Assembly (NCBI RefSeq): GCF_022846255.1
Contig: NZ_AP025682.1
Reading direction: 5' to 3' (one strand)
DNA: 64,000 bases
DNA from: Escherichia coli
Lineage (GTDB): Bacteria; Pseudomonadota; Gammaproteobacteria; Enterobacterales; Enterobacteriaceae
In this document: positions 1 to 64,000 of the stretch, piece by piece
Position numbering within the stretch: the stretch's first letter is position 1
How the letters are laid out: each line of letters opens with the position of its first letter
Made by a program: the position numbers and the translations under genes
Notes under the pieces: model-generated
What the model was told of the DNA's origin: nothing
Seen by the model: the letters and a program-made list of their open reading frames with translations, nothing else
The model's database searches: none

Positions 1-1160
<1,160 letters not shown>

Positions 1161-1180
<20 letters not shown>

Positions 1181-1802
1181 CTTTACCTGACCAGATAATT
1201 TCGCCCGTCTGCACCAGCATCAGCTGCATTTGTAGGGTCGGAGCGTTAACGTTGCCAGAGGCGCTGGAGTACAGCACGTAATGAGCGCCGACATTGCGGG
1301 CAATGCCTATGGCTTTACTACGGGTACCTAAACTGTCCTGCGGCGACAAACCTAACTGTTGCTTTGCCATCGACAGCTGCTGGGCGGAAACCAGGGTAAA
1401 TTTACCGTTATTAGCCAGCGCATTTCGCAGCGTTTCGGTCGCTTCTGCGGCATTCAGCGAACCGTTAGTACGGTTGTTAACGCTATCAACCAGCAGGACG
1501 CTACCCGCAGTCACGCCGTCAGCCCCAAGCATCTTACTGACCATCGGCTGCATTGCGCCATTCCAGTCATAATGGCGAATATGCGGCGCAGGCGGTGCAG
1601 TTTGATCTTCGTGCTCAATTGGGCCTGGCTGCTGCGGGATTGTCGGCACCGATGGCACTGTGGGGACAGGCTGTTGCGGCTCGGCTGGTTGTTCCGGCGC
1701 TGGTTTCACTTCTTCTACCGGCGCAGGTTCACGTTGCCCCACACACCCGGCGAGAAACATCGCCAGCGCGGTAATCAAGGCGTAGCGACTCATTTTTGTC
1801 AT
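1161..1802 (-). CDS. lpoB: outer-membrane lipoprotein activator of PBP1b (LpoB)
   Basis: ORF with lipoprotein signal peptide and lipobox ([20 protein letters not shown]) followed by a Pro-rich linker; start taken at second Met of the track ORF. Confidence 0.85.
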
Positions 1803-1815
1803 CAAGATTCACCCC

Positions 1816-2193
1816 TTACAAATATAGATAAAGTCTGACTTTGTGCGCCCCCAGAAAATTGGCGCTGCCGTACAGCGTTACCGCCGAATGTGCGGGAAGG
1901 GTAACGCTGCGTGGCCTTTCCAGAGGATGCATCTCCAGCCCTCTGGCGTCATACCAGTAAAAACGATAATGAACGGTAACGGGTTCTTGCCTTTCGTTAT
2001 AAAGCGTTGAGGATGCTGAAGGTTGAATATCAGACGTCGAAAGGACGGGCTTTTCTGCACTGATGCCCGCAGCCAATAAAGATGACTCCATCACCAGCGA
2101 TTGCTCATCATTCACCGGAATTTCCGGATGTGAACGACAGCCCACCAGCACTAACAACGCCAGAGACACCAGCCCAAAGCATCCTTTTCTCAT
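1816..2193 (-). CDS. ycfL: small secreted protein YcfL
   Basis: 125-aa ORF with N-terminal signal/lipobox (LVGC); synteny between hinT and lpoB. Confidence 0.75.
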   Translation of the reverse strand: MRKGCFGLVSLALLVLVGCRSHPEIPVNDEQSLVMESSLLAAGISAEKPVLSTSDIQPSASSTLYNERQEPVTVHYRFYWYDARGLEMHPLERPRSVTLPAHSAVTLYGSANFLGAHKVRLYLYL

Positions 2194-2195
2194 CG

Positions 2196-2555
2196 TTACA
2201 GACCTTTATGCGCCAGCATTGGTCCCAGCGGACGGCCACCCAACAAGTGCATATGGATGTGGTAAACCTCTTGTCCGCCATGGCGGTTGGTGTTCATGAT
2301 CAGACGATAGCCATCTTCGGCAATACCTTCTTGCTCAGCAATTTTTGCCGCTACGGTGATCATGCGTCCCAGCGCCTGCTCATGCTCAGCTGACACGTCG
2401 TTCACAGTCGGAATGAGGATATTCGGAATGATCAGAATATGCGTTGGCGCTTGCGGCGAAATATCGCGAAACGCCGTTACCAGATCATCCTGGTAGACGA
2501 TATCGGAGGGGATCTCACGACGAATAATTTTGCTGAATATAGTTTCTTCTGCCAC
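2196..2555 (-). CDS. hinT: HIT-family purine nucleoside phosphoramidase
   Basis: Histidine-triad motif HIHMHLLGG in translation; GTG start at 2553-2555 preceded by AAGGA is preferred over the upstream ATG at 2573, which lacks a Shine-Dalgarno. Confidence 0.8.
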
Positions 2556-2792
2556 GACATTTTCCTTTTTCAAATAGCCATGCGTTGCGCCATGCTACGC
2601 CGCGCCACACTGCGAGTATAGAGTATGGTCGAGTTAAACCTGCTCTTTCAACCTTAACTCACGATTTCTTAAGCAAAAAATCGTTTTGCTGCCGTATATA
2701 TCGCCATTATTCCCATTTCTGCCTGCGAATGCGCTGAAAAGACATTCTCTGTTTGGTTTACACGTCAAATATGAATGCGTATATTTCTCATT

Positions 2793-2806
2793 TGCATTTA
2801 CATGCA
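2793..2806. promoter_or_regulatory. perfect palindrome TGCATTTACATGCA in AT-rich fhuE upstream region; candidate repressor (Fur-like) site
   Basis: Palindrome read directly from sequence about 85 bp upstream of the fhuE start; Fur regulation of fhuE is established knowledge, the site assignment is a guess. Confidence 0.25.
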
Positions 2807-2888
2807 AAATTATTCGCACACTAAATATAACCGCTCATCACCCTCCTCCGGCATGAGCCTGACGACAACATAAACCAAGAGATTTCAG

Positions 2889-5078
2889 ATGCTTTCAACA
2901 CAATTTAACAGGGATAATCAATATCAAACCACCTCCAAACCGTCACTGCTTGCCGCCTGCATAGCACTGGCACTCTTACCTTCCGCCGCTTTTGCTGCAC
3001 CAGCCACTGAAGAAACGGTGATTGTTGAGGGTTCAGCCACTACTCCAGTTGATGACGAAAATGATTACAGCGTAACGTCTACGTCTGCGGGTACCAAAAT
3101 GCAGATGACTCAACGTGATATTCCTCAGTCGGTCACTATTGTTAGTCAGCAGCGGATGGAAGATCAGCAGTTACAAACGCTGGGCGAAGTGATGGAAAAC
3201 ACGCTGGGGATCAGCAAAAGCCAGGCGGATTCCGATCGTGCTCTTTATTATTCCCGCGGATTCCAGATCGATAACTATATGGTTGATGGTATCCCCACCT
3301 ATTTTGAATCGCGCTGGAATCTGGGCGACGCACTTTCTGATATGGCACTGTTTGAACGCGTAGAAGTAGTGCGTGGCGCGACAGGACTCATGACCGGGAC
3401 GGGTAATCCATCTGCGGCAATTAATATGGTTCGAAAACACGCGACCAGTCGTGAATTTAAAGGCGATGTCTCGGCGGAATACGGTAGCTGGAACAAAGAA
3501 CGGTATGTGGCGGATTTACAAAGCCCACTCACCGAAGATGGTACAATCCGCGCACGAATTGTCGGCGGCTACCAGAATAACGACTCATGGCTGGACCGCT
3601 ACAACAGTGAAAAGACCTTCTTCTCCGGCATTGTCGATGCTGATTTAGGCGATCTTACGATGCTTTCAGCCGGTTACGAATATCAGCGTATTGATGTTAA
3701 TAGCCCAACCTGGGGCGGTTTACCGCGCTGGAATACTGATGGCAGCAGCAACAGTTACGATCGCGCACGCAGTACCGCACCTGACTGGGCGTACAACGAT
3801 AAAGAGATCAACAAGGTCTTTATGACCCTGAAGCAGCGGTTTGCTGATACCTGGCAAGCGACGCTGAATGCCACCCACTCTGAAGTCGAATTTGACAGCA
3901 AAATGATGTATGTCGATGCCTATGTAAACAAAGCGGATGGTATGCTGGTTGGGCCATACAGTAATTATGGCCCTGGTTTTGATTATGTCGGAGGCACCGG
4001 TTGGAACAGCGGCAAACGTAAAGTTGATGCGCTGGATCTGTTCGCTGACGGTAGTTATGAATTGTTTGGTCGTCAGCACAATTTAATGTTTGGTGGCAGT
4101 TACAGCAAACAAAACAATCGTTACTTCAGTTCATGGGCCAACATTTTCCCGGATGAAATTGGCAGTTTCTACAACTTTAATGGCAATTTCCCACAAACCG
4201 ACTGGTCACCACAGAGCCTGGCGCAGGACGATACCACACATATGAAATCGTTATATGCTGCCACTCGTGTCACCCTTGCCGATCCGCTGCATCTGATCCT
4301 CGGCGCACGTTATACCAACTGGCGAGTTGATACGCTGACTTACAGCATGGAGAAAAACCACACCACGCCTTATGCTGGACTGGTGTTTGACATCAATGAT
4401 AACTGGTCGACCTACGCCAGCTATACCTCTATTTTCCAGCCGCAAAATGATCGTGACAGTTCAGGCAAATATCTGGCTCCAATCACCGGTAACAACTACG
4501 AGCTGGGTCTGAAATCGGACTGGATGAATAGCCGTCTGACCACCACGTTAGCCATCTTCCGTATTGAGCAGGATAATGTCGCTCAGTCCACCGGTACACC
4601 TATCCCCGGCAGCAACGGCGAAACCGCCTATAAAGCGGTGGATGGGACAGTCAGTAAAGGTGTGGAATTTGAACTCAACGGCGCAATTACCGACAACTGG
4701 CAGCTGACGTTTGGCGCAACGCGCTATATTGCAGAAGATAACGAAGGAAACGCCGTTAATCCTAATCTGCCACGCACCACGGTTAAAATGTTCACCAGCT
4801 ACCGGTTGCCTGTCATGCCAGAGTTGACGGTCGGCGGTGGTGTTAACTGGCAAAATCGCGTGTATACCGACACCGTGACACCGTATGGCACCTTCCGCGC
4901 CGAGCAAGGTAGCTACGCGCTGGTGGATCTCTTCACCCGCTACCAGGTGACGAAAAACTTCTCGTTACAGGGGAACGTCAATAACCTGTTCGACAAAACC
5001 TACGATACCAACGTGGAAGGTTCTATCGTCTACGGCGCACCGCGTAATTTCAGCATTACCGGCACGTATCAATTCTGA
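2889..5078 (+). CDS. fhuE: TonB-dependent outer-membrane ferric-siderophore (coprogen/rhodotorulic acid) receptor
   Basis: 729-aa ORF with signal peptide (ALLPSAAFA), TonB-dependent receptor character and C-terminal aromatic residue (…GTYQF). Confidence 0.9.
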   Translation: MLSTQFNRDNQYQTTSKPSLLAACIALALLPSAAFAAPATEETVIVEGSATTPVDDENDYSVTSTSAGTKMQMTQRDIPQSVTIVSQQRMEDQQLQTLGEVMENTLGISKSQADSDRALYYSRGFQIDNYMVDGIPTYFESRWNLGDALSDMALFERVEVVRGATGLMTGTGNPSAAINMVRKHATSREFKGDVSAEYGSWNKERYVADLQSPLTEDGTIRARIVGGYQNNDSWLDRYNSEKTFFSGIVDADLGDLTMLSAGYEYQRIDVNSPTWGGLPRWNTDGSSNSYDRARSTAPDWAYNDKEINKVFMTLKQRFADTWQATLNATHSEVEFDSKMMYVDAYVNKADGMLVGPYSNYGPGFDYVGGTGWNSGKRKVDALDLFADGSYELFGRQHNLMFGGSYSKQNNRYFSSWANIFPDEIGSFYNFNGNFPQTDWSPQSLAQDDTTHMKSLYAATRVTLADPLHLILGARYTNWRVDTLTYSMEKNHTTPYAGLVFDINDNWSTYASYTSIFQPQNDRDSSGKYLAPITGNNYELGLKSDWMNSRLTTTLAIFRIEQDNVAQSTGTPIPGSNGETAYKAVDGTVSKGVEFELNGAITDNWQLTFGATRYIAEDNEGNAVNPNLPRTTVKMFTSYRLPVMPELTVGGGVNWQNRVYTDTVTPYGTFRAEQGSYALVDLFTRYQVTKNFSLQGNVNNLFDKTYDTNVEGSIVYGAPRNFSITGTYQF

Positions 5079-5088
5079 ATAACACCTG

Positions 5089-5115
5089 TAAAAAAGGCAG
5101 CCATCTGGCTGCCTT
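5089..5115. terminator. hairpin GGCAGCC-atct-GGCTGCC with flanking A/T runs, between convergent fhuE and ptsG
   Basis: Stem-loop read from sequence; T-run follows on the minus strand (ptsG sense), weaker on plus. Confidence 0.6.
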
Positions 5116-5137
5116 AGTCTCCCCAACGTCTTACGGA

Positions 5138-6571
5138 TTAGTGGTTACGGATGTACTCATCCATCTCGGTTTTCAGGTTATCGGATTTAGTACCGAAAAT
5201 CGCCTGAACACCAGAACCAGCAACCACTACGCCCGCTGCGCCCAGTTTCTTCAGGCCAGCCTGATCCACTTTAGACACATCAGCAACGCTGACGCGCAGA
5301 CGGGTAATACATGCGTCGAGGTTAGTAATGTTTTCTTTACCACCAAATGCAGCAACCAGAGCCGGTGCCATTTCGCTGGTACCTGTCGCTTTTGCATCTT
5401 CAGTCGCATCTTCACGACCCGGCGTTTTCAGATCCAGTGCTTTAATCAGCACGCGGAAGATGGTGTAGTAAACAATGGCATAACCGATACCGACGATCGG
5501 GAACAGCCACAGTTTGCTGCTGTTACCAGACAGAACGATGAAGTCGATCAGACCGTGCGAGAACGACGTACCGTCACGCATCCCCAGAAGAATACAGATT
5601 GGGAATGCCAGGCCTGCCAGAATCGCGTGGATGATGTACAGGATCGGCGCAACGAACATGAAGGAGAACTCGATCGGCTCGGTGATACCGGTCAGGAACG
5701 AGGTCAGCGCCGCGGAGATCATAATACCGCCCACTTTCGCGCGGTTTTCTGGTTTAGCAGAGTGCCAGATAGCAATTGCGGCAGCTGGCAGACCGTACAT
5801 TTTGAACAGGAAGCCACCAGACAGTTTACCCGCAGTCGGGTCACCCGCCATATAACGCGGAATGTCGCCGTGGAAAACCTGACCTGCTGCGTTGGTGTAT
5901 TCACCAATCTGCATCTGGAAAGGTACGTTCCAGATGTGGTGCAGACCAAACGGTACCAGGCAACGTTCGATGAAACCGTAAATGCCAAACGCAACTACCG
6001 GGTTCTGGTAAGCAGCCCACTGAGAGAAGGTCTGGATTGCAGAACCAATCGGCGGCCAAATGAAGGACAGCACAACGCCAGTAAAGATAGCAGCCAGGCC
6101 TGAAATGATCGGCACAAAGCGTTTACCGGCAAAGAAGCCAAGATACTCAGGCAGCTTAATACGGTAGAAACGGTTAAACATATACGCTGCAATCGCACCG
6201 GAGATAATCCCTCCGAGTACGCCAGTATCCGCCAGGTGTTTAGAGGCGATTTCTTCAGCAGGTAAATGCAGTACCAGTGGCGCAACCACGGCCATGGTTT
6301 TAACCATGATGCCATAGGCAACAACTGCGGCCAGCGCGGATACGCCATCGTTATTGGTAAAGCCGAGGGCGACACCGATCGCAAAAATCAGTGGCATGTT
6401 TGCAAAGACGGAACCGCCTGCTTCTGCCATAACATGCGATACAACGGCGGGCAGCCAGCTGAAATTCGCGGAACCGACGCCCAGCAGAATACCTGCGATA
6501 GGCAGTACGGATACCGGCAGCATCAGCGATTTACCGACCTTTTGCAGGTTAGCAAATGCATTCTTAAACAT
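5138..6571 (-). CDS. ptsG: PTS glucose-specific EIICB component
   Basis: 477-aa polytopic membrane ORF; leader upstream carries the sequence AAAGCACCCAUACUCAGGAGCACUCUCAAUUAUG that I recognise as the ptsG translation-initiation region. Confidence 0.95.
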
Positions 6572-6674
6572 AATTGAGAGTGCTCCTGAGTATGGGTGCT
6601 TTTTTTACGTTCTCACGCGTGGCAAGGGGGGAGTGCCTCGCCGTGTACAGGGCATCTAAGCGCCCTTTATTTAT
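6572..6674 (-). promoter_or_regulatory. ptsG mRNA 5' leader including ribosome-binding site (SgrS sRNA pairing region)
   Basis: Leader sequence read from the minus strand; SgrS targeting is established knowledge; the 5' boundary is approximate. Confidence 0.5.
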
Positions 6675-6865
6675 TACACAGAGTAAAATAATTCAGTGCC
6701 GATTTGTTTGACGGCTATCACGTTTCAACTTCAGATCATTGGAGAAGTTGCACATTTTGACAAAACATATGTCACAATATTTCAAACGTGGTTATTCACC
6801 GCCCGATTTTCGGCGGTGAACTTTACTCGTTTTAGCCATTAATTACGAGCTTTAAAAAAACTCAT

Positions 6866-7663
6866 TCAACGGATGGATTGAAGGCGGGAAGCGTCGATGT
6901 GAAACAGACGGGCGAAGTTATCGGTGGTTACCTGCGCCAGTTCTTCAACGGCAACACCTTTCAACACAGCCATGTATTCTGCAACGTCACGAACCATCGC
7001 AGGTTGATTCTCTTTTCCTCGATGCGGTACTGGCGCAAGGTAAGGTGAGTCAGTTTCCACCAGTAACCGATCCAGGGGGACATAACGCGCAGCATCGCGC
7101 AGTTGCTCCGCATTACGGAAGGTCACAATGCCGGAAAAGGAGATGTAAAATCCGAGATCCAGTAATTTGCCCGCCGTTTCTCTGTCCTCTGTAAAACAGT
7201 GTAGTACGCCACCGCAATCCGTCACTTTTTCTTCGCGCAGAATTGCCAGCGTATCGGCGCGGGCGTCACGGGTGTGGACGATAACCGGCTTGTTCAGTTC
7301 ACGACCAATCTGGATATGATGGATGAAGGACTCTTGCTGACGTACTTTAGTTTCCGGCGTGTAATAATAATCCAGCCCGGTTTCACCCAGCGCTACAACG
7401 CCCTCTTCTGCCGCCAGACGACGTAAATCTTCTACATCGTAGGGATCATTCTGGTTGAGTGGATGCACGCCACAAGAAAATACGACGTTGTCGCGTTCGC
7501 CTACCAGATCCCGCATGTGTAAATAACCCGGTAATGTTGTGGCGACTGCCAGACAAAATTTCACATCGCGTGCGGCGGCTTTCGCCAGAACGTCATCCAC
7601 GTCCTTATGCAAAGATTCATAATCCAGACCATCGAGATGGCAGTGTGAGTCGACTAAAAACAT
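6866..7663 (-). CDS. ycfH: TatD-family metal-dependent DNase/hydrolase
   Basis: Translation starts [11 protein letters not shown] (TatD-type metal-binding motif); start trimmed from the track ORF to the Met preceding this motif. Confidence 0.85.
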
Positions 7664-7673
7664 GATGTCTCTC

Positions 7674-8678
7674 TTAAAGATGAGGAACCGGTAGCACAAC
7701 GCCCGGTTGCAGGTAATGCTCAATACGCAGTAAAAGATCGGTGATGAGAAGCTCGCGGTTGATGCCTGTGACAGACATTAACTGTTCACGAATGTGGCAA
7801 ACATCCCCCAGTATAGCCTGCAGGCGCGAGGGAGAAAGATGGTTTGCCAGTTCGACGACCAGGCCCGGCACATCAACATTGGTCACCTGCGCAGCGCCAT
7901 GATGGCGTTTTAGCGCATCCATCAGCAACGTTGCCAGCCAGTGTAAACGTGCCGGAGCTTGTTCATGATTAAGGGCCGCTAGCAGCGAATACCAGTCGCC
8001 CGATTGCACGCTATATGCCAGCGCCTGACACAATGTTTCACGAGCCTGCCAGTTATCTCCCTGAAACAACGCCAGTGCCGCCCCAGGCGAACCGGCGCTT
8101 AAGCGCAATGCGGCAAGTAGTGCAGCCTGTGACATTGTCACTTCGCGTGAAAGCCAGGTCACGGCGTACTGTTCCGGCGGCGGCGCAAGGTAATGTAACC
8201 GACAACGACTACGTAATGTTGCCAGTAAACGTTCTGGCTCGCGGGTAGCAAGGAAAAACCACGTCTCTGCTGGTGGCTCTTCAAGCGTTTTCAGCAATGC
8301 GTTAGCCGCGGCGTCGGTTAGTAAGGCAGCATCGGTTACCCAGACAACTTTCGCACCACCTAAGCGTGCGTGCTCATTCAGCTTTTCGGTGACCTCACGT
8401 ACCGCATCAATGCCCAGCGCATTTTTCCCTTTTTCGGGAGCCAGGGTGTAGTAATCGGGATGTGTGCCAGCCTGCATCAACTGACATCCACGACAGTGAC
8501 CGCAACTTTTGTGGCCCTGCGGTTGTTGGCAGAGTAAATAACGGCTCAGGGCATAGATTAAAGCATCATCGCCCATGCCCGGTAACGCCTGAATGAGTAG
8601 CGCATGGTGACCTCTTCTGGCCTGATAGCTGGCTACCAGTTTTTCGAAATCAGGTCGTAACCATGGATACCATCTCAT
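7674..8678 (-). CDS. holB: DNA polymerase III delta-prime subunit
   Basis: 334-aa ORF; 4-bp overlap with tmk; conserved tmk-holB-ycfH order. Confidence 0.9.
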
Positions 8679-9316
8679 GCGTCCAACTCCTTCACCCAGT
8701 TGGTCACGGTAGTGCGGATTGCATCCATCACGGCCTCCAGCGGCTGGGTGGCATCAATGGTATGAATGCTTTTATCTTGTGCTGCCAGTTCCAGATAGCG
8801 GGCGCGGGTGCGATTAAAGAAATCGAATGACTCTTGCTCAATACGATCCAGCTCACCACGGGCGCGAGCACGTTTTAAGCCGACCTCTGGGGTGACATCA
8901 AGATAAAGCGTTAAGTCAGGGCGAAAATCCCCGAGAACAGCATCACGCAGTGTTGCCAGCATATGTTGGTCAATACCTCGTCCTCCACCCTGATAGGCTT
9001 GAGTAGAGAGATCGTGGCGATCGCCAATCACCCAGGTGCCGTTAGCCAGCGCAGGTTTGATGACCGTTTCTACCAGTTGAACGCGCGCGGCATAAAACAT
9101 CAGAACTTCGGCTTTATCGGTAATGACTTCATCGCCTACCGATTTGATATCCAGCACCAGGCTTCTTAACTTTTCGGCAAGTTGCGTACCGCCAGGTTCC
9201 CGAGTGAAAACCATGTCGCGGATACCCAGTTGCTCAAGCGTCTCAACCACCACGTTACGCGCGGTAGTTTTGCCTGCGCCTTCCAGCCCCTCAATGACGA
9301 TATACTTACTGCGCAT
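8675..9316 (-). CDS. tmk: thymidylate kinase
   Basis: 213-aa ORF with P-loop GLEGAGKTT near the N-terminus. Confidence 0.9.
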
Positions 9317-10328
9317 TTTTTTCCTTAAGCACTTTCAGATAATCCTGCACAGACTTGTTATGACTGGCAAGATTGGTATTAAACGTGTGACCACCTTTAC
9401 CATCGGCCACAAAATAGAGATACGGCGTTTTTGCCGGATGCGCAGCAGCCTTCAGCGAATCCGCCCCCGGCGTAGCTATTGCACCTGGCGGCAAACCGGT
9501 AATGGTATAGGTGTTATACGCTGTCGGCGTTTCCAGGTCTGCACGAGAAAGTTTGCCATTATAACGCTCTCCCATCCCGTAAATCACGGTCGGGTCGGTC
9601 TGCAGGCGCATACCAATGCGTAACCGGTTGATAAATACTGAGGCAACCTGATCGCGTTCACTGGCAACGGCGGTTTCTTTTTCGATAATTGATGCCATCG
9701 TCACCAACTGGTTTTTATCTTTATAAGGCAGACCGTCCGCACGCCCTTCCCAGGCGCTATCGACCGCTTTCACCATTTTCTTGTGCGCTCGCTTGAGTAA
9801 CGCGACATCGGTGGTATTGGCGGTATACATCCAGGTGTCTGGCCAGAACCAACCTTCAATCCACTCCGGGTTTTCCAGTTCAAGTGCCTGCGCTACGGTG
9901 GCGTACTTATCGTCGCTCAGCGTGTGCTTGATATACGGAGCCTCACGCAATTGCTTGAGGTAGTCGCTCAGACGCATCCCTTCTACCAGTCGCAGCGGGA
10001 ACTGTGCTTCTTTACCGCTTTCCAACAATTTCAGCATCTCGCGCACGGTCATCTGCGGTGTAAAGCGGTAAGTCCCGGCTTTAAAGTGAGAAAGATCCGG
10101 TTCGATACGCAGCAACCATTGAAAAACCCGTGGGCGATTGATGATCTTATCGGCATAAAGCTGTTCACCTAGCGCCAGACGTCCGGTCCCTGGCTTAAGG
10201 GTAAATATCGTCTCTTCTTTGATAAGCAATTTGCTGTCGGCAAGATGGCGAACCTTCCAGACGCCCACACCAGCGGCGATACACAGTACCACCAGCAATA
10301 ACAAGATTATCAATAACACTTTTTTCAT
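9306..10328 (-). CDS. mltG: endolytic murein transglycosylase MltG (YceG)
   Basis: 340-aa ORF with N-terminal transmembrane segment; overlaps tmk start by 11 bp. Confidence 0.85.
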
Positions 10329-10330
10329 GA

Positions 10331-11140
10331 CTAATTCGGGCGCTCACAAAGTGGGGCTAAATATTCATATAACGTTGCTGACGAAAAGGAGACATCGCCA
10401 CAGGCACGTACGGGCATCACTGGCATTAACGCATTACAAATAACCATCTCATCTGCCTGCAACGCCTCTTCCAGAGAGGCTTGCACTTCGACAAGCTGAT
10501 AAGAGGATTGTGCCAGCAAACGGATACAGAATTGTCGCATAATGCCGTTAACACCTGCCTGATCCAGTCGCGGCGTATAAACTACGTTGCCCTTCCGCCA
10601 GAACAAATTAGCCGCACAGCATTCCGTAACCCACCCTTCGCTGTCAAGGACCAGCGCCTCATCAGCGTTTGTCTGCTCAAGATGAGAGCGGATCAATACT
10701 TGCTCAAGCCGATTAAGATGTTTAATACCTGCAAGATGAGGATTGCGCCCCAGCCGCACCGGGCTTAGCGCCAACGTCATCCCTTCGTTACGCAAACGGT
10801 CGTAATGTGCAGGATAAGCCGTAACGGAGAGAATCCGCGTTGCCGGTCCACTGTTCAATGTGCTGTACCCTCGCCCGCCACTACCGCGACTGATCACCAC
10901 TTTCAGCACACCATTTTGCTGTTCTGCTGCCAGCGTTTTCATCTCTAGTTCAAGCTGAGGCCAGAAGTCACAGGAAATCATCAACCGCTGACAAGCATCC
11001 TGTAGTCGCTGGATATGCGCCGATAACAAACTGACTTTACCGTCGATAACTCTGGCGGTGGTAAAACAACCATCACCAAACTGCGTTGCCCGATCGCTTA
11101 CTGCCAGCGATTCCTGCTTATGACCGTTAATTAAGAACAT
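10331..11140 (-). CDS. pabC: aminodeoxychorismate lyase
   Basis: 269-aa ORF; synteny between fabF and mltG. Confidence 0.85.
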
Positions 11141-11211
11141 ACCGGCTCCTTATCAGAGAATTGTTAGTGTGGCAGCATGTTCACTACGGAACAAGTCGGA
11201 ATAAAAGCTAA

Positions 11212-11236
11212 GAAAAAAGGCCCGCAAGCGGACCTT
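11212..11236 (-). terminator. rho-independent terminator downstream of fabF
   Basis: Minus-strand hairpin GGTCCGC-tt-GCGGGCC followed by a T-run. Confidence 0.6.
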
Positions 11237-11259
11237 TTATAAGGGTGGGAAATGACAAC

Positions 11260-12531
<1,272 letters not shown>

Positions 12532-12588
12532 CTAGTGGGACAAAAAGATAAAACTCAGGCGGTCGAACGACCGCCTGGAGATGTTCAC

Positions 12589-12825
12589 TTACGCCTGGTG
12601 GCCGTTGATGTAATCAATGGCAGCCTGAACGGTGGTGATTTTCTCAGCTTCTTCGTCCGGAATCTCAGTATCAAACTCTTCTTCCAGAGCCATTACCAGC
12701 TCAACGGTGTCAAGAGAATCCGCGCCCAGGTCTTCAACGAAAGAAGCATTGTTGGTAACTTCTTCCTGCTTAACGCCCAGCTGTTCGCCGATAATTTTCT
12801 TAACGCGTTCTTCGATAGTGCTCAT
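12589..12825 (-). CDS. acpP: acyl carrier protein
   Basis: 78-aa [21 protein letters not shown]… with phosphopantetheine attachment motif [12 protein letters not shown]. Confidence 0.97.
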
Positions 12826-13035
12826 ACTCTTAAATTTCCTATCAAAACTCGCTTTCGCGATGGTTTTCGTAGTGTATAAAATGTTGAAAAATTTGCAACT
12901 AAATCCCGGCAGGTCTTACCACGATTTTACGTTATTTTGAGGCCTTACCCCCCAATAACGCAAATCATTTTGCACTAATTATTACTCATAACCACGCAGA
13001 CTGCGCGCAACATGAGCATTTTGTGCAAATCGCGG

Positions 13036-13770
13036 TCAGACCATGTACATCCCGCCGTTCACATGCAAAGTTTCACCCGTGATGTAAGCTGCTTCGTCGG
13101 ATGCCAGGAATGCAACCGCGTTGGCGATTTCCTGTGCGCCGCCGAGGCGACCCGCAGGAACCTGCGCCAGGATACCCGCACGCTGGTCATCGCTCAGCGC
13201 ACGTGTCATGTCCGTTTCAATAAAGCCCGGAGCAACAACGTTTACAGTAATACCGCGTGACGCAACTTCGCGCGCCAGTGATTTACTGAAGCCGATCAAG
13301 CCCGCTTTCGCCGCAGCGTAGTTGGCCTGACCGCCATTTCCCATGGTACCAACCACAGAACCGATAGTGATAATACGACCATGACGCTTTTTCATCATAG
13401 CGCGCATTACCGCTTTTGACAGACGGAAAACAGATGAAAGGTTGGTTTCGATAATATCGTTCCACTCTTCATCTTTCATTCGCATTAACAGGTTATCACG
13501 AGTGATACCGGCATTATTGACCAGGATATCCACTTCACCAAATTCTGCGCGAATTTTTTCCAGAACAGATTCGATAGATGCCGGGTCGGTCACATTCAAC
13601 ATCAGACCTTTGCCGTTGGCACCTAAATAATCAGTGATCGCCTGAGCGCCATTTTCACTGGTCGCAGTGCCGATAACTTTCGCGCCACGGGCTGCGAGCG
13701 TTTCAGCAATTGCGCGGCCAATTCCGCGGCTTGCACCGGTTACCAGTGCGATTTTTCCTTCAAAATTCAT
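13036..13770 (-). CDS. fabG: 3-oxoacyl-ACP reductase
   Basis: 244-aa SDR ORF with TGASRGIG cofactor-binding motif. Confidence 0.95.
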   Translation of the reverse strand: MNFEGKIALVTGASRGIGRAIAETLAARGAKVIGTATSENGAQAITDYLGANGKGLMLNVTDPASIESVLEKIRAEFGEVDILVNNAGITRDNLLMRMKDEEWNDIIETNLSSVFRLSKAVMRAMMKKRHGRIITIGSVVGTMGNGGQANYAAAKAGLIGFSKSLAREVASRGITVNVVAPGFIETDMTRALSDDQRAGILAQVPAGRLGGAQEIANAVAFLASDEAAYITGETLHVNGGMYMV

Positions 13771-13782
13771 GATTTTCCTCTT

Positions 13783-24889: not shown

Positions 24890-26315
24890 TAATGCCAGTC
24901 AGTTAAGCAACTGACTGGCTCTTTTTCGGGGCTGTGGGGTATTTCCAGGGCCTCTCCTTTACCACTCTCGGGAAGGCCCTTTCCCTTCTTGTCGGTAATT
25001 TCACAAGTTGTCCCATACTTGCAAGATCGCGCATCAGCTCCGGTATACGTCCCGGTGAAGCGCCCTGCAATGTCATCAGCATTCTCATCACCATTCCACA
25101 TGATTCTGAGAAACTCAGTTGATTCGGCCAGTAACCTTTCAGATGTTCCGCCATTTTAATCATCTGATATCTCACCAGATTATAAGCCAGTAAGACACCC
25201 CACAGCTCTTGCTCCACAAGCTCCGGTTTTTTACTTCTCAGCGTCAGCCTGCTCAGTTGCATCGTCTGTTTTATCTCCCTGTATCCCAGTTCGATTTCCC
25301 AGCGATGACTGTACAGATCCGCCATTTCTCCTCCGGGGAAGCGCATGGCGTCCGTCATCGACGTCAGCAGATGGCAGACTTTTCCTTTGCGCGTCACGGT
25401 CAGCAGGCGGGCTGTCACTTCATTTCCCAGTCCCGGCCACTTTTTTCGTGCCTGCGGGCTGGTTTTCAGCTTCACCAGATGATCGCCTTTACCCAGTTTT
25501 CTGATCTCTTCATATTGCGCTCCCTTTCTGAGAGGTATCATCCAGTGGCGGTGTTCTCCCGCCAGGCTCCAGGCATTTAACAGTCCCAGTGAGTAATAAC
25601 CTTTATCCATTAACGTCAGAGTGTTATCGCCGGTTTGTTCTATAAGTTGCTCAGCAAGCTCATTTTCGCTGTTCTTCATCGTGCCGAAGGCTGCAGCCGT
25701 CAGCAGATGGCTGGTCAGTTCCATCTGGCAGACCATTTTGACCTGCGGGTAGAGCGCCGGGTTCCCGGCATGTGTCTGGCGGGGGAAGGCTGCATCGTTC
25801 TCTGGTGTATCCGGTGTGCGCCAGAACACACCATCGATGGCCAGCAGGGTCAGGCCGCACCAGTGCGGATGCGGCGTGGCGTTATGCCAGAGCTGCGCTG
25901 TTTTCGTGAACACGCGGCGGACAGCCTCACTTCCCAGGCGCTGGCGGGCCTGAATAACGGCACTGGGGGCAACGAAGGGGCGATTGCCCGGCAGCATGAT
26001 GTCCAGGCGATTCACAATCTGGTGAAGAGGTTCTTTACGCTCAAGCGCCATGCCAACAATACACCAGACCATCATTTCGAGGGGAAGACGGCGCTTGCGT
26101 AGCGTTACAGTACCTGATTCGGCAAGGCAACGAGAGATGAGTTCGGGGTCGAGGTAATCCCCCAGAGAAGTCAGTGGGTTACGCAGAGAATCGTAACGGG
26201 ATACCAGATCAAGAGCCTGTCCAATGTGCATAAAAAAATCCGGAAACAAGTGAGCGTTTCCGGATTCTTACACAGCCACTGGATCGGTCAACTGATCCTT
26301 AACTGATCGGCATTA
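24890..26315 (-). mobile_element. IS4 insertion sequence, complete (1426 bp)
   Basis: 18-bp terminal inverted repeats TAATGCCAGTCAGTTAAG (24890-24907) and TAATGCCGATCAGTTAAG (reverse complement of 26298-26315), 16/18 identical; 11-bp flanking direct repeat; single long transposase ORF. Confidence 0.95.
24903..26231 (-). CDS. IS4 transposase
   Basis: 442-aa ORF starting [34 protein letters not shown]…, recognised as the IS4 transposase; start trimmed from the 448-aa track ORF. Confidence 0.93.
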
Positions 26316-26326
26316 CAGCCTAGCTG
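26316..26326. repeat. IS4 target-site duplication, right copy (CAGCCTAGCTG)
   Basis: Identical to 24879-24889. Confidence 0.9.
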
Positions 26327-26340
26327 GGGGTTTTCTGTGC

Positions 26341-26376
26341 ACAAAAATGCCCGCCCCGGCGATCCCGGAGCGGGCA
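26341..26376 (-). terminator. rho-independent terminator of the flgBCDEFGHIJKL/flgKL transcripts
   Basis: Minus-strand hairpin GCCCGCTCCGG-gatcg-CCGGGGCGGGC followed by a T-run, about 40 bp after the flgL stop. Confidence 0.7.
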
Positions 26377-26417
26377 GACAAAACATACCCAGTTTCATGA
26401 TATGTTTTAAAGCGAGC

Positions 26418-27371
26418 TTATTTGTTGAGCTGGAAGAGCGACAATCCCTGCATATCGGTAAATGCTTTATACGATGCCTGCAATGCCGTTTGCTGCATGA
26501 TGTAAGATGAAATAGTTGCATTCCAGTCCACATCAACCAGATCGCTCATCTGCTGCGTTTGCCCTAAAGCGCGATCGCTACCTAATGAATCAAGCGACTC
26601 CAGTTCGTTCAGCTGCGTGCCTAATTCCGCGCGAACAGTCAGCACATTGTTCAGCGAGTTTTTCAGTCCGCGGTTGGTTTTATCCAGTGCCGCAGCGGCG
26701 GTTTCTTTATCCGCTTCGCTATCCGCGACCGGCGTTTTCAGGGCTGCGATGGCGCTATCCAGCATGGCAAAAAGATTGGTTTCAGAAGCGCTACCGTCTG
26801 GTTCCGCTACCGCGTTGCTGGTAATACTGTCGAAAATTTTGTCGCCCGTATGTCCTATCACCATCGAACGCGAAGCATCGACCTGTTGTTTAATACTTTC
26901 TGTTCCGCCGACATAATCACCGTCAGCCTCACTAAACGGCGCAGTCTCTGTTTTATAACCGGCAAAAATGTAGCGCCCGTTACCGTCAGTGGTGTTCGCC
27001 AGATTCAGTAACTGATCACGAAGCCCCTGAATATCCGTAGCCAGTGAGGCCCGGTCATCGTCACTCAAGGTGCCATTGCTGGCGTAGACAATTTTTTCCT
27101 GAGCATTCTGGATAGCAGTGGTGACCTGGCTAAGCACACTCTCTTCCAGTGACACTTTTTGAGTGGCGAAAGTACGCGCCAGCGTGTACTGGCTGTTTTG
27201 CGCCTGTGCCTGGGAGAGAACAACAGCTTGTGATGCAGCAATGGGATCGTCTGAAGGGTTAACGACTCGCTTACCCGTCGACATCTGTTCGCCGTACTTC
27301 ATCCATTCTGCCTGAGAATTGGTGATGCCGCGCATGTTTTGCTGGTACATCATCTGGGTACTGAAACGCAT
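26418..27371 (-). CDS. flgL: flagellar hook-associated protein 3
   Basis: 317-aa ORF with flagellin-like N- and C-terminal helical segments; last gene of the flg cluster. Confidence 0.92.
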   Translation of the reverse strand: MRFSTQMMYQQNMRGITNSQAEWMKYGEQMSTGKRVVNPSDDPIAASQAVVLSQAQAQNSQYTLARTFATQKVSLEESVLSQVTTAIQNAQEKIVYASNGTLSDDDRASLATDIQGLRDQLLNLANTTDGNGRYIFAGYKTETAPFSEADGDYVGGTESIKQQVDASRSMVIGHTGDKIFDSITSNAVAEPDGSASETNLFAMLDSAIAALKTPVADSEADKETAAAALDKTNRGLKNSLNNVLTVRAELGTQLNELESLDSLGSDRALGQTQQMSDLVDVDWNATISSYIMQQTALQASYKAFTDMQGLSLFQLNK

Positions 27372-27382
27372 TTTATCTCCCC

Positions 27383-29026
27383 TTAGCGAATGTTAATCAG
27401 CGCATCAAAAATCGCGTTTGCCGTCTGCAGAACCTGCGCATTCGCAAGGTAATACTGCTGAAAACGTTGCAGATTTCCATACTCCTCATCGAGATTGACA
27501 CCGGAAATCGACTGCTGCTGATTGGAAAGCTGCGTCACCACATTCCCTTGCGTGGTGCTACTGGTTTTCAACGTCGCGGTTTTATTACCGATATCACTCA
27601 CTAACGAGGCATAAGCGTCGTTAAAGGATTTCGCTCCGCCCACCGTTTTACTGTTGCTTTGCAGATCGAGCAGGGCCTGACCGTTGCGGTTGTCGCTATC
27701 ACCCGCATCTTCTGCGCTCGCCATGGCGATTTTCGCTTCGTCGGTGATTAATACATCCATGTTGACGATGGCGTCACTTACCGGTTTCAGTGTGAAGCTG
27801 TCGTTAACGGCAGGCGTTCCTGTAAACGTCAACTCCAGACCATCAAATGCCACTTTACCGTTGGCATCCGGCGTCACCGTAAAAGTGGTATTACTGGCAA
27901 GGCGGGTGACCTGCCACTGATTATTATCGAACGAGATTTTGTAATCTGTCGCCAGTACCGCGGAGGCATCAGTTACCGTTGCACCGATCGCAACGTCACC
28001 TTTGTTTTTCGTGTTTTGCAGAACCGTGGGCTTACCGATAGCAAAGAAATCTTCACCGGCAACGCCGTTAGCATCAAATCCGGCTTTGTGTTGGGTGTTG
28101 AAAGCTTCGGCAAATGCCAGCGCCAGTTGTCCAAGCGTATTACGCGTCTGGTCAAGATCCTGAGAACGGAATGTCAGAATGCCGCCCAGCGACCCGGTAT
28201 TCAGTAATTTTTCAGGGATCTCAATATTGCCTGCCGTCCCATCAACATAAGCGACAGTCGTACGAGAAGGGTCGGCGCTGGAAGGAACTGCCGCCAGCTG
28301 CCGCGCCGTACTTCCCTGAACCAGTGAGTAGCCATTGGCCATCGTGATGTTATAAGTGCCACCATCCTGAACGCTGACTTCTACGCCAACAATCTGGTTT
28401 AATTCGCTCACCAGTTGATCGCGTTGATCCAGCAGATTGTTAGGTGACGCCCCTGCCCCCACGCCTGTCAGGCGGGAGATCTGATCGTTCAGGCTGGCGA
28501 TTTGTTTAGCGTAATTGTTGATCTGATCAACGCTGGCACCTATCGCGATATTGACCTGTTTGTCCTGGTCGCGCAGATATTGATCGGTGGTTTTAAACTG
28601 ATTCACCAATCCTTCTGATTTCCCAATCAGCGCCTGGCGCGCTGCCGGATCTTCCGCGTTACTCACCAGCGTTTGCAGGCTGGTGAAGAAATCCTGCATC
28701 TGTGTTGCCAGCGAAGAGGTACTGGTGGAGAGCATATTGTCGATTTTCGACATCTGCTCATAGCGGGCGGTCAGGCCGCTACTTTGCGTCTGCGCAGCAC
28801 GTAACTGGTTGGTAATAAACGCATCATACTCACGCTGCACACCAGAAACGTAGACGCCATTGCCAACCCAGCCGCCAGCGCCCAACGTGCTATTGGCCTG
28901 CGCCATAATAGTGGTTTGGCGGGTATATCCGGCAACGTTATAGCTGGAGATATTATTACTTGCCGTATTTAACGCCGCCTGGGCCGCGTTCAGTCCGCTC
29001 ATGGCGTTATTGATCAAGCTGGACAT
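27383..29026 (-). CDS. flgK: flagellar hook-associated protein 1
   Basis: 547-aa ORF MSSLINNAMSGLNAAQAALNTASNNISSYNVAGYTRQ…. Confidence 0.95.
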   Translation of the reverse strand: MSSLINNAMSGLNAAQAALNTASNNISSYNVAGYTRQTTIMAQANSTLGAGGWVGNGVYVSGVQREYDAFITNQLRAAQTQSSGLTARYEQMSKIDNMLSTSTSSLATQMQDFFTSLQTLVSNAEDPAARQALIGKSEGLVNQFKTTDQYLRDQDKQVNIAIGASVDQINNYAKQIASLNDQISRLTGVGAGASPNNLLDQRDQLVSELNQIVGVEVSVQDGGTYNITMANGYSLVQGSTARQLAAVPSSADPSRTTVAYVDGTAGNIEIPEKLLNTGSLGGILTFRSQDLDQTRNTLGQLALAFAEAFNTQHKAGFDANGVAGEDFFAIGKPTVLQNTKNKGDVAIGATVTDASAVLATDYKISFDNNQWQVTRLASNTTFTVTPDANGKVAFDGLELTFTGTPAVNDSFTLKPVSDAIVNMDVLITDEAKIAMASAEDAGDSDNRNGQALLDLQSNSKTVGGAKSFNDAYASLVSDIGNKTATLKTSSTTQGNVVTQLSNQQQSISGVNLDEEYGNLQRFQQYYLANAQVLQTANAIFDALINIR

Positions 29027-29059
29027 GGAGGTTCCTTATAAGCCTTCAATTACAGAGTA

Positions 29060-29086
29060 TTATCGGCAGCGACCCGCCGGACTTGA
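29060..29086 (-). promoter_or_regulatory. sigma28 (FliA) class-3 promoter for flgKL (-35 TCAAGTCC, 11-bp spacer, -10 GCCGATAA)
   Basis: GCCGATAA is a perfect match to the sigma28 -10 element; the -35 matches 5 of 8 positions. Confidence 0.55.
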
Positions 29087-29091
29087 GTTAT

Positions 29092-30033
29092 TCAGAACAG
29101 ATTATCAATGTTCATACTGTAGGTTTTGCTCACTTTGTCGCTTATCGATTTCATCTGCTGAATCATGTTGGTGAGTTTGCGGGCATAGTGAGGATCGGTG
29201 GCATAGCCCGCGTCCTGTAGGGCCTGTGCCCCCTGCTCCGCACTCACGGCGGTCGTCACGGCAGCGTAGCGCGGATTACGTGTTAACAGCCCAACGTAAT
29301 CCGACAATGCTTCCAGATACGAGCTGTAGACCCGAAATTTCGCTTTTACTTTCTTCGCTTCGCCGTTTTCATATTCAGTCGTGGTGATTTCAGTGACTGG
29401 CCCTTTCCAGTTGCCAGAGGCTTTGACGCCAAACAGGTTGTAACTCGGCTCGCCGTTTTCGCGGCGGATTTGCCGTTGTCCCCAGCCAGATTCCAGCGCC
29501 GCCTGAGCGAGGATCAAATGATGTGGCACACCGCTTTGCTGGCTTGCCAGTTGGGCGGGCAGTGAGAGTTGCGCGAGGAATGCTTTACTGTTACCCGGCA
29601 ACGAATCATCGTAGTTACGTGGTACGGCCTTTTGCACCAGCTGAGAAAGCGCCTGATTTTGATAACGCACCACAGTTTCGAGCGGGAATTTCATCGGTGC
29701 TGCTGGCGTGGGCTCCTCTGGCAATGGTTGTTCTGGCGTCATCTGTTTAACCATCATCTCTGCAAGCCCCAGACCTTTGCCCGCCGTCATCTGTTGGGCA
29801 ATCTGCTGGTCATACATACTGGTATACAGGCGAGTGTGCTCGCTGCTGAACAGGCCATCTTTTGGTAAAGCGTCGCGCATGCTTTTCAACATCATCTGCA
29901 CGAACATCCCTTCCACCTGGCGGGCCACCGGACGGATATTTGCCGCTGGATCTTCGCCAGCTTTCGCCTTTAGTTCGTTGAGTGATTGCGCATCCCAGGC
30001 CGCACTTGCCAGTAGTTTGCTGTCGCTGATCAT
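29092..30033 (-). CDS. flgJ: flagellar rod assembly protein / muramidase FlgJ
   Basis: Start trimmed to [26 protein letters not shown]… (313 aa); ATGA overlap with flgI stop. Confidence 0.9.
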   Translation of the reverse strand: MISDSKLLASAAWDAQSLNELKAKAGEDPAANIRPVARQVEGMFVQMMLKSMRDALPKDGLFSSEHTRLYTSMYDQQIAQQMTAGKGLGLAEMMVKQMTPEQPLPEEPTPAAPMKFPLETVVRYQNQALSQLVQKAVPRNYDDSLPGNSKAFLAQLSLPAQLASQQSGVPHHLILAQAALESGWGQRQIRRENGEPSYNLFGVKASGNWKGPVTEITTTEYENGEAKKVKAKFRVYSSYLEALSDYVGLLTRNPRYAAVTTAVSAEQGAQALQDAGYATDPHYARKLTNMIQQMKSISDKVSKTYSMNIDNLF

Positions 30034-31133
30034 CAGATGATTTCCAGTTTTGCCCGCAGACATCCCGCACTTTGCATTGATTGCAAAATAGACATCAGAT
30101 CCATCGGCGTAGCGCCCAGCGCATTGAGCGCGCGCACCACGTTATTGAGGCTGGCGCTGGAACGTACGCTTTGCAGCGAACCGCCGCTCTGGCGTAAATC
30201 GATCTGCGTTTGTGGAGTAACCACAGTCTGTCCACCACCAAACGGTGTATCTGGCTGGCTGACATTGGCCTGACGATTGACCGTAACCGAGAGATTCCCC
30301 TGCGCTACTGCGCAGCTGTCGAGGGTCACTTCGCGATTCATCACCACCGAGCCAGTGCGCGAGTTAATCACTACTTTAGCGTCCTGCGGGGTGACATTAA
30401 CCTGCATATTCTGAATATCGGCAAGGAAACGGACCTGGGAACTGTTGCCACTTGGTACGCGCACCTGAATAGTCCGCGCATCTAACGCGGTGGCGCTGCC
30501 ATATCCACGCACGCGGTTGATGGTGTCAGCGATTTGCTGCGCCATGCTGAAATCTTCGTCGTTAAGTTGCAAATTAAGGGTATTCCCGACGCCAAACTGG
30601 CTGGGCAATTCACGTTCAATAACCGCACCATTGGTGATCCGTCCACCGTTCAGTTGGTTCACCTGAACACTGCTACCGCCAGCAGAGGCTCCTGCGCCGC
30701 CAACCAGAATATTGCCCTGCGCCAGAGCATACACCTGACTGTCAACGCCCTTAAGCGGTGTCATCAACAACGTACCGCCACGCAAGCTTTTGGCATTACC
30801 CATGGAAGAAACCACCACATCGATGGTTTGCCCCTGGCGTCCAAACGGCGGAAGTGACGCCGTCACCATTACCGCAGCGACGTTTTTTAGCTGCATATTG
30901 GTGCCCGTCGGAACGGTAATTCCCAGCTGTGAGAGCATGTTATTAAGCGTTTGTGTGGTAAACGGCGTCTGGGTTGTCTGGTCACCGGTTCCATCCAGCC
31001 CCACCACCAGGCCATAGCCAATCAGTGAGTTTTGCCTTACCCCCTGAACACTGGTGAGATCGCGAATACGCTCAGCCTGAGCCGCCGTGATAACCAGTAG
31101 AAGAATTAATGCAGAGAGAAATTTAATCACCAC
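30033..31133 (-). CDS. flgI: flagellar P-ring protein
   Basis: 366-codon ORF with signal peptide. Confidence 0.93.
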
Positions 31134-31141
31134 AGTCTCAC

Positions 31142-31840
31142 TTACATTGGCGACAGGTTAAGGAAGAAACGCTGCAACCAGCCCATATTTTGCGCTTCGT
31201 TAATGTAGCCATTGCCTACGTATTCAATGCGCGCATCCGCCACCTGAGTAGATGGTACGGTATTGCTGCCGCTGATAGTGCGTGGATTAACCACGCCAGA
31301 GAAGCGAATAAATTCGGTACCCTGATTAATGGCGATCTGTTTTTCACCCACCACATGCAGGTTGCCGTTGACCAGTACCTGGTCAACCGTCACCGTCAAC
31401 GTACCGCTAAAGGTATTGCTGGCATTGGCCCCGCCTTTTCCGTTGAACGTGTTACCACCGGAGGCTTCGACATCGGCACGAGCGTTACCAAACAACCCCT
31501 GCAAATAGCGCGGCACAGTATCAAAGCCAAAATTAGTTTTACCGTCACGGCTGGCATTCGCAGAGGAGCTTTTGCTGGCGCTGACGTTCTCCTGCAACAC
31601 GATAGTCAGCGTATCGCCAATATTGCGTGGTCGACGATCTTCAAACAGCGGTTGATAGCCATAGTTAATCGGCTGAGCAGACTGGAAAATAGACCCGTTG
31701 GCGACGGGCGTCGGACCGGGAACCGGTTGTGCACTGGTCGCCCCTTGTACCAGCGGCGTGGAGGGTATCCAGGCGCAGCCGGTTAGTGAAAGCACCAACA
31801 AGCTGGAAATGGCATAAGTATGCGCAGCGTTTTTTTGCAT
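31142..31840 (-). CDS. flgH: flagellar L-ring lipoprotein
   Basis: Start trimmed to [22 protein letters not shown]… (lipobox); 232 aa. Confidence 0.92.
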
Positions 31841-31892
31841 GGCTATCATCTTCAAAAATCAGTAAACCGGTGAACCTGCCACCGGTTAAGCC

Positions 31893-32693
<801 letters not shown>

Positions 32694-32720
32694 TTAGTGA
32701 CAAAGTGCATATGTCTTCTT

Positions 32721-32754
<34 letters not shown>

Positions 32755-32846
32755 AAGAGCTCGCAAAATCGATAAATTGCGATTGCCCCCATAGACCCGA
32801 TAAACTTGCGCATAGGGCAACTTATACTTGTCATGTATCCTTTCAA

Positions 32847-33602
32847 TTAACTCATCGACAGCAGTTGGTTGGCACGGCCTGCGTTATCATCGACGCTGCT
32901 GATCACCTTCATCTGCATTTCAAAACGCCGTGCGCTGGCAATCATGTCGCTCATTGCCGCAACGGCATTGACGTTACTGCCTTCCAGACCCCCCGACATC
33001 ACACGCAAGGTTGGATCTGCCTGCAGTACCGGCCCACGCCTAGCCTGGCTTTCTGCGCTTAAACGAAAAATGCCATCGTCACCGCGCTGGACTTCGCTGC
33101 CCGTGGCTTTCACCAGCTTCAGACGCCCCACTGGCGCAACCGTATTTGCCGGATCGCCCGGATTGAGCACCGAGATTGTGCCATCGGCAGCAATAGTGAT
33201 TTCCGCCCCTTCCGGCACAGCAATTGGCCCCGCCTCGCCTACCACCGGATGTCCCTGAATTGTCAGTTGCCCGGTGGGATCAACCTGAATGCTGCCATTA
33301 CGCGTATACCCTTCACTGCCGTCAGCGGTCTGCACGACCAGCCAACCATCCTGCTGCAACGCAACGTCCAGCGGGCGCGAGGTGTAATCCATCTTGCCGG
33401 GCGTCATGTCTGCACCCGGTGTTGACGCCGTTACCAGCGTGCGCGTGGGCAGTGAAAGCCCTTCCACCGGCACTGCGCGCAAGGCGTTTAACTGCGCGCG
33501 AAAACCGGGCGTTGAGGCATTGGCCAGATTACTGGCGGTTACCGCCTGTTGATTCAGCGTCTGGCTGGCTGCTCCCATCGCGGTATAAATTGCGTGATCC
33601 AT
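32847..33602 (-). CDS. flgF: flagellar proximal rod protein
   Basis: 251-aa ORF; rod-family termini. Confidence 0.93.
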   Translation of the reverse strand: MDHAIYTAMGAASQTLNQQAVTASNLANASTPGFRAQLNALRAVPVEGLSLPTRTLVTASTPGADMTPGKMDYTSRPLDVALQQDGWLVVQTADGSEGYTRNGSIQVDPTGQLTIQGHPVVGEAGPIAVPEGAEITIAADGTISVLNPGDPANTVAPVGRLKLVKATGSEVQRGDDGIFRLSAESQARRGPVLQADPTLRVMSGGLEGSNVNAVAAMSDMIASARRFEMQMKVISSVDDNAGRANQLLSMS

Positions 33603-33621
33603 TGAGCTATCCCGTCAGCGA

Positions 33622-34827
33622 TTAGCGTAAGTTAACCAGCGTATTGAGGATCTGGTCCTGGGTTTTGATGGTCTGGGCGTTAGACTGATAGTTACGCTGG
33701 GCAACGATCATATTGACCAGTTCTTTACTGAGATCGACGTTGGACGCTTCCAGCGCACCGTTGGTCAGTGTGCCAAAGTTGCCCGTCCCGGCTGTCCCCA
33801 ACAGCGCCACGCCAGAAGATTGCGTAGCGGACCAGACGTTGTCGCCTTCGGATGCCAGACCTTCGTTGTTGGCAAAGTTCGCCAGTACAATCTGCCCCAG
33901 CAGTTGGGTTTGTTCGTTGGAATAGTTGCCGACAACCGTACCGTCATCATTGATTTGATAACTCACCAGATCGCCCGGTTTGTAGCCGTTCTGGGTGGTT
34001 GCCACAATGTTGTTAGCGCCGGTATTTTGCTGCATGGAGTTGAGGAAGCTCAGGCTAAACGTGGCGGGATCTGCGCCGTTAATTGCGCCAGTGGAAATAT
34101 TCGCTGTTGGATTTGAGGTCAGAACGCCATTGGCATTAAACACCAGTGTTGTCGCTGTCTTCGCAATGCTGTTTGGATCACTACTATCCTGGGTGTAGAC
34201 CTGCCAGTTATTATCCCCGGTCTTCACAAAGTAGACGCTCATGTCATGAGCATTACCCTGACTATCGAAAACAGTCACCGAACCTTTTTTGTTATAGCTA
34301 TCCGCATTGCTGGCATCAAATGCGTTAACAGAGGGAAGCGAATCACTGGAATTCAGGTTGATCTGCATCGACGCCGTGGTGGTAGTTTTCGCTGCCATCA
34401 GGGTATTCGGGATCGAAATATTGGTCGGATTCGCCCCTTGTTGAATAGTCGGCGGCGTACCGGTTGCCGGGTAACCCGTCAGCTGTAAACCTTGCATATT
34501 CACCAGGTTACGGTTTTCATCCAGCTTAAATTGTCCGTTACGGCTGTAGAACACCGAACCATTGCTGTCTACCAGACGGAAAAAACCGTTCTGGCTGATA
34601 GCAACGTCCAGACCACGCCCGGTGTTGGTGGTCGTGCCATCGGTAAAGTCCTGAGTGATACCAGCAACTTTTACCCCCAGTCCCACTTTCGAACCGGCAA
34701 ACATATCGGCAAAAGAGGCCGTGCCTGATTTAAAGCCGTAGGTGGCGGAGTTGGCGATATTGTTGCCAATAACATCGAGGTTAGTGGCGGCAGCGTTTAA
34801 TCCGCTAACCGCTTGAGAAAAGGCCAT
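33622..34827 (-). CDS. flgE: flagellar hook protein
   Basis: 401-aa ORF MAFSQAVSGLNAAATNLDVIGNNIANSATYGFK…. Confidence 0.95.
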   Translation of the reverse strand: MAFSQAVSGLNAAATNLDVIGNNIANSATYGFKSGTASFADMFAGSKVGLGVKVAGITQDFTDGTTTNTGRGLDVAISQNGFFRLVDSNGSVFYSRNGQFKLDENRNLVNMQGLQLTGYPATGTPPTIQQGANPTNISIPNTLMAAKTTTTASMQINLNSSDSLPSVNAFDASNADSYNKKGSVTVFDSQGNAHDMSVYFVKTGDNNWQVYTQDSSDPNSIAKTATTLVFNANGVLTSNPTANISTGAINGADPATFSLSFLNSMQQNTGANNIVATTQNGYKPGDLVSYQINDDGTVVGNYSNEQTQLLGQIVLANFANNEGLASEGDNVWSATQSSGVALLGTAGTGNFGTLTNGALEASNVDLSKELVNMIVAQRNYQSNAQTIKTQDQILNTLVNLR

Positions 34828-34851
34828 GACTGACTCCTGAAATGTGAAGGC

Positions 34852-35547
34852 TTAAATTATCTGCCGTACTTCGTCGAGGGTAGTGGTGCCGTAAGTGCCG
34901 AGATCCAGCGTATTACCGTTGTTGCCGCGGATCACCCCCTGCACCAGAGCAAACTGCAGCGGTTGGGCAACCAGTTGTGTACCACCGTTACTGGCGCTAA
35001 TCGCTACATTGTAAGAACCGTTCGGCGCGGTGCTGCCGTCAGTCAACGTACCGTCCCAGGTGAAACTGTGGACTCCGGCAGTCAGTTCACCGATATCAAT
35101 GGTACGGACGACCGCGCCGTTTTTATCGGTGATGGTGGCCGTCACTTTGTCTGCTGCCTGTTGCAACTCAACACCAAACGGCGTGGTCGTGGTCACAGCC
35201 CCTTCTTCACTGCCGGTTCCCGCAAGAACAGTGGTACCGGGGATCATCACGCCGTGACCAATCAGGTTACTGGCCTGTAACGACTGGCTGTTATCAATCT
35301 GTCCGGAAATAGATCCGAGCGTGGTATTGAGTTTTTCAATCCCACTGACCGTGCTGATTTGTGCCAATTGCGACGTCAGCTCGTTGTTTTCCATTGGATT
35401 GGTCGGGTCCTGGTTTTTCAGCTGCGCCACCAACAAAGTCAGAAAACTGCTTTGTAAATCTGCGGCGTTGCTGCCCGTGAGCGAACTACTGCTGGTGGTA
35501 CTGACGCCGGTATTCGTCGGATCGGTGGTGGTTACCGCAATAGACAT
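34852..35547 (-). CDS. flgD: flagellar hook capping/assembly protein
   Basis: 231-aa ORF; position between flgC and flgE. Confidence 0.92.
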   Translation of the reverse strand: MSIAVTTTDPTNTGVSTTSSSSLTGSNAADLQSSFLTLLVAQLKNQDPTNPMENNELTSQLAQISTVSGIEKLNTTLGSISGQIDNSQSLQASNLIGHGVMIPGTTVLAGTGSEEGAVTTTTPFGVELQQAADKVTATITDKNGAVVRTIDIGELTAGVHSFTWDGTLTDGSTAPNGSYNVAISASNGGTQLVAQPLQFALVQGVIRGNNGNTLDLGTYGTTTLDEVRQII

Positions 35548-35558
35548 AGCTTTCTCCT

Positions 35559-35963
35559 TTATTGACCGAGCGTAAGGGTTTTCAGCATCATGCTTTTCAC
35601 CGTGTTGAGCACTTCAACATTGGCCTGATAACTGCGTGACGCCGACATGGTGTTAACCATCTCCCCGACGACATCAACGTTTGGCATTTTCACGTAGCCC
35701 TTTGCATCCGCCAGCGGATTACCCGGTTCATAAACCAGTTTGTCCGGAGCCTGACTTTCTATAACATCGGCAACCTTTACGCCGCCTGTCGCAGCACCTA
35801 GCGCAGCGTTAACCTGGAATACCACCTGTTTTGCCCGATATGGCTGTCCATCGGGACCGGTCACGCTATCAGCATTCGCCAGATTACTGGCCGCCACGTT
35901 CAGGCGCTGGGACTGGGCAGTTAACGCCGACCCGGCGATATCAAAAATATTCAGCAGTGCCAT
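35559..35963 (-). CDS. flgC: flagellar proximal rod protein
   Basis: 134-aa [36 protein letters not shown]…. Confidence 0.95.
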
Positions 35964-35966
35964 CCG

Positions 35967-36383
35967 TTAATTTCCGCTCTGTAAAACGTTCATCATGCCT
36001 TTGATCTGCCCGCTCAACGCGCTAAGGCTCATCTGGTATTGCAGGCTGTTATCGGCAAACTGGGTGCGTTCGCGATCCATATCGACAGTATTACCGTCAA
36101 GCGAAGGCTGGTCCGGAATACGGTATTGCAGTTCTGCGGAAGGAGGCGTCAGCGCCTGCGCCGGAATGTGTTTCGTTGAGGTCATCGTCAGAGCAACCAC
36201 ACTGGTTGCATCCCGTCCACGTTGCATGACTTTTTTAAGTTCACTGGCAAAATCGATATCGCGCGCCTGATAACCAGGGGTATCGGCATTGGCGATGTTT
36301 GCTGCCAGCACTTCCTGACGCTGGGCGCGCAGATTGAGCGCCTCTTGTTGAAAACGTAAGGCGGCGTCGAGCTTATCGAGCAT
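35967..36383 (-). CDS. flgB: flagellar proximal rod protein
   Basis: 138-aa ORF; first gene of the flgB operon. Confidence 0.95.
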
Positions 36384-36537
36384 ATCTCCTCCGCAGGTAT
36401 CAAAATTCGGCCATCAGCTTAAATGCCTTTACGCGCGCGTTATCGGCGGAATAAACGCAAAATGGGTCGCTATTTATGCCGTTGATGGTCATTGCGGACA
36501 GGTACAATTCACGTTGTAGAAATGGCTGGGGACGAAA
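36384..36537. promoter_or_regulatory. divergent flgB / flgA class-2 (FlhDC-dependent) promoter region
   Basis: Divergent arrangement seen in sequence; FlhDC dependence is established knowledge, individual sites not mapped. Confidence 0.5.
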
Positions 36538-37197
36538 ATGCTGACAATAAAACGTAGCGTGGCGATCATCGCGATACTGTTCAGTCCGTTAAGTACGGCG
36601 AGCAATCTCACATCGCAATTGCACAACTTTTTTAGCGCCCAACTCGCGGGGGTAAGTGATGAGGTTCGTGTTTCTATTCGTACAGCACCCAATCTGCTAC
36701 CGCCGTGCGATCAGCCATTGCTTTCGATGAGCAATAATTCCCGTCTGTGGGGCAATGTGAATGTGTTGGCACGCTGCGGTAACGACAAACGATATTTACA
36801 GGTTAATGTGCAGGCCACAGGAAATTATGTGGTTGCCGCAATGCCCATTGTGCGGGGAGAAAAGCTGGAAGCTGGCAATGTCAAACTGAAACGCGGACGG
36901 CTGGACACCCTGCCACCGCGTACGGTGCTGGATATCAATCAACTTGTTGATGCCGTTAGCCTGCGCGATATATCACCCGATCAACCTATCCAGTTAACCC
37001 AGTTTCGCCAGGCATGGCGGATAAAAGCGGGACAACGCGTCAACGTGATCGCCAGCGGTGATGGGTTTAGCGCCAACGCAGAAGGTCAGGCGCTGAACAA
37101 TGCAGCCGTCGCACAAAATGCGCGGGTGCGCATGGTATCGGGACTGGTGGTCAGCGGCGTTGTTGATGCAGATGGGAATATTCTTATAAACCTGTAA
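36538..37197 (+). CDS. flgA: flagellar P-ring assembly chaperone
   Basis: 219-aa ORF with signal peptide. Confidence 0.92.
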   Translation: MLTIKRSVAIIAILFSPLSTASNLTSQLHNFFSAQLAGVSDEVRVSIRTAPNLLPPCDQPLLSMSNNSRLWGNVNVLARCGNDKRYLQVNVQATGNYVVAAMPIVRGEKLEAGNVKLKRGRLDTLPPRTVLDINQLVDAVSLRDISPDQPIQLTQFRQAWRIKAGQRVNVIASGDGFSANAEGQALNNAAVAQNARVRMVSGLVVSGVVDADGNILINL

Positions 37198-37202
37198 GCT
37201 GT

Positions 37203-37229
37203 TAAAGATTACCCGTTCCTTGCCGATAA
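37203..37229 (+). promoter_or_regulatory. sigma28 (FliA) class-3 promoter for flgMN (-35 TAAAGATT, 11-bp spacer, -10 GCCGATAA)
   Basis: Near-perfect match to the consensus TAAAGTTT-N11-GCCGATAA, 43 bp upstream of flgM. Confidence 0.8.
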
Positions 37230-37272
37230 ATAAGCAACACATGATAAAAGCGCCCTCAATGAGGAATAAACC

Positions 37273-37566
37273 ATGAGTATTGATCGCACTTCGCCTCTGA
37301 AGCCTGTAAGCACCGTTCAACCGCGCGAAACCACTGACGCGCCGGTAACGAACACCCGGGCGGCAAAAACAACAGCCTCCACCAGCACCAGTGTGACGTT
37401 AAGCGACGCGCAAGCAAAACTGATGCAACCCGGCAGCAGTGATATCAATCTTGAACGTGTCGAAGCGTTAAAGCTGGCGATTCGTAACGGTGAACTAAAA
37501 ATGGACACTGGCAAAATTGCCGATGCGCTGATCAACGAAGCGCAGCAAGACTTGCAGAGTAACTGA
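37273..37566 (+). CDS. flgM: anti-sigma-28 factor
   Basis: 97-aa [25 protein letters not shown]…. Confidence 0.95.
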
Positions 37567-37570
37567 TCGT

Positions 37571-37987
37571 ATGACGCGTCTTGCAGAGATCCTCGACCAG
37601 ATGTCCGCTGTGCTTAACGATCTCAAAACGGTAATGGATCAAGAGCAGCAACATCTCTCTATGGGGCAGATCAACGGCAGCCAGTTGCAATGGATTACAG
37701 AACAAAAAAGCTCACTGCTGGCGACGCTGGATTACCTCGAACAGTTACGCAGGAAAGAACCCAATACAGCAAATAGCGTTGATATTAGTCAACGCTGGCA
37801 GGAAATTACTGGCAAAACGCAGCAACTACGCCAACTGAATCAACATAACGGCTGGTTACTGGAAGGACAGATTGAACGCAATCAACAGGCGCTGGAAATG
37901 TTGAAACCGCATCAGGAACCGACGCTGTATGGGGCGAACGGTCAGACCTCAACAACCCATCGCGGCAGTAAAAAGATTTCGATCTGA
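37571..37987 (+). CDS. flgN: flagellar export chaperone for FlgK/FlgL
   Basis: 138-aa ORF immediately after flgM. Confidence 0.92.
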   Translation: MTRLAEILDQMSAVLNDLKTVMDQEQQHLSMGQINGSQLQWITEQKSSLLATLDYLEQLRRKEPNTANSVDISQRWQEITGKTQQLRQLNQHNGWLLEGQIERNQQALEMLKPHQEPTLYGANGQTSTTHRGSKKISI

Positions 37988-38026
37988 AGATTAACTCCGG
38001 CCTGCACTGCGGGCCGGAATGTATCG

Positions 38027-39649
<1,623 letters not shown>

Positions 39650-39671
39650 CTACCGCCAGATGTTACAGGGT

Positions 39672-40595
39672 TTATTCACTCATCGCATCGCGCCAGATCT
39701 TGTCAACGATACGTTGCGCCAGCACGGCCTGTTCGCCGGCTGTTTGCGGAACTGTCTGATTTTGCACGCATTCAATGAAGTGCCGCGCACAGCCGACAAA
39801 TCCACGTTGCTCAAGCGTACTCTGCCAACCAGGAATCGGTTTATGCACTACGCCCTGCCCGCGCTCCTCACGCCATTCGCGCATATCCGTAATGTCGATG
39901 AGCGCACCATCAGTCACGGCCTGCACGGTTTCACGCTGACTTCCGGCACGGCGATGCATACAGGTGGTGATCTGCAAAGGACCAGCCGAAAAATGGTGCT
40001 CGGCAAACAGCATTTCGCCAGCGTCGTTAGTCAGTAACGTACCGCCATCCAGAGAGGCTTTGCCACCTGACAACCACAGCGCGGTATCCACCACATGCAG
40101 ATAATCATCCAGCAACGTGAAATAAAGATCGTGTGGCCCGACGCTATTGCTACGATGTTTATCCATTCTTAGCGAGGACGCGGTGGCGAGTTGCGTTTTT
40201 AACTCACCGTAGAGTGGTGCGAAACGACGGTTAAAACCGACCATCAACGTCAGTTTTTTCCGCGCCGCCAGTTCCACCAGCCGTTCAGCATCGCGCAGAT
40301 TTTCTGCCAGCGGTTTATCGACACAGACATGTACCCCCGCATTGAGTAACGTACGGACCACGTCAAAGTGGCTGGCGGTGCTGGAATGCACAAAAACCGC
40401 ATCGCAACTGGCGGCAAGGCTGGATAACGAATCAGCATAAGGAATGCGCCAGCTGTCACAAATTGGCAGGGCTTTGGCGCGCGTAGGCGACCACGCACCT
40501 TGTAACGTCCAGTCAGACGCTGCCGCCAGCACCGGTAACCACGCTTTTTGCGCGATGCCGCCTAACCCCACTACGCCGATACGTAATTTTTTCAC
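39672..40595 (-). CDS. yceM: Gfo/Idh/MocA-family oxidoreductase YceM (MviM)
   Basis: Rossmann N-terminus KKLRIGVVGLGGIAQKA…; GTG start at 40593-40595 assumed. Confidence 0.8.
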   Translation of the reverse strand: MKKLRIGVVGLGGIAQKAWLPVLAAASDWTLQGAWSPTRAKALPICDSWRIPYADSLSSLAASCDAVFVHSSTASHFDVVRTLLNAGVHVCVDKPLAENLRDAERLVELAARKKLTLMVGFNRRFAPLYGELKTQLATASSLRMDKHRSNSVGPHDLYFTLLDDYLHVVDTALWLSGGKASLDGGTLLTNDAGEMLFAEHHFSAGPLQITTCMHRRAGSQRETVQAVTDGALIDITDMREWREERGQGVVHKPIPGWQSTLEQRGFVGCARHFIECVQNQTVPQTAGEQAVLAQRIVDKIWRDAMSE

Positions 40596-40596
40596 T

Positions 40597-41839
<1,243 letters not shown>

Positions 41840-42074
41840 TCTATACCTACTCCTTCCCGTAACGTCTTTAATACGCTGTAAGTATTACTATACCTGCGCA
41901 ACCAGACCCTGTGAAAAGTCCAGAATGCCATTTTCTGCATTATTCACATATTTGATAAAAACTCTCTATCAAAGCGACGTTTTGATAAAAAAATATTGTC
42001 CCCGAAGTGATGGGAAAAGTCTTAGCGGCAATGCAGAATAGAAAGTGCTCATCTTTTATTTCCCGGGAGGGGAA

Positions 42075-43283
42075 ATGTCCCGCGTGTCGCAGGCGAGGAA
42101 CCTGGGTAAATATTTCCTGCTCATCGATAATATGCTGGTCGTGCTGGGGTTCTTTGTTGTCTTCCCGCTGATCTCTATCCGCTTCGTTGATCAAATGGGC
42201 TGGGCCGCCGTCATGGTCGGTATTGCCCTCGGTCTACGCCAATTTATTCAGCAAGGTCTGGGTATTTTCGGCGGCGCAATTGCCGACCGCTTTGGTGCCA
42301 AACCGATGATTGTCACCGGTATGCTGATGCGTGCCGCCGGATTCGCCACAATGGGTATCGCCCACGAACCGTGGCTACTGTGGTTTTCATGCCTGCTTTC
42401 GGGACTCGGCGGCACGTTGTTTGATCCTCCGCGTTCGGCGCTGGTGGTGAAATTAATCCGTCCACAGCAGCGTGGTCGTTTTTTCTCGCTGTTGATGATG
42501 CAGGACAGTGCCGGTGCGGTCATTGGTGCATTGTTGGGGAGCTGGCTGTTGCAATACGACTTTCGCCTGGTCTGCGCCACAGGGGCAGTTTTGTTTGTGC
42601 TGTGTGCAGCGTTCAATGCGTGGTTGTTACCGGCATGGAAACTCTCCACCGTGCGCACGCCCGTTCGCGAAGGCATGACCCGCGTGATGCGCGACAAGCG
42701 TTTTGTCACCTATGTCCTGACGCTGGCGGGTTACTACATGCTGGCTGTACAAGTGATGCTGATGCTGCCAATTATGGTCAACGACGTGGCTGGCGCGCCC
42801 TCTGCCGTTAAATGGATGTATGCCATTGAAGCGTGTCTGTCGTTAACGTTGCTCTACCCTATCGCCCGCTGGAGTGAAAAGCATTTTCGTCTGGAACACC
42901 GGTTAATGGCTGGGCTGTTGATAATGTCATTAAGCATGATGCCAGTAGGCATGGTCAGCGGCCTGCAACAACTTTTCACCCTGATTTGTCTGTTTTATAT
43001 CGGGTCGATCATTGCCGAGCCTGCGCGTGAAACCTTAAGTGCTTCGCTGGCAGACGCAAGAGCTCGCGGCAGCTATATGGGGTTTAGCCGTCTGGGTCTG
43101 GCGATTGGCGGCGCTATTGGTTATATCGGTGGCGGCTGGCTGTTTGACCTGGGCAAATCGGCGCACCAGCCAGAGCTTCCGTGGATGATGCTGGGCATTA
43201 TTGGCATCTTCACTTTCCTTGCGCTGGGTTGGCAGTTTAGCCAGAAACGCGCCGCGCGTCGTTTGCTTGAACGCGACGCCTGA
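42075..43283 (+). CDS. mdtH: MFS multidrug efflux transporter
   Basis: Start trimmed to [27 protein letters not shown]… (402 aa). Confidence 0.9.
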
Positions 43284-43346
43284 TTTGATACTCCCCCCTG
43301 ACTCCTCCATACTGAAAGAGAACTGACAGCCAAATGGAGGAGTCAC

Positions 43347-43994
43347 GTGAAGCTATACATTTACGATCACTGCCCTTACTGCCTCAAAGCCCGCATGATT
43401 TTCGGCCTGAAAAATATCCCCGTCGAATTACATGTTCTGCTCAACGACGACGCAGAAACACCCACCCGGATGGTCGGTCAAAAACAGGTTCCCATTCTGC
43501 AAAAAGATGACAGCCGCTATATGCCAGAAAGCATGGACATCGTTCACTATGTCGATAAACTCGACGGCAAACCGTTACTGACCGGCAAACGTTCCCCTGC
43601 CATTGAAGAGTGGCTGCGCAAGGTCAATGGCTACGCCAACAAACTGCTGTTGCCGCGTTTTGCCAAATCGGCATTTGATGAGTTTTCTACTCCTGCCGCG
43701 CGCAAATATTTCGTCGACAAGAAAGAGGCCAGCGCGGGTAATTTTGCCGACCTGCTGGCCCACTCTGACGGTCTGATTAAGAATATCAGCGATGATTTAC
43801 GTGCGCTGGACAAACTGATCGTCAAACCGAACGCCGTGAATGGCGAACTTTCGGAAGATGATATTCAGCTATTTCCGCTCCTGCGTAATCTGACGCTAGT
43901 AGCCGGAATCAACTGGCCAAGCCGCGTTGCTGATTACCGCGATAATATGGCGAAACAGACTCAAATCAATTTGTTATCATCAATGGCGATTTAA
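43347..43994 (+). CDS. grxB: glutaredoxin 2
   Basis: 215-aa ORF MKLYIYDHCPYCLKARM… with CPYC active site. Confidence 0.93.
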   Translation: MKLYIYDHCPYCLKARMIFGLKNIPVELHVLLNDDAETPTRMVGQKQVPILQKDDSRYMPESMDIVHYVDKLDGKPLLTGKRSPAIEEWLRKVNGYANKLLLPRFAKSAFDEFSTPAARKYFVDKKEASAGNFADLLAHSDGLIKNISDDLRALDKLIVKPNAVNGELSEDDIQLFPLLRNLTLVAGINWPSRVADYRDNMAKQTQINLLSSMAI

Positions 43995-44127
43995 TCCTGA
44001 CCCGCCGCGGCAGCCTGTATTCGCGGGTTGCCGCCGTTTTCAGTTTTTTCTGCTGGCGCGTTTATCGCTGGTGACACATGCTGCGTTGTGTCAGGATATT
44101 GACGCAGATTTCATGTCGAGGACTACC

Positions 44128-44688
44128 ATGAACAAGTTTTTATTTGCCGCTGCATTGATCGTCAGTGGCCTGCTCGTTGGCTGTAATCAACTCACCCAAT
44201 ACACCATCACCGAACAAGAAATTAACCAGTCGCTTGCGAAACATAATAATTTCTCAAAAGATATCGGTTTACCCGGCGTGGCTGACGCCCATATTGTTCT
44301 GACAAACCTGACCAGCCAAATTGGTCGCGAAGAGCCGAATAAGGTTACCCTAACCGGAGACGCCAATCTGGACATGAACTCCCTGTTCGGTAGCCAGAAA
44401 GCGACCATGAAACTGAAGCTGAAAGCGCTGCCCGTGTTTGATAAAGAAAAAGGCGCGATCTTCCTGAAAGAGATGGAAGTGGTCGATGCGACGGTACAAC
44501 CGGAAAAAATGCAAACGGTGATGCAAACGTTGCTTCCCTATTTAAACCAGGCATTACGCAATTACTTTAACCAGCAACCTGCTTACGTCCTGCGCGAAGA
44601 TGGCAGCCAGGGCGAAGCAATGGCGAAGAAACTGGCGAAAGGCATTGAAGTGAAGCCAGGCGAAATTGTCATTCCGTTTACTGATTAA
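44128..44688 (+). CDS. yceB: lipoprotein YceB (DUF1439)
   Basis: Start trimmed to MNKFLFAAALIVSGLLVGC… (lipobox); 186 aa. Confidence 0.85.
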   Translation: MNKFLFAAALIVSGLLVGCNQLTQYTITEQEINQSLAKHNNFSKDIGLPGVADAHIVLTNLTSQIGREEPNKVTLTGDANLDMNSLFGSQKATMKLKLKALPVFDKEKGAIFLKEMEVVDATVQPEKMQTVMQTLLPYLNQALRNYFNQQPAYVLREDGSQGEAMAKKLAKGIEVKPGEIVIPFTD

Positions 44689-44793
44689 TCACGAGGGCGC
44701 ATTCGCGCCCTTTATTTTTCGTGCAAAGGAAAACGTTTCCGCTTATCCTTTGTGTCCGGCAAAAACATCCCTTCAGCCGGAGCATAGAGATTA

Positions 44794-45840
44794 ATGACTG
44801 CACCATCCCAGGTATTAAAGATCCGCCGCCCAGACGACTGGCACCTTCACCTCCGCGATGGCGACATGTTAAAAACTGTCGTGCCGTATACCAGCGAAAT
44901 TTATGGACGGGCTATCGTAATGCCCAATCTGGCTCCGCCCGTGACCACCGTTGAGGCTGCCGTGGCGTATCGCCAGCGCATTCTTGACGCCGTACCTGCC
45001 GGGCACGATTTCACCCCGCTGATGACCTGTTATTTAACAGATTCGCTGGATCCTAATGAGCTGGAGCGCGGATTTAACGAAGGCGTGTTCACCGCTGCAA
45101 AACTTTATCCGGCAAACGCAACCACTAACTCCAGCCACGGCGTTACGTCAGTTGACGCAATCATGCCGGTACTTGAGCGCATGGAAAAAATCGGTATGCC
45201 GCTACTGGTGCATGGTGAAGTAACACATGCAGATATCGACATTTTTGATCGTGAAGCGCGCTTTATAGAAAGCGTGATGGAACCGCTGCGCCAGCGCCTG
45301 ACTGCACTGAAAGTCGTTTTTGAGCACATCACCACCAAAGACGCTGCCGACTATGTCCGTGACGGAAATGAACGGCTGGCTGCCACCATCACTCCGCAGC
45401 ATCTGATGTTTAACCGCAACCATATGCTGGTTGGTGGCGTGCGTCCGCACCTGTATTGTCTACCCATCCTCAAACGCAATATCCACCAACAGGCATTGCG
45501 TGAACTGGTCGCCAGCGGTTTTAATCGTGTATTCCTCGGAACGGATTCTGCGCCGCATGCACGTCATCGCAAAGAGAGCAGCTGCGGCTGCGCGGGCTGT
45601 TTCAACGCCCCAACCGCGCTGGGCAGTTACGCTACCGTCTTTGAAGAGATGAATGCTTTGCAGCACTTTGAAGCATTCTGTTCTGTAAACGGCCCGCAGT
45701 TCTATGGCTTGCCGGTCAACGACACATTCATCGAACTGGTACGTGAAGAGCAACAGGTTGCTGAAAGCATCGCACTGACTGATGACACGCTGGTGCCATT
45801 CCTCGCCGGAGAAACGGTACGCTGGTCCGTTAAACAATAA
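44794..45840 (+). CDS. pyrC: dihydroorotase
   Basis: 348-aa [28 protein letters not shown]… (HxH metal site). Confidence 0.95.
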
Positions 45841-45876
45841 AAATCGTAGCTTCCTGTTGTCATTAGGTTATTTTAC

Positions 45877-45892
45877 CTGTATAAATAACCAG
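45877..45892. promoter_or_regulatory. LexA (SOS) box CTGTATAAATAACCAG upstream of dinI
   Basis: CTGT-N8-ACAG-type palindrome 22 bp before the dinI start. Confidence 0.8.
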
Positions 45893-45913
45893 TATATTCA
45901 ACAGGGGGCTATT

Positions 45914-46159
45914 ATGCGAATTGAAGTCACCATAGCGAAAACTTCTCCATTGCCAGCTGGGGCTATTGACGCCCTGGCTGGCGAACTTTCCCGCCGTATT
46001 CAGTATGCGTTTCCTGATAATGAAGGCCACGTATCGGTACGTTATGCCGCAGCAAATAATTTATCGGTTATTGGCGCGACAAAAGAAGATAAACAGCGCA
46101 TTAGCGAAATTCTCCAGGAAACGTGGGAAAGCGCCGATGACTGGTTTGTCAGCGAATAA
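45914..46159 (+). CDS. dinI: DNA-damage-inducible protein I
   Basis: 81-aa ORF MRIEVTIAKTSPLPAGAIDALAGELSRRIQYAFPDNEGHVSVRYAAANN…. Confidence 0.93.
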   Translation: MRIEVTIAKTSPLPAGAIDALAGELSRRIQYAFPDNEGHVSVRYAAANNLSVIGATKEDKQRISEILQETWESADDWFVSE

Positions 46160-46180
46160 TATGCAGTGATTTTTGTTTTT

Positions 46181-46204
46181 GCCGGGTCGCCCCGGCTTTT
46201 TTAT
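46181..46204 (+). terminator. rho-independent terminator after dinI
   Basis: Hairpin GCCGGG-tcgc-CCCGGC followed by TTTTTTATTTT. Confidence 0.7.
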
Positions 46205-46448
46205 TTTACTTGCGAATTGTGAGTACAAAATTTCTACACTTCCTCAAAATAATTGCACAATATGCTAAAAAAATATGAATGACATGCTGTTTTATTGTTC
46301 ATATAAATCTTAAAAGCAGAAATTTATCTGCTCCCCCCTTTAAAAATTCGGTGAATACCCTTACTTATTGGTATACTGAAGTTGCTTCAGATAAAAACGC
46401 ATTGAACCTCGAATAACGTTGTCTAGTAACACGAATTAGGGGGCCATG

Positions 46449-46703
46449 ATGGAAAAAAATAATGAAGTCATTCAGACTCATCCGCTCGTAGGGTGGGACA
46501 TCAGCACCGTTGATAGCTATGATGCGCTGATGTTGCGTTTGCACTACCAGACCCCAAATAAGTCCGAGCAGGAAGGGACTGAAGTTGGTCAGACGCTCTG
46601 GTTAACCACTGATGTTGCCAGACAATTTATTTCGATATTAGAAGCAGGAATCGCCAAAATTGAATCCGGTGATTTCCAGGTAAACGAGTATCGGCGTCAT
46701 TAA
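46449..46703 (+). CDS. bssS: biofilm regulator BssS
   Basis: 84-aa ORF MEKNNEVIQTHPLVGWDISTVDSYDALMLRLHYQ…. Confidence 0.88.
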   Translation: MEKNNEVIQTHPLVGWDISTVDSYDALMLRLHYQTPNKSEQEGTEVGQTLWLTTDVARQFISILEAGIAKIESGDFQVNEYRRH

Positions 46704-46817
46704 CATGACATGACCATCCACCCAAAAGGCACCTCACCGGTGCCTTTACCATTTCTGGGTTGTATATCTGCATTCAGTTAATTACTCTGCTTAAACCATG
46801 AGAGCAGAGAGAAAAAA

Positions 46818-47936
46818 ATGAAATACGATCTCATCATTATTGGCAGCGGTTCCGTAGGCGCTGCCGCCGGGTATTATGCAACCCGCGCCGGTTTAAACGT
46901 GCTAATGACCGACGCCCATATGCCACCGCATCAACACGGCAGCCACCACGGCGATACGCGATTAATTCGCCATGCTTATGGTGAAGGCGAAAAGTATGTC
47001 CCGCTGGTCCTCCGCGCGCAAATGCTGTGGGATGAACTTTCCCGCCACAACGAAGATGATCCCATTTTTGTACGCTCTGGTGTCATTAACCTCGGTCCGG
47101 CTGACTCCGCATTTCTCGCCAACGTCGCCCACAGCGCCGAACAGTGGCAACTCAACGTTGAAAAGCTCGACGCGCAAGGGATTATGGCCCGCTGGCCAGA
47201 AATACGCGTCCCGGACAACTACATCGGTTTATTTGAAACTGATTCCGGTTTTTTGCGCAGCGAACTGGCGATTAAAACCTGGATCCAACTGGCGAAGGAA
47301 GCGGGCTGTGCGCAGCTGTTCAACTGCCCGGTCACCGCAATTCGTCATGACGATGATGGCGTAACTATTGAAACGGCTGACGGTGAGTATCAGGCGAAAA
47401 AAGCGATTGTCTGCGCGGGAACATGGGTAAAAGACCTACTCCCGGAGCTGCCTGTCCAGCCCGTACGCAAAGTATTTGCCTGGTATCAGGCCGATGGCCG
47501 CTATAGCGTGAAGAATAAATTCCCGGCATTTACCGGTGAACTGCCCAATGGCGATCAATATTATGGTTTTCCGGCAGAAAACGACGCGTTGAAGATTGGC
47601 AAACATAACGGAGGCCAGGTTATCCATTCAGCGGATGAACGTGTTCCGTTTGCGGAAGTGGTCAGCGATGGTTCGGAAGCCTTCCCGTTCTTGCGCAATG
47701 TGTTGCCGGGTATCGGCTGCTGCCTGTACGGCGCTGCCTGCACCTATGATAATTCGCCTGACGAGGATTTTATTATCGATACCTTACCCGGCCACGATAA
47801 TACCCTGCTTATTACCGGCCTGAGTGGGCACGGTTTTAAATTTGCGTCAGTTTTAGGGGAAATAGCTGCCGATTTTGCGCAAGACAAAAAAAGCGATTTT
47901 GATTTGACGCCATTCAGGCTTTCCCGCTTCCAATAA
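46818..47936 (+). CDS. solA: N-methyl-L-tryptophan oxidase
   Basis: 372-aa ORF with FAD-binding [10 protein letters not shown] motif. Confidence 0.93.
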
Positions 47937-47956
47937 TCATCATTACGGCCTCCAGA

Positions 47957-48097
47957 ATGAGGCCGTTTTTACAGGGGTATTTAATGCGTCGGTTGGTGAA
48001 CTATCTCATTAATAATATTCGCGAGCATCTGATGCTTTATCTTTTTCTCTGGGGACTATTAGCAATTATGGACCTAATCTACGTGTTTTATTTTTAG
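47957..48097 (+). CDS. yceO: small hydrophobic protein YceO
   Basis: 46-codon ORF not in the track; translation …[37 protein letters not shown]. Confidence 0.45.
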
Positions 48098-48358
48098 TTT
48101 TTCCGCACTGACATAAACTGACAAATATTTAATCTCCCTTTCATTTAGCGTGAAAAATTGAATGAGATTCTTCCTGCCTCTACAGCACTCACTAGACCTT
48201 CCAGATGCTGAACCCACTAAACTTATGAAGATTCTTTCATTATTAATTCAAAATTATTGAAATAAAAATAAATATCATTCAATTTGTTATTTTTGTGTTG
48301 CAATTCATTCTCCGACACGCCATTTTCTTTCTCTCGCAAATTCGTTTTGGATGTACTT

Positions 48359-48925
48359 ATGTCATTCACAAATACCCCTGAACGCTATGGTGTTATATCT
48401 GCGGCCTTACATTGGCTAAGCGCAATTATTGTCTATGGCATGTTTGCTTTAGGTCTGTGGATGGTCACGCTCAGTTATTACGATGGCTGGTATCACCAGG
48501 CACCGGAACTGCATAAAAGCATCGGCATTTTGTTAATGATGGGGCTGGTTATTCGCGTTCTGTGGCGTGTCATATCTCCACCGCCGGGTCCGCTGCCGAG
48601 TTATTTGCCCATGACTCGTCTTGCAGCAAAAGCTGGACATCTCGCATTGTACCTATTGCTGTTCGCCATCGGCATCAGCGGCTATCTGATCTCAACTGCC
48701 GATGGTAAACCGATCAGCGTTTTTGGCTGGTTTGACGTCCCCGCGACCCTCTCCGACGCTGGCGCACAGGCTGACTTTGCCGGTGCCCTGCATTTTTGGC
48801 TCGCGTGGAGCGTTGTAGTACTGTCCGTTATGCACGGATTTATGGCCCTGAAGCATCATTTCATCGATAAAGACGACACTCTGAAGCGCATGCTGGGAAA
48901 GTCGTCATCTGACTATGGAGTATAA
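48359..48925 (+). CDS. yceJ: cytochrome b561-family membrane protein YceJ
   Basis: 188-aa ORF from MSFTNTPERYGVISAALHWLSA…; conserved His residues; forms a pair with yceI. Confidence 0.8.
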   Translation: MSFTNTPERYGVISAALHWLSAIIVYGMFALGLWMVTLSYYDGWYHQAPELHKSIGILLMMGLVIRVLWRVISPPPGPLPSYLPMTRLAAKAGHLALYLLLFAIGISGYLISTADGKPISVFGWFDVPATLSDAGAQADFAGALHFWLAWSVVVLSVMHGFMALKHHFIDKDDTLKRMLGKSSSDYGV

Positions 48926-48928
48926 AAA

Positions 48929-49504
48929 ATGAAAAAAAGCCTGCTTGGTTTAACCTTCGCTTCCTTGATGTTCTCTGCCGGTTCAGCGGTTGCCGCCGAT
49001 TACAAAATTGACAAAGAAGGTCAGCACGCCTTTGTTAACTTCCGCATCCAGCATCTTGGCTATAGCTGGTTATATGGCACCTTTAAAGATTTCGACGGTA
49101 CTTTTACCTTTGATGAAAAAAATCCAGCTGCCGATAAAGTGAATGTGACAATTAACACCACCAGCGTCGATACTAATCACGCCGAACGCGATAAACATCT
49201 TCGCAGTGCGGATTTCCTCAATACCGCAAAATATCCACAGGCAACATTCACCTCCACCAGCGTGAAGAAAGACGGTGACGAACTGGATATTACCGGCGAT
49301 CTGACGCTGAATGGTGTAACCAAGCCCGTCACACTGGAAGCGAAATTAATTGGTCAGGGTGACGACCCGTGGGGCGGTAAACGTGCAGGCTTTGAGGCCG
49401 AAGGCAAAATTAAGCTCAAAGACTTCAATATCAAGACAGATTTAGGTCCAGCGTCTCAGGAAGTGGATCTGATTATTTCAGTGGAAGGCGTACAGCAGAA
49501 GTAA
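48929..49504 (+). CDS. yceI: periplasmic YceI-family protein
   Basis: 191-aa ORF with signal peptide [22 protein letters not shown]. Confidence 0.88.
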
Positions 49505-49514
49505 GAGTGAAATG

Positions 49515-49539
49515 TTGCCGGATGGCACGCATCCGGCAA
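49515..49539. terminator. hairpin GCCGGATG-gcacg-CATCCGGC between convergent yceI and yceA
   Basis: Palindrome read from sequence. Confidence 0.55.
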
Positions 49540-49545
49540 TGATAT

Positions 49546-50598
49546 TTATTCTGTTGGATCAGGAATGCCCAGTGTTGTATTCAGACGTCCACGAGACTTA
49601 TTAAAGATCTTATTGCCATTTTCACGTCCTGCCCGACGGCGTCGCTGTTCCTCTGGCGGTAACGCGCTTTCTTCGCAGCAAATCTCACTACAACAACCTT
49701 TGTATTTTTCCGCACATACTGGACACTGAATAAACAGCAGATGGCAACCATCATTTTTACAGTTGGTATGGCTGTCGCACGGCGCACCGCACTGGTGGCA
49801 GTGCGCAATAATCTCATCAGATATACGTTCGCCCATCCGCTCGTCAAAAACAAAATTTTTGCCAATAAAACGCACCGGCAAGCCCTGCTCGCGCGCCTTA
49901 CGGGCGTATTCAATAATTCCGCCCTCGATATGCCAGACTTTGTTGAATCCGTTATGTTTCATCCAGGCACTGGCCTTTTCACAACGAATGCCGCCGGTGC
50001 AGTACATGACGATTTTTTTATCTTTATGTGCCTGCATCATCTCAACTGCTTTTGGCAGCTGCTCACGGAAGGTATCTGCCGGTATTTCCAGCGCGTTTTC
50101 AAAGTGCCCCACTTCATACTCATAGTGGTTACGCATGTCGATAAACAATGCATCGGGATCGTCAAGCATGGCGTTCACTTCCGCCGCTTGCAGATACTCA
50201 CCAACATTGCTGGCATCAAAGTGAGGATCGTCAATACCGTCGGCAACAATGCGATCGCGTACCTTCATACGCAGTACCCAGAAGGATTTCCCGTCATCAT
50301 CCAACGCGATGTTCAGGCGTAAACCCTCTAAAGCCGGGTCGAAGGCATAGAGCTGCGCGCGAAATGTTTCAACATTGCTCGCAGGTACGCTGATTTGCGC
50401 GTTAATGCCCTCATGCGCCAGATACACTCGCCCAAAAACATTCAGCGCGGTAAACAGTTGATATAAAGCGTCACGGGTCACCTTAGGATCGGCAATGTGG
50501 AAATACTTATAAAACGAAATGGTGGTTCGCGGTTCGCTCTCAGCCAACATTTTGGCTTTTAACGCGTCGTTGGAAATGCGGTTGTGTAACACTGGCAT
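49546..50598 (-). CDS. yceA: rhodanese-domain tRNA uridine(34) hydroxylase YceA (TrhO)
   Basis: Start trimmed to [24 protein letters not shown]… (350 aa); Cys-rich C-terminus. Confidence 0.85.
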
Positions 50599-50822
50599 GG
50601 TGTACGGTTCCTGCGAGATGGGAAAGTAAAAATCCGCGGCATGATATAGCAATTATCGATAATTAACATCCACACATTTTACGCTACATTTTAGCATTAA
50701 AAATTATTTGTTATTTACAAGCGCGGCAATTTCGCCCAGTCTTCAGTCACAAATTTTGGTTGCGGACGAAAAAATGCGACAATACATACAATTGCCCGTA
50801 TAGGTTGAAAAACAGGATTGAT

Positions 50823-51743
50823 ATGACGAATCTACCCAAGTTCTCCACCGCACTGCTTCATCCGCGTTATTGGTTAACCTGGTTGGGTATTGGCGTACTT
50901 TGGTTGGTCGTGCAATTGCCCTACCCGGTTATCTACCGCCTCGGTTGTGGATTAGGAAAACTGGCGTTACGTTTTATGAAACGACGCGCAAAAATTGTGC
51001 ATCGCAACCTGGAACTGTGCTTCCCGGAAATGAGCGAACAAGAACGCCGTAAAATGGTGGTGAAGAATTTCGAATCCGTTGGCATGGGCCTGATGGAAAC
51101 CGGCATGGCGTGGTTCTGGCCGGACCGCCGAATCGCCCGCTGGACGGAAGTGATCGGCATGGAACACATTCGTGACGTGCAGGCGCAAAAACGCGGCATC
51201 CTGTTAGTTGGCATCCATTTTCTGACACTGGAGCTGGGTGCGCGGCAGTTTGGTATGCAGGAACCGGGGATTGGCGTTTACCGCCCGAACGATAATCCAC
51301 TGATTGACTGGCTACAAACCTGGGGCCGTTTGCGCTCAAATAAATCGATGCTCGACCGCAAAGATTTAAAAGGCATGATTAAAGCCCTGAAAAAAGGCGA
51401 AGTGGTCTGGTACGCACCGGATCATGATTACGGCCCGCGCTCAAGCGTTTTCGTCCCGTTGTTTGCCGTTGAGCAGGCTGCGACCACGACCGGAACCTGG
51501 ATGCTGGCACGGATGTCCGGCGCATGTCTGGTGCCCTTCGTTCCACGCCGTAAGCCAGATGGCAAAGGGTATCAGTTGATTATACTGCCGCCAGAGTGTT
51601 CTCCGCCGCTGGATGATGCCGAAACTACCGCCGCGTGGATGAACAAAGTGGTCGAAAAATGCATCATGATGGCACCAGAGCAGTATATGTGGTTACACCG
51701 TCGCTTTAAAACACGCCCGGAAGGCGTTCCTTCACGCTATTAA
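50823..51743 (+). CDS. lpxL: lipid A lauroyl acyltransferase
   Basis: Start trimmed to [22 protein letters not shown]… (306 aa). Confidence 0.92.
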
Positions 51744-51914
51744 ATCTTCCATGCTGGATGCTTCAGAATGGCATCCGGCATTACCACAGAAAATCCCCCT
51801 GATTTAGCGATAAAAGCTCTCTGGATTGCGCCCCCTGGAAGTCGGGCGCATAATTAGTGTGCTTATCTTTTCTTCTTATGTTCACCGCGCCTGGCGCACC
51901 AACAGCGGATTGCT

Positions 51915-53141
51915 ATGTCACCCTGTGAAAATGACACCCCTATAAACTGGAAACGAAACCTGATCGTCGCCTGGCTAGGCTGTTTTCTTACCGGTGCCGC
52001 CTTCAGCCTGGTAATGCCCTTCTTACCCCTCTACGTTGAGCAGCTTGGCGTTACCGGCCACTCCGCCCTGAATATGTGGTCCGGTATTGTCTTCAGCATT
52101 ACATTTTTATTTTCGGCCATCGCCTCACCGTTTTGGGGTGGACTCGCCGACCGTAAAGGCCGAAAACTCATGCTATTACGCTCTGCTCTCGGCATGGGCA
52201 TCGTGATGGTGTTGATGGGACTGGCACAAAATATCTGGCAGTTTTTGATACTGCGGGCGCTTCTTGGTTTACTTGGCGGATTTGTCCCCAACGCTAATGC
52301 TCTTATCGCCACACAAGTACCGCGTAATAAAAGCGGCTGGGCGCTGGGTACGCTCTCCACAGGCGGCGTTAGCGGCGCGTTGCTCGGCCCAATGGCTGGC
52401 GGTTTGCTCGCCGATAGCTACGGCTTACGTCCGGTATTCTTTATTACCGCCAGTGTGCTCATACTCTGCTTTTTCGTCACCCTGTTTTGCATCAGAGAAA
52501 AATTCCAGCCGGTCAGCAAAAAAGAGATGCTGCATATGCGGGAAGTGGTGACATCACTTAAAAACCCGAAACTGGTACTCAGCCTGTTTGTCACCACGTT
52601 AATCATCCAGGTGGCGACGGGCTCAATTGCCCCCATTCTGACGCTGTATGTCCGCGAACTGGCGGGTAACGTCAGTAACGTCGCCTTTATCAGTGGCATG
52701 ATCGCCTCGGTGCCAGGCGTGGCGGCTCTGCTAAGTGCACCACGACTCGGCAAACTTGGCGATCGAATCGGCCCCGAAAAGATCCTGATTACGGCGCTGA
52801 TCTTTTCTGTACTGCTGTTGATCCCAATGTCTTACGTTCAGACGCCATTACAACTTGGGATTTTACGTTTTTTGCTCGGTGCCGCCGATGGTGCACTACT
52901 CCCCGCCGTACAGACACTGTTGGTTTACAACTCGAGCAACCAGATCGCCGGGCGTATCTTCAGCTATAACCAATCGTTTCGTGATATTGGCAACGTTACC
53001 GGACCATTGATGGGAGCAGCGATTTCAGCGAACTACGGTTTCAGGGCGGTATTTCTCGTCACCGCTGGCGTAGTGTTATTCAACGCAGTCTATTCATGGA
53101 ACAGTCTACGTCGTCGTCGAATCCCCCAGATATCGAACTGA
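51915..53141 (+). CDS. mdtG: MFS multidrug efflux transporter
   Basis: 408-aa polytopic ORF. Confidence 0.9.
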
Positions 53142-53223
53142 TTTTTCGCCTTTCATACTTGCAAAAGCGGAGAATCAGCTATCCTTTTCCCTGAAACCTC
53201 ATCAACTCAAAGGGAGAATCGTG

Positions 53224-53598
53224 ATGACCATGTACGCAACGCTTGAAGAAGCCATTGACGCTGCACGCGAAGAATTTCTTGCAGACAACCCCGGCATCGA
53301 CGCCGAAAACGCGAATGTGCAACAGTTCAATGCCCAAAAATACGTTTTGCAGGACGGCGACATCATGTGGCAAGTTGAGTTTTTTGCCGACGAAGGAGAA
53401 GAAGGTGAATGTTTACCTATGCTTAGCGGTGAAGCCGCGCAAAGTGTCTTTGACGGCGACTATGATGAGATAGAGATCCGCCAGGAGTGGCAAGATGAGA
53501 ATACATTACATGAATGGGACGAGGGGGAATTTCAGCTTGAGCCACCGCTGGATACCGAGGAAGGACGCACTGCAGCTGATGAGTGGGATGAACGTTAA
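53224..53598 (+). CDS. msyB: acidic protein MsyB
   Basis: 124-aa highly acidic ORF MTMYATLEEAIDAAREEFLADNPGID…. Confidence 0.88.
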   Translation: MTMYATLEEAIDAAREEFLADNPGIDAENANVQQFNAQKYVLQDGDIMWQVEFFADEGEEGECLPMLSGEAAQSVFDGDYDEIEIRQEWQDENTLHEWDEGEFQLEPPLDTEEGRTAADEWDER

Positions 53599-53826
53599 TC
53601 ACTCATACGGGCCATGATGTACGTCGATCGGCAGCAGTAAAGTATCGAAAACCAGGGAGAATGGCAGATCAAGGATCGTGACGTAACGCCAGGCGGAGTC
53701 ACGCACGTCCCATTGCACACCGGGATAATATTGGTTGCCATGCCCCTGCCCCGGTATAGTGCGACTAATGATGCTGCCACAGCCACTCAGCAAGGTCACC
53801 ATTATGCTCACCACAATTAAACGCAT
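53599..53826 (-). CDS. yceK: small lipoprotein YceK
   Basis: 75-aa ORF MRLIVVSIMVTLLSGC… (lipobox). Confidence 0.8.
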   Translation of the reverse strand: MRLIVVSIMVTLLSGCGSIISRTIPGQGHGNQYYPGVQWDVRDSAWRYVTILDLPFSLVFDTLLLPIDVHHGPYE

Positions 53827-53842
53827 TTGATACCTCTTCCGT

Positions 53843-53872
53843 AAAAAATACCGGCATAACGCCGGTATTTTT
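53843..53872. terminator. hairpin ATACCGGC-ataac-GCCGGTAT flanked by A and T runs (bidirectional terminator-like)
   Basis: Palindrome read from sequence between the BIME cluster and yceK. Confidence 0.55.
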
Positions 53873-53888
53873 ATTGGCTCGTTGTTTT

Positions 53889-53990
53889 TGCCGGATGCGG
53901 CGTGAACGCTTTACCCGACCTACAAAATCTTGCAAAATCAATAAATTGCAGGAACGATGTAGGCCTGATAAGCGTAGCGCATCAGGCAAC
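53889..53990. repeat. BIME: two REP units in opposite orientation downstream of opgH
   Basis: GCCGGATGCGGCGTGAACGC…CCTACA and TGTAGGCCTGATAAGCGTAGCGCATCAGGC read from sequence. Confidence 0.7.
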
Positions 53991-53997
53991 TACGTTT

Positions 53998-58180
<4,183 letters not shown>

Positions 58181-58462
58181 TCAGCACACTGGCTCATGGA
58201 TTAAGCACCTGATTGCAACCGTTTTCACTTTCCGTGCTTCTCCTAAAGACAGAAGCATCGACTTCGTGTAGGGTTTGCCAGCAAATTTATTTATCAACCG
58301 TCTTACAGACGCTTCCATTCTGGTTAGTGGTAGCGATGATGCTATGCATAAAAACCTTGAAGCCTGCGCCTGGCGCGGTCAGGTCGGTGTCGCTATGGCA
58401 ACAAGCCTAAAGGCATAACCCGACAGGGATAAGACGAAAAATCCGAGATTAGTTAACCATAT

Positions 58463-59620
58463 ATGAATCCAGTACCCGCGCAACGTGAATATTTCCTCGA
58501 CTCCATCCGCGCCTGGCTGATGTTGTTAGGGATCCCTTTTCATATTTCTTTAATCTATTCGAGCCATACATGGCATGTGAATAGCGCCGAACCGTCATTG
58601 TGGCTGACCCTTTTTAATGACTTCATCCACTCGTTCCGCATGCAGGTATTTTTCGTTATATCCGGGTACTTTTCCTACATGCTTTTTTTACGCTATCCCT
58701 TGAAAAAATGGTGGAAAGTACGTGTCGAACGTGTAGGTATCCCGATGTTAACAGCCATCCCCCTACTGACATTACCGCAATTTATTATGCTGCAATACGT
58801 CAAAGGGAAAGCGGAAAGTTGGCCTGGGCTATCATTGTATGACAAATATAATACGTTGGCCTGGGAATTAATATCACACCTGTGGTTTTTACTGGTGTTA
58901 GTAGTCATGACGACGCTGTGCGTATGGATATTTAAACGCATCAGAAATAATTTAGAAAATTCTGATAAAACGAATAAAAAATTCTCGATGGTAAAACTAT
59001 CGGTGATTTTTTTGTGCCTCGGCATCGGTTATGCGGTAATAAGAAGAACGATTTTTATTGTGTATCCGCCCATTCTGAGTAATGGCATGTTCAATTTTAT
59101 TGTCATGCAAACGCTATTTTATTTGCCGTTCTTTATCCTAGGCGCACTGGCTTTCATTTTCCCTCATCTTAAAGCCTTGTTTACCACGCCGTCTCGTGGC
59201 TGTACCCTTGCAGCAGCATTGGCGTTTGTCGCTTATTTACTCAACCAGCGCTATGGCAGTGGCGATGCCTGGATGTACGAAACCGAGTCGGTGATCACCA
59301 TGGTCCTCGGTCTGTGGATGGTGAATGTGGTCTTCTCCTTTGGCCACCGTTTGCTTAACTTCCAGTCAGCGCGGGTGACTTATTTTGTTAACGCATCGCT
59401 GTTTATCTATCTGGTTCACCACCCGTTAACGCTGTTTTTCGGCGCATACATTACACCGCACATCACCTCCAACTGGCTTGGTTTTCTCTGTGGCCTGATA
59501 TTCGTTGTAGGGATCGCGATAATTCTGTATGAAATTCATTTACGCATCCCGTTACTGAAGTTTTTGTTCTCTGGTAAACCGGTTGTTAAGCGTGAGAACG
59601 ATAAAGCACCAGCCCGTTAA
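58463..59620 (+). CDS. opgC: periplasmic glucan succinyltransferase (membrane acyltransferase-3 family)
   Basis: 385-aa polytopic ORF divergent from opgGH. Confidence 0.88.
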
Positions 59621-59627
59621 GCCACGC

Positions 59628-61058
59628 TTATAATAACCATTCCACGGGCAATATCGACGCCAGTCTGACCATAACCCGCTTCCAGAAACTGGTGGCGGGT
59701 TCTTTTTTGAGAATAATCTCTTTCTTTGCATGACGATCAACCCAGTTGATCCGTCCCCACCTGTCCAGACGGAGCTGCCAGGCCGCATCATACTGGCTCT
59801 GAATAAAGCGTTTATCAATTAACTGTGCCAACGTTTCGCTCTCTATCACGAAGCCCATTTCAGTATTGAGCAATGTCGAACGTGGATCGAAATTGAAAGA
59901 GCCGATAAACACCGTTTTACCATCGATGCTAAAGGTTTTAGCATGCAAGCTGGCACCGGAATTACCGGTTATGCCGCGATCGTGTAACGTACTACTTTGT
60001 TCACGCGTCGGCTTGAGTTCATATAATTCCACGCCATAGCGGAGCAATTTTTTGCGCCAGCGCGCGTATCCGGCATGGACGACAGCAACATCGTTAGCGG
60101 CAAGAGAATTGGTTAGGATCGCAATCTTTACCCCTTTTCTCACCATCCGTAAGAGTTGCGCCACACCTGCACGTGTCGGTACAAAATAGGAAGAGATAAT
60201 ATCGATGCGTTCACTGGGTGAGCCCATGATATCGAACAGGCGCTGCGGTAACAGTGAATGCCGTTTTGCCTTGCCCTCCCCTTTCGCCGGATCATCACTT
60301 AATAAACGTGTTTTCGCCCAGATAAGCGACAACGTTCCATCAACCAGATGATTTATAAACGGACTGGATTCCATTTTGCGTAAATAACGATGCGTCATGG
60401 CATCGTCATGCCAGGATGCAGGTAACTCGATGCGATCCGCCATTTCACCTTCCGGGACATCCAGCACCTGCTGTAAGGGTGAAACCGATTTGCAATACCA
60501 ATAGCGGGCGAAATCATCGGCAACGTCCTCTACCACGGGTCCTATTGCCATGACATCTAAATCCGAAAAAAGTGGCTCTTCCCCTGCACCAAAATAGGCA
60601 TCACCAATATTTCGTCCCCCTACCAGGGTAACCACGCCATCGACAGTGAAACTTTTATTGTGCATACGGCGATTGAGACGGGAAAAGTCGGTGATATAAC
60701 CAAGCGGACGCAGCAAGCGAAACGAGAAAGGATTAAAAAGCCGGACTTCAATGCGGGGATGACTGTCAAGCAAGCGTAAAATGTCGTCAAGTCCGGGCGT
60801 ATTGTTGTCATCCAGCAACAAACGGACGCGAACGCCACGCTTTGCTGCGGCTAACAGGGCGGAAAAGAGTAACCGACCCGACATATCGTCCTGCCAGATG
60901 TAATACTGAACATCCAGCGTATGCTCTGCCATTTCGGCCAGACGATACCGGGCGGCAAACGCATCCAGACTTTTCTCCAGAGGGAAAAGACCACACTGAC
61001 CGGGATGTTGCGAACACAGTGGCAGCACCGCGCTCGCCAGCCGGGGCAAATCATTCAT
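59628..61058 (-). CDS. clsC: cardiolipin synthase C (phospholipase D family)
   Basis: Two HxK(x)4D motifs (…HNKSFTVDG… and …HAKTFSIDG…); start codon uncertain, ATG at 61058 chosen, alternatives at 61106/61109. Confidence 0.85.
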
Positions 61059-61584
61059 CTCCTTGTTGGGTAAGGAGTCTTTCGTAGAGGTGGGCGTTTT
61101 CTTCATCATAACAGACAAAGTATACCTGTTCGGGTAAAGCGTGACGGGTAATAAATTCTGAAACGGTTTTTACTGCGATTTCAGCCGCTGCCGCACGAGG
61201 GTAACCATAAACCCCAGTACTGATTGCAGGAAAAGCCACTGACGTATAGCTGTTTGCCGCCACCAGTCGTAGGCTATTGAGATAGGCATCCTGCAAAAGC
61301 TGGTCTTCGTTTTGTTCACCACCACGCCAGACTGGCCCGACGGTGTGCACTACGGCTTTAGCGGGAAGATCGCCTGCAAGCGTAATAACGGCATGCCCCG
61401 TAGGGCAATCGCCCTGCTGTTGCCTGACTTTTAAACAGGCATCCAGCAGCGCCGGACCCGCTGCGCGATGAATGGCCCCATCGACGCCGCCGCCTCCCAT
61501 TAATGACGGATTAGCCGCATTCACAATCACATCAACGGCCAGTTTGGTAATATCACCCTGCACAACATGAATACGCGTTTTCAT
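61051..61584 (-). CDS. ymdB: macrodomain O-acetyl-ADP-ribose deacetylase YmdB
   Basis: 177-aa [42 protein letters not shown]… (macro domain). Confidence 0.9.
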
Positions 61585-61678
61585 AACGCCTCCTTACACC
61601 TTCTTGTTTCTTAAGTGTACAGCAGGCTTTTTGGTTAAATCGCATTTTTCTGCTCAGCAAGGTGAGTTGTTCAGAAAC

Positions 61679-62058
<380 letters not shown>

Positions 62059-62059
62059 C

Positions 62060-62443
<384 letters not shown>

Positions 62444-62501
62444 ATTCTTCTCCCGAAAAAAAACAGGGCTTGCGCCCTGTTTCTTTAATATAGAGGATGT
62501 A

Positions 62502-62960
62502 TTAGTACTGATGAGCGGTCGCGTTGTTACCAAAGCCAACCTGAGTGACGTTAACGCTGGAGTTAGATGCAGTCTGGTCAACAGCAGCACCGTTACCGCC
62601 ACCGAACTGTTTAACTGTCATATGAGAGTCTTTACCGTTCCACTGATCAAGAGTGGCGCTGTTACCAAAGCCACGCTGAGTCAGATCGATTGAGCTGTCA
62701 TCTGAGCCCTGACCAACATCTGCACCGTTACCACCACCATGCTGGGTAATAGTAAGATCAGAGTTACGAGCATCAGCTTGCAGAGCAAGTGCAGAGTTAC
62801 CACCACCGTACTGATAAATATTCAGCTCTGAATTCGGGCCGCTGTTATTACCGCCACCACCGTGGTTACCGCCACCGCCGCCGTACTGAGGAACAACACC
62901 TGCCAGAGCGCTACCGGAGAATACGATTGCTGCAATTGCTGCTACTTTTAAAAGTTTCAT
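62502..62960 (-). CDS. csgA: major curlin subunit CsgA
   Basis: ORF MKLLKVAAIAAIVFSGSALA… followed by five imperfect Ser-x5-Gln-x-Gly-x-Gly-Asn-x-Ala amyloid repeats. Confidence 0.95.
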   Translation of the reverse strand: MKLLKVAAIAAIVFSGSALAGVVPQYGGGGGNHGGGGNNSGPNSELNIYQYGGGNSALALQADARNSDLTITQHGGGNGADVGQGSDDSSIDLTQRGFGNSATLDQWNGKDSHMTVKQFGGGNGAAVDQTASNSSVNVTQVGFGNNATAHQY

Positions 62961-63000
62961 GTAAAACCCCCATCGGATTGATTTAAAAGTCGAATGGAAA

Positions 63001-63456
63001 TTAACGTTGTGTCACGCGAATAGCCATTTGCGACTGTCTCTGCACTACAATTGCCGTTTTTTGAGTACCATACTGTGTAATATTTGCTTTATTACCAGAA
63101 CCTTTCTGGATAATCATCGCAGTATTACCATAAGCACCTTGCGAAATACTGGCATCGTTGGCATTGCCCGCCTGATCAATATATGCAAGGTTATAATCTC
63201 CTGTCTGGTCAATCTTTGCCCGGTTGCTACTACCTTCTTGCGCAACAACCGCCAAAAGTTTTGAGCCTCCCTGCCGTAACTGAGCACTATTATTAGTCCC
63301 AGCTTGACCAATTATGGCTGCCTGATTAAATGAAGACTTACTCAATTCATTTACCGCGAAGTTATATTCTGAATTAGCTAAATCATAACCTGCTGCGGCT
63401 GCAATCCCAGGCGCACCCAGTATTGTTAACATCATAAATAACAATTTGTTTTTCAT
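63001..63456 (-). CDS. csgB: minor curlin subunit / nucleator CsgB
   Basis: Start trimmed to MKNKLLFMMLTILGAPGIAAA… (151 aa); curlin repeats. Confidence 0.93.
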   Translation of the reverse strand: MKNKLLFMMLTILGAPGIAAAAGYDLANSEYNFAVNELSKSSFNQAAIIGQAGTNNSAQLRQGGSKLLAVVAQEGSSNRAKIDQTGDYNLAYIDQAGNANDASISQGAYGNTAMIIQKGSGNKANITQYGTQKTAIVVQRQSQMAIRVTQR

Positions 63457-64000
63457 GTTGTCACCCTGGACCTGGTCGTACATTTAAGAAATTAAATCAT
63501 TTCAACTTGGTTGTTAACGCAACCTGTATTTTGTTAACGCTGCGTTACGATGGAAAGTATGTCTGCGGAAATATTTTTAATAACTCACCCGCGCGTTGTA
63601 TTTTTCTTTTTTTGTTCATACCAAAGTATTAAAACCCACGTAAATACGCTGTTATCTACGCAAAAAAATATTTTGTTTTCTTTTAAATCTCCGTTTTCCG
63701 CAATCAAAAATCACCAGACAGCCATTCTTCTTGCCCGTCGCTGATTGCTGCGATATGTCTTGCGCACAAGCCGTGACAAACCTCGTCTTTTTGCAGTAAA
63801 AAATTGTCCACGGAGGTGTGGAGAAAAAACAACAACGTTTTACATGACGAAAGGACTACACCGAAATATTTTTTATATGCATTATTAGCAAGTTAGCACC
63901 ATTTGTATGATTTTTTAAAATTGTGCAATAAAAACCAAATGTACAACTTTTCTATCATTTCTAAACTTAATAAAACCTTAAGATTAACATTTCAATATAA
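63457..64000. promoter_or_regulatory. AT-rich csgBAC promoter and csgB-csgD intergenic control region (csgD lies beyond the window end)
   Basis: Location upstream of csgB seen in sequence; dense regulation of this intergenic region is established knowledge, individual sites not mapped. Confidence 0.6.

Follow-up and report, generated by a model that had tools for sequence, protein, structure and literature searches.

The hinT gene in this DNA is almost certainly translated from the GTG codon at 2555..2553 on the minus strand, led by a Shine-Dalgarno (SD) sequence, to give a protein of 119 residues. The window, i.e., the whole stretch of 64,000 nucleotides of Escherichia coli chromosomal DNA that was analysed, had been the subject of an earlier note that proposed initiation at GTG 2553-2555, and this proposal is borne out independently by annotation and structure, by orthologs, by the conserved SD and by N-terminomics of K-12. 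The gene lies on the minus strand; the earlier note gave no strand. It is to be noted that the GTG start of hinT is already known from RefSeq, UniProt, PDB, and published N-terminomics and initiation-site ribosome profiling, and that the finding is correct but ordinary and matters little. The features of the start region are as follows, the last three being read directly from the sequence.

2196..2555, minus strand: hinT coding sequence, purine nucleoside phosphoramidase (RefSeq CDS, NF007965, PDB 3N1S), 119 codons plus stop
2553..2555, minus strand: GTG initiation codon of hinT, CAC on the plus strand (sequence, orthologs, K-12 N-terminal peptides)
2563..2567, minus strand: Shine-Dalgarno sequence AAGGA with a 7-nt spacer (AAATGTC) to the GTG (anti-SD duplex, ortholog conservation)
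2571..2573, minus strand: in-frame TTG six codons before the GTG, CAA on the plus strand, with no sign of start use
2595..2597, minus strand: in-frame TAG that closes the hinT frame upstream (at -42)
2558..2560, minus strand: out-of-frame ATG that follows the SD and lies 5 nt upstream of the GTG, with a 27-codon ORF (2480..2560) overlapping hinT
2579..2581, minus strand: second nearby ATG, also out of frame

How would a ribosome choose among these codons? In the model that we prefer, AAGGA at 2567..2563 pairs with the 16S rRNA 3′ end, and the 7-nt spacer brings the GTG into the P site of the ribosome. The initiator tRNA then reads the GTG as formyl-Met to start a 119-residue protein, MAEETIFSK..., from which the initiator Met is partly removed, as expected for a protein with Ala in second position. 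The TTG six codons upstream is a chance codon in the 5′ leader. Nothing substantive stands against this model, and the N-terminomics described below leaves room for an extended HinT at a very low level.

Sequence Around the Start Codon

Around the hinT start, the minus strand reads ...gcgTAGcatggcgcaacgcatggctatTTGaaAAGGAaaatgtcGTGgcagaagaaact... Upstream of the GTG, the frame stays open for 13 codons, and this stretch holds a single start-type codon, the TTG; there is no in-frame ATG between the GTG and the stop codon at 2597..2595. The earlier note had placed an in-frame ATG at 2571-2573. A start-type codon does exist there, but its sequence is TTG, and as the rival codon is TTG and not ATG, the case for a rival start is weakened further. 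TTG is a rare start codon. As the main start of hinT it would give a protein of 125 aa, and in its favor it opens the longest ORF. The chance of finding one alternative start codon among 13 codons is about 46%, and therefore the presence of the TTG is by itself unremarkable.

When the 3′ end of 16S rRNA was slid along the 70 nt upstream of the start, AAGGA at 2567..2563 gave the sole appreciable anti-SD pairing (-5.6 kcal/mol), while the stretch that would have to hold an SD for the TTG had no site as strong as -2 kcal/mol. The GTG is thus preceded by AAGGA at a fitting spacing and the upstream codon lacks an SD, both as the earlier note had stated, and the latter speaks against the TTG as the main start. 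Anti-SD complementarity is found within 5-9 nt upstream of the GTG and is conserved among orthologs, as in an SD-dependent initiation site. The arrangement is that of canonical SD-led initiation at a near-cognate GTG: hinT likewise has a 5-nt AAGGA, a 7-nt spacer and a GTG used for the initiator Met, which is partly removed before Ala, and we see no difference between the two.

The hinT leader does not show unusual RNA structure. A 97-nt piece composed of the leader and the start folds no better than its shuffles (z = +1.56), which is consistent with an open initiation region, and RNA structure was dropped as a means to discriminate between the starts on the same ground. No Rfam family matched in the window between 2400 and 3000.

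Identity of the Gene and Its Annotated Start

hinT sits between ycfL, located downstream, and the divergently transcribed fhuE. The K-12 gene (ycfF, b1103; UniProt P0ACE7; PDB 3N1S) is the same gene with the same annotated GTG start; RefSeq places it at 1161885..1162244 with 119 aa, and its neighbors fhuE, ycfL, lpoB, and thiK are those of the window. No difference was found between the K-12 hinT locus and the window; the window represents a different strain of E. coli, and SNPs occur outside this locus. The K-12 protein record, NP_415621.3, is at version 3, which suggests a past revision of the protein, possibly at its start.

A 751-nt query at the hinT site found matches in 5425 of 5426 complete E. 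coli genomes. In the same search with window 2150..2900, one of the 5426 complete genomes was without the region, and five of the 5427 matching places were on records labelled as plasmids. Over 2150-2900, the window and strain 2012C-4221 are 100% identical, and RefSeq gives this strain a 360-nt hinT CDS (119 aa) that starts at the GTG and corresponds to window 2196..2555. The annotation of 2012C-4221 was rejected as a proxy for the whole window, since SNPs and an indel separate the two outside the hinT locus.

The protein itself leads to the same start. Residues 2-119 of the window HinT are identical to the chain of PDB 3N1S, and both structures of E. coli HinT, 3N1S and 3N1T, consist of 119-aa chains whose first residue corresponds to the GTG position. 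The GTG-start protein scores 264.5 bits against the NCBIfam equivalog NF007965 (cutoff, 206) and is thus a member of this family, all 119 positions of the profile being matched by residues 1-119 of the GTG-start protein or by residues 7-125 of the TTG-start protein. In the long form, the six residues before residue 7 fall outside the profile, which argues against the TTG as the main start. HinT also belongs to the HIT superfamily, with 108.9 bits against a cutoff of 21.5 for Pfam HIT PF01230, and its translation contains HIHMHLL, the histidine triad motif H-x-H-x-H-x-x. Phosphoramidase activity is known from the literature for the identical K-12 protein. The literature on ecHinT also numbers the residues on the 119-aa protein (H101, deletions of 114-119), and reports that growth of a deletion mutant is rescued by plasmid-borne wild-type hinT.

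Both lengths of HinT are found in databases. In the collection searched, the 125-aa HinT is on record in 65 E. coli contigs (e.g., ADD55957.1) and in 744 contigs of Salmonella arizonae, and the 119-aa forms are present in at least 1000 contigs each for E. coli and S. arizonae. The use of the TTG in those E. coli deposits would favor it as the main start; deposited lengths were nevertheless set aside as evidence, both being choices of gene callers. For E. coli, the 125-aa entries are over-extended on present evidence, and the practical value of the result lies in annotation hygiene.

Comparison Among Enterobacterales

The ortholog set consists of 80 Enterobacterales loci with their flanks, one genome per species, anchored on the first residue of HinT. 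Together with the window, it makes 81 sequences, and the information content of alignment columns was calculated from the 79 unique ones. The codon aligned to the window GTG is ATG in 66 of the 80 species and GTG in the other 14, all from Escherichia, Salmonella, or Citrobacter. HinT begins with MAEETIFS in 79 species, and the remaining one has MTEETIFS. This conservation of the first residues is partly ascertained, as the loci were found with six peptide patterns including MAEETIFS; the pattern upstream is unaffected by this choice. Among the unique sequences, the signature of codons (2 bits, 2 bits, and a variable third position) starts exactly at the GTG column. Upstream of this column, three-base periodicity is absent and there is a single peak of conservation, at -14..-7, which corresponds to the SD. 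AAGGA with a 7-nt spacer is present in 54 of the 81 loci, and SD-like 5-mers lie at 6-8 nt from the start codon in nearly all of them. The AAA-AAG-GAA triplets that follow the TTG are conserved because they form the ribosome-binding site, not because they code for protein.

The codon at -18 is ATG in 12 loci, TTG in five and a non-start codon in 64 of the 81, and an in-frame stop interrupts the six extra codons in 16 sequences. Such stops, together with an upstream region that lacks codon-periodic conservation, count against the longer protein. The TTG is replaced by TTA in E. coli E69 (L003, 1183-1185), the only E. coli of the species set in which it was seen, and in Citrobacter amalonaticus (L004, L005). 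These TTA variants are a natural knockout of the alternative start. To judge from the aligned sequences, the six extra N-terminal residues are not conserved, so the ortholog alignment, which the earlier note had named as a way to refute the GTG start, does not refute it.

Within E. coli, the TTG is nearly invariant, a point in favor of the TTG as the main start. However, the codon is kept in most E. coli because diversity within the species is low: 5329 of 5425 E. coli genomes share all 90 nt of the start region without a mismatch. Variation in the E. coli population was accordingly rejected as a discriminator, being too small to inform.

Published N-Termini of K-12 HinT

The earlier note had also proposed N-terminal proteomics as a check, and published N-termini of K-12 do start at the GTG. 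TRAINSPOTTER (Van Damme, NAR 2026, PMC13245402) charts the N-termini of nascent E. coli proteins, and its Table S1, described there as 1082 initiation-indicative N-termini, contains three peptides of hinT b1103 in rows 236-238, which cover positions 1-12, 2-13, and 2-12 (PMC13245402). The peptide of positions 1-12 is Met-initiated and the others are Met-processed, and all are assigned to the GTG at NC_000913:1161885-1161887, a site backed by Ribo-RET, INRI-seq (INRI), and REPARATION (PMC13245402). A Met at the GTG position has no other source than initiation at this codon; read-through from the TTG would give Val. The table holds no alternative or upstream site for hinT; its rows are ordered by locus tag and go from b1103 straight to b1111 (PMC13245402). 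GTG starts make up 50 of the 688 annotated starts detected in this study of K-12 (PMC13245402).

The 60-nt start context given for K-12 in the table of PMC13245402 is identical to the minus strand of the window at 2585..2526. The experimental N-terminus and initiation peak of an SD-dependent site are thus at hand from the K-12 literature for an identical 60-nt context (PMC13245402), and we infer from this identity that the window strain probably behaves like K-12 at the hinT start.

Alternative Starts

The reading that survives best beside the GTG model is that both starts are used, with the GTG as the main start and a minor 125-aa form made in addition; the start of this form would be the E. 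coli TTG or, a more plausible case, the ATG at the same position in S. arizonae and the Citrobacter freundii group. The genomes of these last (L006, L008, L010-L015, L068) combine a GTG main start with ATG at -18 (attATGaaaaaggaaaacgtcGTG; 1183-1203 of each locus, the counterpart of window 2573..2553). It is attractive for this reading that all the 14 species with the weaker GTG as the main start are Escherichia, Salmonella, or Citrobacter, that 11 of them have ATG or TTG at -18, and that the 15 nt between both codons are almost identical across these three genera. Moreover, closely spaced alternative starts are reported to be common in E. coli (PMC13245402), and hinT, like genes in the Ribo-RET/TRAINSPOTTER catalogue of closely spaced N-terminal proteoforms, has two in-frame start-type codons, 18 nt apart. 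Unlike those genes, however, hinT has no alternative site in the catalogue, and its upstream codon has no ribosome-binding site. In E. coli, the -18 codon lacks an SD; the K-12 table has no upstream hinT site (PMC13245402); the 15 nt consist of the SD and its spacer, so that no coding role is needed to explain their conservation; and the other three of the GTG-start species have TTA at -18, so that variants without the upstream start exist inside the same clade. From Salmonella, no hinT entry is present in the supplements of PMC5576327 and PMC11005335, and this reading gains nothing from them. We therefore regard dual initiation as very unlikely. A related proposal, that Escherichia, Salmonella, and Citrobacter have come to use the weaker GTG in place of ATG as the main start of hinT and that, with an in-frame ATG or TTG six codons before it in most members, a minor 125-aa proteoform with an MKKENVV extension may be co-expressed, most plausibly in S. 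arizonae and the C. freundii group with their upstream ATG, is only slightly less doubtful.

Could the out-of-frame ATG at 2560..2558 also be used, either for a 27-aa overlapping peptide or to modulate initiation of hinT? This ATG adjoins an SD and heads an open frame of 27 codons, but just 2 nt separate it from the SD, Salmonella and Citrobacter have ACG in its place, most other species lack it, and conservation downstream tracks the frame of hinT only. Such use is hardly credible. As for the TTG as the main start of hinT, the TTA variants of E. coli E69 and C. amalonaticus, the non-start codons at -18 in most loci, and above all the K-12 peptide with Met, not Val, at the GTG position, beside a table from which the upstream site is absent (PMC13245402), leave it next to no chance, and the Met-initiated peptide has effectively refuted it already.

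Candidate Promoter and Operon Context

Upstream of the hinT start, one more feature was found by a consensus scan.

2615..2651, minus strand: candidate hinT promoter, inferred, with TTGAAA, 18 nt, CATACT, and then a second -10-like hexamer, TATACT

On the hinT strand, the scan gave a sole promoter-like match, 2651..2622, with 9 of 12 positions. Two -10-like hexamers are adjacent in 2615..2627 (minus strand) as CATACT, C, and TATACT. Both the TTG and the GTG would lie within a transcript from this candidate, and the position of the promoter was discarded as a discriminator between them. In 74 of the 81 Enterobacterales loci, a -10-like hexamer of the CATACT type precedes hinT, with its end 27-98 nt from the start codon, and it is likely to be a conserved promoter element. 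In Escherichia, Salmonella, and Citrobacter, the distance of the hexamer from the start exceeds that in Serratia, Pantoea, or Photorhabdus by about 25-30 nt. A direct repeat of GCATGGC also exists in the hinT leader, at 2595..2589 and 2583..2577 on the minus strand (12 nt apart); it lies within a stretch of the leader that is apparently extra in the Escherichia/Salmonella/Citrobacter clade, and it may be due to chance.

At the other end of the gene, the stop codon of hinT and the ATG of ycfL are 2 nt apart (TAAcgATG; 2193..2198, minus strand). Such a short gap is consistent with translational coupling in the hinT-ycfL-lpoB-thiK-nagZ operon. Farther along the same strand, lpoB (1161..1805, minus strand) has a start ambiguity like that of hinT: its annotated ATG start at 1802 is preceded by a single codon, a TTG, from which the longest ORF (MMTKMS...) runs. 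In addition, lpoB and thiK overlap by 20 nt (1161-1180).

Outside this region, flgJ (26418..27371, minus strand) is an intact ORF of 317 codons in the window. The annotation of strain 2012C-4221, which matches best at the hinT locus, has flgJ as a pseudogene with a frameshift. The coordinates of flgJ are offset by about 290 nt between the two. The intact flgJ and this offset mean that the strain of the window differs from 2012C-4221.

Follow-up and report, generated by a model that had tools for sequence, protein, structure and literature searches.

The DNA analysed here (64,000 nucleotides, called the window in what follows) belongs to the E. coli chromosome. It contains fhuE, the regulated gene of interest, whose coding sequence occupies 2889-5078 on the plus strand and specifies the ferric coprogen/rhodotorulic acid receptor (NCBIfam equivalog, 1538 bits), flanked by the open reading frames of hinT (2196-2573 as listed) and ptsG (5138-6571), both on the minus strand. 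The string that we have studied, TGCATTTACATGCA, is found at 2793-2806, in an intergenic region of 43% GC and 83-96 nt 5' of the fhuE ATG at 2889; the first-pass annotation had put it about 85 bp upstream of fhuE. The locus is nearly universal in the species: all but one of 5,426 complete E. coli genomes contain the 341-bp region round the string.

The string had been introduced as a perfect palindrome, and this is wrong. Its reverse complement is TGCATGTAAATGCA, so that six of the seven pairs match and T2798 faces C2801 as a mismatch. It is better described as an inverted repeat with 5-bp arms (TGCAT/ATGCA) that enclose a 4-nt spacer, TTAC, without symmetry, and it can be extended to 7-bp arms (TTTGCAT/ATGCAAA, 2791-2808) in which eight of nine positions pair. 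Near-palindromes of this kind are not enriched in the window over shuffled sequence: 14-mers pairing at six or more of seven positions number 96 in the 64 kb (shuffles give 87 +/- 9), and 18-mers pairing at eight or more of nine number 8 (shuffles give 6 +/- 2). The DNA around the string is a degenerate 6-bp tandem array (TCTCAT TTGCAT TTACAT GCAAAA), and the inverted repeat exists because two self-complementary TGCA tetramers sit 10 bp apart in that array. We also considered an NsrR-like core, ATGCATTT; the TGCA cores are separated by 10 bp here, as against 11 bp in what we take to be the NsrR consensus.

A promoter scan proposes a sigma70 promoter for fhuE on the plus strand (10/12, with a 17-bp spacer), made of a -35 hexamer TTTACA at 2757-2762 and a -10 hexamer TATATT at 2780-2785. 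The columns of the -10 are 98-100% conserved over 50 species, and both hexamers, together with their 17-bp spacing, are kept in about 50 species of Enterobacteriaceae. This predicted promoter ends 7 nt before TGCATTTACATGCA. Extrapolation from the -10 element would place the fhuE transcription start site at about 2792-2794, and a TTTACA-17-TATATT promoter at 2757-2785 would put the string at about +1 to +15 of the transcript; a literature search for a mapped fhuE start site or a promoter study found none. Further into the fhuE leader, a stem at 2833-2858 (GCTCA...TGAGC) has a counterpart in Citrobacter (GTTCA...TGAAC), and among 16 Escherichia and Citrobacter sequences it shows one covarying pair (U-A in 8, C-G in 7).

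Regulation of fhuE by Fur is documented by several published data sets, which can be mapped to the window. Fur represses a lacZ fusion to the fhuE promoter (PMC4676285), and RNA-seq in eight strains finds fhuE raised by 3.0-8.4 log2 in fur deletion mutants (PMC10164565). Chen et al. predicted in 2007 a Fur site of 12.4 bits for fhuE at K-12 coordinate 1160880 (PMC2189734), and Dataset 2 of the Fur pan-regulon study reports for MG1655 a ChIP-exo peak, P31, at 1160863-1160895 under iron-replete conditions only (PMC10164565). These coordinates follow the U00096.2 numbering, in which the fhuE ATG is at 1160774, with no indels between K-12 and the window over the interval; peak P31 maps to 2768-2800 and the centre of the 2007 site to 2783. 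Four more strains, all colinear with the window, have 13-bp peak windows at 2784-2796 (W3110), 2778-2790 (BL21(DE3)), 2781-2793 (ATCC 8739) and 2788-2800 (CFT073), their peak centres spanning 2784-2794. Occupancy of the fhuE operator by Fur in vivo has thereby been recorded by ChIP-exo in five strains, all of them without the TG allele that the window carries at the right arm of the string.

Other Fur signals lie nearby, within coding sequence. Peak P32 of MG1655 (1161165-1161198, labelled 'hinT' and seen in both iron-replete and iron-starved cells) maps to about 2465-2498, which is inside the hinT coding region and not intergenic. Inside fhuE, at codons 7-13, the segment 2907-2925 contains GATAATCAATATC and is the best match of the whole window to the textbook 19-bp Fur consensus (14/19; 7.5 bits by the trained matrix described below); this Fur-like site is conserved in Escherichia and not in Citrobacter. 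The Fur peak published for Sakai would land exactly on 2907-2925 if the coordinates of NC_002695.1 and NC_002695.2 agree at that place; the published coordinates are those of NC_002695.1, and NC_002695.2 is 128 bp longer overall.

Counting matches to the textbook consensus gives no discrimination in the fhuE promoter, where the best 19-mers reach 11/19 and the best 15-mers (7-1-7) 10/14, both values being common in the window. We used a 19-bp Fur matrix whose training set was the regulatory intergenic DNA of 14 classic Fur operons of K-12, with fhuE excluded (28 sites; consensus GAAAATGATAATGATTATC; 15.1 bits). ChIP-exo peaks were dropped as a direct training set, the peaks of ryhB, fec, mntH and nrdH lying 60-100 bp from the classical boxes. 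As a validation, the top sites of the matrix fall inside ChIP-exo intervals at entC (two sites), cirA, feoA and nfeF.

When the fhuE promoter is scored with this Fur matrix, a check that the first-pass annotation had proposed, three overlapping matches follow one another in a 6-bp register at 2765-2801, namely 2765-2783 (6.2 bits), 2777-2795 (8.6 bits) and 2783-2801 (6.9 bits). These scores are modest, as the best of them ranks 33rd in the 64 kb and 43 positions reach at least 8 bits. The cluster agrees with the K-12 footprint at 2768-2800, and it overlaps both the predicted -10 (2780-2785) and the predicted start site. Read on the minus strand, the operator is GTAAAT GCAAAT GAGAAA, that is, Fur hexamers of the GnnAAT type, and 2776-2790 matches the ChIP-exo motif TGAnAATnATTcTCA at 10 of 13 positions. 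The case for a Fur operator at 2765-2801 rests mainly on the ChIP-exo of strains without the TG allele, the matrix scores being modest. The suggestion of a Fur site in the neighbouring AT-rich DNA (2770-2830) is thus upheld by the ChIP-exo footprint, by the centre of the 2007 site and by the matrix cluster. It was equally correct not to take the 14-mer itself for a Fur box: the 19-mer over its right arm (2799-2817) scores only 2.3 bits, and its left half alone overlaps the matrix matches.

The top match of the matrix in the window is found elsewhere, at 48258-48276 upstream of yceJ-yceI (16.3 bits), and it forms with a second match of 14.1 bits the strongest pair (48258-48282), located just upstream of yceJ, which codes for a cytochrome b561 homologue, and of yceI. 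A Fur ChIP-exo peak has been reported for yceI/yceJ in strains W, KO11 and CFT073 (PMC10164565), and the position of the top match thus serves as a further validation of the matrix.

The fhuE operator resembles the E. coli Fur operators built as arrays of GATAAT-type hexamers (fepA-fes, entC, cirA, fhuF) in its overlapping matches in a 6-bp register over the -10 and in its ChIP-exo footprint of about 33 bp, present under iron-replete conditions only. The hexamers GCAAAT and GTAAAT of fhuE fit the GnnAAT pattern of the matrix, and GCAAATGCAAAT occurs also in the fepA-fes site. It differs from typical E. coli Fur boxes, on the other hand, by its poor match to the textbook 19-mer (11/19 at best) and by a core that is far more conserved across genera.

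This conservation was measured after a scan for FhuE in species-representative genomes, which gave 54 loci; the columns were computed from 50 distinct sequences. A 25-nt core, AATGCGTATATTTCTCATTTGCATT, at 2774-2798, carries about 2 bits per column over the 50 species representatives and covers the -10, the best Fur match and the left arm of the string; written across species, the block is AATGCGTATATTTC[T/G]CATTTGCATT. The left arm TGCAT (2793-2797) lies inside both the Fur operator and this invariant core. The right arm ATGCA (2802-2806) is outside the Fur footprint and outside the matrix cluster, and its conservation declines base by base (0.84, 0.74, 0.58, 0.62 and 0.42) to reach background at 2807. 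As read from the alignment, such a profile is that of a footprint edge and not of a two-armed site. In Escherichia, Citrobacter, Enterobacter and Leclercia the right arm shows more conservation than the background, which the Fur matrix leaves unexplained. We also note that the 25-nt core is invariant over about 50 species of Enterobacteriaceae although their FhuE proteins are only 55-98% identical. Judging from the alignment, this invariance exceeds what a Fur box and a -10 typically need, and other constraints may overlap there.

Within E. coli, 2767-2802 is invariant and the variation begins immediately after it. Positions 2803-2805 are hypervariable, with TGC in the window, AAC in K-12, BL21 and ATCC 8739, TAC in ST648 and APEC, TAT in CFT073, CAC plus an extra A in FP4 and AHB7, and AGC in O157. 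The palindrome is absent from K-12 because K-12 reads TTTACAAACAAAA where the window has TTTACATGCAAAA. The K-12 allele belongs to a 100%-identity class of 2,648 genomes (up to 240 of which are partial alignments of the O157 type), and no more than 262 of the 5,426 complete genomes (about 5%) have the exact 56-bp allele of the window. The right arm ATGCA thus has at least six alleles in the species and is missing from K-12 and from some 95% of the complete genomes. A first comparison with K-12 made the allele of the window look like a derived, strain-specific oddity; the cross-genus alignment reversed this reading, since CATGCA is found in other Escherichia lineages and in most Citrobacter (with CATGCG in Enterobacter, Leclercia, Lelliottia and others) and is the ancestral form.

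Two further observations concern this variation. In E. coli, hypervariability is found in one more cluster, the spacer just 3' of the -35 (2763-2766), with the alleles CGTC, TGAC, CACT, CTCC and CGAC between invariant flanks. At the other end, 2799-2818 is a second, weak Fur-like site, GCAAAATTATTCGCA (10/13 against the ChIP-exo motif), and the alleles that break the symmetry have higher scores at 2799-2817 than the one that keeps it (2.3 bits with TG, 4.6 with TA and 6.9 with AA, the K-12 form), so that the loss of the palindrome in K-12 coincides with a gain in Fur-likeness.

The first-pass annotation had left room for a site of a different regulator, and we have weighed the hypothesis that TGCAT-N4-ATGCA serves as operator for another regulator, a dimer working alongside Fur at fhuE. 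The string does share with the palindromic operators of dimeric helix-turn-helix regulators a pair of inverted arms of 5-7 bp near a promoter, the ancestral allele has both arms, as do many species of Escherichia, Citrobacter, Enterobacter and Leclercia, and the conserved stretch gives out at about 2806, where the string ends. It differs from such operators in being imperfect, in having one polymorphic arm and in that no matching regulator was identified. Arm pairing reaches 0.56, compared with 0.13-0.27 in slid controls, but this excess is expected, the structure having been derived from these very sequences. The five pairs of the arms are all Watson-Crick in only 8 of the 50 species, for which reason a conserved, two-armed symmetric operator was rejected; the symmetry occurs at chance frequency around an asymmetric spacer, and the invariance of the left arm is already accounted for by the Fur operator. 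Since, moreover, K-12 and some 95% of the complete E. coli genomes have lost the right arm, which has six or more alleles and a conservation that falls to background, a different regulator finds no support, and we hold the existence of a second operator here to be very improbable.

A second hypothesis is that the inverted repeat acts as RNA, forming at the 5' end of the fhuE mRNA a hairpin that would guard the transcript from 5'-end-dependent decay; the leader of ompA is an example of a stabilising mRNA stem-loop in this terminal position. The resemblance is that the allele of the window has a predicted hairpin at the predicted 5' end: a start at about 2792-2794 would set the 7-bp stem at the very beginning of the transcript, where it folds at -5.3 kcal/mol (z = -2.3), and the inner stem persists in half of the species (25 of 50) once G-U pairs are counted, a figure to be compared with the 8 of 50 in which all five pairs are Watson-Crick. 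This start is, however, a prediction from the -10 only, and the hairpin departs from the known terminal stem-loops in that it is unconserved, lacks covariation and is absent from K-12. The alleles of K-12 and ST648 are unfolded (0 kcal/mol), and a sequence of the Enterobacter type gives -2.7 kcal/mol (z = -0.5). The 50 species contain no compensatory changes; no pair has changed on both sides because the left arm never varies. A search of Rfam returned no match. A protective 5' hairpin is, in our opinion, quite unlikely.

One may also ask if the right arm supplies one more Fur-type hexamer, in inverted orientation, in which case the whole 18-bp symmetric string would extend the Fur operator in the strains that carry the ancestral allele. 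Fur operators are said to be arrays of direct and inverted hexamers, a description reportedly established by Escolar and colleagues in 1998. Read in reverse complement, TGCAAA (2803-2808) is identical to the Fur-type hexamer TTTGCA (2791-2796), and the intermediate conservation of the right arm is what one would expect of an accessory hexamer. Against this stand the low score of the right-arm 19-mer (2.3 bits), which increases to 4.6 and 6.9 bits with the TA and AA alleles that destroy the symmetry, and the K-12 footprint, which ends at 2800. We consider this extension of the operator unlikely as well, to much the same degree as the hairpin.

Our preferred reading is that TGCATTTACATGCA lies across the downstream boundary of the fhuE promoter-operator and is, with good probability, not an element in its own right. 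Its symmetry is imperfect, coincidental, at chance level and strain-specific, and it falls on the downstream margin of the Fur operator. In the mechanism that we propose, RNA polymerase would use TTTACA as -35 and TATATT as -10 and start at the predicted position, about 2792-2794; iron-bound Fur would sit on in-phase hexamers at about 2765-2801, over the -10 and the start site, and would repress fhuE by occlusion, presumably on the allele of the window as on the others. The left arm TGCAT would be part of the last two Fur-type hexamers, and the right arm ATGCA would lie just past the operator, in weakly constrained DNA.

The finding as first stated matters little, fhuE being a textbook Fur-repressed gene whose Fur site was predicted in 2007 and mapped by ChIP-exo; the fhuE Fur operator is already known, and so is the VNTR-25 typing locus that coincides with it. 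What remains of interest are two by-products, the near-perfect 25-nt core across Enterobacteriaceae and the fact that the VNTR-25 unit is a Fur-type hexamer inside the operator.

The latter point needs some explanation. The degenerate hexamer array CATTTG-CATTTA-CATGCA at 2789-2806 is the 2-unit state of the MLVA locus VNTR-25, also called TR4, the unit of which is TGCAAA on the minus strand. The published description gives a 6-bp unit, TGCAAA, with 2-15 repeats and 6 alleles in 202 isolates (PMC3321953). The identity of the site follows from the primers: those of TR4 map to 2604-2623 (0 mismatches) and 2918-2936 (3 mismatches, exact in O157), and the PulseNet primers for VNTR-25 map to 2731-2766 (1 mismatch) and 2819-2852 (0 mismatches). 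The window and the MLVA locus of O157:H7 thus share the genomic site, the flanking primer pairs and the unit; they differ in that the window has two degenerate units, and O157:H7 has perfect CATTTG units, four in Sakai and 5.3 in ATCC 43890 (L006 420-451). Tandem Repeats Finder, run on the window, called no array. In O157:H7 ATCC 43890, RefSeq lists a hypothetical protein of 62 amino acids, WP_001301946.1, that spans the fhuE promoter and the VNTR (L006 317-505; open reading frame 2686-2856 in the window). This open reading frame is probably spurious, and the MLVA literature places VNTR-25 outside any open reading frame (PMC3321953).

On the minus strand the VNTR unit, GCAAAT, scores as a Fur-type hexamer. 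A pure (CATTTG)3 reaches 8.9 bits by the Fur matrix, and every unit added in O157 gives one more in-register match. The largest fur-dependent change of fhuE, 8.38 log2, was reported for Sakai in what is a single uncontrolled comparison (PMC10164565). Our literature search found no paper connecting VNTR-25/TR4 with fhuE or Fur, the locus being treated as a typing marker. We put forward, quite tentatively and as a suggestion more likely to fail than to hold, that VNTR-25/TR4 is an expansion of Fur-type hexamers within the fhuE operator, whose copy number (2-15) could tune the repression and derepression of the coprogen receptor by Fur.

If this were true, each unit would add an in-register site between the -10 and the start codon, the ancestral symmetric allele of the window would be the 2-unit ground state, and a marker regarded as 'neutral' would be a contingency-like regulatory locus. 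If copy number does affect repression, MLVA alleles would carry phenotypic information on siderophore piracy.

Follow-up and report, generated by a model that had tools for sequence, protein, structure and literature searches.

The gene overlaps in the 64,000-nucleotide stretch of Escherichia coli DNA considered here (the window) are ordinary and of an already known kind at six of the seven junctions where an earlier note had reported them; the seventh report, concerning ymdB and clsC, is inaccurate in detail. The six are very probably operon-internal junctions in which the downstream start lies 1-20 nt before the end of the upstream stop codon, with translational coupling likely. They indicate that the window is normally organized E. 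coli DNA and that the gene starts at these places can be trusted, and they have little further import. The useful by-product is the ymdB/clsC junction, where ClsC has 473 aa in the K-12 annotation versus 493 aa in that of PGAP, and this unsettled start of clsC is the only item that deserves to be followed up.

Gene overlaps in the window

By megablast and gene order, the window is the nagZ-csgB portion of the E. coli chromosome, which in K-12 MG1655 lies at about 1.10-1.17 Mb and runs the other way; the gene-order match spans 1.104-1.165 Mb, in reverse orientation. The genes follow in the order nagZ-thiK-lpoB-...-rne-(toxin-antitoxin pair)-flgL...flgA-flgMN-murJ-...-opgHG-opgC-clsC-ymdB-ymdA-csgCAB. 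Two elements of the window are missing from K-12, an IS200C::IS4 insertion and a toxin-antitoxin pair of the TacA/TacT type. Annotations were drawn from two sources, the curated annotation of K-12 MG1655 and that made by NCBI PGAP on genomes 99.1-99.3% identical to the window, which is the identity of the best complete genomes in the megablast comparison. Altogether 66 K-12 coding sequences were mapped onto the window; all are full length, with intact frames and with the same start and stop positions, except nagZ, which the end of the window truncates.

Both strands were read, and all seven strings of letters are present where the earlier note had placed them. Comparison with the K-12 annotation, which the note had proposed as its check, upheld six of the seven junctions: at these, start and stop codons do overlap in the curated K-12 annotation and in that of PGAP alike, the toxin-antitoxin pair, absent from K-12, being annotated by PGAP. 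Two lie in the operon pabC-mltG-tmk-holB-ycfH, on the minus strand. There, tmk and holB meet in an ATGA at 8675-8678 (tmk TGA, 8675-8677; holB ATG, 8676-8678), a 4-nt overlap or spacing of -4, and mltG and tmk overlap in ATGCGCAGTAA at 9306-9316 (tmk ATG, 9314-9316; mltG TAA, 9306-9308), a spacing of -11. Also on the minus strand, flgI and flgJ of the flgB-L operon meet in TGATG at 30031-30035 (flgI TGA, 30033-30035; flgJ ATG, 30031-30033), with base 30033 common to the stop and the start (-1); lpoB and thiK, in hinT-ycfL-lpoB-thiK-nagZ, overlap by 20 nt at 1161-1180 (thiK GTG, 1178-1180; lpoB TAA, 1161-1163; -20); and opgG and opgH, of opgGH, share ATGAATAA at 56534-56541 (opgH ATG, 56539-56541; opgG TAA, 56534-56536; -8). 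The sixth junction is on the plus strand, where the stop of a DUF1778 antitoxin and the start of a GNAT toxin form an ATGA at 23681-23684 (-4) in the TacAT-type pair.

The earlier note had called such overlaps ordinary for E. coli, and this is correct. Their frequency is near the prokaryotic norm. With the K-12 starts, 6 of the 53 co-directional adjacent pairs in the window overlap, or 7 of 53 if the seventh junction is counted (11-13%), and a further 13 of the 53 are separated by gaps of at most 15 nt. For most prokaryotic groups, Huber et al. (2019; PMC6728339) put the overlapping share of co-directional pairs at about 15%, so that the window, at 6 of 53 (11%), is typical and not enriched. 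Genome-wide, the most enriched spacing is -4, followed by -1 and -8, and more than 80% of overlaps are shorter than 30 bp (Brown and Wade, 2025; PMC12548453). The junctions tmk/holB, antitoxin/toxin, flgI/flgJ and opgG/opgH fit these enriched classes, and mltG/tmk (-11) and lpoB/thiK (-20) fall outside them.

Translational coupling

The overlaps had been taken to suggest translational coupling. This is a fair inference for the spacings of -4, -1 and -8 and a weaker one for -11 and especially -20, because coupling decays quickly with overlap length: it is most efficient from -4 to +3 nt, none was seen at -25 in one study, and coupling is reported to be poor once the overlap reaches 20 nt (PMC12548453). 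On this analysis, coupling is likely at tmk/holB, antitoxin/toxin, flgI/flgJ and opgG/opgH, possible at mltG/tmk and doubtful at lpoB/thiK. A ribosome ending the upstream gene would re-initiate at the nearby start, aided by an SD-like motif inside the upstream gene; alternatively, ribosomes translating the upstream gene would prevent the initiation region of the downstream gene from folding. Either way, the amount made of the second protein would depend on that of the first. When 100 nt around each start were folded, none was more stable than its dinucleotide shuffles (z from -1.07 to +1.30), which leaves the unfolding form of coupling without specific support and makes reinitiation a more natural model than the unfolding of an inhibitory hairpin.

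The window pairs resemble pairs known to be coupled (PMC6728339; PMC12548453), for which the junctions of the trp operon are the classical example (Oppenheim and Yanofsky, 1980, as cited in PMC12548453), in being co-directional, in lying within one operon and in having the downstream start overlapping or just before the upstream stop. The spacings of -4 (NTGA), -1 (TGATG/TAATG) and -8 are all present in the window, and several of its pairs have an SD-like motif inside the upstream gene. They differ from the known cases in the spacings of mltG/tmk and lpoB/thiK; we found no published coupling experiment on any of these junction pairs.

A different reading, which we regard as somewhat unlikely, is that the overlaps are real but neutral, with each downstream gene relying on its own SD for de novo initiation, and with genome compaction and an easily evolved NTGA accounting for the overlap. 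The -4 spacing does evolve easily, since the start codon supplies three of its four bases (PMC12548453), and the E. coli pair bioBF behaves in just this way, with de novo initiation despite its overlap; however, bioBF was one of five E. coli overlap pairs tested, and the other four were coupled by termination-reinitiation (PMC6728339). The SD-like motifs themselves point in both directions. That in front of holB, UGAAGGAGU, which lies inside tmk, 7 nt upstream of the start, is strong (-8.3 kcal/mol) and would suit independent initiation, as would the lack of any inhibitory structure requiring unfolding; moderate motifs precede the GNAT toxin (-6.5 kcal/mol, 7 nt) and tmk (-6.1 kcal/mol, 4 nt). 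In contrast, the weak or poorly spaced motifs of flgJ (-3.3 kcal/mol), thiK (-4.9 kcal/mol, 3 nt) and opgH (-5.6 kcal/mol, at 16 nt) fit poorly with efficient independent initiation.

Conservation likewise bears on both sides of the question. Starting from Tmk homologs, we found the array pabC-mltG-tmk-holB-ycfH to be the same in Salmonella, Klebsiella aerogenes and Kosakonia, and in all three the 11-nt overlap of mltG and tmk (ATG-N5-TAA) and the 4-nt ATGA of tmk and holB are retained, with a GGAG 8-9 nt ahead of the holB start. At pabC/mltG the window has a 2-nt gap and Kosakonia a 4-nt overlap, showing that junction types interconvert across genera, as neutral overlaps would. Against neutrality stands the opgG/opgH junction. 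A single scan for ClsC relatives gave 80 loci, 40 of which also had opgG-opgH, and in these and the window (41 of 41 Enterobacterales loci) ATGAATAA is invariant, while the N-terminal identity of OpgH across the same loci goes down to 44%; the invariance extends to synonymous sites just upstream, the preceding CCTGCC being identical in 39 of the 41. For flgI/flgJ and lpoB/thiK the comparison covered E. coli genomes.

That the overlaps are artefacts of wrong start assignment, so that the genes would not overlap at all, is very improbable. It gains something from clsC, for which it is true in spirit, three start assignments being in competition there, and from the in-frame downstream alternatives that exist for thiK (TTG at +39, its sole alternative, at a cost of 13 residues), opgH (ATG at +30) and the toxin (ATG at +24). 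However, curated and automatic annotations agree on all six overlaps, and three of them cannot be annotated away, as holB, tmk and flgJ have no plausible overlap-free start: holB has no other in-frame ATG, GTG or TTG from -78 to +90, the next in-frame start of tmk, at +63, would delete the P-loop, and flgJ has no downstream in-frame alternative within 30 codons. The opgH ATG at +30 is missing in many species, whereas the one at position 0 is invariant, and the toxin chain of PDB 7AK7, the solved Salmonella homolog, aligns from toxin residue 1.

The start of clsC

The ymdB/clsC junction is broadly of the same kind, the start of clsC lying at the end of ymdB or within it. The minus strand across the junction reads ...CAACAAGGAGATGAATGATTTGCCCCGG, and the stretch 61047-61064 holds the SD sequence AAGGAG (61059-61064), the ATG chosen in the earlier note (61056-61058), the ymdB stop TGA (61051-61053) and the K-12 clsC start, TTG (61047-61049). 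Although ATGAATGA is indeed present at 61051-61058, where an overlap had been reported, ATG 61058 is used by no annotation. The note had allowed that other start assignments could remove its overlaps, and for clsC they do change the picture: the K-12 start abolishes the overlap, giving a protein of 473 aa after a 1-nt gap, and the PGAP start, ATG 61107-61109, lengthens it to 59 nt and gives 493 aa. Depending on the start chosen, the spacing is +1, -8, -56 or -59. The AAGGAG stands 9 nt from TTG 61049 and 0 nt from ATG 61058, and the latter is the least supported of the candidate clsC starts.

Three candidates in the clsC frame lie inside ymdB at 61104-61118, on the minus strand: TTG 61116-61118 (-69 relative to the K-12 start), ATG 61107-61109 (-60, the PGAP call) and ATG 61104-61106 (-57). 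If clsC starts in this cluster, the overlap is 56-68 nt and ClsC gains 19-23 residues, with TTG 61049 and ATG 61058 as minor or secondary starts. We give this reading somewhat less than an even chance. PGAP calls ATG 61109 in every E. coli genome inspected, among them strain Trh52, a divergent pig-farm strain and the K-12 derivative DH5alpha. Tetracycline ribosome profiling in K-12 reported a new ATG at -57 for ymdC (clsC), with signals of 0, 30.1 and 16.1 in three samples, where the annotated TTG gave 0, 0 and 5.7 (PMC4909307, Table S2, row 99); over the clsC start stretch the window matches K-12 derivatives at 100% identity, and the profiling data therefore transfer directly to it. However, the authors flagged the -57 signal as "not conclusive (5' ORF)" (PMC4909307), because it lies within the strongly translated ymdB. 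The region of the start cluster is predicted by RNA folding to be unstructured, as would suit initiation there, but there is no good SD before the ATG at -60 or at -57, only an AGGU 5 nt before the TTG at -69, whereas the E. coli TTG has its strong AAGGAG at 9 nt. NCBIfam has no ClsC-specific model able to fix the N-terminus, and the text of the Ribo-RET preprint makes no mention of clsC.

Within E. coli the junction varies too little to inform, 4,924 of 5,423 genomes having at least 99% identity there, and the comparison was made across 21 Enterobacteriaceae loci in which ymdB overlaps clsC or ends within 1 nt of it. Several of these have a start at the junction. Citrobacter reads TGAtATG, its ATG being orthologous in position to the TTG of E. 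coli, and C. werkmanii has an ATGA junction together with an in-frame stop at -12, so that the short form of ClsC suffices there; both count against the longer form, and Citrobacter supports a start at position 0. E. albertii has TTA in place of TTG, keeps the ATG at -9 and has its SD changed to AAGGCG, and Dryocola, Cedecea and Buttiauxella have a stop-N-GTG at -15. In favor of a start inside ymdB, the stretch from the ymdB stop to TRLGRAI, a conserved N-terminal motif, has no ATG, GTG or TTG in Leclercia, two Enterobacter, Pseudescherichia, Atlantibacter, Superficieibacter, Kosakonia and Siccibacter; in these lineages without a junction start, clsC must begin within ymdB.

In 20 of the 21 loci no stop interrupts the clsC frame as far back as an ATG or TTG aligned with the E. 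coli -60 position; the exception is C. werkmanii. In synonymous resamplings of the YmdB tails from Leu-Thr lineages the frame stayed open with a probability per lineage of about 0.26, or about 0.34 with a context-specific control, figures that are rough since the lineages are not independent. The frame depends on codon choice at a ymdB Leu-Leu pair (CTC CTT, 61072-61077, minus strand): for the second, critical Leu, relatives use CTT or CTC in every case and never the common CTG, which would create a TGA in the clsC frame. A start codon at the aligned ATG/TTG position arose by chance in 85-96% of the synonymous resamplings and was therefore discarded as evidence; only the openness of the frame is informative. 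Similarly, the third-position T that makes this ATG or TTG is also found in Mixta, where ymdB and clsC do not overlap, and this weakens the case for the longer form. In favor of it, third-position entropy over the final 24 aligned codons of ymdB is 0.9-1.0 bits, down from about 1.3, and synonymous variation is reduced over codons 154-162, with near-invariant synonymous sites at codons 155-162.

Loci in which ymdB does not directly adjoin clsC also favor the longer form. In Phytobacter, ymdB ends 181 nt upstream of clsC, and a degenerate, non-coding relic of the ymdB block, with an ATG, lies directly before clsC, two codons after an in-frame stop. Erwiniaceae homologs without an upstream ymdB also have an extension, of 13-16 residues, ahead of the TRLGRAI motif. 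On the other hand, the extension of the longer form is poorly conserved as a peptide. Both long and short starts of clsC may be used in E. coli. If the PGAP start is correct, the junction is like other long same-strand overlaps in that its 59-nt overlap, in the +1 frame, is held open by ymdB codon choice, and it is unlike them in that the curated K-12 annotation has no overlap here at all. Overlaps as long as 59 nt are uncommon and are reported not to couple by reinitiation (PMC12548453).

The position of the start matters for an older observation. Good expression of ClsC has long been noted to need ymdB in cis, and why ymdB must accompany clsC is not understood (PMC8027125; PMC4966929, one of them a review); reviews speak of an effect "by an unknown mechanism," and the role of YmdB has been called "obscure" (PMC4966929). 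The title of a 2024 paper by Sawasato and Bogdanov, listed among the references of PMC13015257, states that the substrate specificity of ClsC does not require the ymdB product. We put forward, as an unlikely but specific proposal, that clsC starts at 61104-61118, 57-69 nt upstream of the K-12 TTG, and that the need for ymdB is a cis effect and not due to YmdB activity. A clsC initiation region inside ymdB would be a cis reason for cloning ymdB with clsC. In addition, the CUCCUU of the Leu-Leu codons is predicted to pair with the AAGGAG, and this hairpin, which appears in both the MFE and the centroid structures, would sequester the SD of the short start until opened by ribosomes translating ymdB. 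If the proposal is true, the need for ymdB gains a cis explanation.

A frameshift at the ymdB stop (AAGGAG-AU-GAA-UGA-U), in a geometry that we take to resemble that of prfB, would fuse YmdB to ClsC, since slippage by +1 at GAA UGA leads exactly into the clsC frame and the GAA codon has the SD-like AAGGAG 2 nt upstream of it, but we reject the fusion as next to impossible: GAA in the P site is not slippery for +1 re-pairing, the SD is found only in E. coli, being lost in E. albertii (AAGGCG) and Citrobacter, the geometry of the junction varies between genera and is not conserved, and the literature consulted on clsC and ymdB suggests no fusion protein.

The toxin-antitoxin pair

The pair between rne and flgL has the DUF1778-then-GNAT arrangement of TacA/TacT, with the antitoxin gene first, the toxin gene second and a 4-nt overlap between them. 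The antitoxin matches PF08681 (DUF1778, TacA-like; E = 1.2e-26), and the toxin matches the GNAT families PF13508, PF13673 and PF00583 (TacT-like). PDB 7AK7 is the closest solved structure (E = 7.7e-76 for the toxin, 1.2e-45 for the antitoxin). By family membership, the toxin would acetylate aminoacyl-tRNA and be neutralized by the antitoxin. The likeness to Salmonella TacA/TacT thus extends to the PF08681 antitoxin, the GNAT toxin, the gene order, the ATGA junction and the strong similarity to 7AK7; the difference is that the copy in the window is chromosomal in E. coli and is found in just a minority of complete genomes (686 of 5,426).

Conserved sequence at gene junctions

The start/stop overlap of opgG and opgH lies within a block, CCTGCCAATGAATAA (region 56534-56560, minus strand), that could be followed in the window and in loci L005-L060 of our scan for ClsC relatives; it is unchanged in 39 of 41 Enterobacterales loci, and the identity extends to the synonymous sites of the OpgG Pro and Ala codons. 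A TGGAG stands about 17 nt upstream of the opgH ATG in the window; of the remaining 40 loci, 39 keep its GAG part. Conservation here exceeds what dual coding alone would need.

A comparable pattern is seen near the 3' end of ymdB, where the synonymous sites of codons 154-162 (61095-61125, minus strand) are nearly invariant across genera: TAC stands in 13/13 cases, TTT in 15/17, GTC in 14/18 and GAA in 17/17. This near-invariance suggests an overlapping signal, at the RNA level or coding, and the clsC initiation region is a plausible identity for it. Closer to the short clsC start, both the MFE and centroid structures predict a hairpin at 61059-61077 (minus strand; 6 bp, 7-nt loop), in which CUCCUU from the Leu-Leu codons of ymdB pairs with the AAGGAG Shine-Dalgarno sequence of that start. 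The perfect 6-bp pairing is specific to E. coli, since E. albertii reads AAGGCG.

In Phytobacter massiliensis (L022, 5900-6000) clsC lies 181 nt beyond the end of ymdB, yet the ymdB 3' block survives in degenerate form, GATATACTTGAGCTGCTATGACAATAAAAATGCCC, immediately 5' of clsC, now outside any YmdB reading frame. We take this relic as evidence for a past rearrangement in which the 5' region of clsC was preserved.

Two convergent gene pairs are also tightly packed, msyB (plus) and yceK (minus), whose stop codons abut at 53598/53599 with 0 nt between them, and opgC (plus) and clsC (minus), which are 7 nt apart (59620-59628); in neither pair is the intergenic space large enough for a terminator.

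The N-terminus of distant ClsC homologues

Many non-enterobacterial ClsC homologues (L043-L084) have an N-terminal hydrophobic stretch whose last residues are a lipobox-like ...L(A/S/G)GC, which is followed by LPSLExR and then by the conserved TRLG motif. The strict lipobox pattern is present in 11 of 38 homologues and a loose match in more. These distant proteins look like lipoproteins, whereas the enterobacterial ClsC is without any signal peptide.

The rne-flgL interval

Among 5,426 complete RefSeq E. coli assemblies (Shigella lying outside the search), none matched the window above 99.1-99.3% over 25-kb stretches, so the strain of origin is either missing from these assemblies or part of a lineage that they do not represent. 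Between rne and flgL, where K-12 has only a 195-bp spacer, the window carries a TacA/TacT-family toxin-antitoxin pair (23391-24175, plus strand), composed of a DUF1778 antitoxin and a GNAT toxin (best PDB match, 7AK7); the pair occurs in 686 of the 5,426 complete genomes, in one copy each, on the chromosome. Beyond it lies an IS200C with an IS4 inserted in its terminal hairpin (approximately 24200-26338), the IS4 being flanked on both sides by the 11-bp direct repeat CAGCCTAGCTG. This composite is found in other genomes at other sites, with 99.4-99.8% identity; it is absent at the rne-flgL locus in the complete E. coli genomes, as none covers at least 80% of 23200-26500. The composite directly adjoins the flgL 3' end (26338-26420, minus strand), the region annotated in K-12 as the 78-nt sRNA FlgO. 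The terminator hairpin there is intact, and the U-tract reads TTTTTGT in place of TTTTTTT, a change that could affect termination or the FlgO 3' end.

Follow-up and report, generated by a model that had tools for sequence, protein, structure and literature searches.

Sigma-28 motifs upstream of flgM and flgK in an Escherichia coli chromosomal segment very probably are the class 3 promoters of flgMN and flgKL

The question raised by this flagellar locus is whether two sequences resembling the sigma-28 (FliA) promoter consensus, one upstream of flgM and the other upstream of flgK, are promoters, and whether the second is the weaker of the two, as an earlier note on the same DNA had proposed. The stretch analysed, which we call the window, comprises 64,000 nucleotides of the E. 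coli chromosome. Its flgA-flgN segment is matched in 5,424 of 5,426 complete E. coli genomes, with the best match (99.6%) in strain LF82. Transferred annotation gives the gene order nagZ ... fab cluster ... rne, flgLKJIHGFEDCB (minus strand), flgA-flgM-flgN (plus strand), murJ ... csgBA. All flg open reading frames in the window are intact, and the identities of FlgA, FlgM, FlgN, FlgK and FlgL were confirmed by NCBIfam equivalog models. On the plus strand, flgM (37273-37566; TIGR03824) and flgN (37571-37987; NF012003) are also named by the RefSeq annotation of LF82, the DNA of which is 99.6% identical; on the minus strand lie flgK (27383-29026; NCBIfam FlgK) and flgL (26418-27371; NCBIfam FlgL).

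The sigma-28 consensus is TAAAGTTT-N11-GCCGATAA, in which the -10 sequence is a composite of an extended element and a core. For the aer promoter, the CGA core was placed at -11 to -9, and -32T and -30A were found to be critical, with -28 less so (PMC2859248). Direct reading of the plus strand upstream of flgM revealed a -35 octamer, TAAAGATT (37203-37210), that matches the consensus at seven of eight positions, an 11-nt spacer, ACCCGTTCCTT (37211-37221), and a -10 octamer, GCCGATAA (37222-37229), that matches at eight of eight, CGA core included. The near-perfect FliA consensus that had been claimed at 37203-37229 is thus found at exactly those coordinates, with TAAAGATT-N11-GCCGATAA carrying one mismatch as a whole. 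This flgMN motif lies in a gap of 75 nt that opens after the flgA stop codon (37195-37197) and closes at the flgM ATG (37273), and it is correctly oriented toward a late flagellar gene, with 43 nt separating the end of the -10 octamer from the ATG. The flgKL site on the minus strand consists of the -35 octamer TCAAGTCC (29086-29079), an 11-nt spacer (29078-29068) and a second copy of GCCGATAA (29067-29060), again a perfect -10 with its CGA core. The -35 octamer matches TAAAGTTT at five of eight positions and holds all three mismatches of the site, as the earlier description of 29060-29086 (perfect -10, poorer -35) had it, coordinates included. This site too is correctly oriented toward a late flagellar gene, the flgK ATG (29026) lying 33 nt beyond the end of the -10 octamer. 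Since the -35 begins 5 nt past the flgJ stop codon (29094-29092), it is free of coding constraint. T1 and A3 of the -35, the counterparts of -32T and -30A, are present in both the flgM and the flgK octamers.

We searched the whole window for TAAAGTTT-N11-GCCGATAA with up to three mismatches, and the search returned exactly the flgM and flgK sites. Chance would give 0.47 matches of this quality per window (0.48 by analytic calculation), and two or more turned up in 10 of 100 shuffles. At that rate the flgK site falls short of significance when judged by its consensus match only; what makes it real is its position and its conservation. With one mismatch or none, the expectation falls to about 0.0015 per window, so that the flgM match is significant by itself. 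To rank the sites, we used a position weight matrix that left out flgM and flgK and drew on the other 50 FliA ChIP-seq motifs of Fitzgerald et al. 2014 (Table 2). Among 127,946 window positions, this matrix ranked flgM first (25.4 bits) and flgK second (18.3 bits), the 99.99th percentile being 12.6 bits. When the matrix was restricted to 23 strong sites, flgM was again first (27.9 bits) and flgK was fourth (16.3 bits), below two intragenic near-hits. One near-hit, TACAGAATTGTCGCATAATGCCGTTAAC, lies at 10525-10552 (plus strand; 18.0 bits), antisense within pabC, and another, TCAACAATTTATCAGGCTGGCCGATGAC, at 413-386 (minus strand; 17.0 bits), at the end of thiK and 41 nt upstream of the nagZ ATG. 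Both score on a par with weak genuine FliA sites, and neither is among the 52 K-12 FliA ChIP-seq sites.

The octamer GCCGATAA occurs 10 times in the window, compared with 2.0 expected occurrences. We considered this excess as a sign of additional sigma-28 promoters and rejected it, as eight of the copies are without a -35 and score at most 13 bits: among the 10 copies, only those of flgM and flgK have a -35 with at least five of eight matches at an 11-nt distance, while the other eight have one to four. The octamer alone is therefore not diagnostic, with 10 copies and two promoters. One copy, at 36447-36440 on the minus strand and 57 nt ahead of the flgB ATG, was examined as a candidate third sigma-28 promoter. 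It was rejected because its -35 matches at four of eight positions; moreover, it is absent from the 52 K-12 ChIP sites, and FliA overexpression did not rescue flgB in K-12. This copy (36440-36447) abuts an inverted repeat resembling an FlhDC box, AAATAGCG...CGTTTATT, near the mapped position of the K-12 FlhDC ChIP peak (~36472), and it looks like a -10 look-alike inside the class 2 control region.

We next asked how both sites have fared across the Enterobacteriaceae. One genome per species was scanned for relatives of FlgM, giving 80 loci with flanks of up to 10 kb. The flgM-upstream set held 79 loci with 66 distinct sequences, the window being one of the loci, and was aligned on GCCGAT as anchor; no locus whose flgM-upstream sequence was long enough lacked it. 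When the loci were anchored on the -10, the -35 aligned without gaps in all of them, so that the 11-nt spacing is fixed in 79 loci. Among the 66 distinct sequences, the -35 reads TAAAGATT in 44, TAAAGAAT in 11, TAAAGGTT in 7, TAAAGAAA in 3 and TAAAGATA in 1, with TAAAG invariant throughout, and the -10 reads GCCGATAA in 37 and GCCGATAG in 23. Information per position amounts to 1.80 bits in the -35 and 1.82 bits in the -10, as against 0.95 bits in the spacer, of which there are 47 distinct versions, and 0.8-0.9 bits in the flanks. The flgK-upstream set, in which the window is one of 44 loci and 40 sequences are distinct, behaved similarly: TCAAGT in the -35 is invariant, the C at position 2 included, the 11-nt spacing is fixed, and the -10 is GCCGATAA in 34 of the 40 distinct sequences and GTCGATAA in the remaining six. 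Here the octamers hold 1.74 and 1.92 bits per position and the spacer, in 38 distinct versions, 0.56 bits. When the E. coli-derived matrix was applied to whole loci from 78 other species, the flgM-upstream site came first in 70 and second in eight. An opposite-strand TCAAGT site ranked third or better in 54 of the 57 long loci. Octamers that are kept at a fixed spacing around a free spacer have the look that would be expected of a functional two-element promoter. The free spacer sequence in these alignments also fits cryo-EM findings on the E. coli sigma-28 initiation complex at the tar promoter, in which the contact between sigma-4 and the -35 is comparatively weak and the beta' zinc-binding domain compensates by contacting the spacer backbone non-specifically.

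Both sites correspond to FliA-bound motifs in K-12. FliA ChIP-seq yielded the motif TAAAGATTACCCGTCCCTTGCCGATAAA for flgMN, with a fold-above-threshold of 48, and the motif TCAAGTCCGGCGGGTCGCTGCCGATAAT for flgKL, with a value of 47, the motif centres being at 1129409 and 1137556 of NC_000913.2, respectively (Fitzgerald, Bonocora & Wade 2014, Table 2, PMC4183435). Alignment with MG1655 revealed that the flgKL 28-mer of the window is identical to that of K-12 (28/28), as is the entire sequence from the flgJ stop codon to the flgK ATG. The flgMN 28-mer is identical at 27 of 28 positions; the exception is spacer base 37217, which is C in K-12 and T in the window, and this is the sole difference in the whole flgA-flgM intergenic region. 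Strain LF82 has T at this position, like the window. The view that the sites represent expected biology was therefore borne out, as they are the known FliA-bound motifs of K-12 flgMN and flgKL. Sigma-28 regions from an independent ChIP-chip study also cover both sites (SigF_9, 1129111-1129610; SigF_10, 1137178-1137740; PMC3923258).

Expression data from K-12 point in the same direction, to a degree that varies with the study. Deletion of fliA lowered mRNA 6.9-fold for flgM, 5.5-fold for flgK, 4.9-fold for flgL and 4.6-fold for flgN, and overexpression of fliA raised flgM, flgN, flgK and flgL about 2-fold (PMC1935009). In an flhD deletion strain of K-12, expression of flgM and flgK was restored by fliA overexpression. 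However, in a motile K-12 strain the effect of fliA deletion was modest and not significant, with flgM falling from 451 to 318 and flgK from 318 to 138 (PMC4183435), so that the sigma-28 promoters of flgM and flgK contribute little under some conditions. The sequence match, the rank within the window, the identity to K-12-bound sites and the conservation are direct observations on the present DNA; FliA binding and FliA dependence in the present strain are carried over from this literature.

The proposal that the flgK site is weaker stood in part. It holds for the consensus match and for the matrix score, which is 7 bits lower than that of flgM, but not for occupancy in K-12 (47 compared with 48); the response to fliA deletion is similar, and all 44 species have TCAAGT in the -35. 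Because of this invariance, TCAAGT is better regarded as a conserved variant than as decay. Other FliA-bound sites starting with TCAA include those of modA, fliL and ybhK (Fitzgerald et al. 2014, PMC4183435). We treat the flgK TCAAGT as a conserved functional variant, for which a lower output is only putative.

Transcription starts had been proposed to lie 7-10 bp past GCCGATAA, and for flgM the published data speak on both sides. Romilly et al. 2020 constructed flgM fusions described as '+1 to 105', with 23 codons, and their primers EHO-714 and MHO-240 start the 5'UTR at AACACATGATAAAAGCG (PMC7549644). The start of this 5'UTR, AACACATG, corresponds to window position 37236, 7 nt past the -10 octamer, which is indirect support for the proposal. 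The sigma-28 start of flgMN in the present strain would accordingly lie at 37236-37237 (plus strand) with a 5'UTR of 36-37 nt, as inferred from these primers; the aer numbering would put it 6 nt past the octamer. The AAC at the 37236 start point is conserved across genera. Against the proposal, the TSS-seq datasets of Kim 2012 and Cho 2014 contain a single flgM start, at K-12 position 1129417, with 14 and 21 reads, respectively, which Cho 2014 observed in conditions E, S and H and assigned to sigma-70 (PMC3923258). In the window this position is 37207, where TAAAG of the flgM -35 has its G, and it would give a leader of 66 nt; at -12 to -7 relative to it lies TAAGCT (37195-37200), which includes the flgA stop codon. 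These two related datasets contain no start downstream of either octamer and none for flgK. In the supplements of Ettwiller 2016 and of the SMRT-Cappable-seq study, which are possibly incomplete, neither the expected coordinates nor the gene names gave a match, and we found no paper in the open literature that maps the flgK start. We suspect little FliA activity in the cultures that Kim 2012 and Cho 2014 used, and the missing sigma-28 start in their data is weak negative evidence. Noise or processing may account for the 37207 start, or flgM may have a third promoter.

The leaders of both transcripts were also inspected for RNA structure. Structure z-scores were +0.75 for the flgM 5'UTR with early coding sequence and -0.21 for the flgK leader, and significant structure is thus absent from both by this measure. 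RNAalifold across 28 genera gave only an invariant 4-bp CCUC/GAGG helix without covariation. This element, CCUC-N3-GAGG at 37254-37264 (plus strand), surrounds the Shine-Dalgarno sequence and is invariant in 28 of 28 genera, with only the first loop base varying; the helix is absent from the minimum-free-energy fold of the E. coli leader, and its CCCUC half is strictly conserved. The class 3 flgM leader of Escherichia (window 37236-37272) is about 17 nt shorter than that of most Enterobacteriaceae. The distance from the G of the -10 to the flgM ATG is 51 nt in the window and 65-74 nt elsewhere, four Buttiauxella loci also being short, and Escherichia is without the GC-rich hairpin of variable sequence that is found in Salmonella, Citrobacter, Enterobacter and other genera.

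In K-12, flgMN and flgKL are also read through from the FlhDC-dependent flgA and flgB promoters, forming overlapping operons. These class 2 promoters lie in the divergent flgA-flgB intergenic region (36384-36537), to which the K-12 FlhDC ChIP peak at 1130152 maps (about window 36472). A terminator scan of 36300-38200 on the plus strand found none, and hence none between flgA and flgM; a scan of 26100-29400 on the minus strand found none between flgJ and flgK and returned a single site past flgL, a 12-bp stem at 26376-26348. The absence of terminators at flgA-flgM and flgJ-flgK is consistent with the overlapping operons reported in K-12. Since class 2 read-through reaches both operons, the sigma-28 promoters would be a late, FlhDC-independent addition rather than the sole source of transcript. 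A non-canonical K-12 FlhDC site, 1104400 at (csgC)ymdABC, maps to window ~62224 inside csgC and upstream of ymdA, which brings to two the listed K-12 FlhDC ChIP-seq sites that fall within the window.

The unit served by the flgK promoter runs from 29026 to 26341 on the minus strand and comprises flgK, flgL, FlgO and the terminator stem. FlgO is an Hfq-bound sRNA from the flgL 3'UTR, the levels of which are sigma-28-dependent (PMC10578931). Alignment of the K-12 ncRNA flgO (b4826) placed it at ~26418-26341 (minus strand) in the window, and since FlgO is a product of the flgL 3'UTR with sigma-28-dependent levels, the flgK promoter is a plausible source of it. Compared with K-12, the FlgO homologue has three T-to-C changes in the terminator stem-loop, of which by eye at least two turn G-U into G-C pairs. 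Its T-tract is TTTTTGTG in the window and TTTTTTTG in K-12, and the sequence downstream is wholly divergent.

Between rne (20073-23258, plus strand) and the FlgO/flgL terminator lie about 3.1 kb (23259-26340), compared with 195 bp in K-12 and LF82. The additional DNA contains a DUF1778/TacA-like antitoxin and GNAT toxin pair (23346-24175, plus strand), IS200C (tnpA 24307-24813, minus strand; Rfam STnc490 match at 24772-24895) and IS4 (transposase 24906-26249, minus strand), with an IS4 end, TAATGCCGATCAG, at ~26315, about 30 nt beyond the FlgO terminator. K-12 is without IS4, IS200C and the toxin-antitoxin pair in the corresponding position downstream of flgL/FlgO. Of 5,426 E. coli genomes, 685 cover at least 80% of the antitoxin-toxin segment, and the whole rne-flgL insert arrangement reaches 80% coverage in no complete E. 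coli genome. When three window segments were compared with the 5,426 complete RefSeq E. coli genomes, the best identities were 99.1-99.6%, and the best-matching strain changed from E2348/69 (1-16500) to LF82 (36400-38100) to E7-1N7 (58000-64000). This suggests that the window belongs to a lineage without a representative among complete genomes, or that it is a recombinant mosaic.

Taking these results together, we are about 95% confident in identifying the two sites as flgMp and flgKp, which serve the E. coli flagellar regulon as class 3 promoters. One alternative is that one or both motifs are chance consensus matches without promoter function. The statistics leave some room for it, given the 0.47 matches expected at up to three mismatches, the 10% of shuffles with two or more, and the over-representation of GCCGATAA (10 compared with 2). 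However, the expectation for the flgM match is ~0.0015, both sites lie in short intergenic gaps in the correct orientation and 33-43 nt from a start codon, the elements and their spacing are kept across 44-79 species whose spacers have diverged, and FliA binds in K-12 at sequences that are identical (flgK) or differ by one spacer base (flgM). Conservation and ChIP data effectively refute chance, to which we assign a barely perceptible likelihood. A different view of flgM alone is that its functional promoter is of the sigma-70 type, with a start at 37207 and TAAGCT as candidate -10, and that the sigma-28 motif is secondary or competing. In its favour, 37207 is the only flgM start in Kim 2012 and Cho 2014, Cho assigned it to sigma-70, and TAAGCT is at -12 to -7 from it. 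The read counts are low (14 and 21), however, a simple sigma-70 scan found no plus-strand promoter at TAAGCT/37207, and the hexamer in E. albertii is TAAGCA, with the final T lost. FliA occupancy, FliA-dependent expression and deep conservation all go with the sigma-28 motif, and a sigma-70 and a sigma-28 promoter of flgM need not rule each other out. We consider this view very improbable.

Somewhat less improbable, though still unlikely, is that the motifs are intact but silent, the strain belonging to a non-motile lineage in which flhDC, fliA or another flagellar gene has been inactivated elsewhere and the promoters are a relic. The insertion sequences IS4 and IS200C adjoin the flg cluster, identity to the three segments examined exceeds 99.6% in none of the complete E. 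coli genomes, and fliA and flhDC lie outside the 64-kb window (E. coli fliA is ~0.87 Mb from the flg locus in K-12 coordinates; PMC4183435). On the other hand, all 14 flg open reading frames are full length, the window bears no sign of decay, and both promoters with their flanks are essentially identical to those of motile K-12. At a level of likelihood slightly above this, and still doubtful, is a combined possibility that extends the preferred reading: the flgM region would have mutually exclusive sigma-28 and sigma-70-type (37207) promoters, and the flgK TCAAGT would be a selected sub-consensus setting. Were the former true, sigma-70 and sigma-28 holoenzymes would compete over expression of the anti-sigma factor; were the latter true, the timing or strength of hook-junction protein synthesis would be tuned.

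If the two sites are class 3 promoters, as we favour, they would be expected to act as follows. FliA-RNA polymerase would read the -35 octamer with sigma region 4 and the composite -10, GCCGATAA (extended -10 plus CGA core), with sigma regions 2 and 3, the spacer being fixed at 11 bp, and transcription would start about 6-8 nt past the -10 octamer. As long as the hook-basal body is unfinished, FlgM would keep FliA in check; the finished structure would export FlgM, whereupon both promoters would fire. The flgMN promoter would produce a short-leader flgMN mRNA, providing negative feedback on FliA and a supply of the FlgN chaperone, and the flgKL promoter would produce flgKL mRNA for the hook-filament junction proteins, from the 3' end of which FlgO would be processed. 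Two experimentally validated sigma-28 promoters were located to the base from sequence alone, and the locus thereby serves as a positive control. The comparison also corrects the label "weaker" for flgK, which by published data is as fully occupied as flgM and whose variant -35 has been conserved.

Comparison with known sigma-28 systems places both sites well within the family. The E. coli tar promoter (TAAAGTTT-N11-GCCGATAA) has the same octamers and an 11-bp spacer, and flgM differs from it only at -35 position 6, where T is replaced by A. However, tar is purely class 3, falling from 251 to 0 in a fliA deletion, whereas flgM and flgK belong to the dual class 2/3 type and respond only slightly (PMC4183435). 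Salmonella enterica arizonae and diarizonae have TAAAGATT-N11-GCCGATGA upstream of flgM, in the orthologous position and with the same architecture, and arizonae has TCAAGTCC-N11-GCCGATAA upstream of flgK, as in the window. The Salmonella flgM site differs in that its -10 ends in GA rather than AA and its 5'UTR is ~16 nt longer, with the extra GC hairpin. The class 3 promoters of Salmonella flgMN and flgKL were reportedly dissected by Wozniak and Hughes in 2008 and by Kutsukake and Ide in 1995. The sigma-D promoters of Bacillus subtilis and other promoters of the sigma-28 family have the -35 TAAA and the -10 GCCGATAT; they belong to the same sigma family and have the same CGA core, but the organism and the regulon hierarchy differ. 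Among these systems, flgMp and flgKp are already known as textbook class 3 promoters of the E. coli/Salmonella cascade, and the sites in the window do not depart from the family.

Follow-up and report, generated by a model that had tools for sequence, protein, structure and literature searches.

Introduction

The names BIME-1, RIP and RIB, which all stand for REP-IHF-REP elements, go back to the classification of Gilson and Bachellier, to Boccard and Prentki in 1993 and to Oppenheim in 1993. Another arrangement of REP sequences is REP325, a BIME-2-like cluster between yjdM and yjdN and the source of naRNA4, in which six repeats form a tandem array with no IHF linker. Bidirectional intrinsic terminators of Escherichia coli, the subject of work by Ju, Li and Liu in 2019, reportedly consist of a symmetric hairpin that has a GC core and is bordered by an A run and a T run, and are said to serve two transcription units converging on them. 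A BIME-1 occurs as a single copy and combines one y REP with an inversely oriented z1 REP; the L linker that joins them is long and well conserved and often has an IHF site (Ton-Hoang et al., PMC3333891; also PMC2817692). In a BIME-2, the units are arrayed in tandem and the S linker is short (PMC3333891; PMC2817692). In a tandem gene pair, a REP can act as a stabilizer of the upstream message and as a partial, partly Rho-dependent terminator; at REP325 the repeats have been shown both to stabilize the upstream mRNA and to terminate part of the transcription before the downstream gene (bioRxiv 10.64898/2026.03.23.713779). As summarized in PMC12306157, translation is down-regulated by REPs whose distance from the stop codon is below 16 nt (Liang, Rudd & Deutscher 2015).

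Here, we describe the spacer between opgH and yceK in a stretch of 64,000 nucleotides of the E. coli chromosome, referred to as the window, which is oriented in reverse relative to K-12. This spacer is most likely a composite of two unrelated elements, an old intrinsic terminator and a BIME-1, and we give the full explanation developed below a probability of about 0.85. The locus resembles the BIME-1/RIP/RIB family in its inverse Y and Z units, present as a single copy, in its L linker with an IHF consensus and in the number of such elements, about 20 per genome. It departs from a typical BIME-1 in that an additional, partial REP head is found inside the opgH open reading frame (ORF), and in its Y unit, which has two mismatches in the tail. 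With REP325 it shares the position of REP hairpins between co-directional genes, but at opgH-yceK a strong intrinsic terminator comes after the REPs, and the naRNA4 model, with a gathering score of 59.5, gives no more than 31.2 bits at this locus. In contrast to the bidirectional terminators, the hairpin lies beyond yceK and not between the convergent genes, and the msyB transcript would have to cross all of yceK in antisense to reach it. The combination of a BIME-1/RIP element with a conserved intrinsic terminator behind it, which is probably bidirectional, belongs to known biology; the anatomy of the spacer, the family matches of its parts, their pattern of conservation and the order of evolutionary events are directly apparent from the comparisons.

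Genes and Layout of the Locus

The genes opgH (mdoH; 53998-56571) and yceK (53599-53826) are both on the minus strand and flank a spacer of 171 nt (53827-53997). The product of yceK is a 75-aa lipoprotein of the DUF1375 family (PF07119). On the plus strand, mdtG (51915-53141) is followed by msyB (53221-53598), which is convergent with yceK; the stop codons of yceK and msyB, at 53599 and 53598, abut each other, leaving a spacer of zero. Gene names and gene order are identical in the RefSeq annotation of matching genomes and of K-12, and for this stretch the K-12 RefSeq feature table holds coding sequences only, with no official REP or RIP name. The counterpart spacer of K-12 has a length of 172 nt.

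In the sense of the genes (minus strand), the opgH stop codon (TAA, 53998-54000; K-12 position 1113406) is followed by 10 nt, the Z REP, the L linker, the Y REP, a joint, the hairpin, a run of six U, the Shine-Dalgarno sequence and the yceK start codon. The joint between BIME and terminator is A-rich, 17 nt in length (53873-53889; AAAAACAACGAGCCAAT in gene sense), and differs by a 10-nt indel in some Escherichia lineages. The ribosome-binding region of yceK (53824-53842, minus strand) contains the Shine-Dalgarno sequence GGAAGAGG at 53840-53833, and the ATG (53826-53824, minus strand) is located 17 nt downstream of the hairpin.

An earlier note, made on this DNA without database searches, had placed two opposite REP units at 53889-53990 and an A/T-flanked hairpin at 53843-53872. 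Both REP units are found within 1-3 nt of these limits (53890-53923 and 53959-53987), and the hairpin is a perfect 12-bp hairpin at 53844-53872. The statement that these parts occupy the whole spacer is fair, as hairpin and BIME (53844-53987) make up 144 of the 171 nt. The span given for the ensemble, 53843-54020, contains the features named, but its end at 54020 is misplaced and reaches into opgH, where the 11-mer at 54008-54018 is found. The ensemble had furthermore been read as a BIME cluster with a bidirectional hairpin and its repeats as normal for E. coli, which is supported and in keeping with an arrangement that is common to K-12, with which the spacer aligns at 97% identity, and to 5389 of the 5426 complete E. 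coli genomes, in which the locus was found.

A Conserved Hairpin Before yceK

The element next to yceK is a hairpin with the features of an intrinsic terminator on both strands (53844-53872; AAAAATACCGGC / loop / GCCGGTATTTTT). Its two arms (53844-53855 and 53861-53872) are each 12 nt long and 100% complementary, are separated by a loop of 5 nt and form a 12-bp stem that includes a 6-bp G/C-rich core with five G-C pairs. Six A's (53843-53848) flank the hairpin at the left and T5-A-TT flanks it at the right, so that the RNA ends in U6 on the minus strand, which is the direction of opgGH, and in U5-A-UU on the plus strand, the direction of msyB; a GC stem-loop followed by a U run, the sequence signature of an intrinsic terminator, is thus present in either direction. 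The predicted folding energy is -18.9 kcal/mol on the minus strand and -17.9 kcal/mol on the plus strand (z about -4.9), and none of 200 shuffled sequences is as stable.

The age of the hairpin was assessed with yceK loci from 80 species-representative genomes of the Enterobacteriaceae from about 30 genera, which gave an alignment of 80 sequences, 71 of them distinct. All 80 loci have a hairpin and a T run shortly before yceK. Pairing is kept in 95.7% of the alignment cells, compared to 46-58% when the partners are slid against each other, and changes on both sides of a pair occur at four of the 12 stem pairs, in 13 cells against 0.9 in shuffled alignments, a number reached in none of 500 shuffles. 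The loop is free to vary in sequence as well as in length (3-8 nt), while over 90% of the distinct sequences (71 in all) and most genera retain the stem core ATACCGGC...GCCGGTAT; Atlantibacter, Buttiauxella and one Kosakonia deviate in the stem sequence but preserve its pairing. Among these orthologous loci it is hence the structure rather than the sequence that is conserved. The T run after the hairpin counts 6-8 T in essentially every species. This pattern of conservation is the one expected of a functional intrinsic terminator, and the comparison across genera indicates that the hairpin is ancestral, older than the BIME and separate from the repeat. Termination in both directions is plausible from the T runs on both strands and from the position of msyB, which abuts yceK. 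In most other genera no more than 3-4 A precede the stem, which makes reverse termination less certain than forward termination.

The matches of Rfam families STnc430, AgrB, STnc50, Bp1_162 and isrP over the hairpin are far below their gathering scores and were rejected as generic resemblance to terminators. The curated Term-seq table of Adams 2021 contains no RNA 3' ends near the hairpin (K-12 positions 11135xx), which may reflect low expression. A scan of positions 53100-54400 for sigma-70 promoters yielded no promoter-like site on either strand, and no other terminator-like site was found in the same region. The motif TATTTT in the right arm of the hairpin was considered as a promoter of yceK and rejected, since its -35 region is poor and the leader would be too short in Enterobacter.

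The hairpin might be read differently, mainly as an element of the yceK 5' leader, that is an attenuator or a translation control on transcripts that start upstream, rather than as the terminator of opgGH. Its constant vicinity to the yceK start codon (14-60 nt, with a median of 28 nt across genera) and the unusual invariance of the stem core would suit such a role. However, the distance between the opgH stop codon and the hairpin is 12-15 nt in most genera, so that a yceK promoter would have to be located inside opgH, where none is predicted. Moreover, the T run found in essentially every species marks a terminator and not a structure that masks ribosome binding, the Shine-Dalgarno sequence lies outside the hairpin, and the spacing of the hairpin to the ATG is not conserved. 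A leader element is for these reasons quite unlikely, and the intrinsic terminator remains the preferred reading of the hairpin.

The BIME-1 Element in the Spacer

REP units were defined as imperfect palindromes of about 30-40 nt with a head GCC[G/T]GATGCG and a tail CTTATC[C/A]GGCCTAC, and were searched in the whole 64-kb window by a fuzzy regular expression with variable spacing. Exactly four full units match the consensus, namely 53890-53923 (plus strand), 53959-53987 (minus strand), 18479-18512 (plus strand) and 32721-32754 (plus strand), at the places that the earlier note had named. The two units of the opgH-yceK spacer have the properties of REP (PU) sequences: they are palindromes with a head (GCCGGATGCG in Y, GCCTGATGCG in Z) and a tail, they are extragenic, both being contained in the 171-nt spacer, and they occur in many copies per genome, with three more units in the window according to the consensus scan and the repeat search. 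Complementarity between the Y and the Z unit is present and there is no tandem reiteration.

The unit next to opgH is a Z-type REP of 29 nt on the minus strand (53959-53987; GCCTGATGCGCTACGCTTATCAGGCCTAC). It starts 10 nt past the opgH stop codon, matches the REP consensus exactly and is identical in K-12; its RNA hairpin has a predicted energy of -13.9 kcal/mol (z -3.0). The Y-type REP (53890-53923, plus strand; GCCGGATGCGGCGTGAACGCTTTACCCGACCTAC) is inverted relative to the Z unit and matches the consensus apart from its two tail mismatches, and is partly decayed. Its RNA hairpin (-12.6 kcal/mol, z -1.6) is indistinguishable from shuffled sequences and 5.6 kcal/mol weaker than that of the K-12 allele (-18.2 kcal/mol), compared to -20.9 kcal/mol for a canonical Y unit. 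Among the seven differences from K-12 in total, three are inside the Y unit and a fourth is beside it, at the edge of the linker. Going by these folding models, an RNA role of the Y unit may be fading in this strain.

Between the two REPs lies the L linker (53924-53958, 35 nt), which was recognized by a match to the Rfam family ES036 (RF02751). The match extends over 53924-53966 on the plus strand only, covers the full model (1-43) and scores 47.9 bits against a gathering score of 37.6; the consensus of this family corresponds to the BIME-1 L linker and the first bases of the adjoining REP. Over a stretch of 65 nt that takes in the Y REP and the greater part of the linker, the element shares 86% identity with a copy at 32716-32780. 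The linker contains an exact match to the IHF consensus (AATCAATAAATTG, pattern WATCAANNNNTTR; 53936-53948, plus strand). In the 64-kb window, this pattern has six matches against 2.6 expected and is not significant by itself; the match becomes meaningful by its location in the L linker, a segment in which IHF sites are frequent (PMC3333891). By its family, the linker is a predicted IHF binding site.

Megablast places the 107-nt BIME at a median of 20 sites per genome, with matches in 5425 of the 5426 E. coli genomes, whereas the adjacent 53 nt of the opgH end are single-copy in E. coli, with a median of one place per genome. The stretch between the opgH stop codon and the Z REP was tried as a repeated flank motif of BIMEs and rejected, as it is single-copy. 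Because the BIME is repeated genome-wide and repeat families are found within the window, the element is not a product of chance. Its linker identity assigns it to the BIME-1 (RIP/RIB) subtype: one Y and one Z unit are present in inverse orientation as a single copy with a long L linker, as opposed to the multiple tandem y/z2 pairs with short S linkers of a BIME-2, the gyrase-binding type. The Z unit would probably belong to the z1 subtype, as its small size (29 nt) and its association with an L linker imply. Within the transcription unit, the BIME-1 occupies the 3' end, with the opgH stop codon on one side of it and the terminator on the other.

The ES036 match could also be taken to indicate that the linker encodes a free-standing sRNA (ES036, or CssrF) on the plus strand, antisense to the opgH-yceK transcript and with a regulatory role of its own, as a match exceeding the gathering score extends over all 43 nt of the model and occurs on that strand only. 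However, since the ES036 consensus is itself made up of the L linker and the start of the neighboring REP, any BIME-1 copy will match it, and a full-length match denotes a copy of the repeat and is not proof of an sRNA here. The match is also antisense to the sole transcription expected at this place, and the scan of 53100-54400 gave no promoter-like site for it on either strand. The second BIME-1 copy in the window reaches only 14 bits against ES036, and parts of the linker are deleted in other Escherichia lineages. We therefore regard an sRNA as very unlikely, and the linker as a part of the BIME-1.

Other Repeats in the Window

The second element related to BIME-1 is located between flgF and flgG (32719-32802, plus strand). 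Its Y REP (32721-32754) is intact, its Z unit has decayed, and in its L-like linker the IHF core has changed to ATCGA; no REP head was found in the flank on the flgF side. The earlier note had listed this place as a REP at 32721-32754, which correctly describes the Y unit but only a part of the larger BIME-1-like element, which extends to about 32802. The REP sequence that it had reported at 18436-18512 lies between convergent ORFs and resolves into one canonical REP unit (18479-18512) and a separate, perfect REP-head palindrome (18438-18464) that is not a canonical unit, the two spanning 18438-18512 on the plus strand. In a repeat search of the whole window, the BIME falls into two families and the remaining families are coding repeats of curlin or chance pairs; at the level of this search, the proposal that REP sequences are the only extragenic repetitive DNA of the backbone holds.

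Colonization of the Space Between opgH and the Terminator

The distance from the opgH stop codon to the hairpin was measured in 76 loci. It is 25 nt or less, typically 12-15 nt, in 45 loci (among others in Citrobacter, Leclercia, Lelliottia, Kosakonia, Phytobacter and Atlantibacter). A distance of 26-50 nt is found in 15 loci, with one REP of a local type (Enterobacter, Salmonella), and one of 51-70 nt in four loci (C. koseri and some Kluyvera). The remaining 12 loci exceed 70 nt and contain two inverted REPs; they include all Escherichia lineages, and only Escherichia has a distance of 100-125 nt. Outside Escherichia, this two-REP class contains Pseudescherichia, Kluyvera ascorbata, Buttiauxella noackiae and one further genus, each with quite different REP sequences, while the Escherichia lineages carry units of the E. 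coli type. The BIME is thus confined to Escherichia, and in other genera the same slot contains lineage-specific REPs or none.

According to this distribution, the BIME was inserted in an ancestor of Escherichia into a slot of about 13 nt between the opgH stop codon and the terminator. As different REPs occupy one slot across the genera, the slot was colonized several times independently. Within Escherichia the element has also been eroded: the Z unit is lost from one lineage (L002), the linker of another (L005) has been deprived of its IHF portion, and the two REPs of E. albertii are in an advanced state of decay. Erosion in several lineages suggests that the BIME is under weak selection at best.

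The C-Terminal End of OpgH

The last six codons of opgH (54001-54018, minus strand; CCG GAT GCG GCT TCG CAA) encode PDAASQ. This extension is specific to Escherichia, where all OpgH proteins share this end or a variant with one residue changed, and most OpgH proteins from outside the genus end in ...ALRKK or ...ALKAK. The first eleven bases of the extension codons form an 11-mer that resembles a REP head (CCGGATGCGGC in gene sense; 54008-54018, minus strand, inside the opgH ORF) and is 100% complementary over its 11 nt to the head of the Y REP (53891-53901), from which it is separated by 106 nt. The remainder of a REP unit is not recognizable beside the opgH 11-mer, and the flank is not repeated elsewhere in E. 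coli. With about 200 positions out of 4^11, the chance of such an 11-mer near a BIME is estimated at roughly 5e-5, and on account of this low chance the extension most likely arose with the repeat insertion. That the PDAASQ codons and the stop codon are themselves repeat-derived DNA, the insertion having overwritten the original end of opgH, is reasonably likely on the sequences compared, at about even odds. In Salmonella enterica subsp. diarizonae, OpgH has a different extension (...QGRTSSAG), which adjoins a REP of its own.

The 206-nt RNA has a predicted fold of -76 kcal/mol (z -5.65) in which the Y REP head is the partner of the ORF 11-mer, and the tails of the two REPs are paired to each other. 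It has to be considered very improbable indeed that the 11-mer engages the distal Y REP in a long-range helix with a function of its own, which a terminating ribosome melts and which thereby couples opgH translation to the 3' UTR and to read-through into yceK: the helix is a perfect 11-bp complement, appears in both the minimum-free-energy and the centroid structure and has an ORF arm that is 100% conserved in E. coli (with at least 99% identity of the surrounding 53 nt in 5150 of 5425 records), but this conservation is accounted for by the coding sequence, pairing is the expected by-product of two oppositely oriented REP heads, and covariation support is lacking among eight sequences of the Escherichia lineage, in which E. 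whittamii has an uncompensated A to C change in the ORF arm, Escherichia sp. E1V33 retains one of the pairs only as G-U, and E. albertii has three of the 11 pairs broken and one compensated. On these comparisons we treat the helix as a probable by-product. A ribosome-sensitive helix is not likely as the functional half of a combined proposal, and the combination as a whole, in which the opgH end is repeat-derived and the REP head in the ORF also pairs with the Y REP in a ribosome-sensitive helix that links opgH translation, 3'-UTR structure and yceK read-through, is quite improbable.

Expected Roles in Transcription and Translation

The roles of the composite spacer, consisting of a BIME-1 and a terminator, can be proposed by analogy with the families of its parts, which applies to termination, mRNA stabilization, IHF binding and the effect on translation alike. 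Most transcripts of opgGH would end at the hairpin, 17 nt upstream of the start codon of yceK. A literature search on the transcription of yceK found none. With no predicted promoter and only 14-60 nt between the hairpin and the start codon, yceK would probably be expressed mainly from read-through transcripts.

For K-12, a region of Rho-dependent termination has been mapped at 1114048 on the plus strand, antisense to msyB (Adams 2021, supplementary file 2), and yceK-msyB is listed as a convergent excludon (PMC12288877), from which it follows that transcription crosses yceK in both directions. As msyB and yceK have no spacer between them, msyB transcripts must cross yceK in antisense, and in view of the missing spacer and of the scan that found no other terminator-like site, the plus-strand hairpin with its U5-A-UU tail is the first plausible stop for mdtG-msyB. 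The same hairpin, read from the other strand, would thus probably stop the mdtG-msyB transcripts after their antisense passage of yceK.

The REP units may contribute at several levels. The two REP hairpins, or alternatively a long helix between the Z and the Y unit, would protect the opgGH mRNA against 3'-to-5' decay, and the hairpins may add partial termination before yceK. The Z unit, at 10 nt past the stop codon, would belong to the class that is reported to lower the translation of the upstream gene. At the DNA level, the L linker may bind IHF; an IHF ChIP study names neither REPs nor BIMEs in its text.

Implications

REPs, BIME-1/RIP elements and bidirectional terminators have been described in E. 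coli for decades, and the value of the locus for discovery is accordingly small. Its modest value is the comparative picture, although the view across species changes nothing in the overall picture. In Escherichia, and apparently in Salmonella too, a REP event probably changed the C-terminus of OpgH, which illustrates that REPs may occasionally rewrite the ends of coding sequences. The slot of about 13 nt between opgH and the terminator is a hotspot for REP insertion and illustrates the way in which these repeats become established behind genes. The alleles of Escherichia, with the element intact, the Z unit lost, the IHF site lost or the whole fully decayed, provide a natural series for the effects of a BIME-1 on its host transcript.

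REP elements between opgH and yceK

In the yceK loci from 80 Enterobacteriaceae species-representative genomes (L002-L081), the slot of about 13 nt between the opgH stop codon and the terminator hairpin, in the stretch some 60-190 nt before locus position 1501, has been occupied independently by lineage-specific REPs. A single REP lies there in Enterobacter, Salmonella and C. koseri, and two inverted REPs are present in Escherichia, Pseudescherichia, Kluyvera ascorbata and Buttiauxella noackiae; the slot is without a REP in 45 of 76 loci.

When 250 nt of the window were aligned with the K-12 locus, three of the seven differences fell within the Y REP of the opgH-yceK spacer (53890-53923) and a fourth lay directly beside it, at the edge of the linker. 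These differences weaken the Y REP hairpin from -18.2 kcal/mol in K-12 to -12.6 kcal/mol in the window. The type strain ATCC 11775 carries a Y REP allele identical to that of the window.

All Escherichia lineages sampled have six additional residues at the OpgH C-terminus, PDAASQ or a one-residue variant of it, encoded in the window at 54001-54018 on the minus strand (loci L002-L010 vs L004, L011, L035 and others), and the OpgH proteins of the other sampled Enterobacteriaceae are without a six-residue extension of the PDAASQ type. The REP head CCGGATGCGGC is located inside these extra opgH codons and is a perfect complement of the Y REP head at 53891-53901. The extension of Salmonella OpgH is different (...QGRTSSAG, about 1400-1450 of the locus from Salmonella enterica subsp. 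diarizonae, L042); there, the opgH stop codon is within GGATAAGG and adjoins the Salmonella-type REP GGTCTGATGGCGCAACGCTTATCAGGCCTGG.

On the other side of yceK (minus strand), the stop codon abuts that of the convergent msyB (plus strand) at 53598/53599 with zero spacer, and therefore either transcript must end in or past the opposite gene. The pair has been catalogued as a convergent excludon (PMC12288877).

Other intergenic elements in the window

The rne-flgL spacer, 195 bp in K-12, where it contains the sRNA FlgO, measures about 3.16 kb in the window (23259-26417). Its cargo comprises a TacA-like antitoxin and GNAT toxin, an IS4 transposase and a Y1 transposase of the IS200C type, the last with an Rfam STnc490 match at 24772-24895. 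Of 5426 complete E. coli genomes, 685 carry the TacA-like/GNAT pair, but not one of them has 80% or more of the full segment at a single site.

A second BIME-1-like element, between flgF and flgG (32719-32802), is oriented with respect to its host genes as the opgH-yceK BIME is, and the upstream stop codon adjoins its Z unit. Its Y REP is intact, the IHF core is mutated (ATCGA) and the Z unit is decayed; ES036 (RF02751), the Rfam family of the BIME-1 L linker, matches it with only 14 bits. Short palindromes, perfect or near-perfect, with the REP head GCCGGATG...CATCCGGC and without the REP tail, are located at yceF/rluC (18438-18464), at yceI/yceA (49520-49545) and after lpxL (51764-51790), between convergent or consecutive genes, and look like terminator-type hairpins derived from REP heads.
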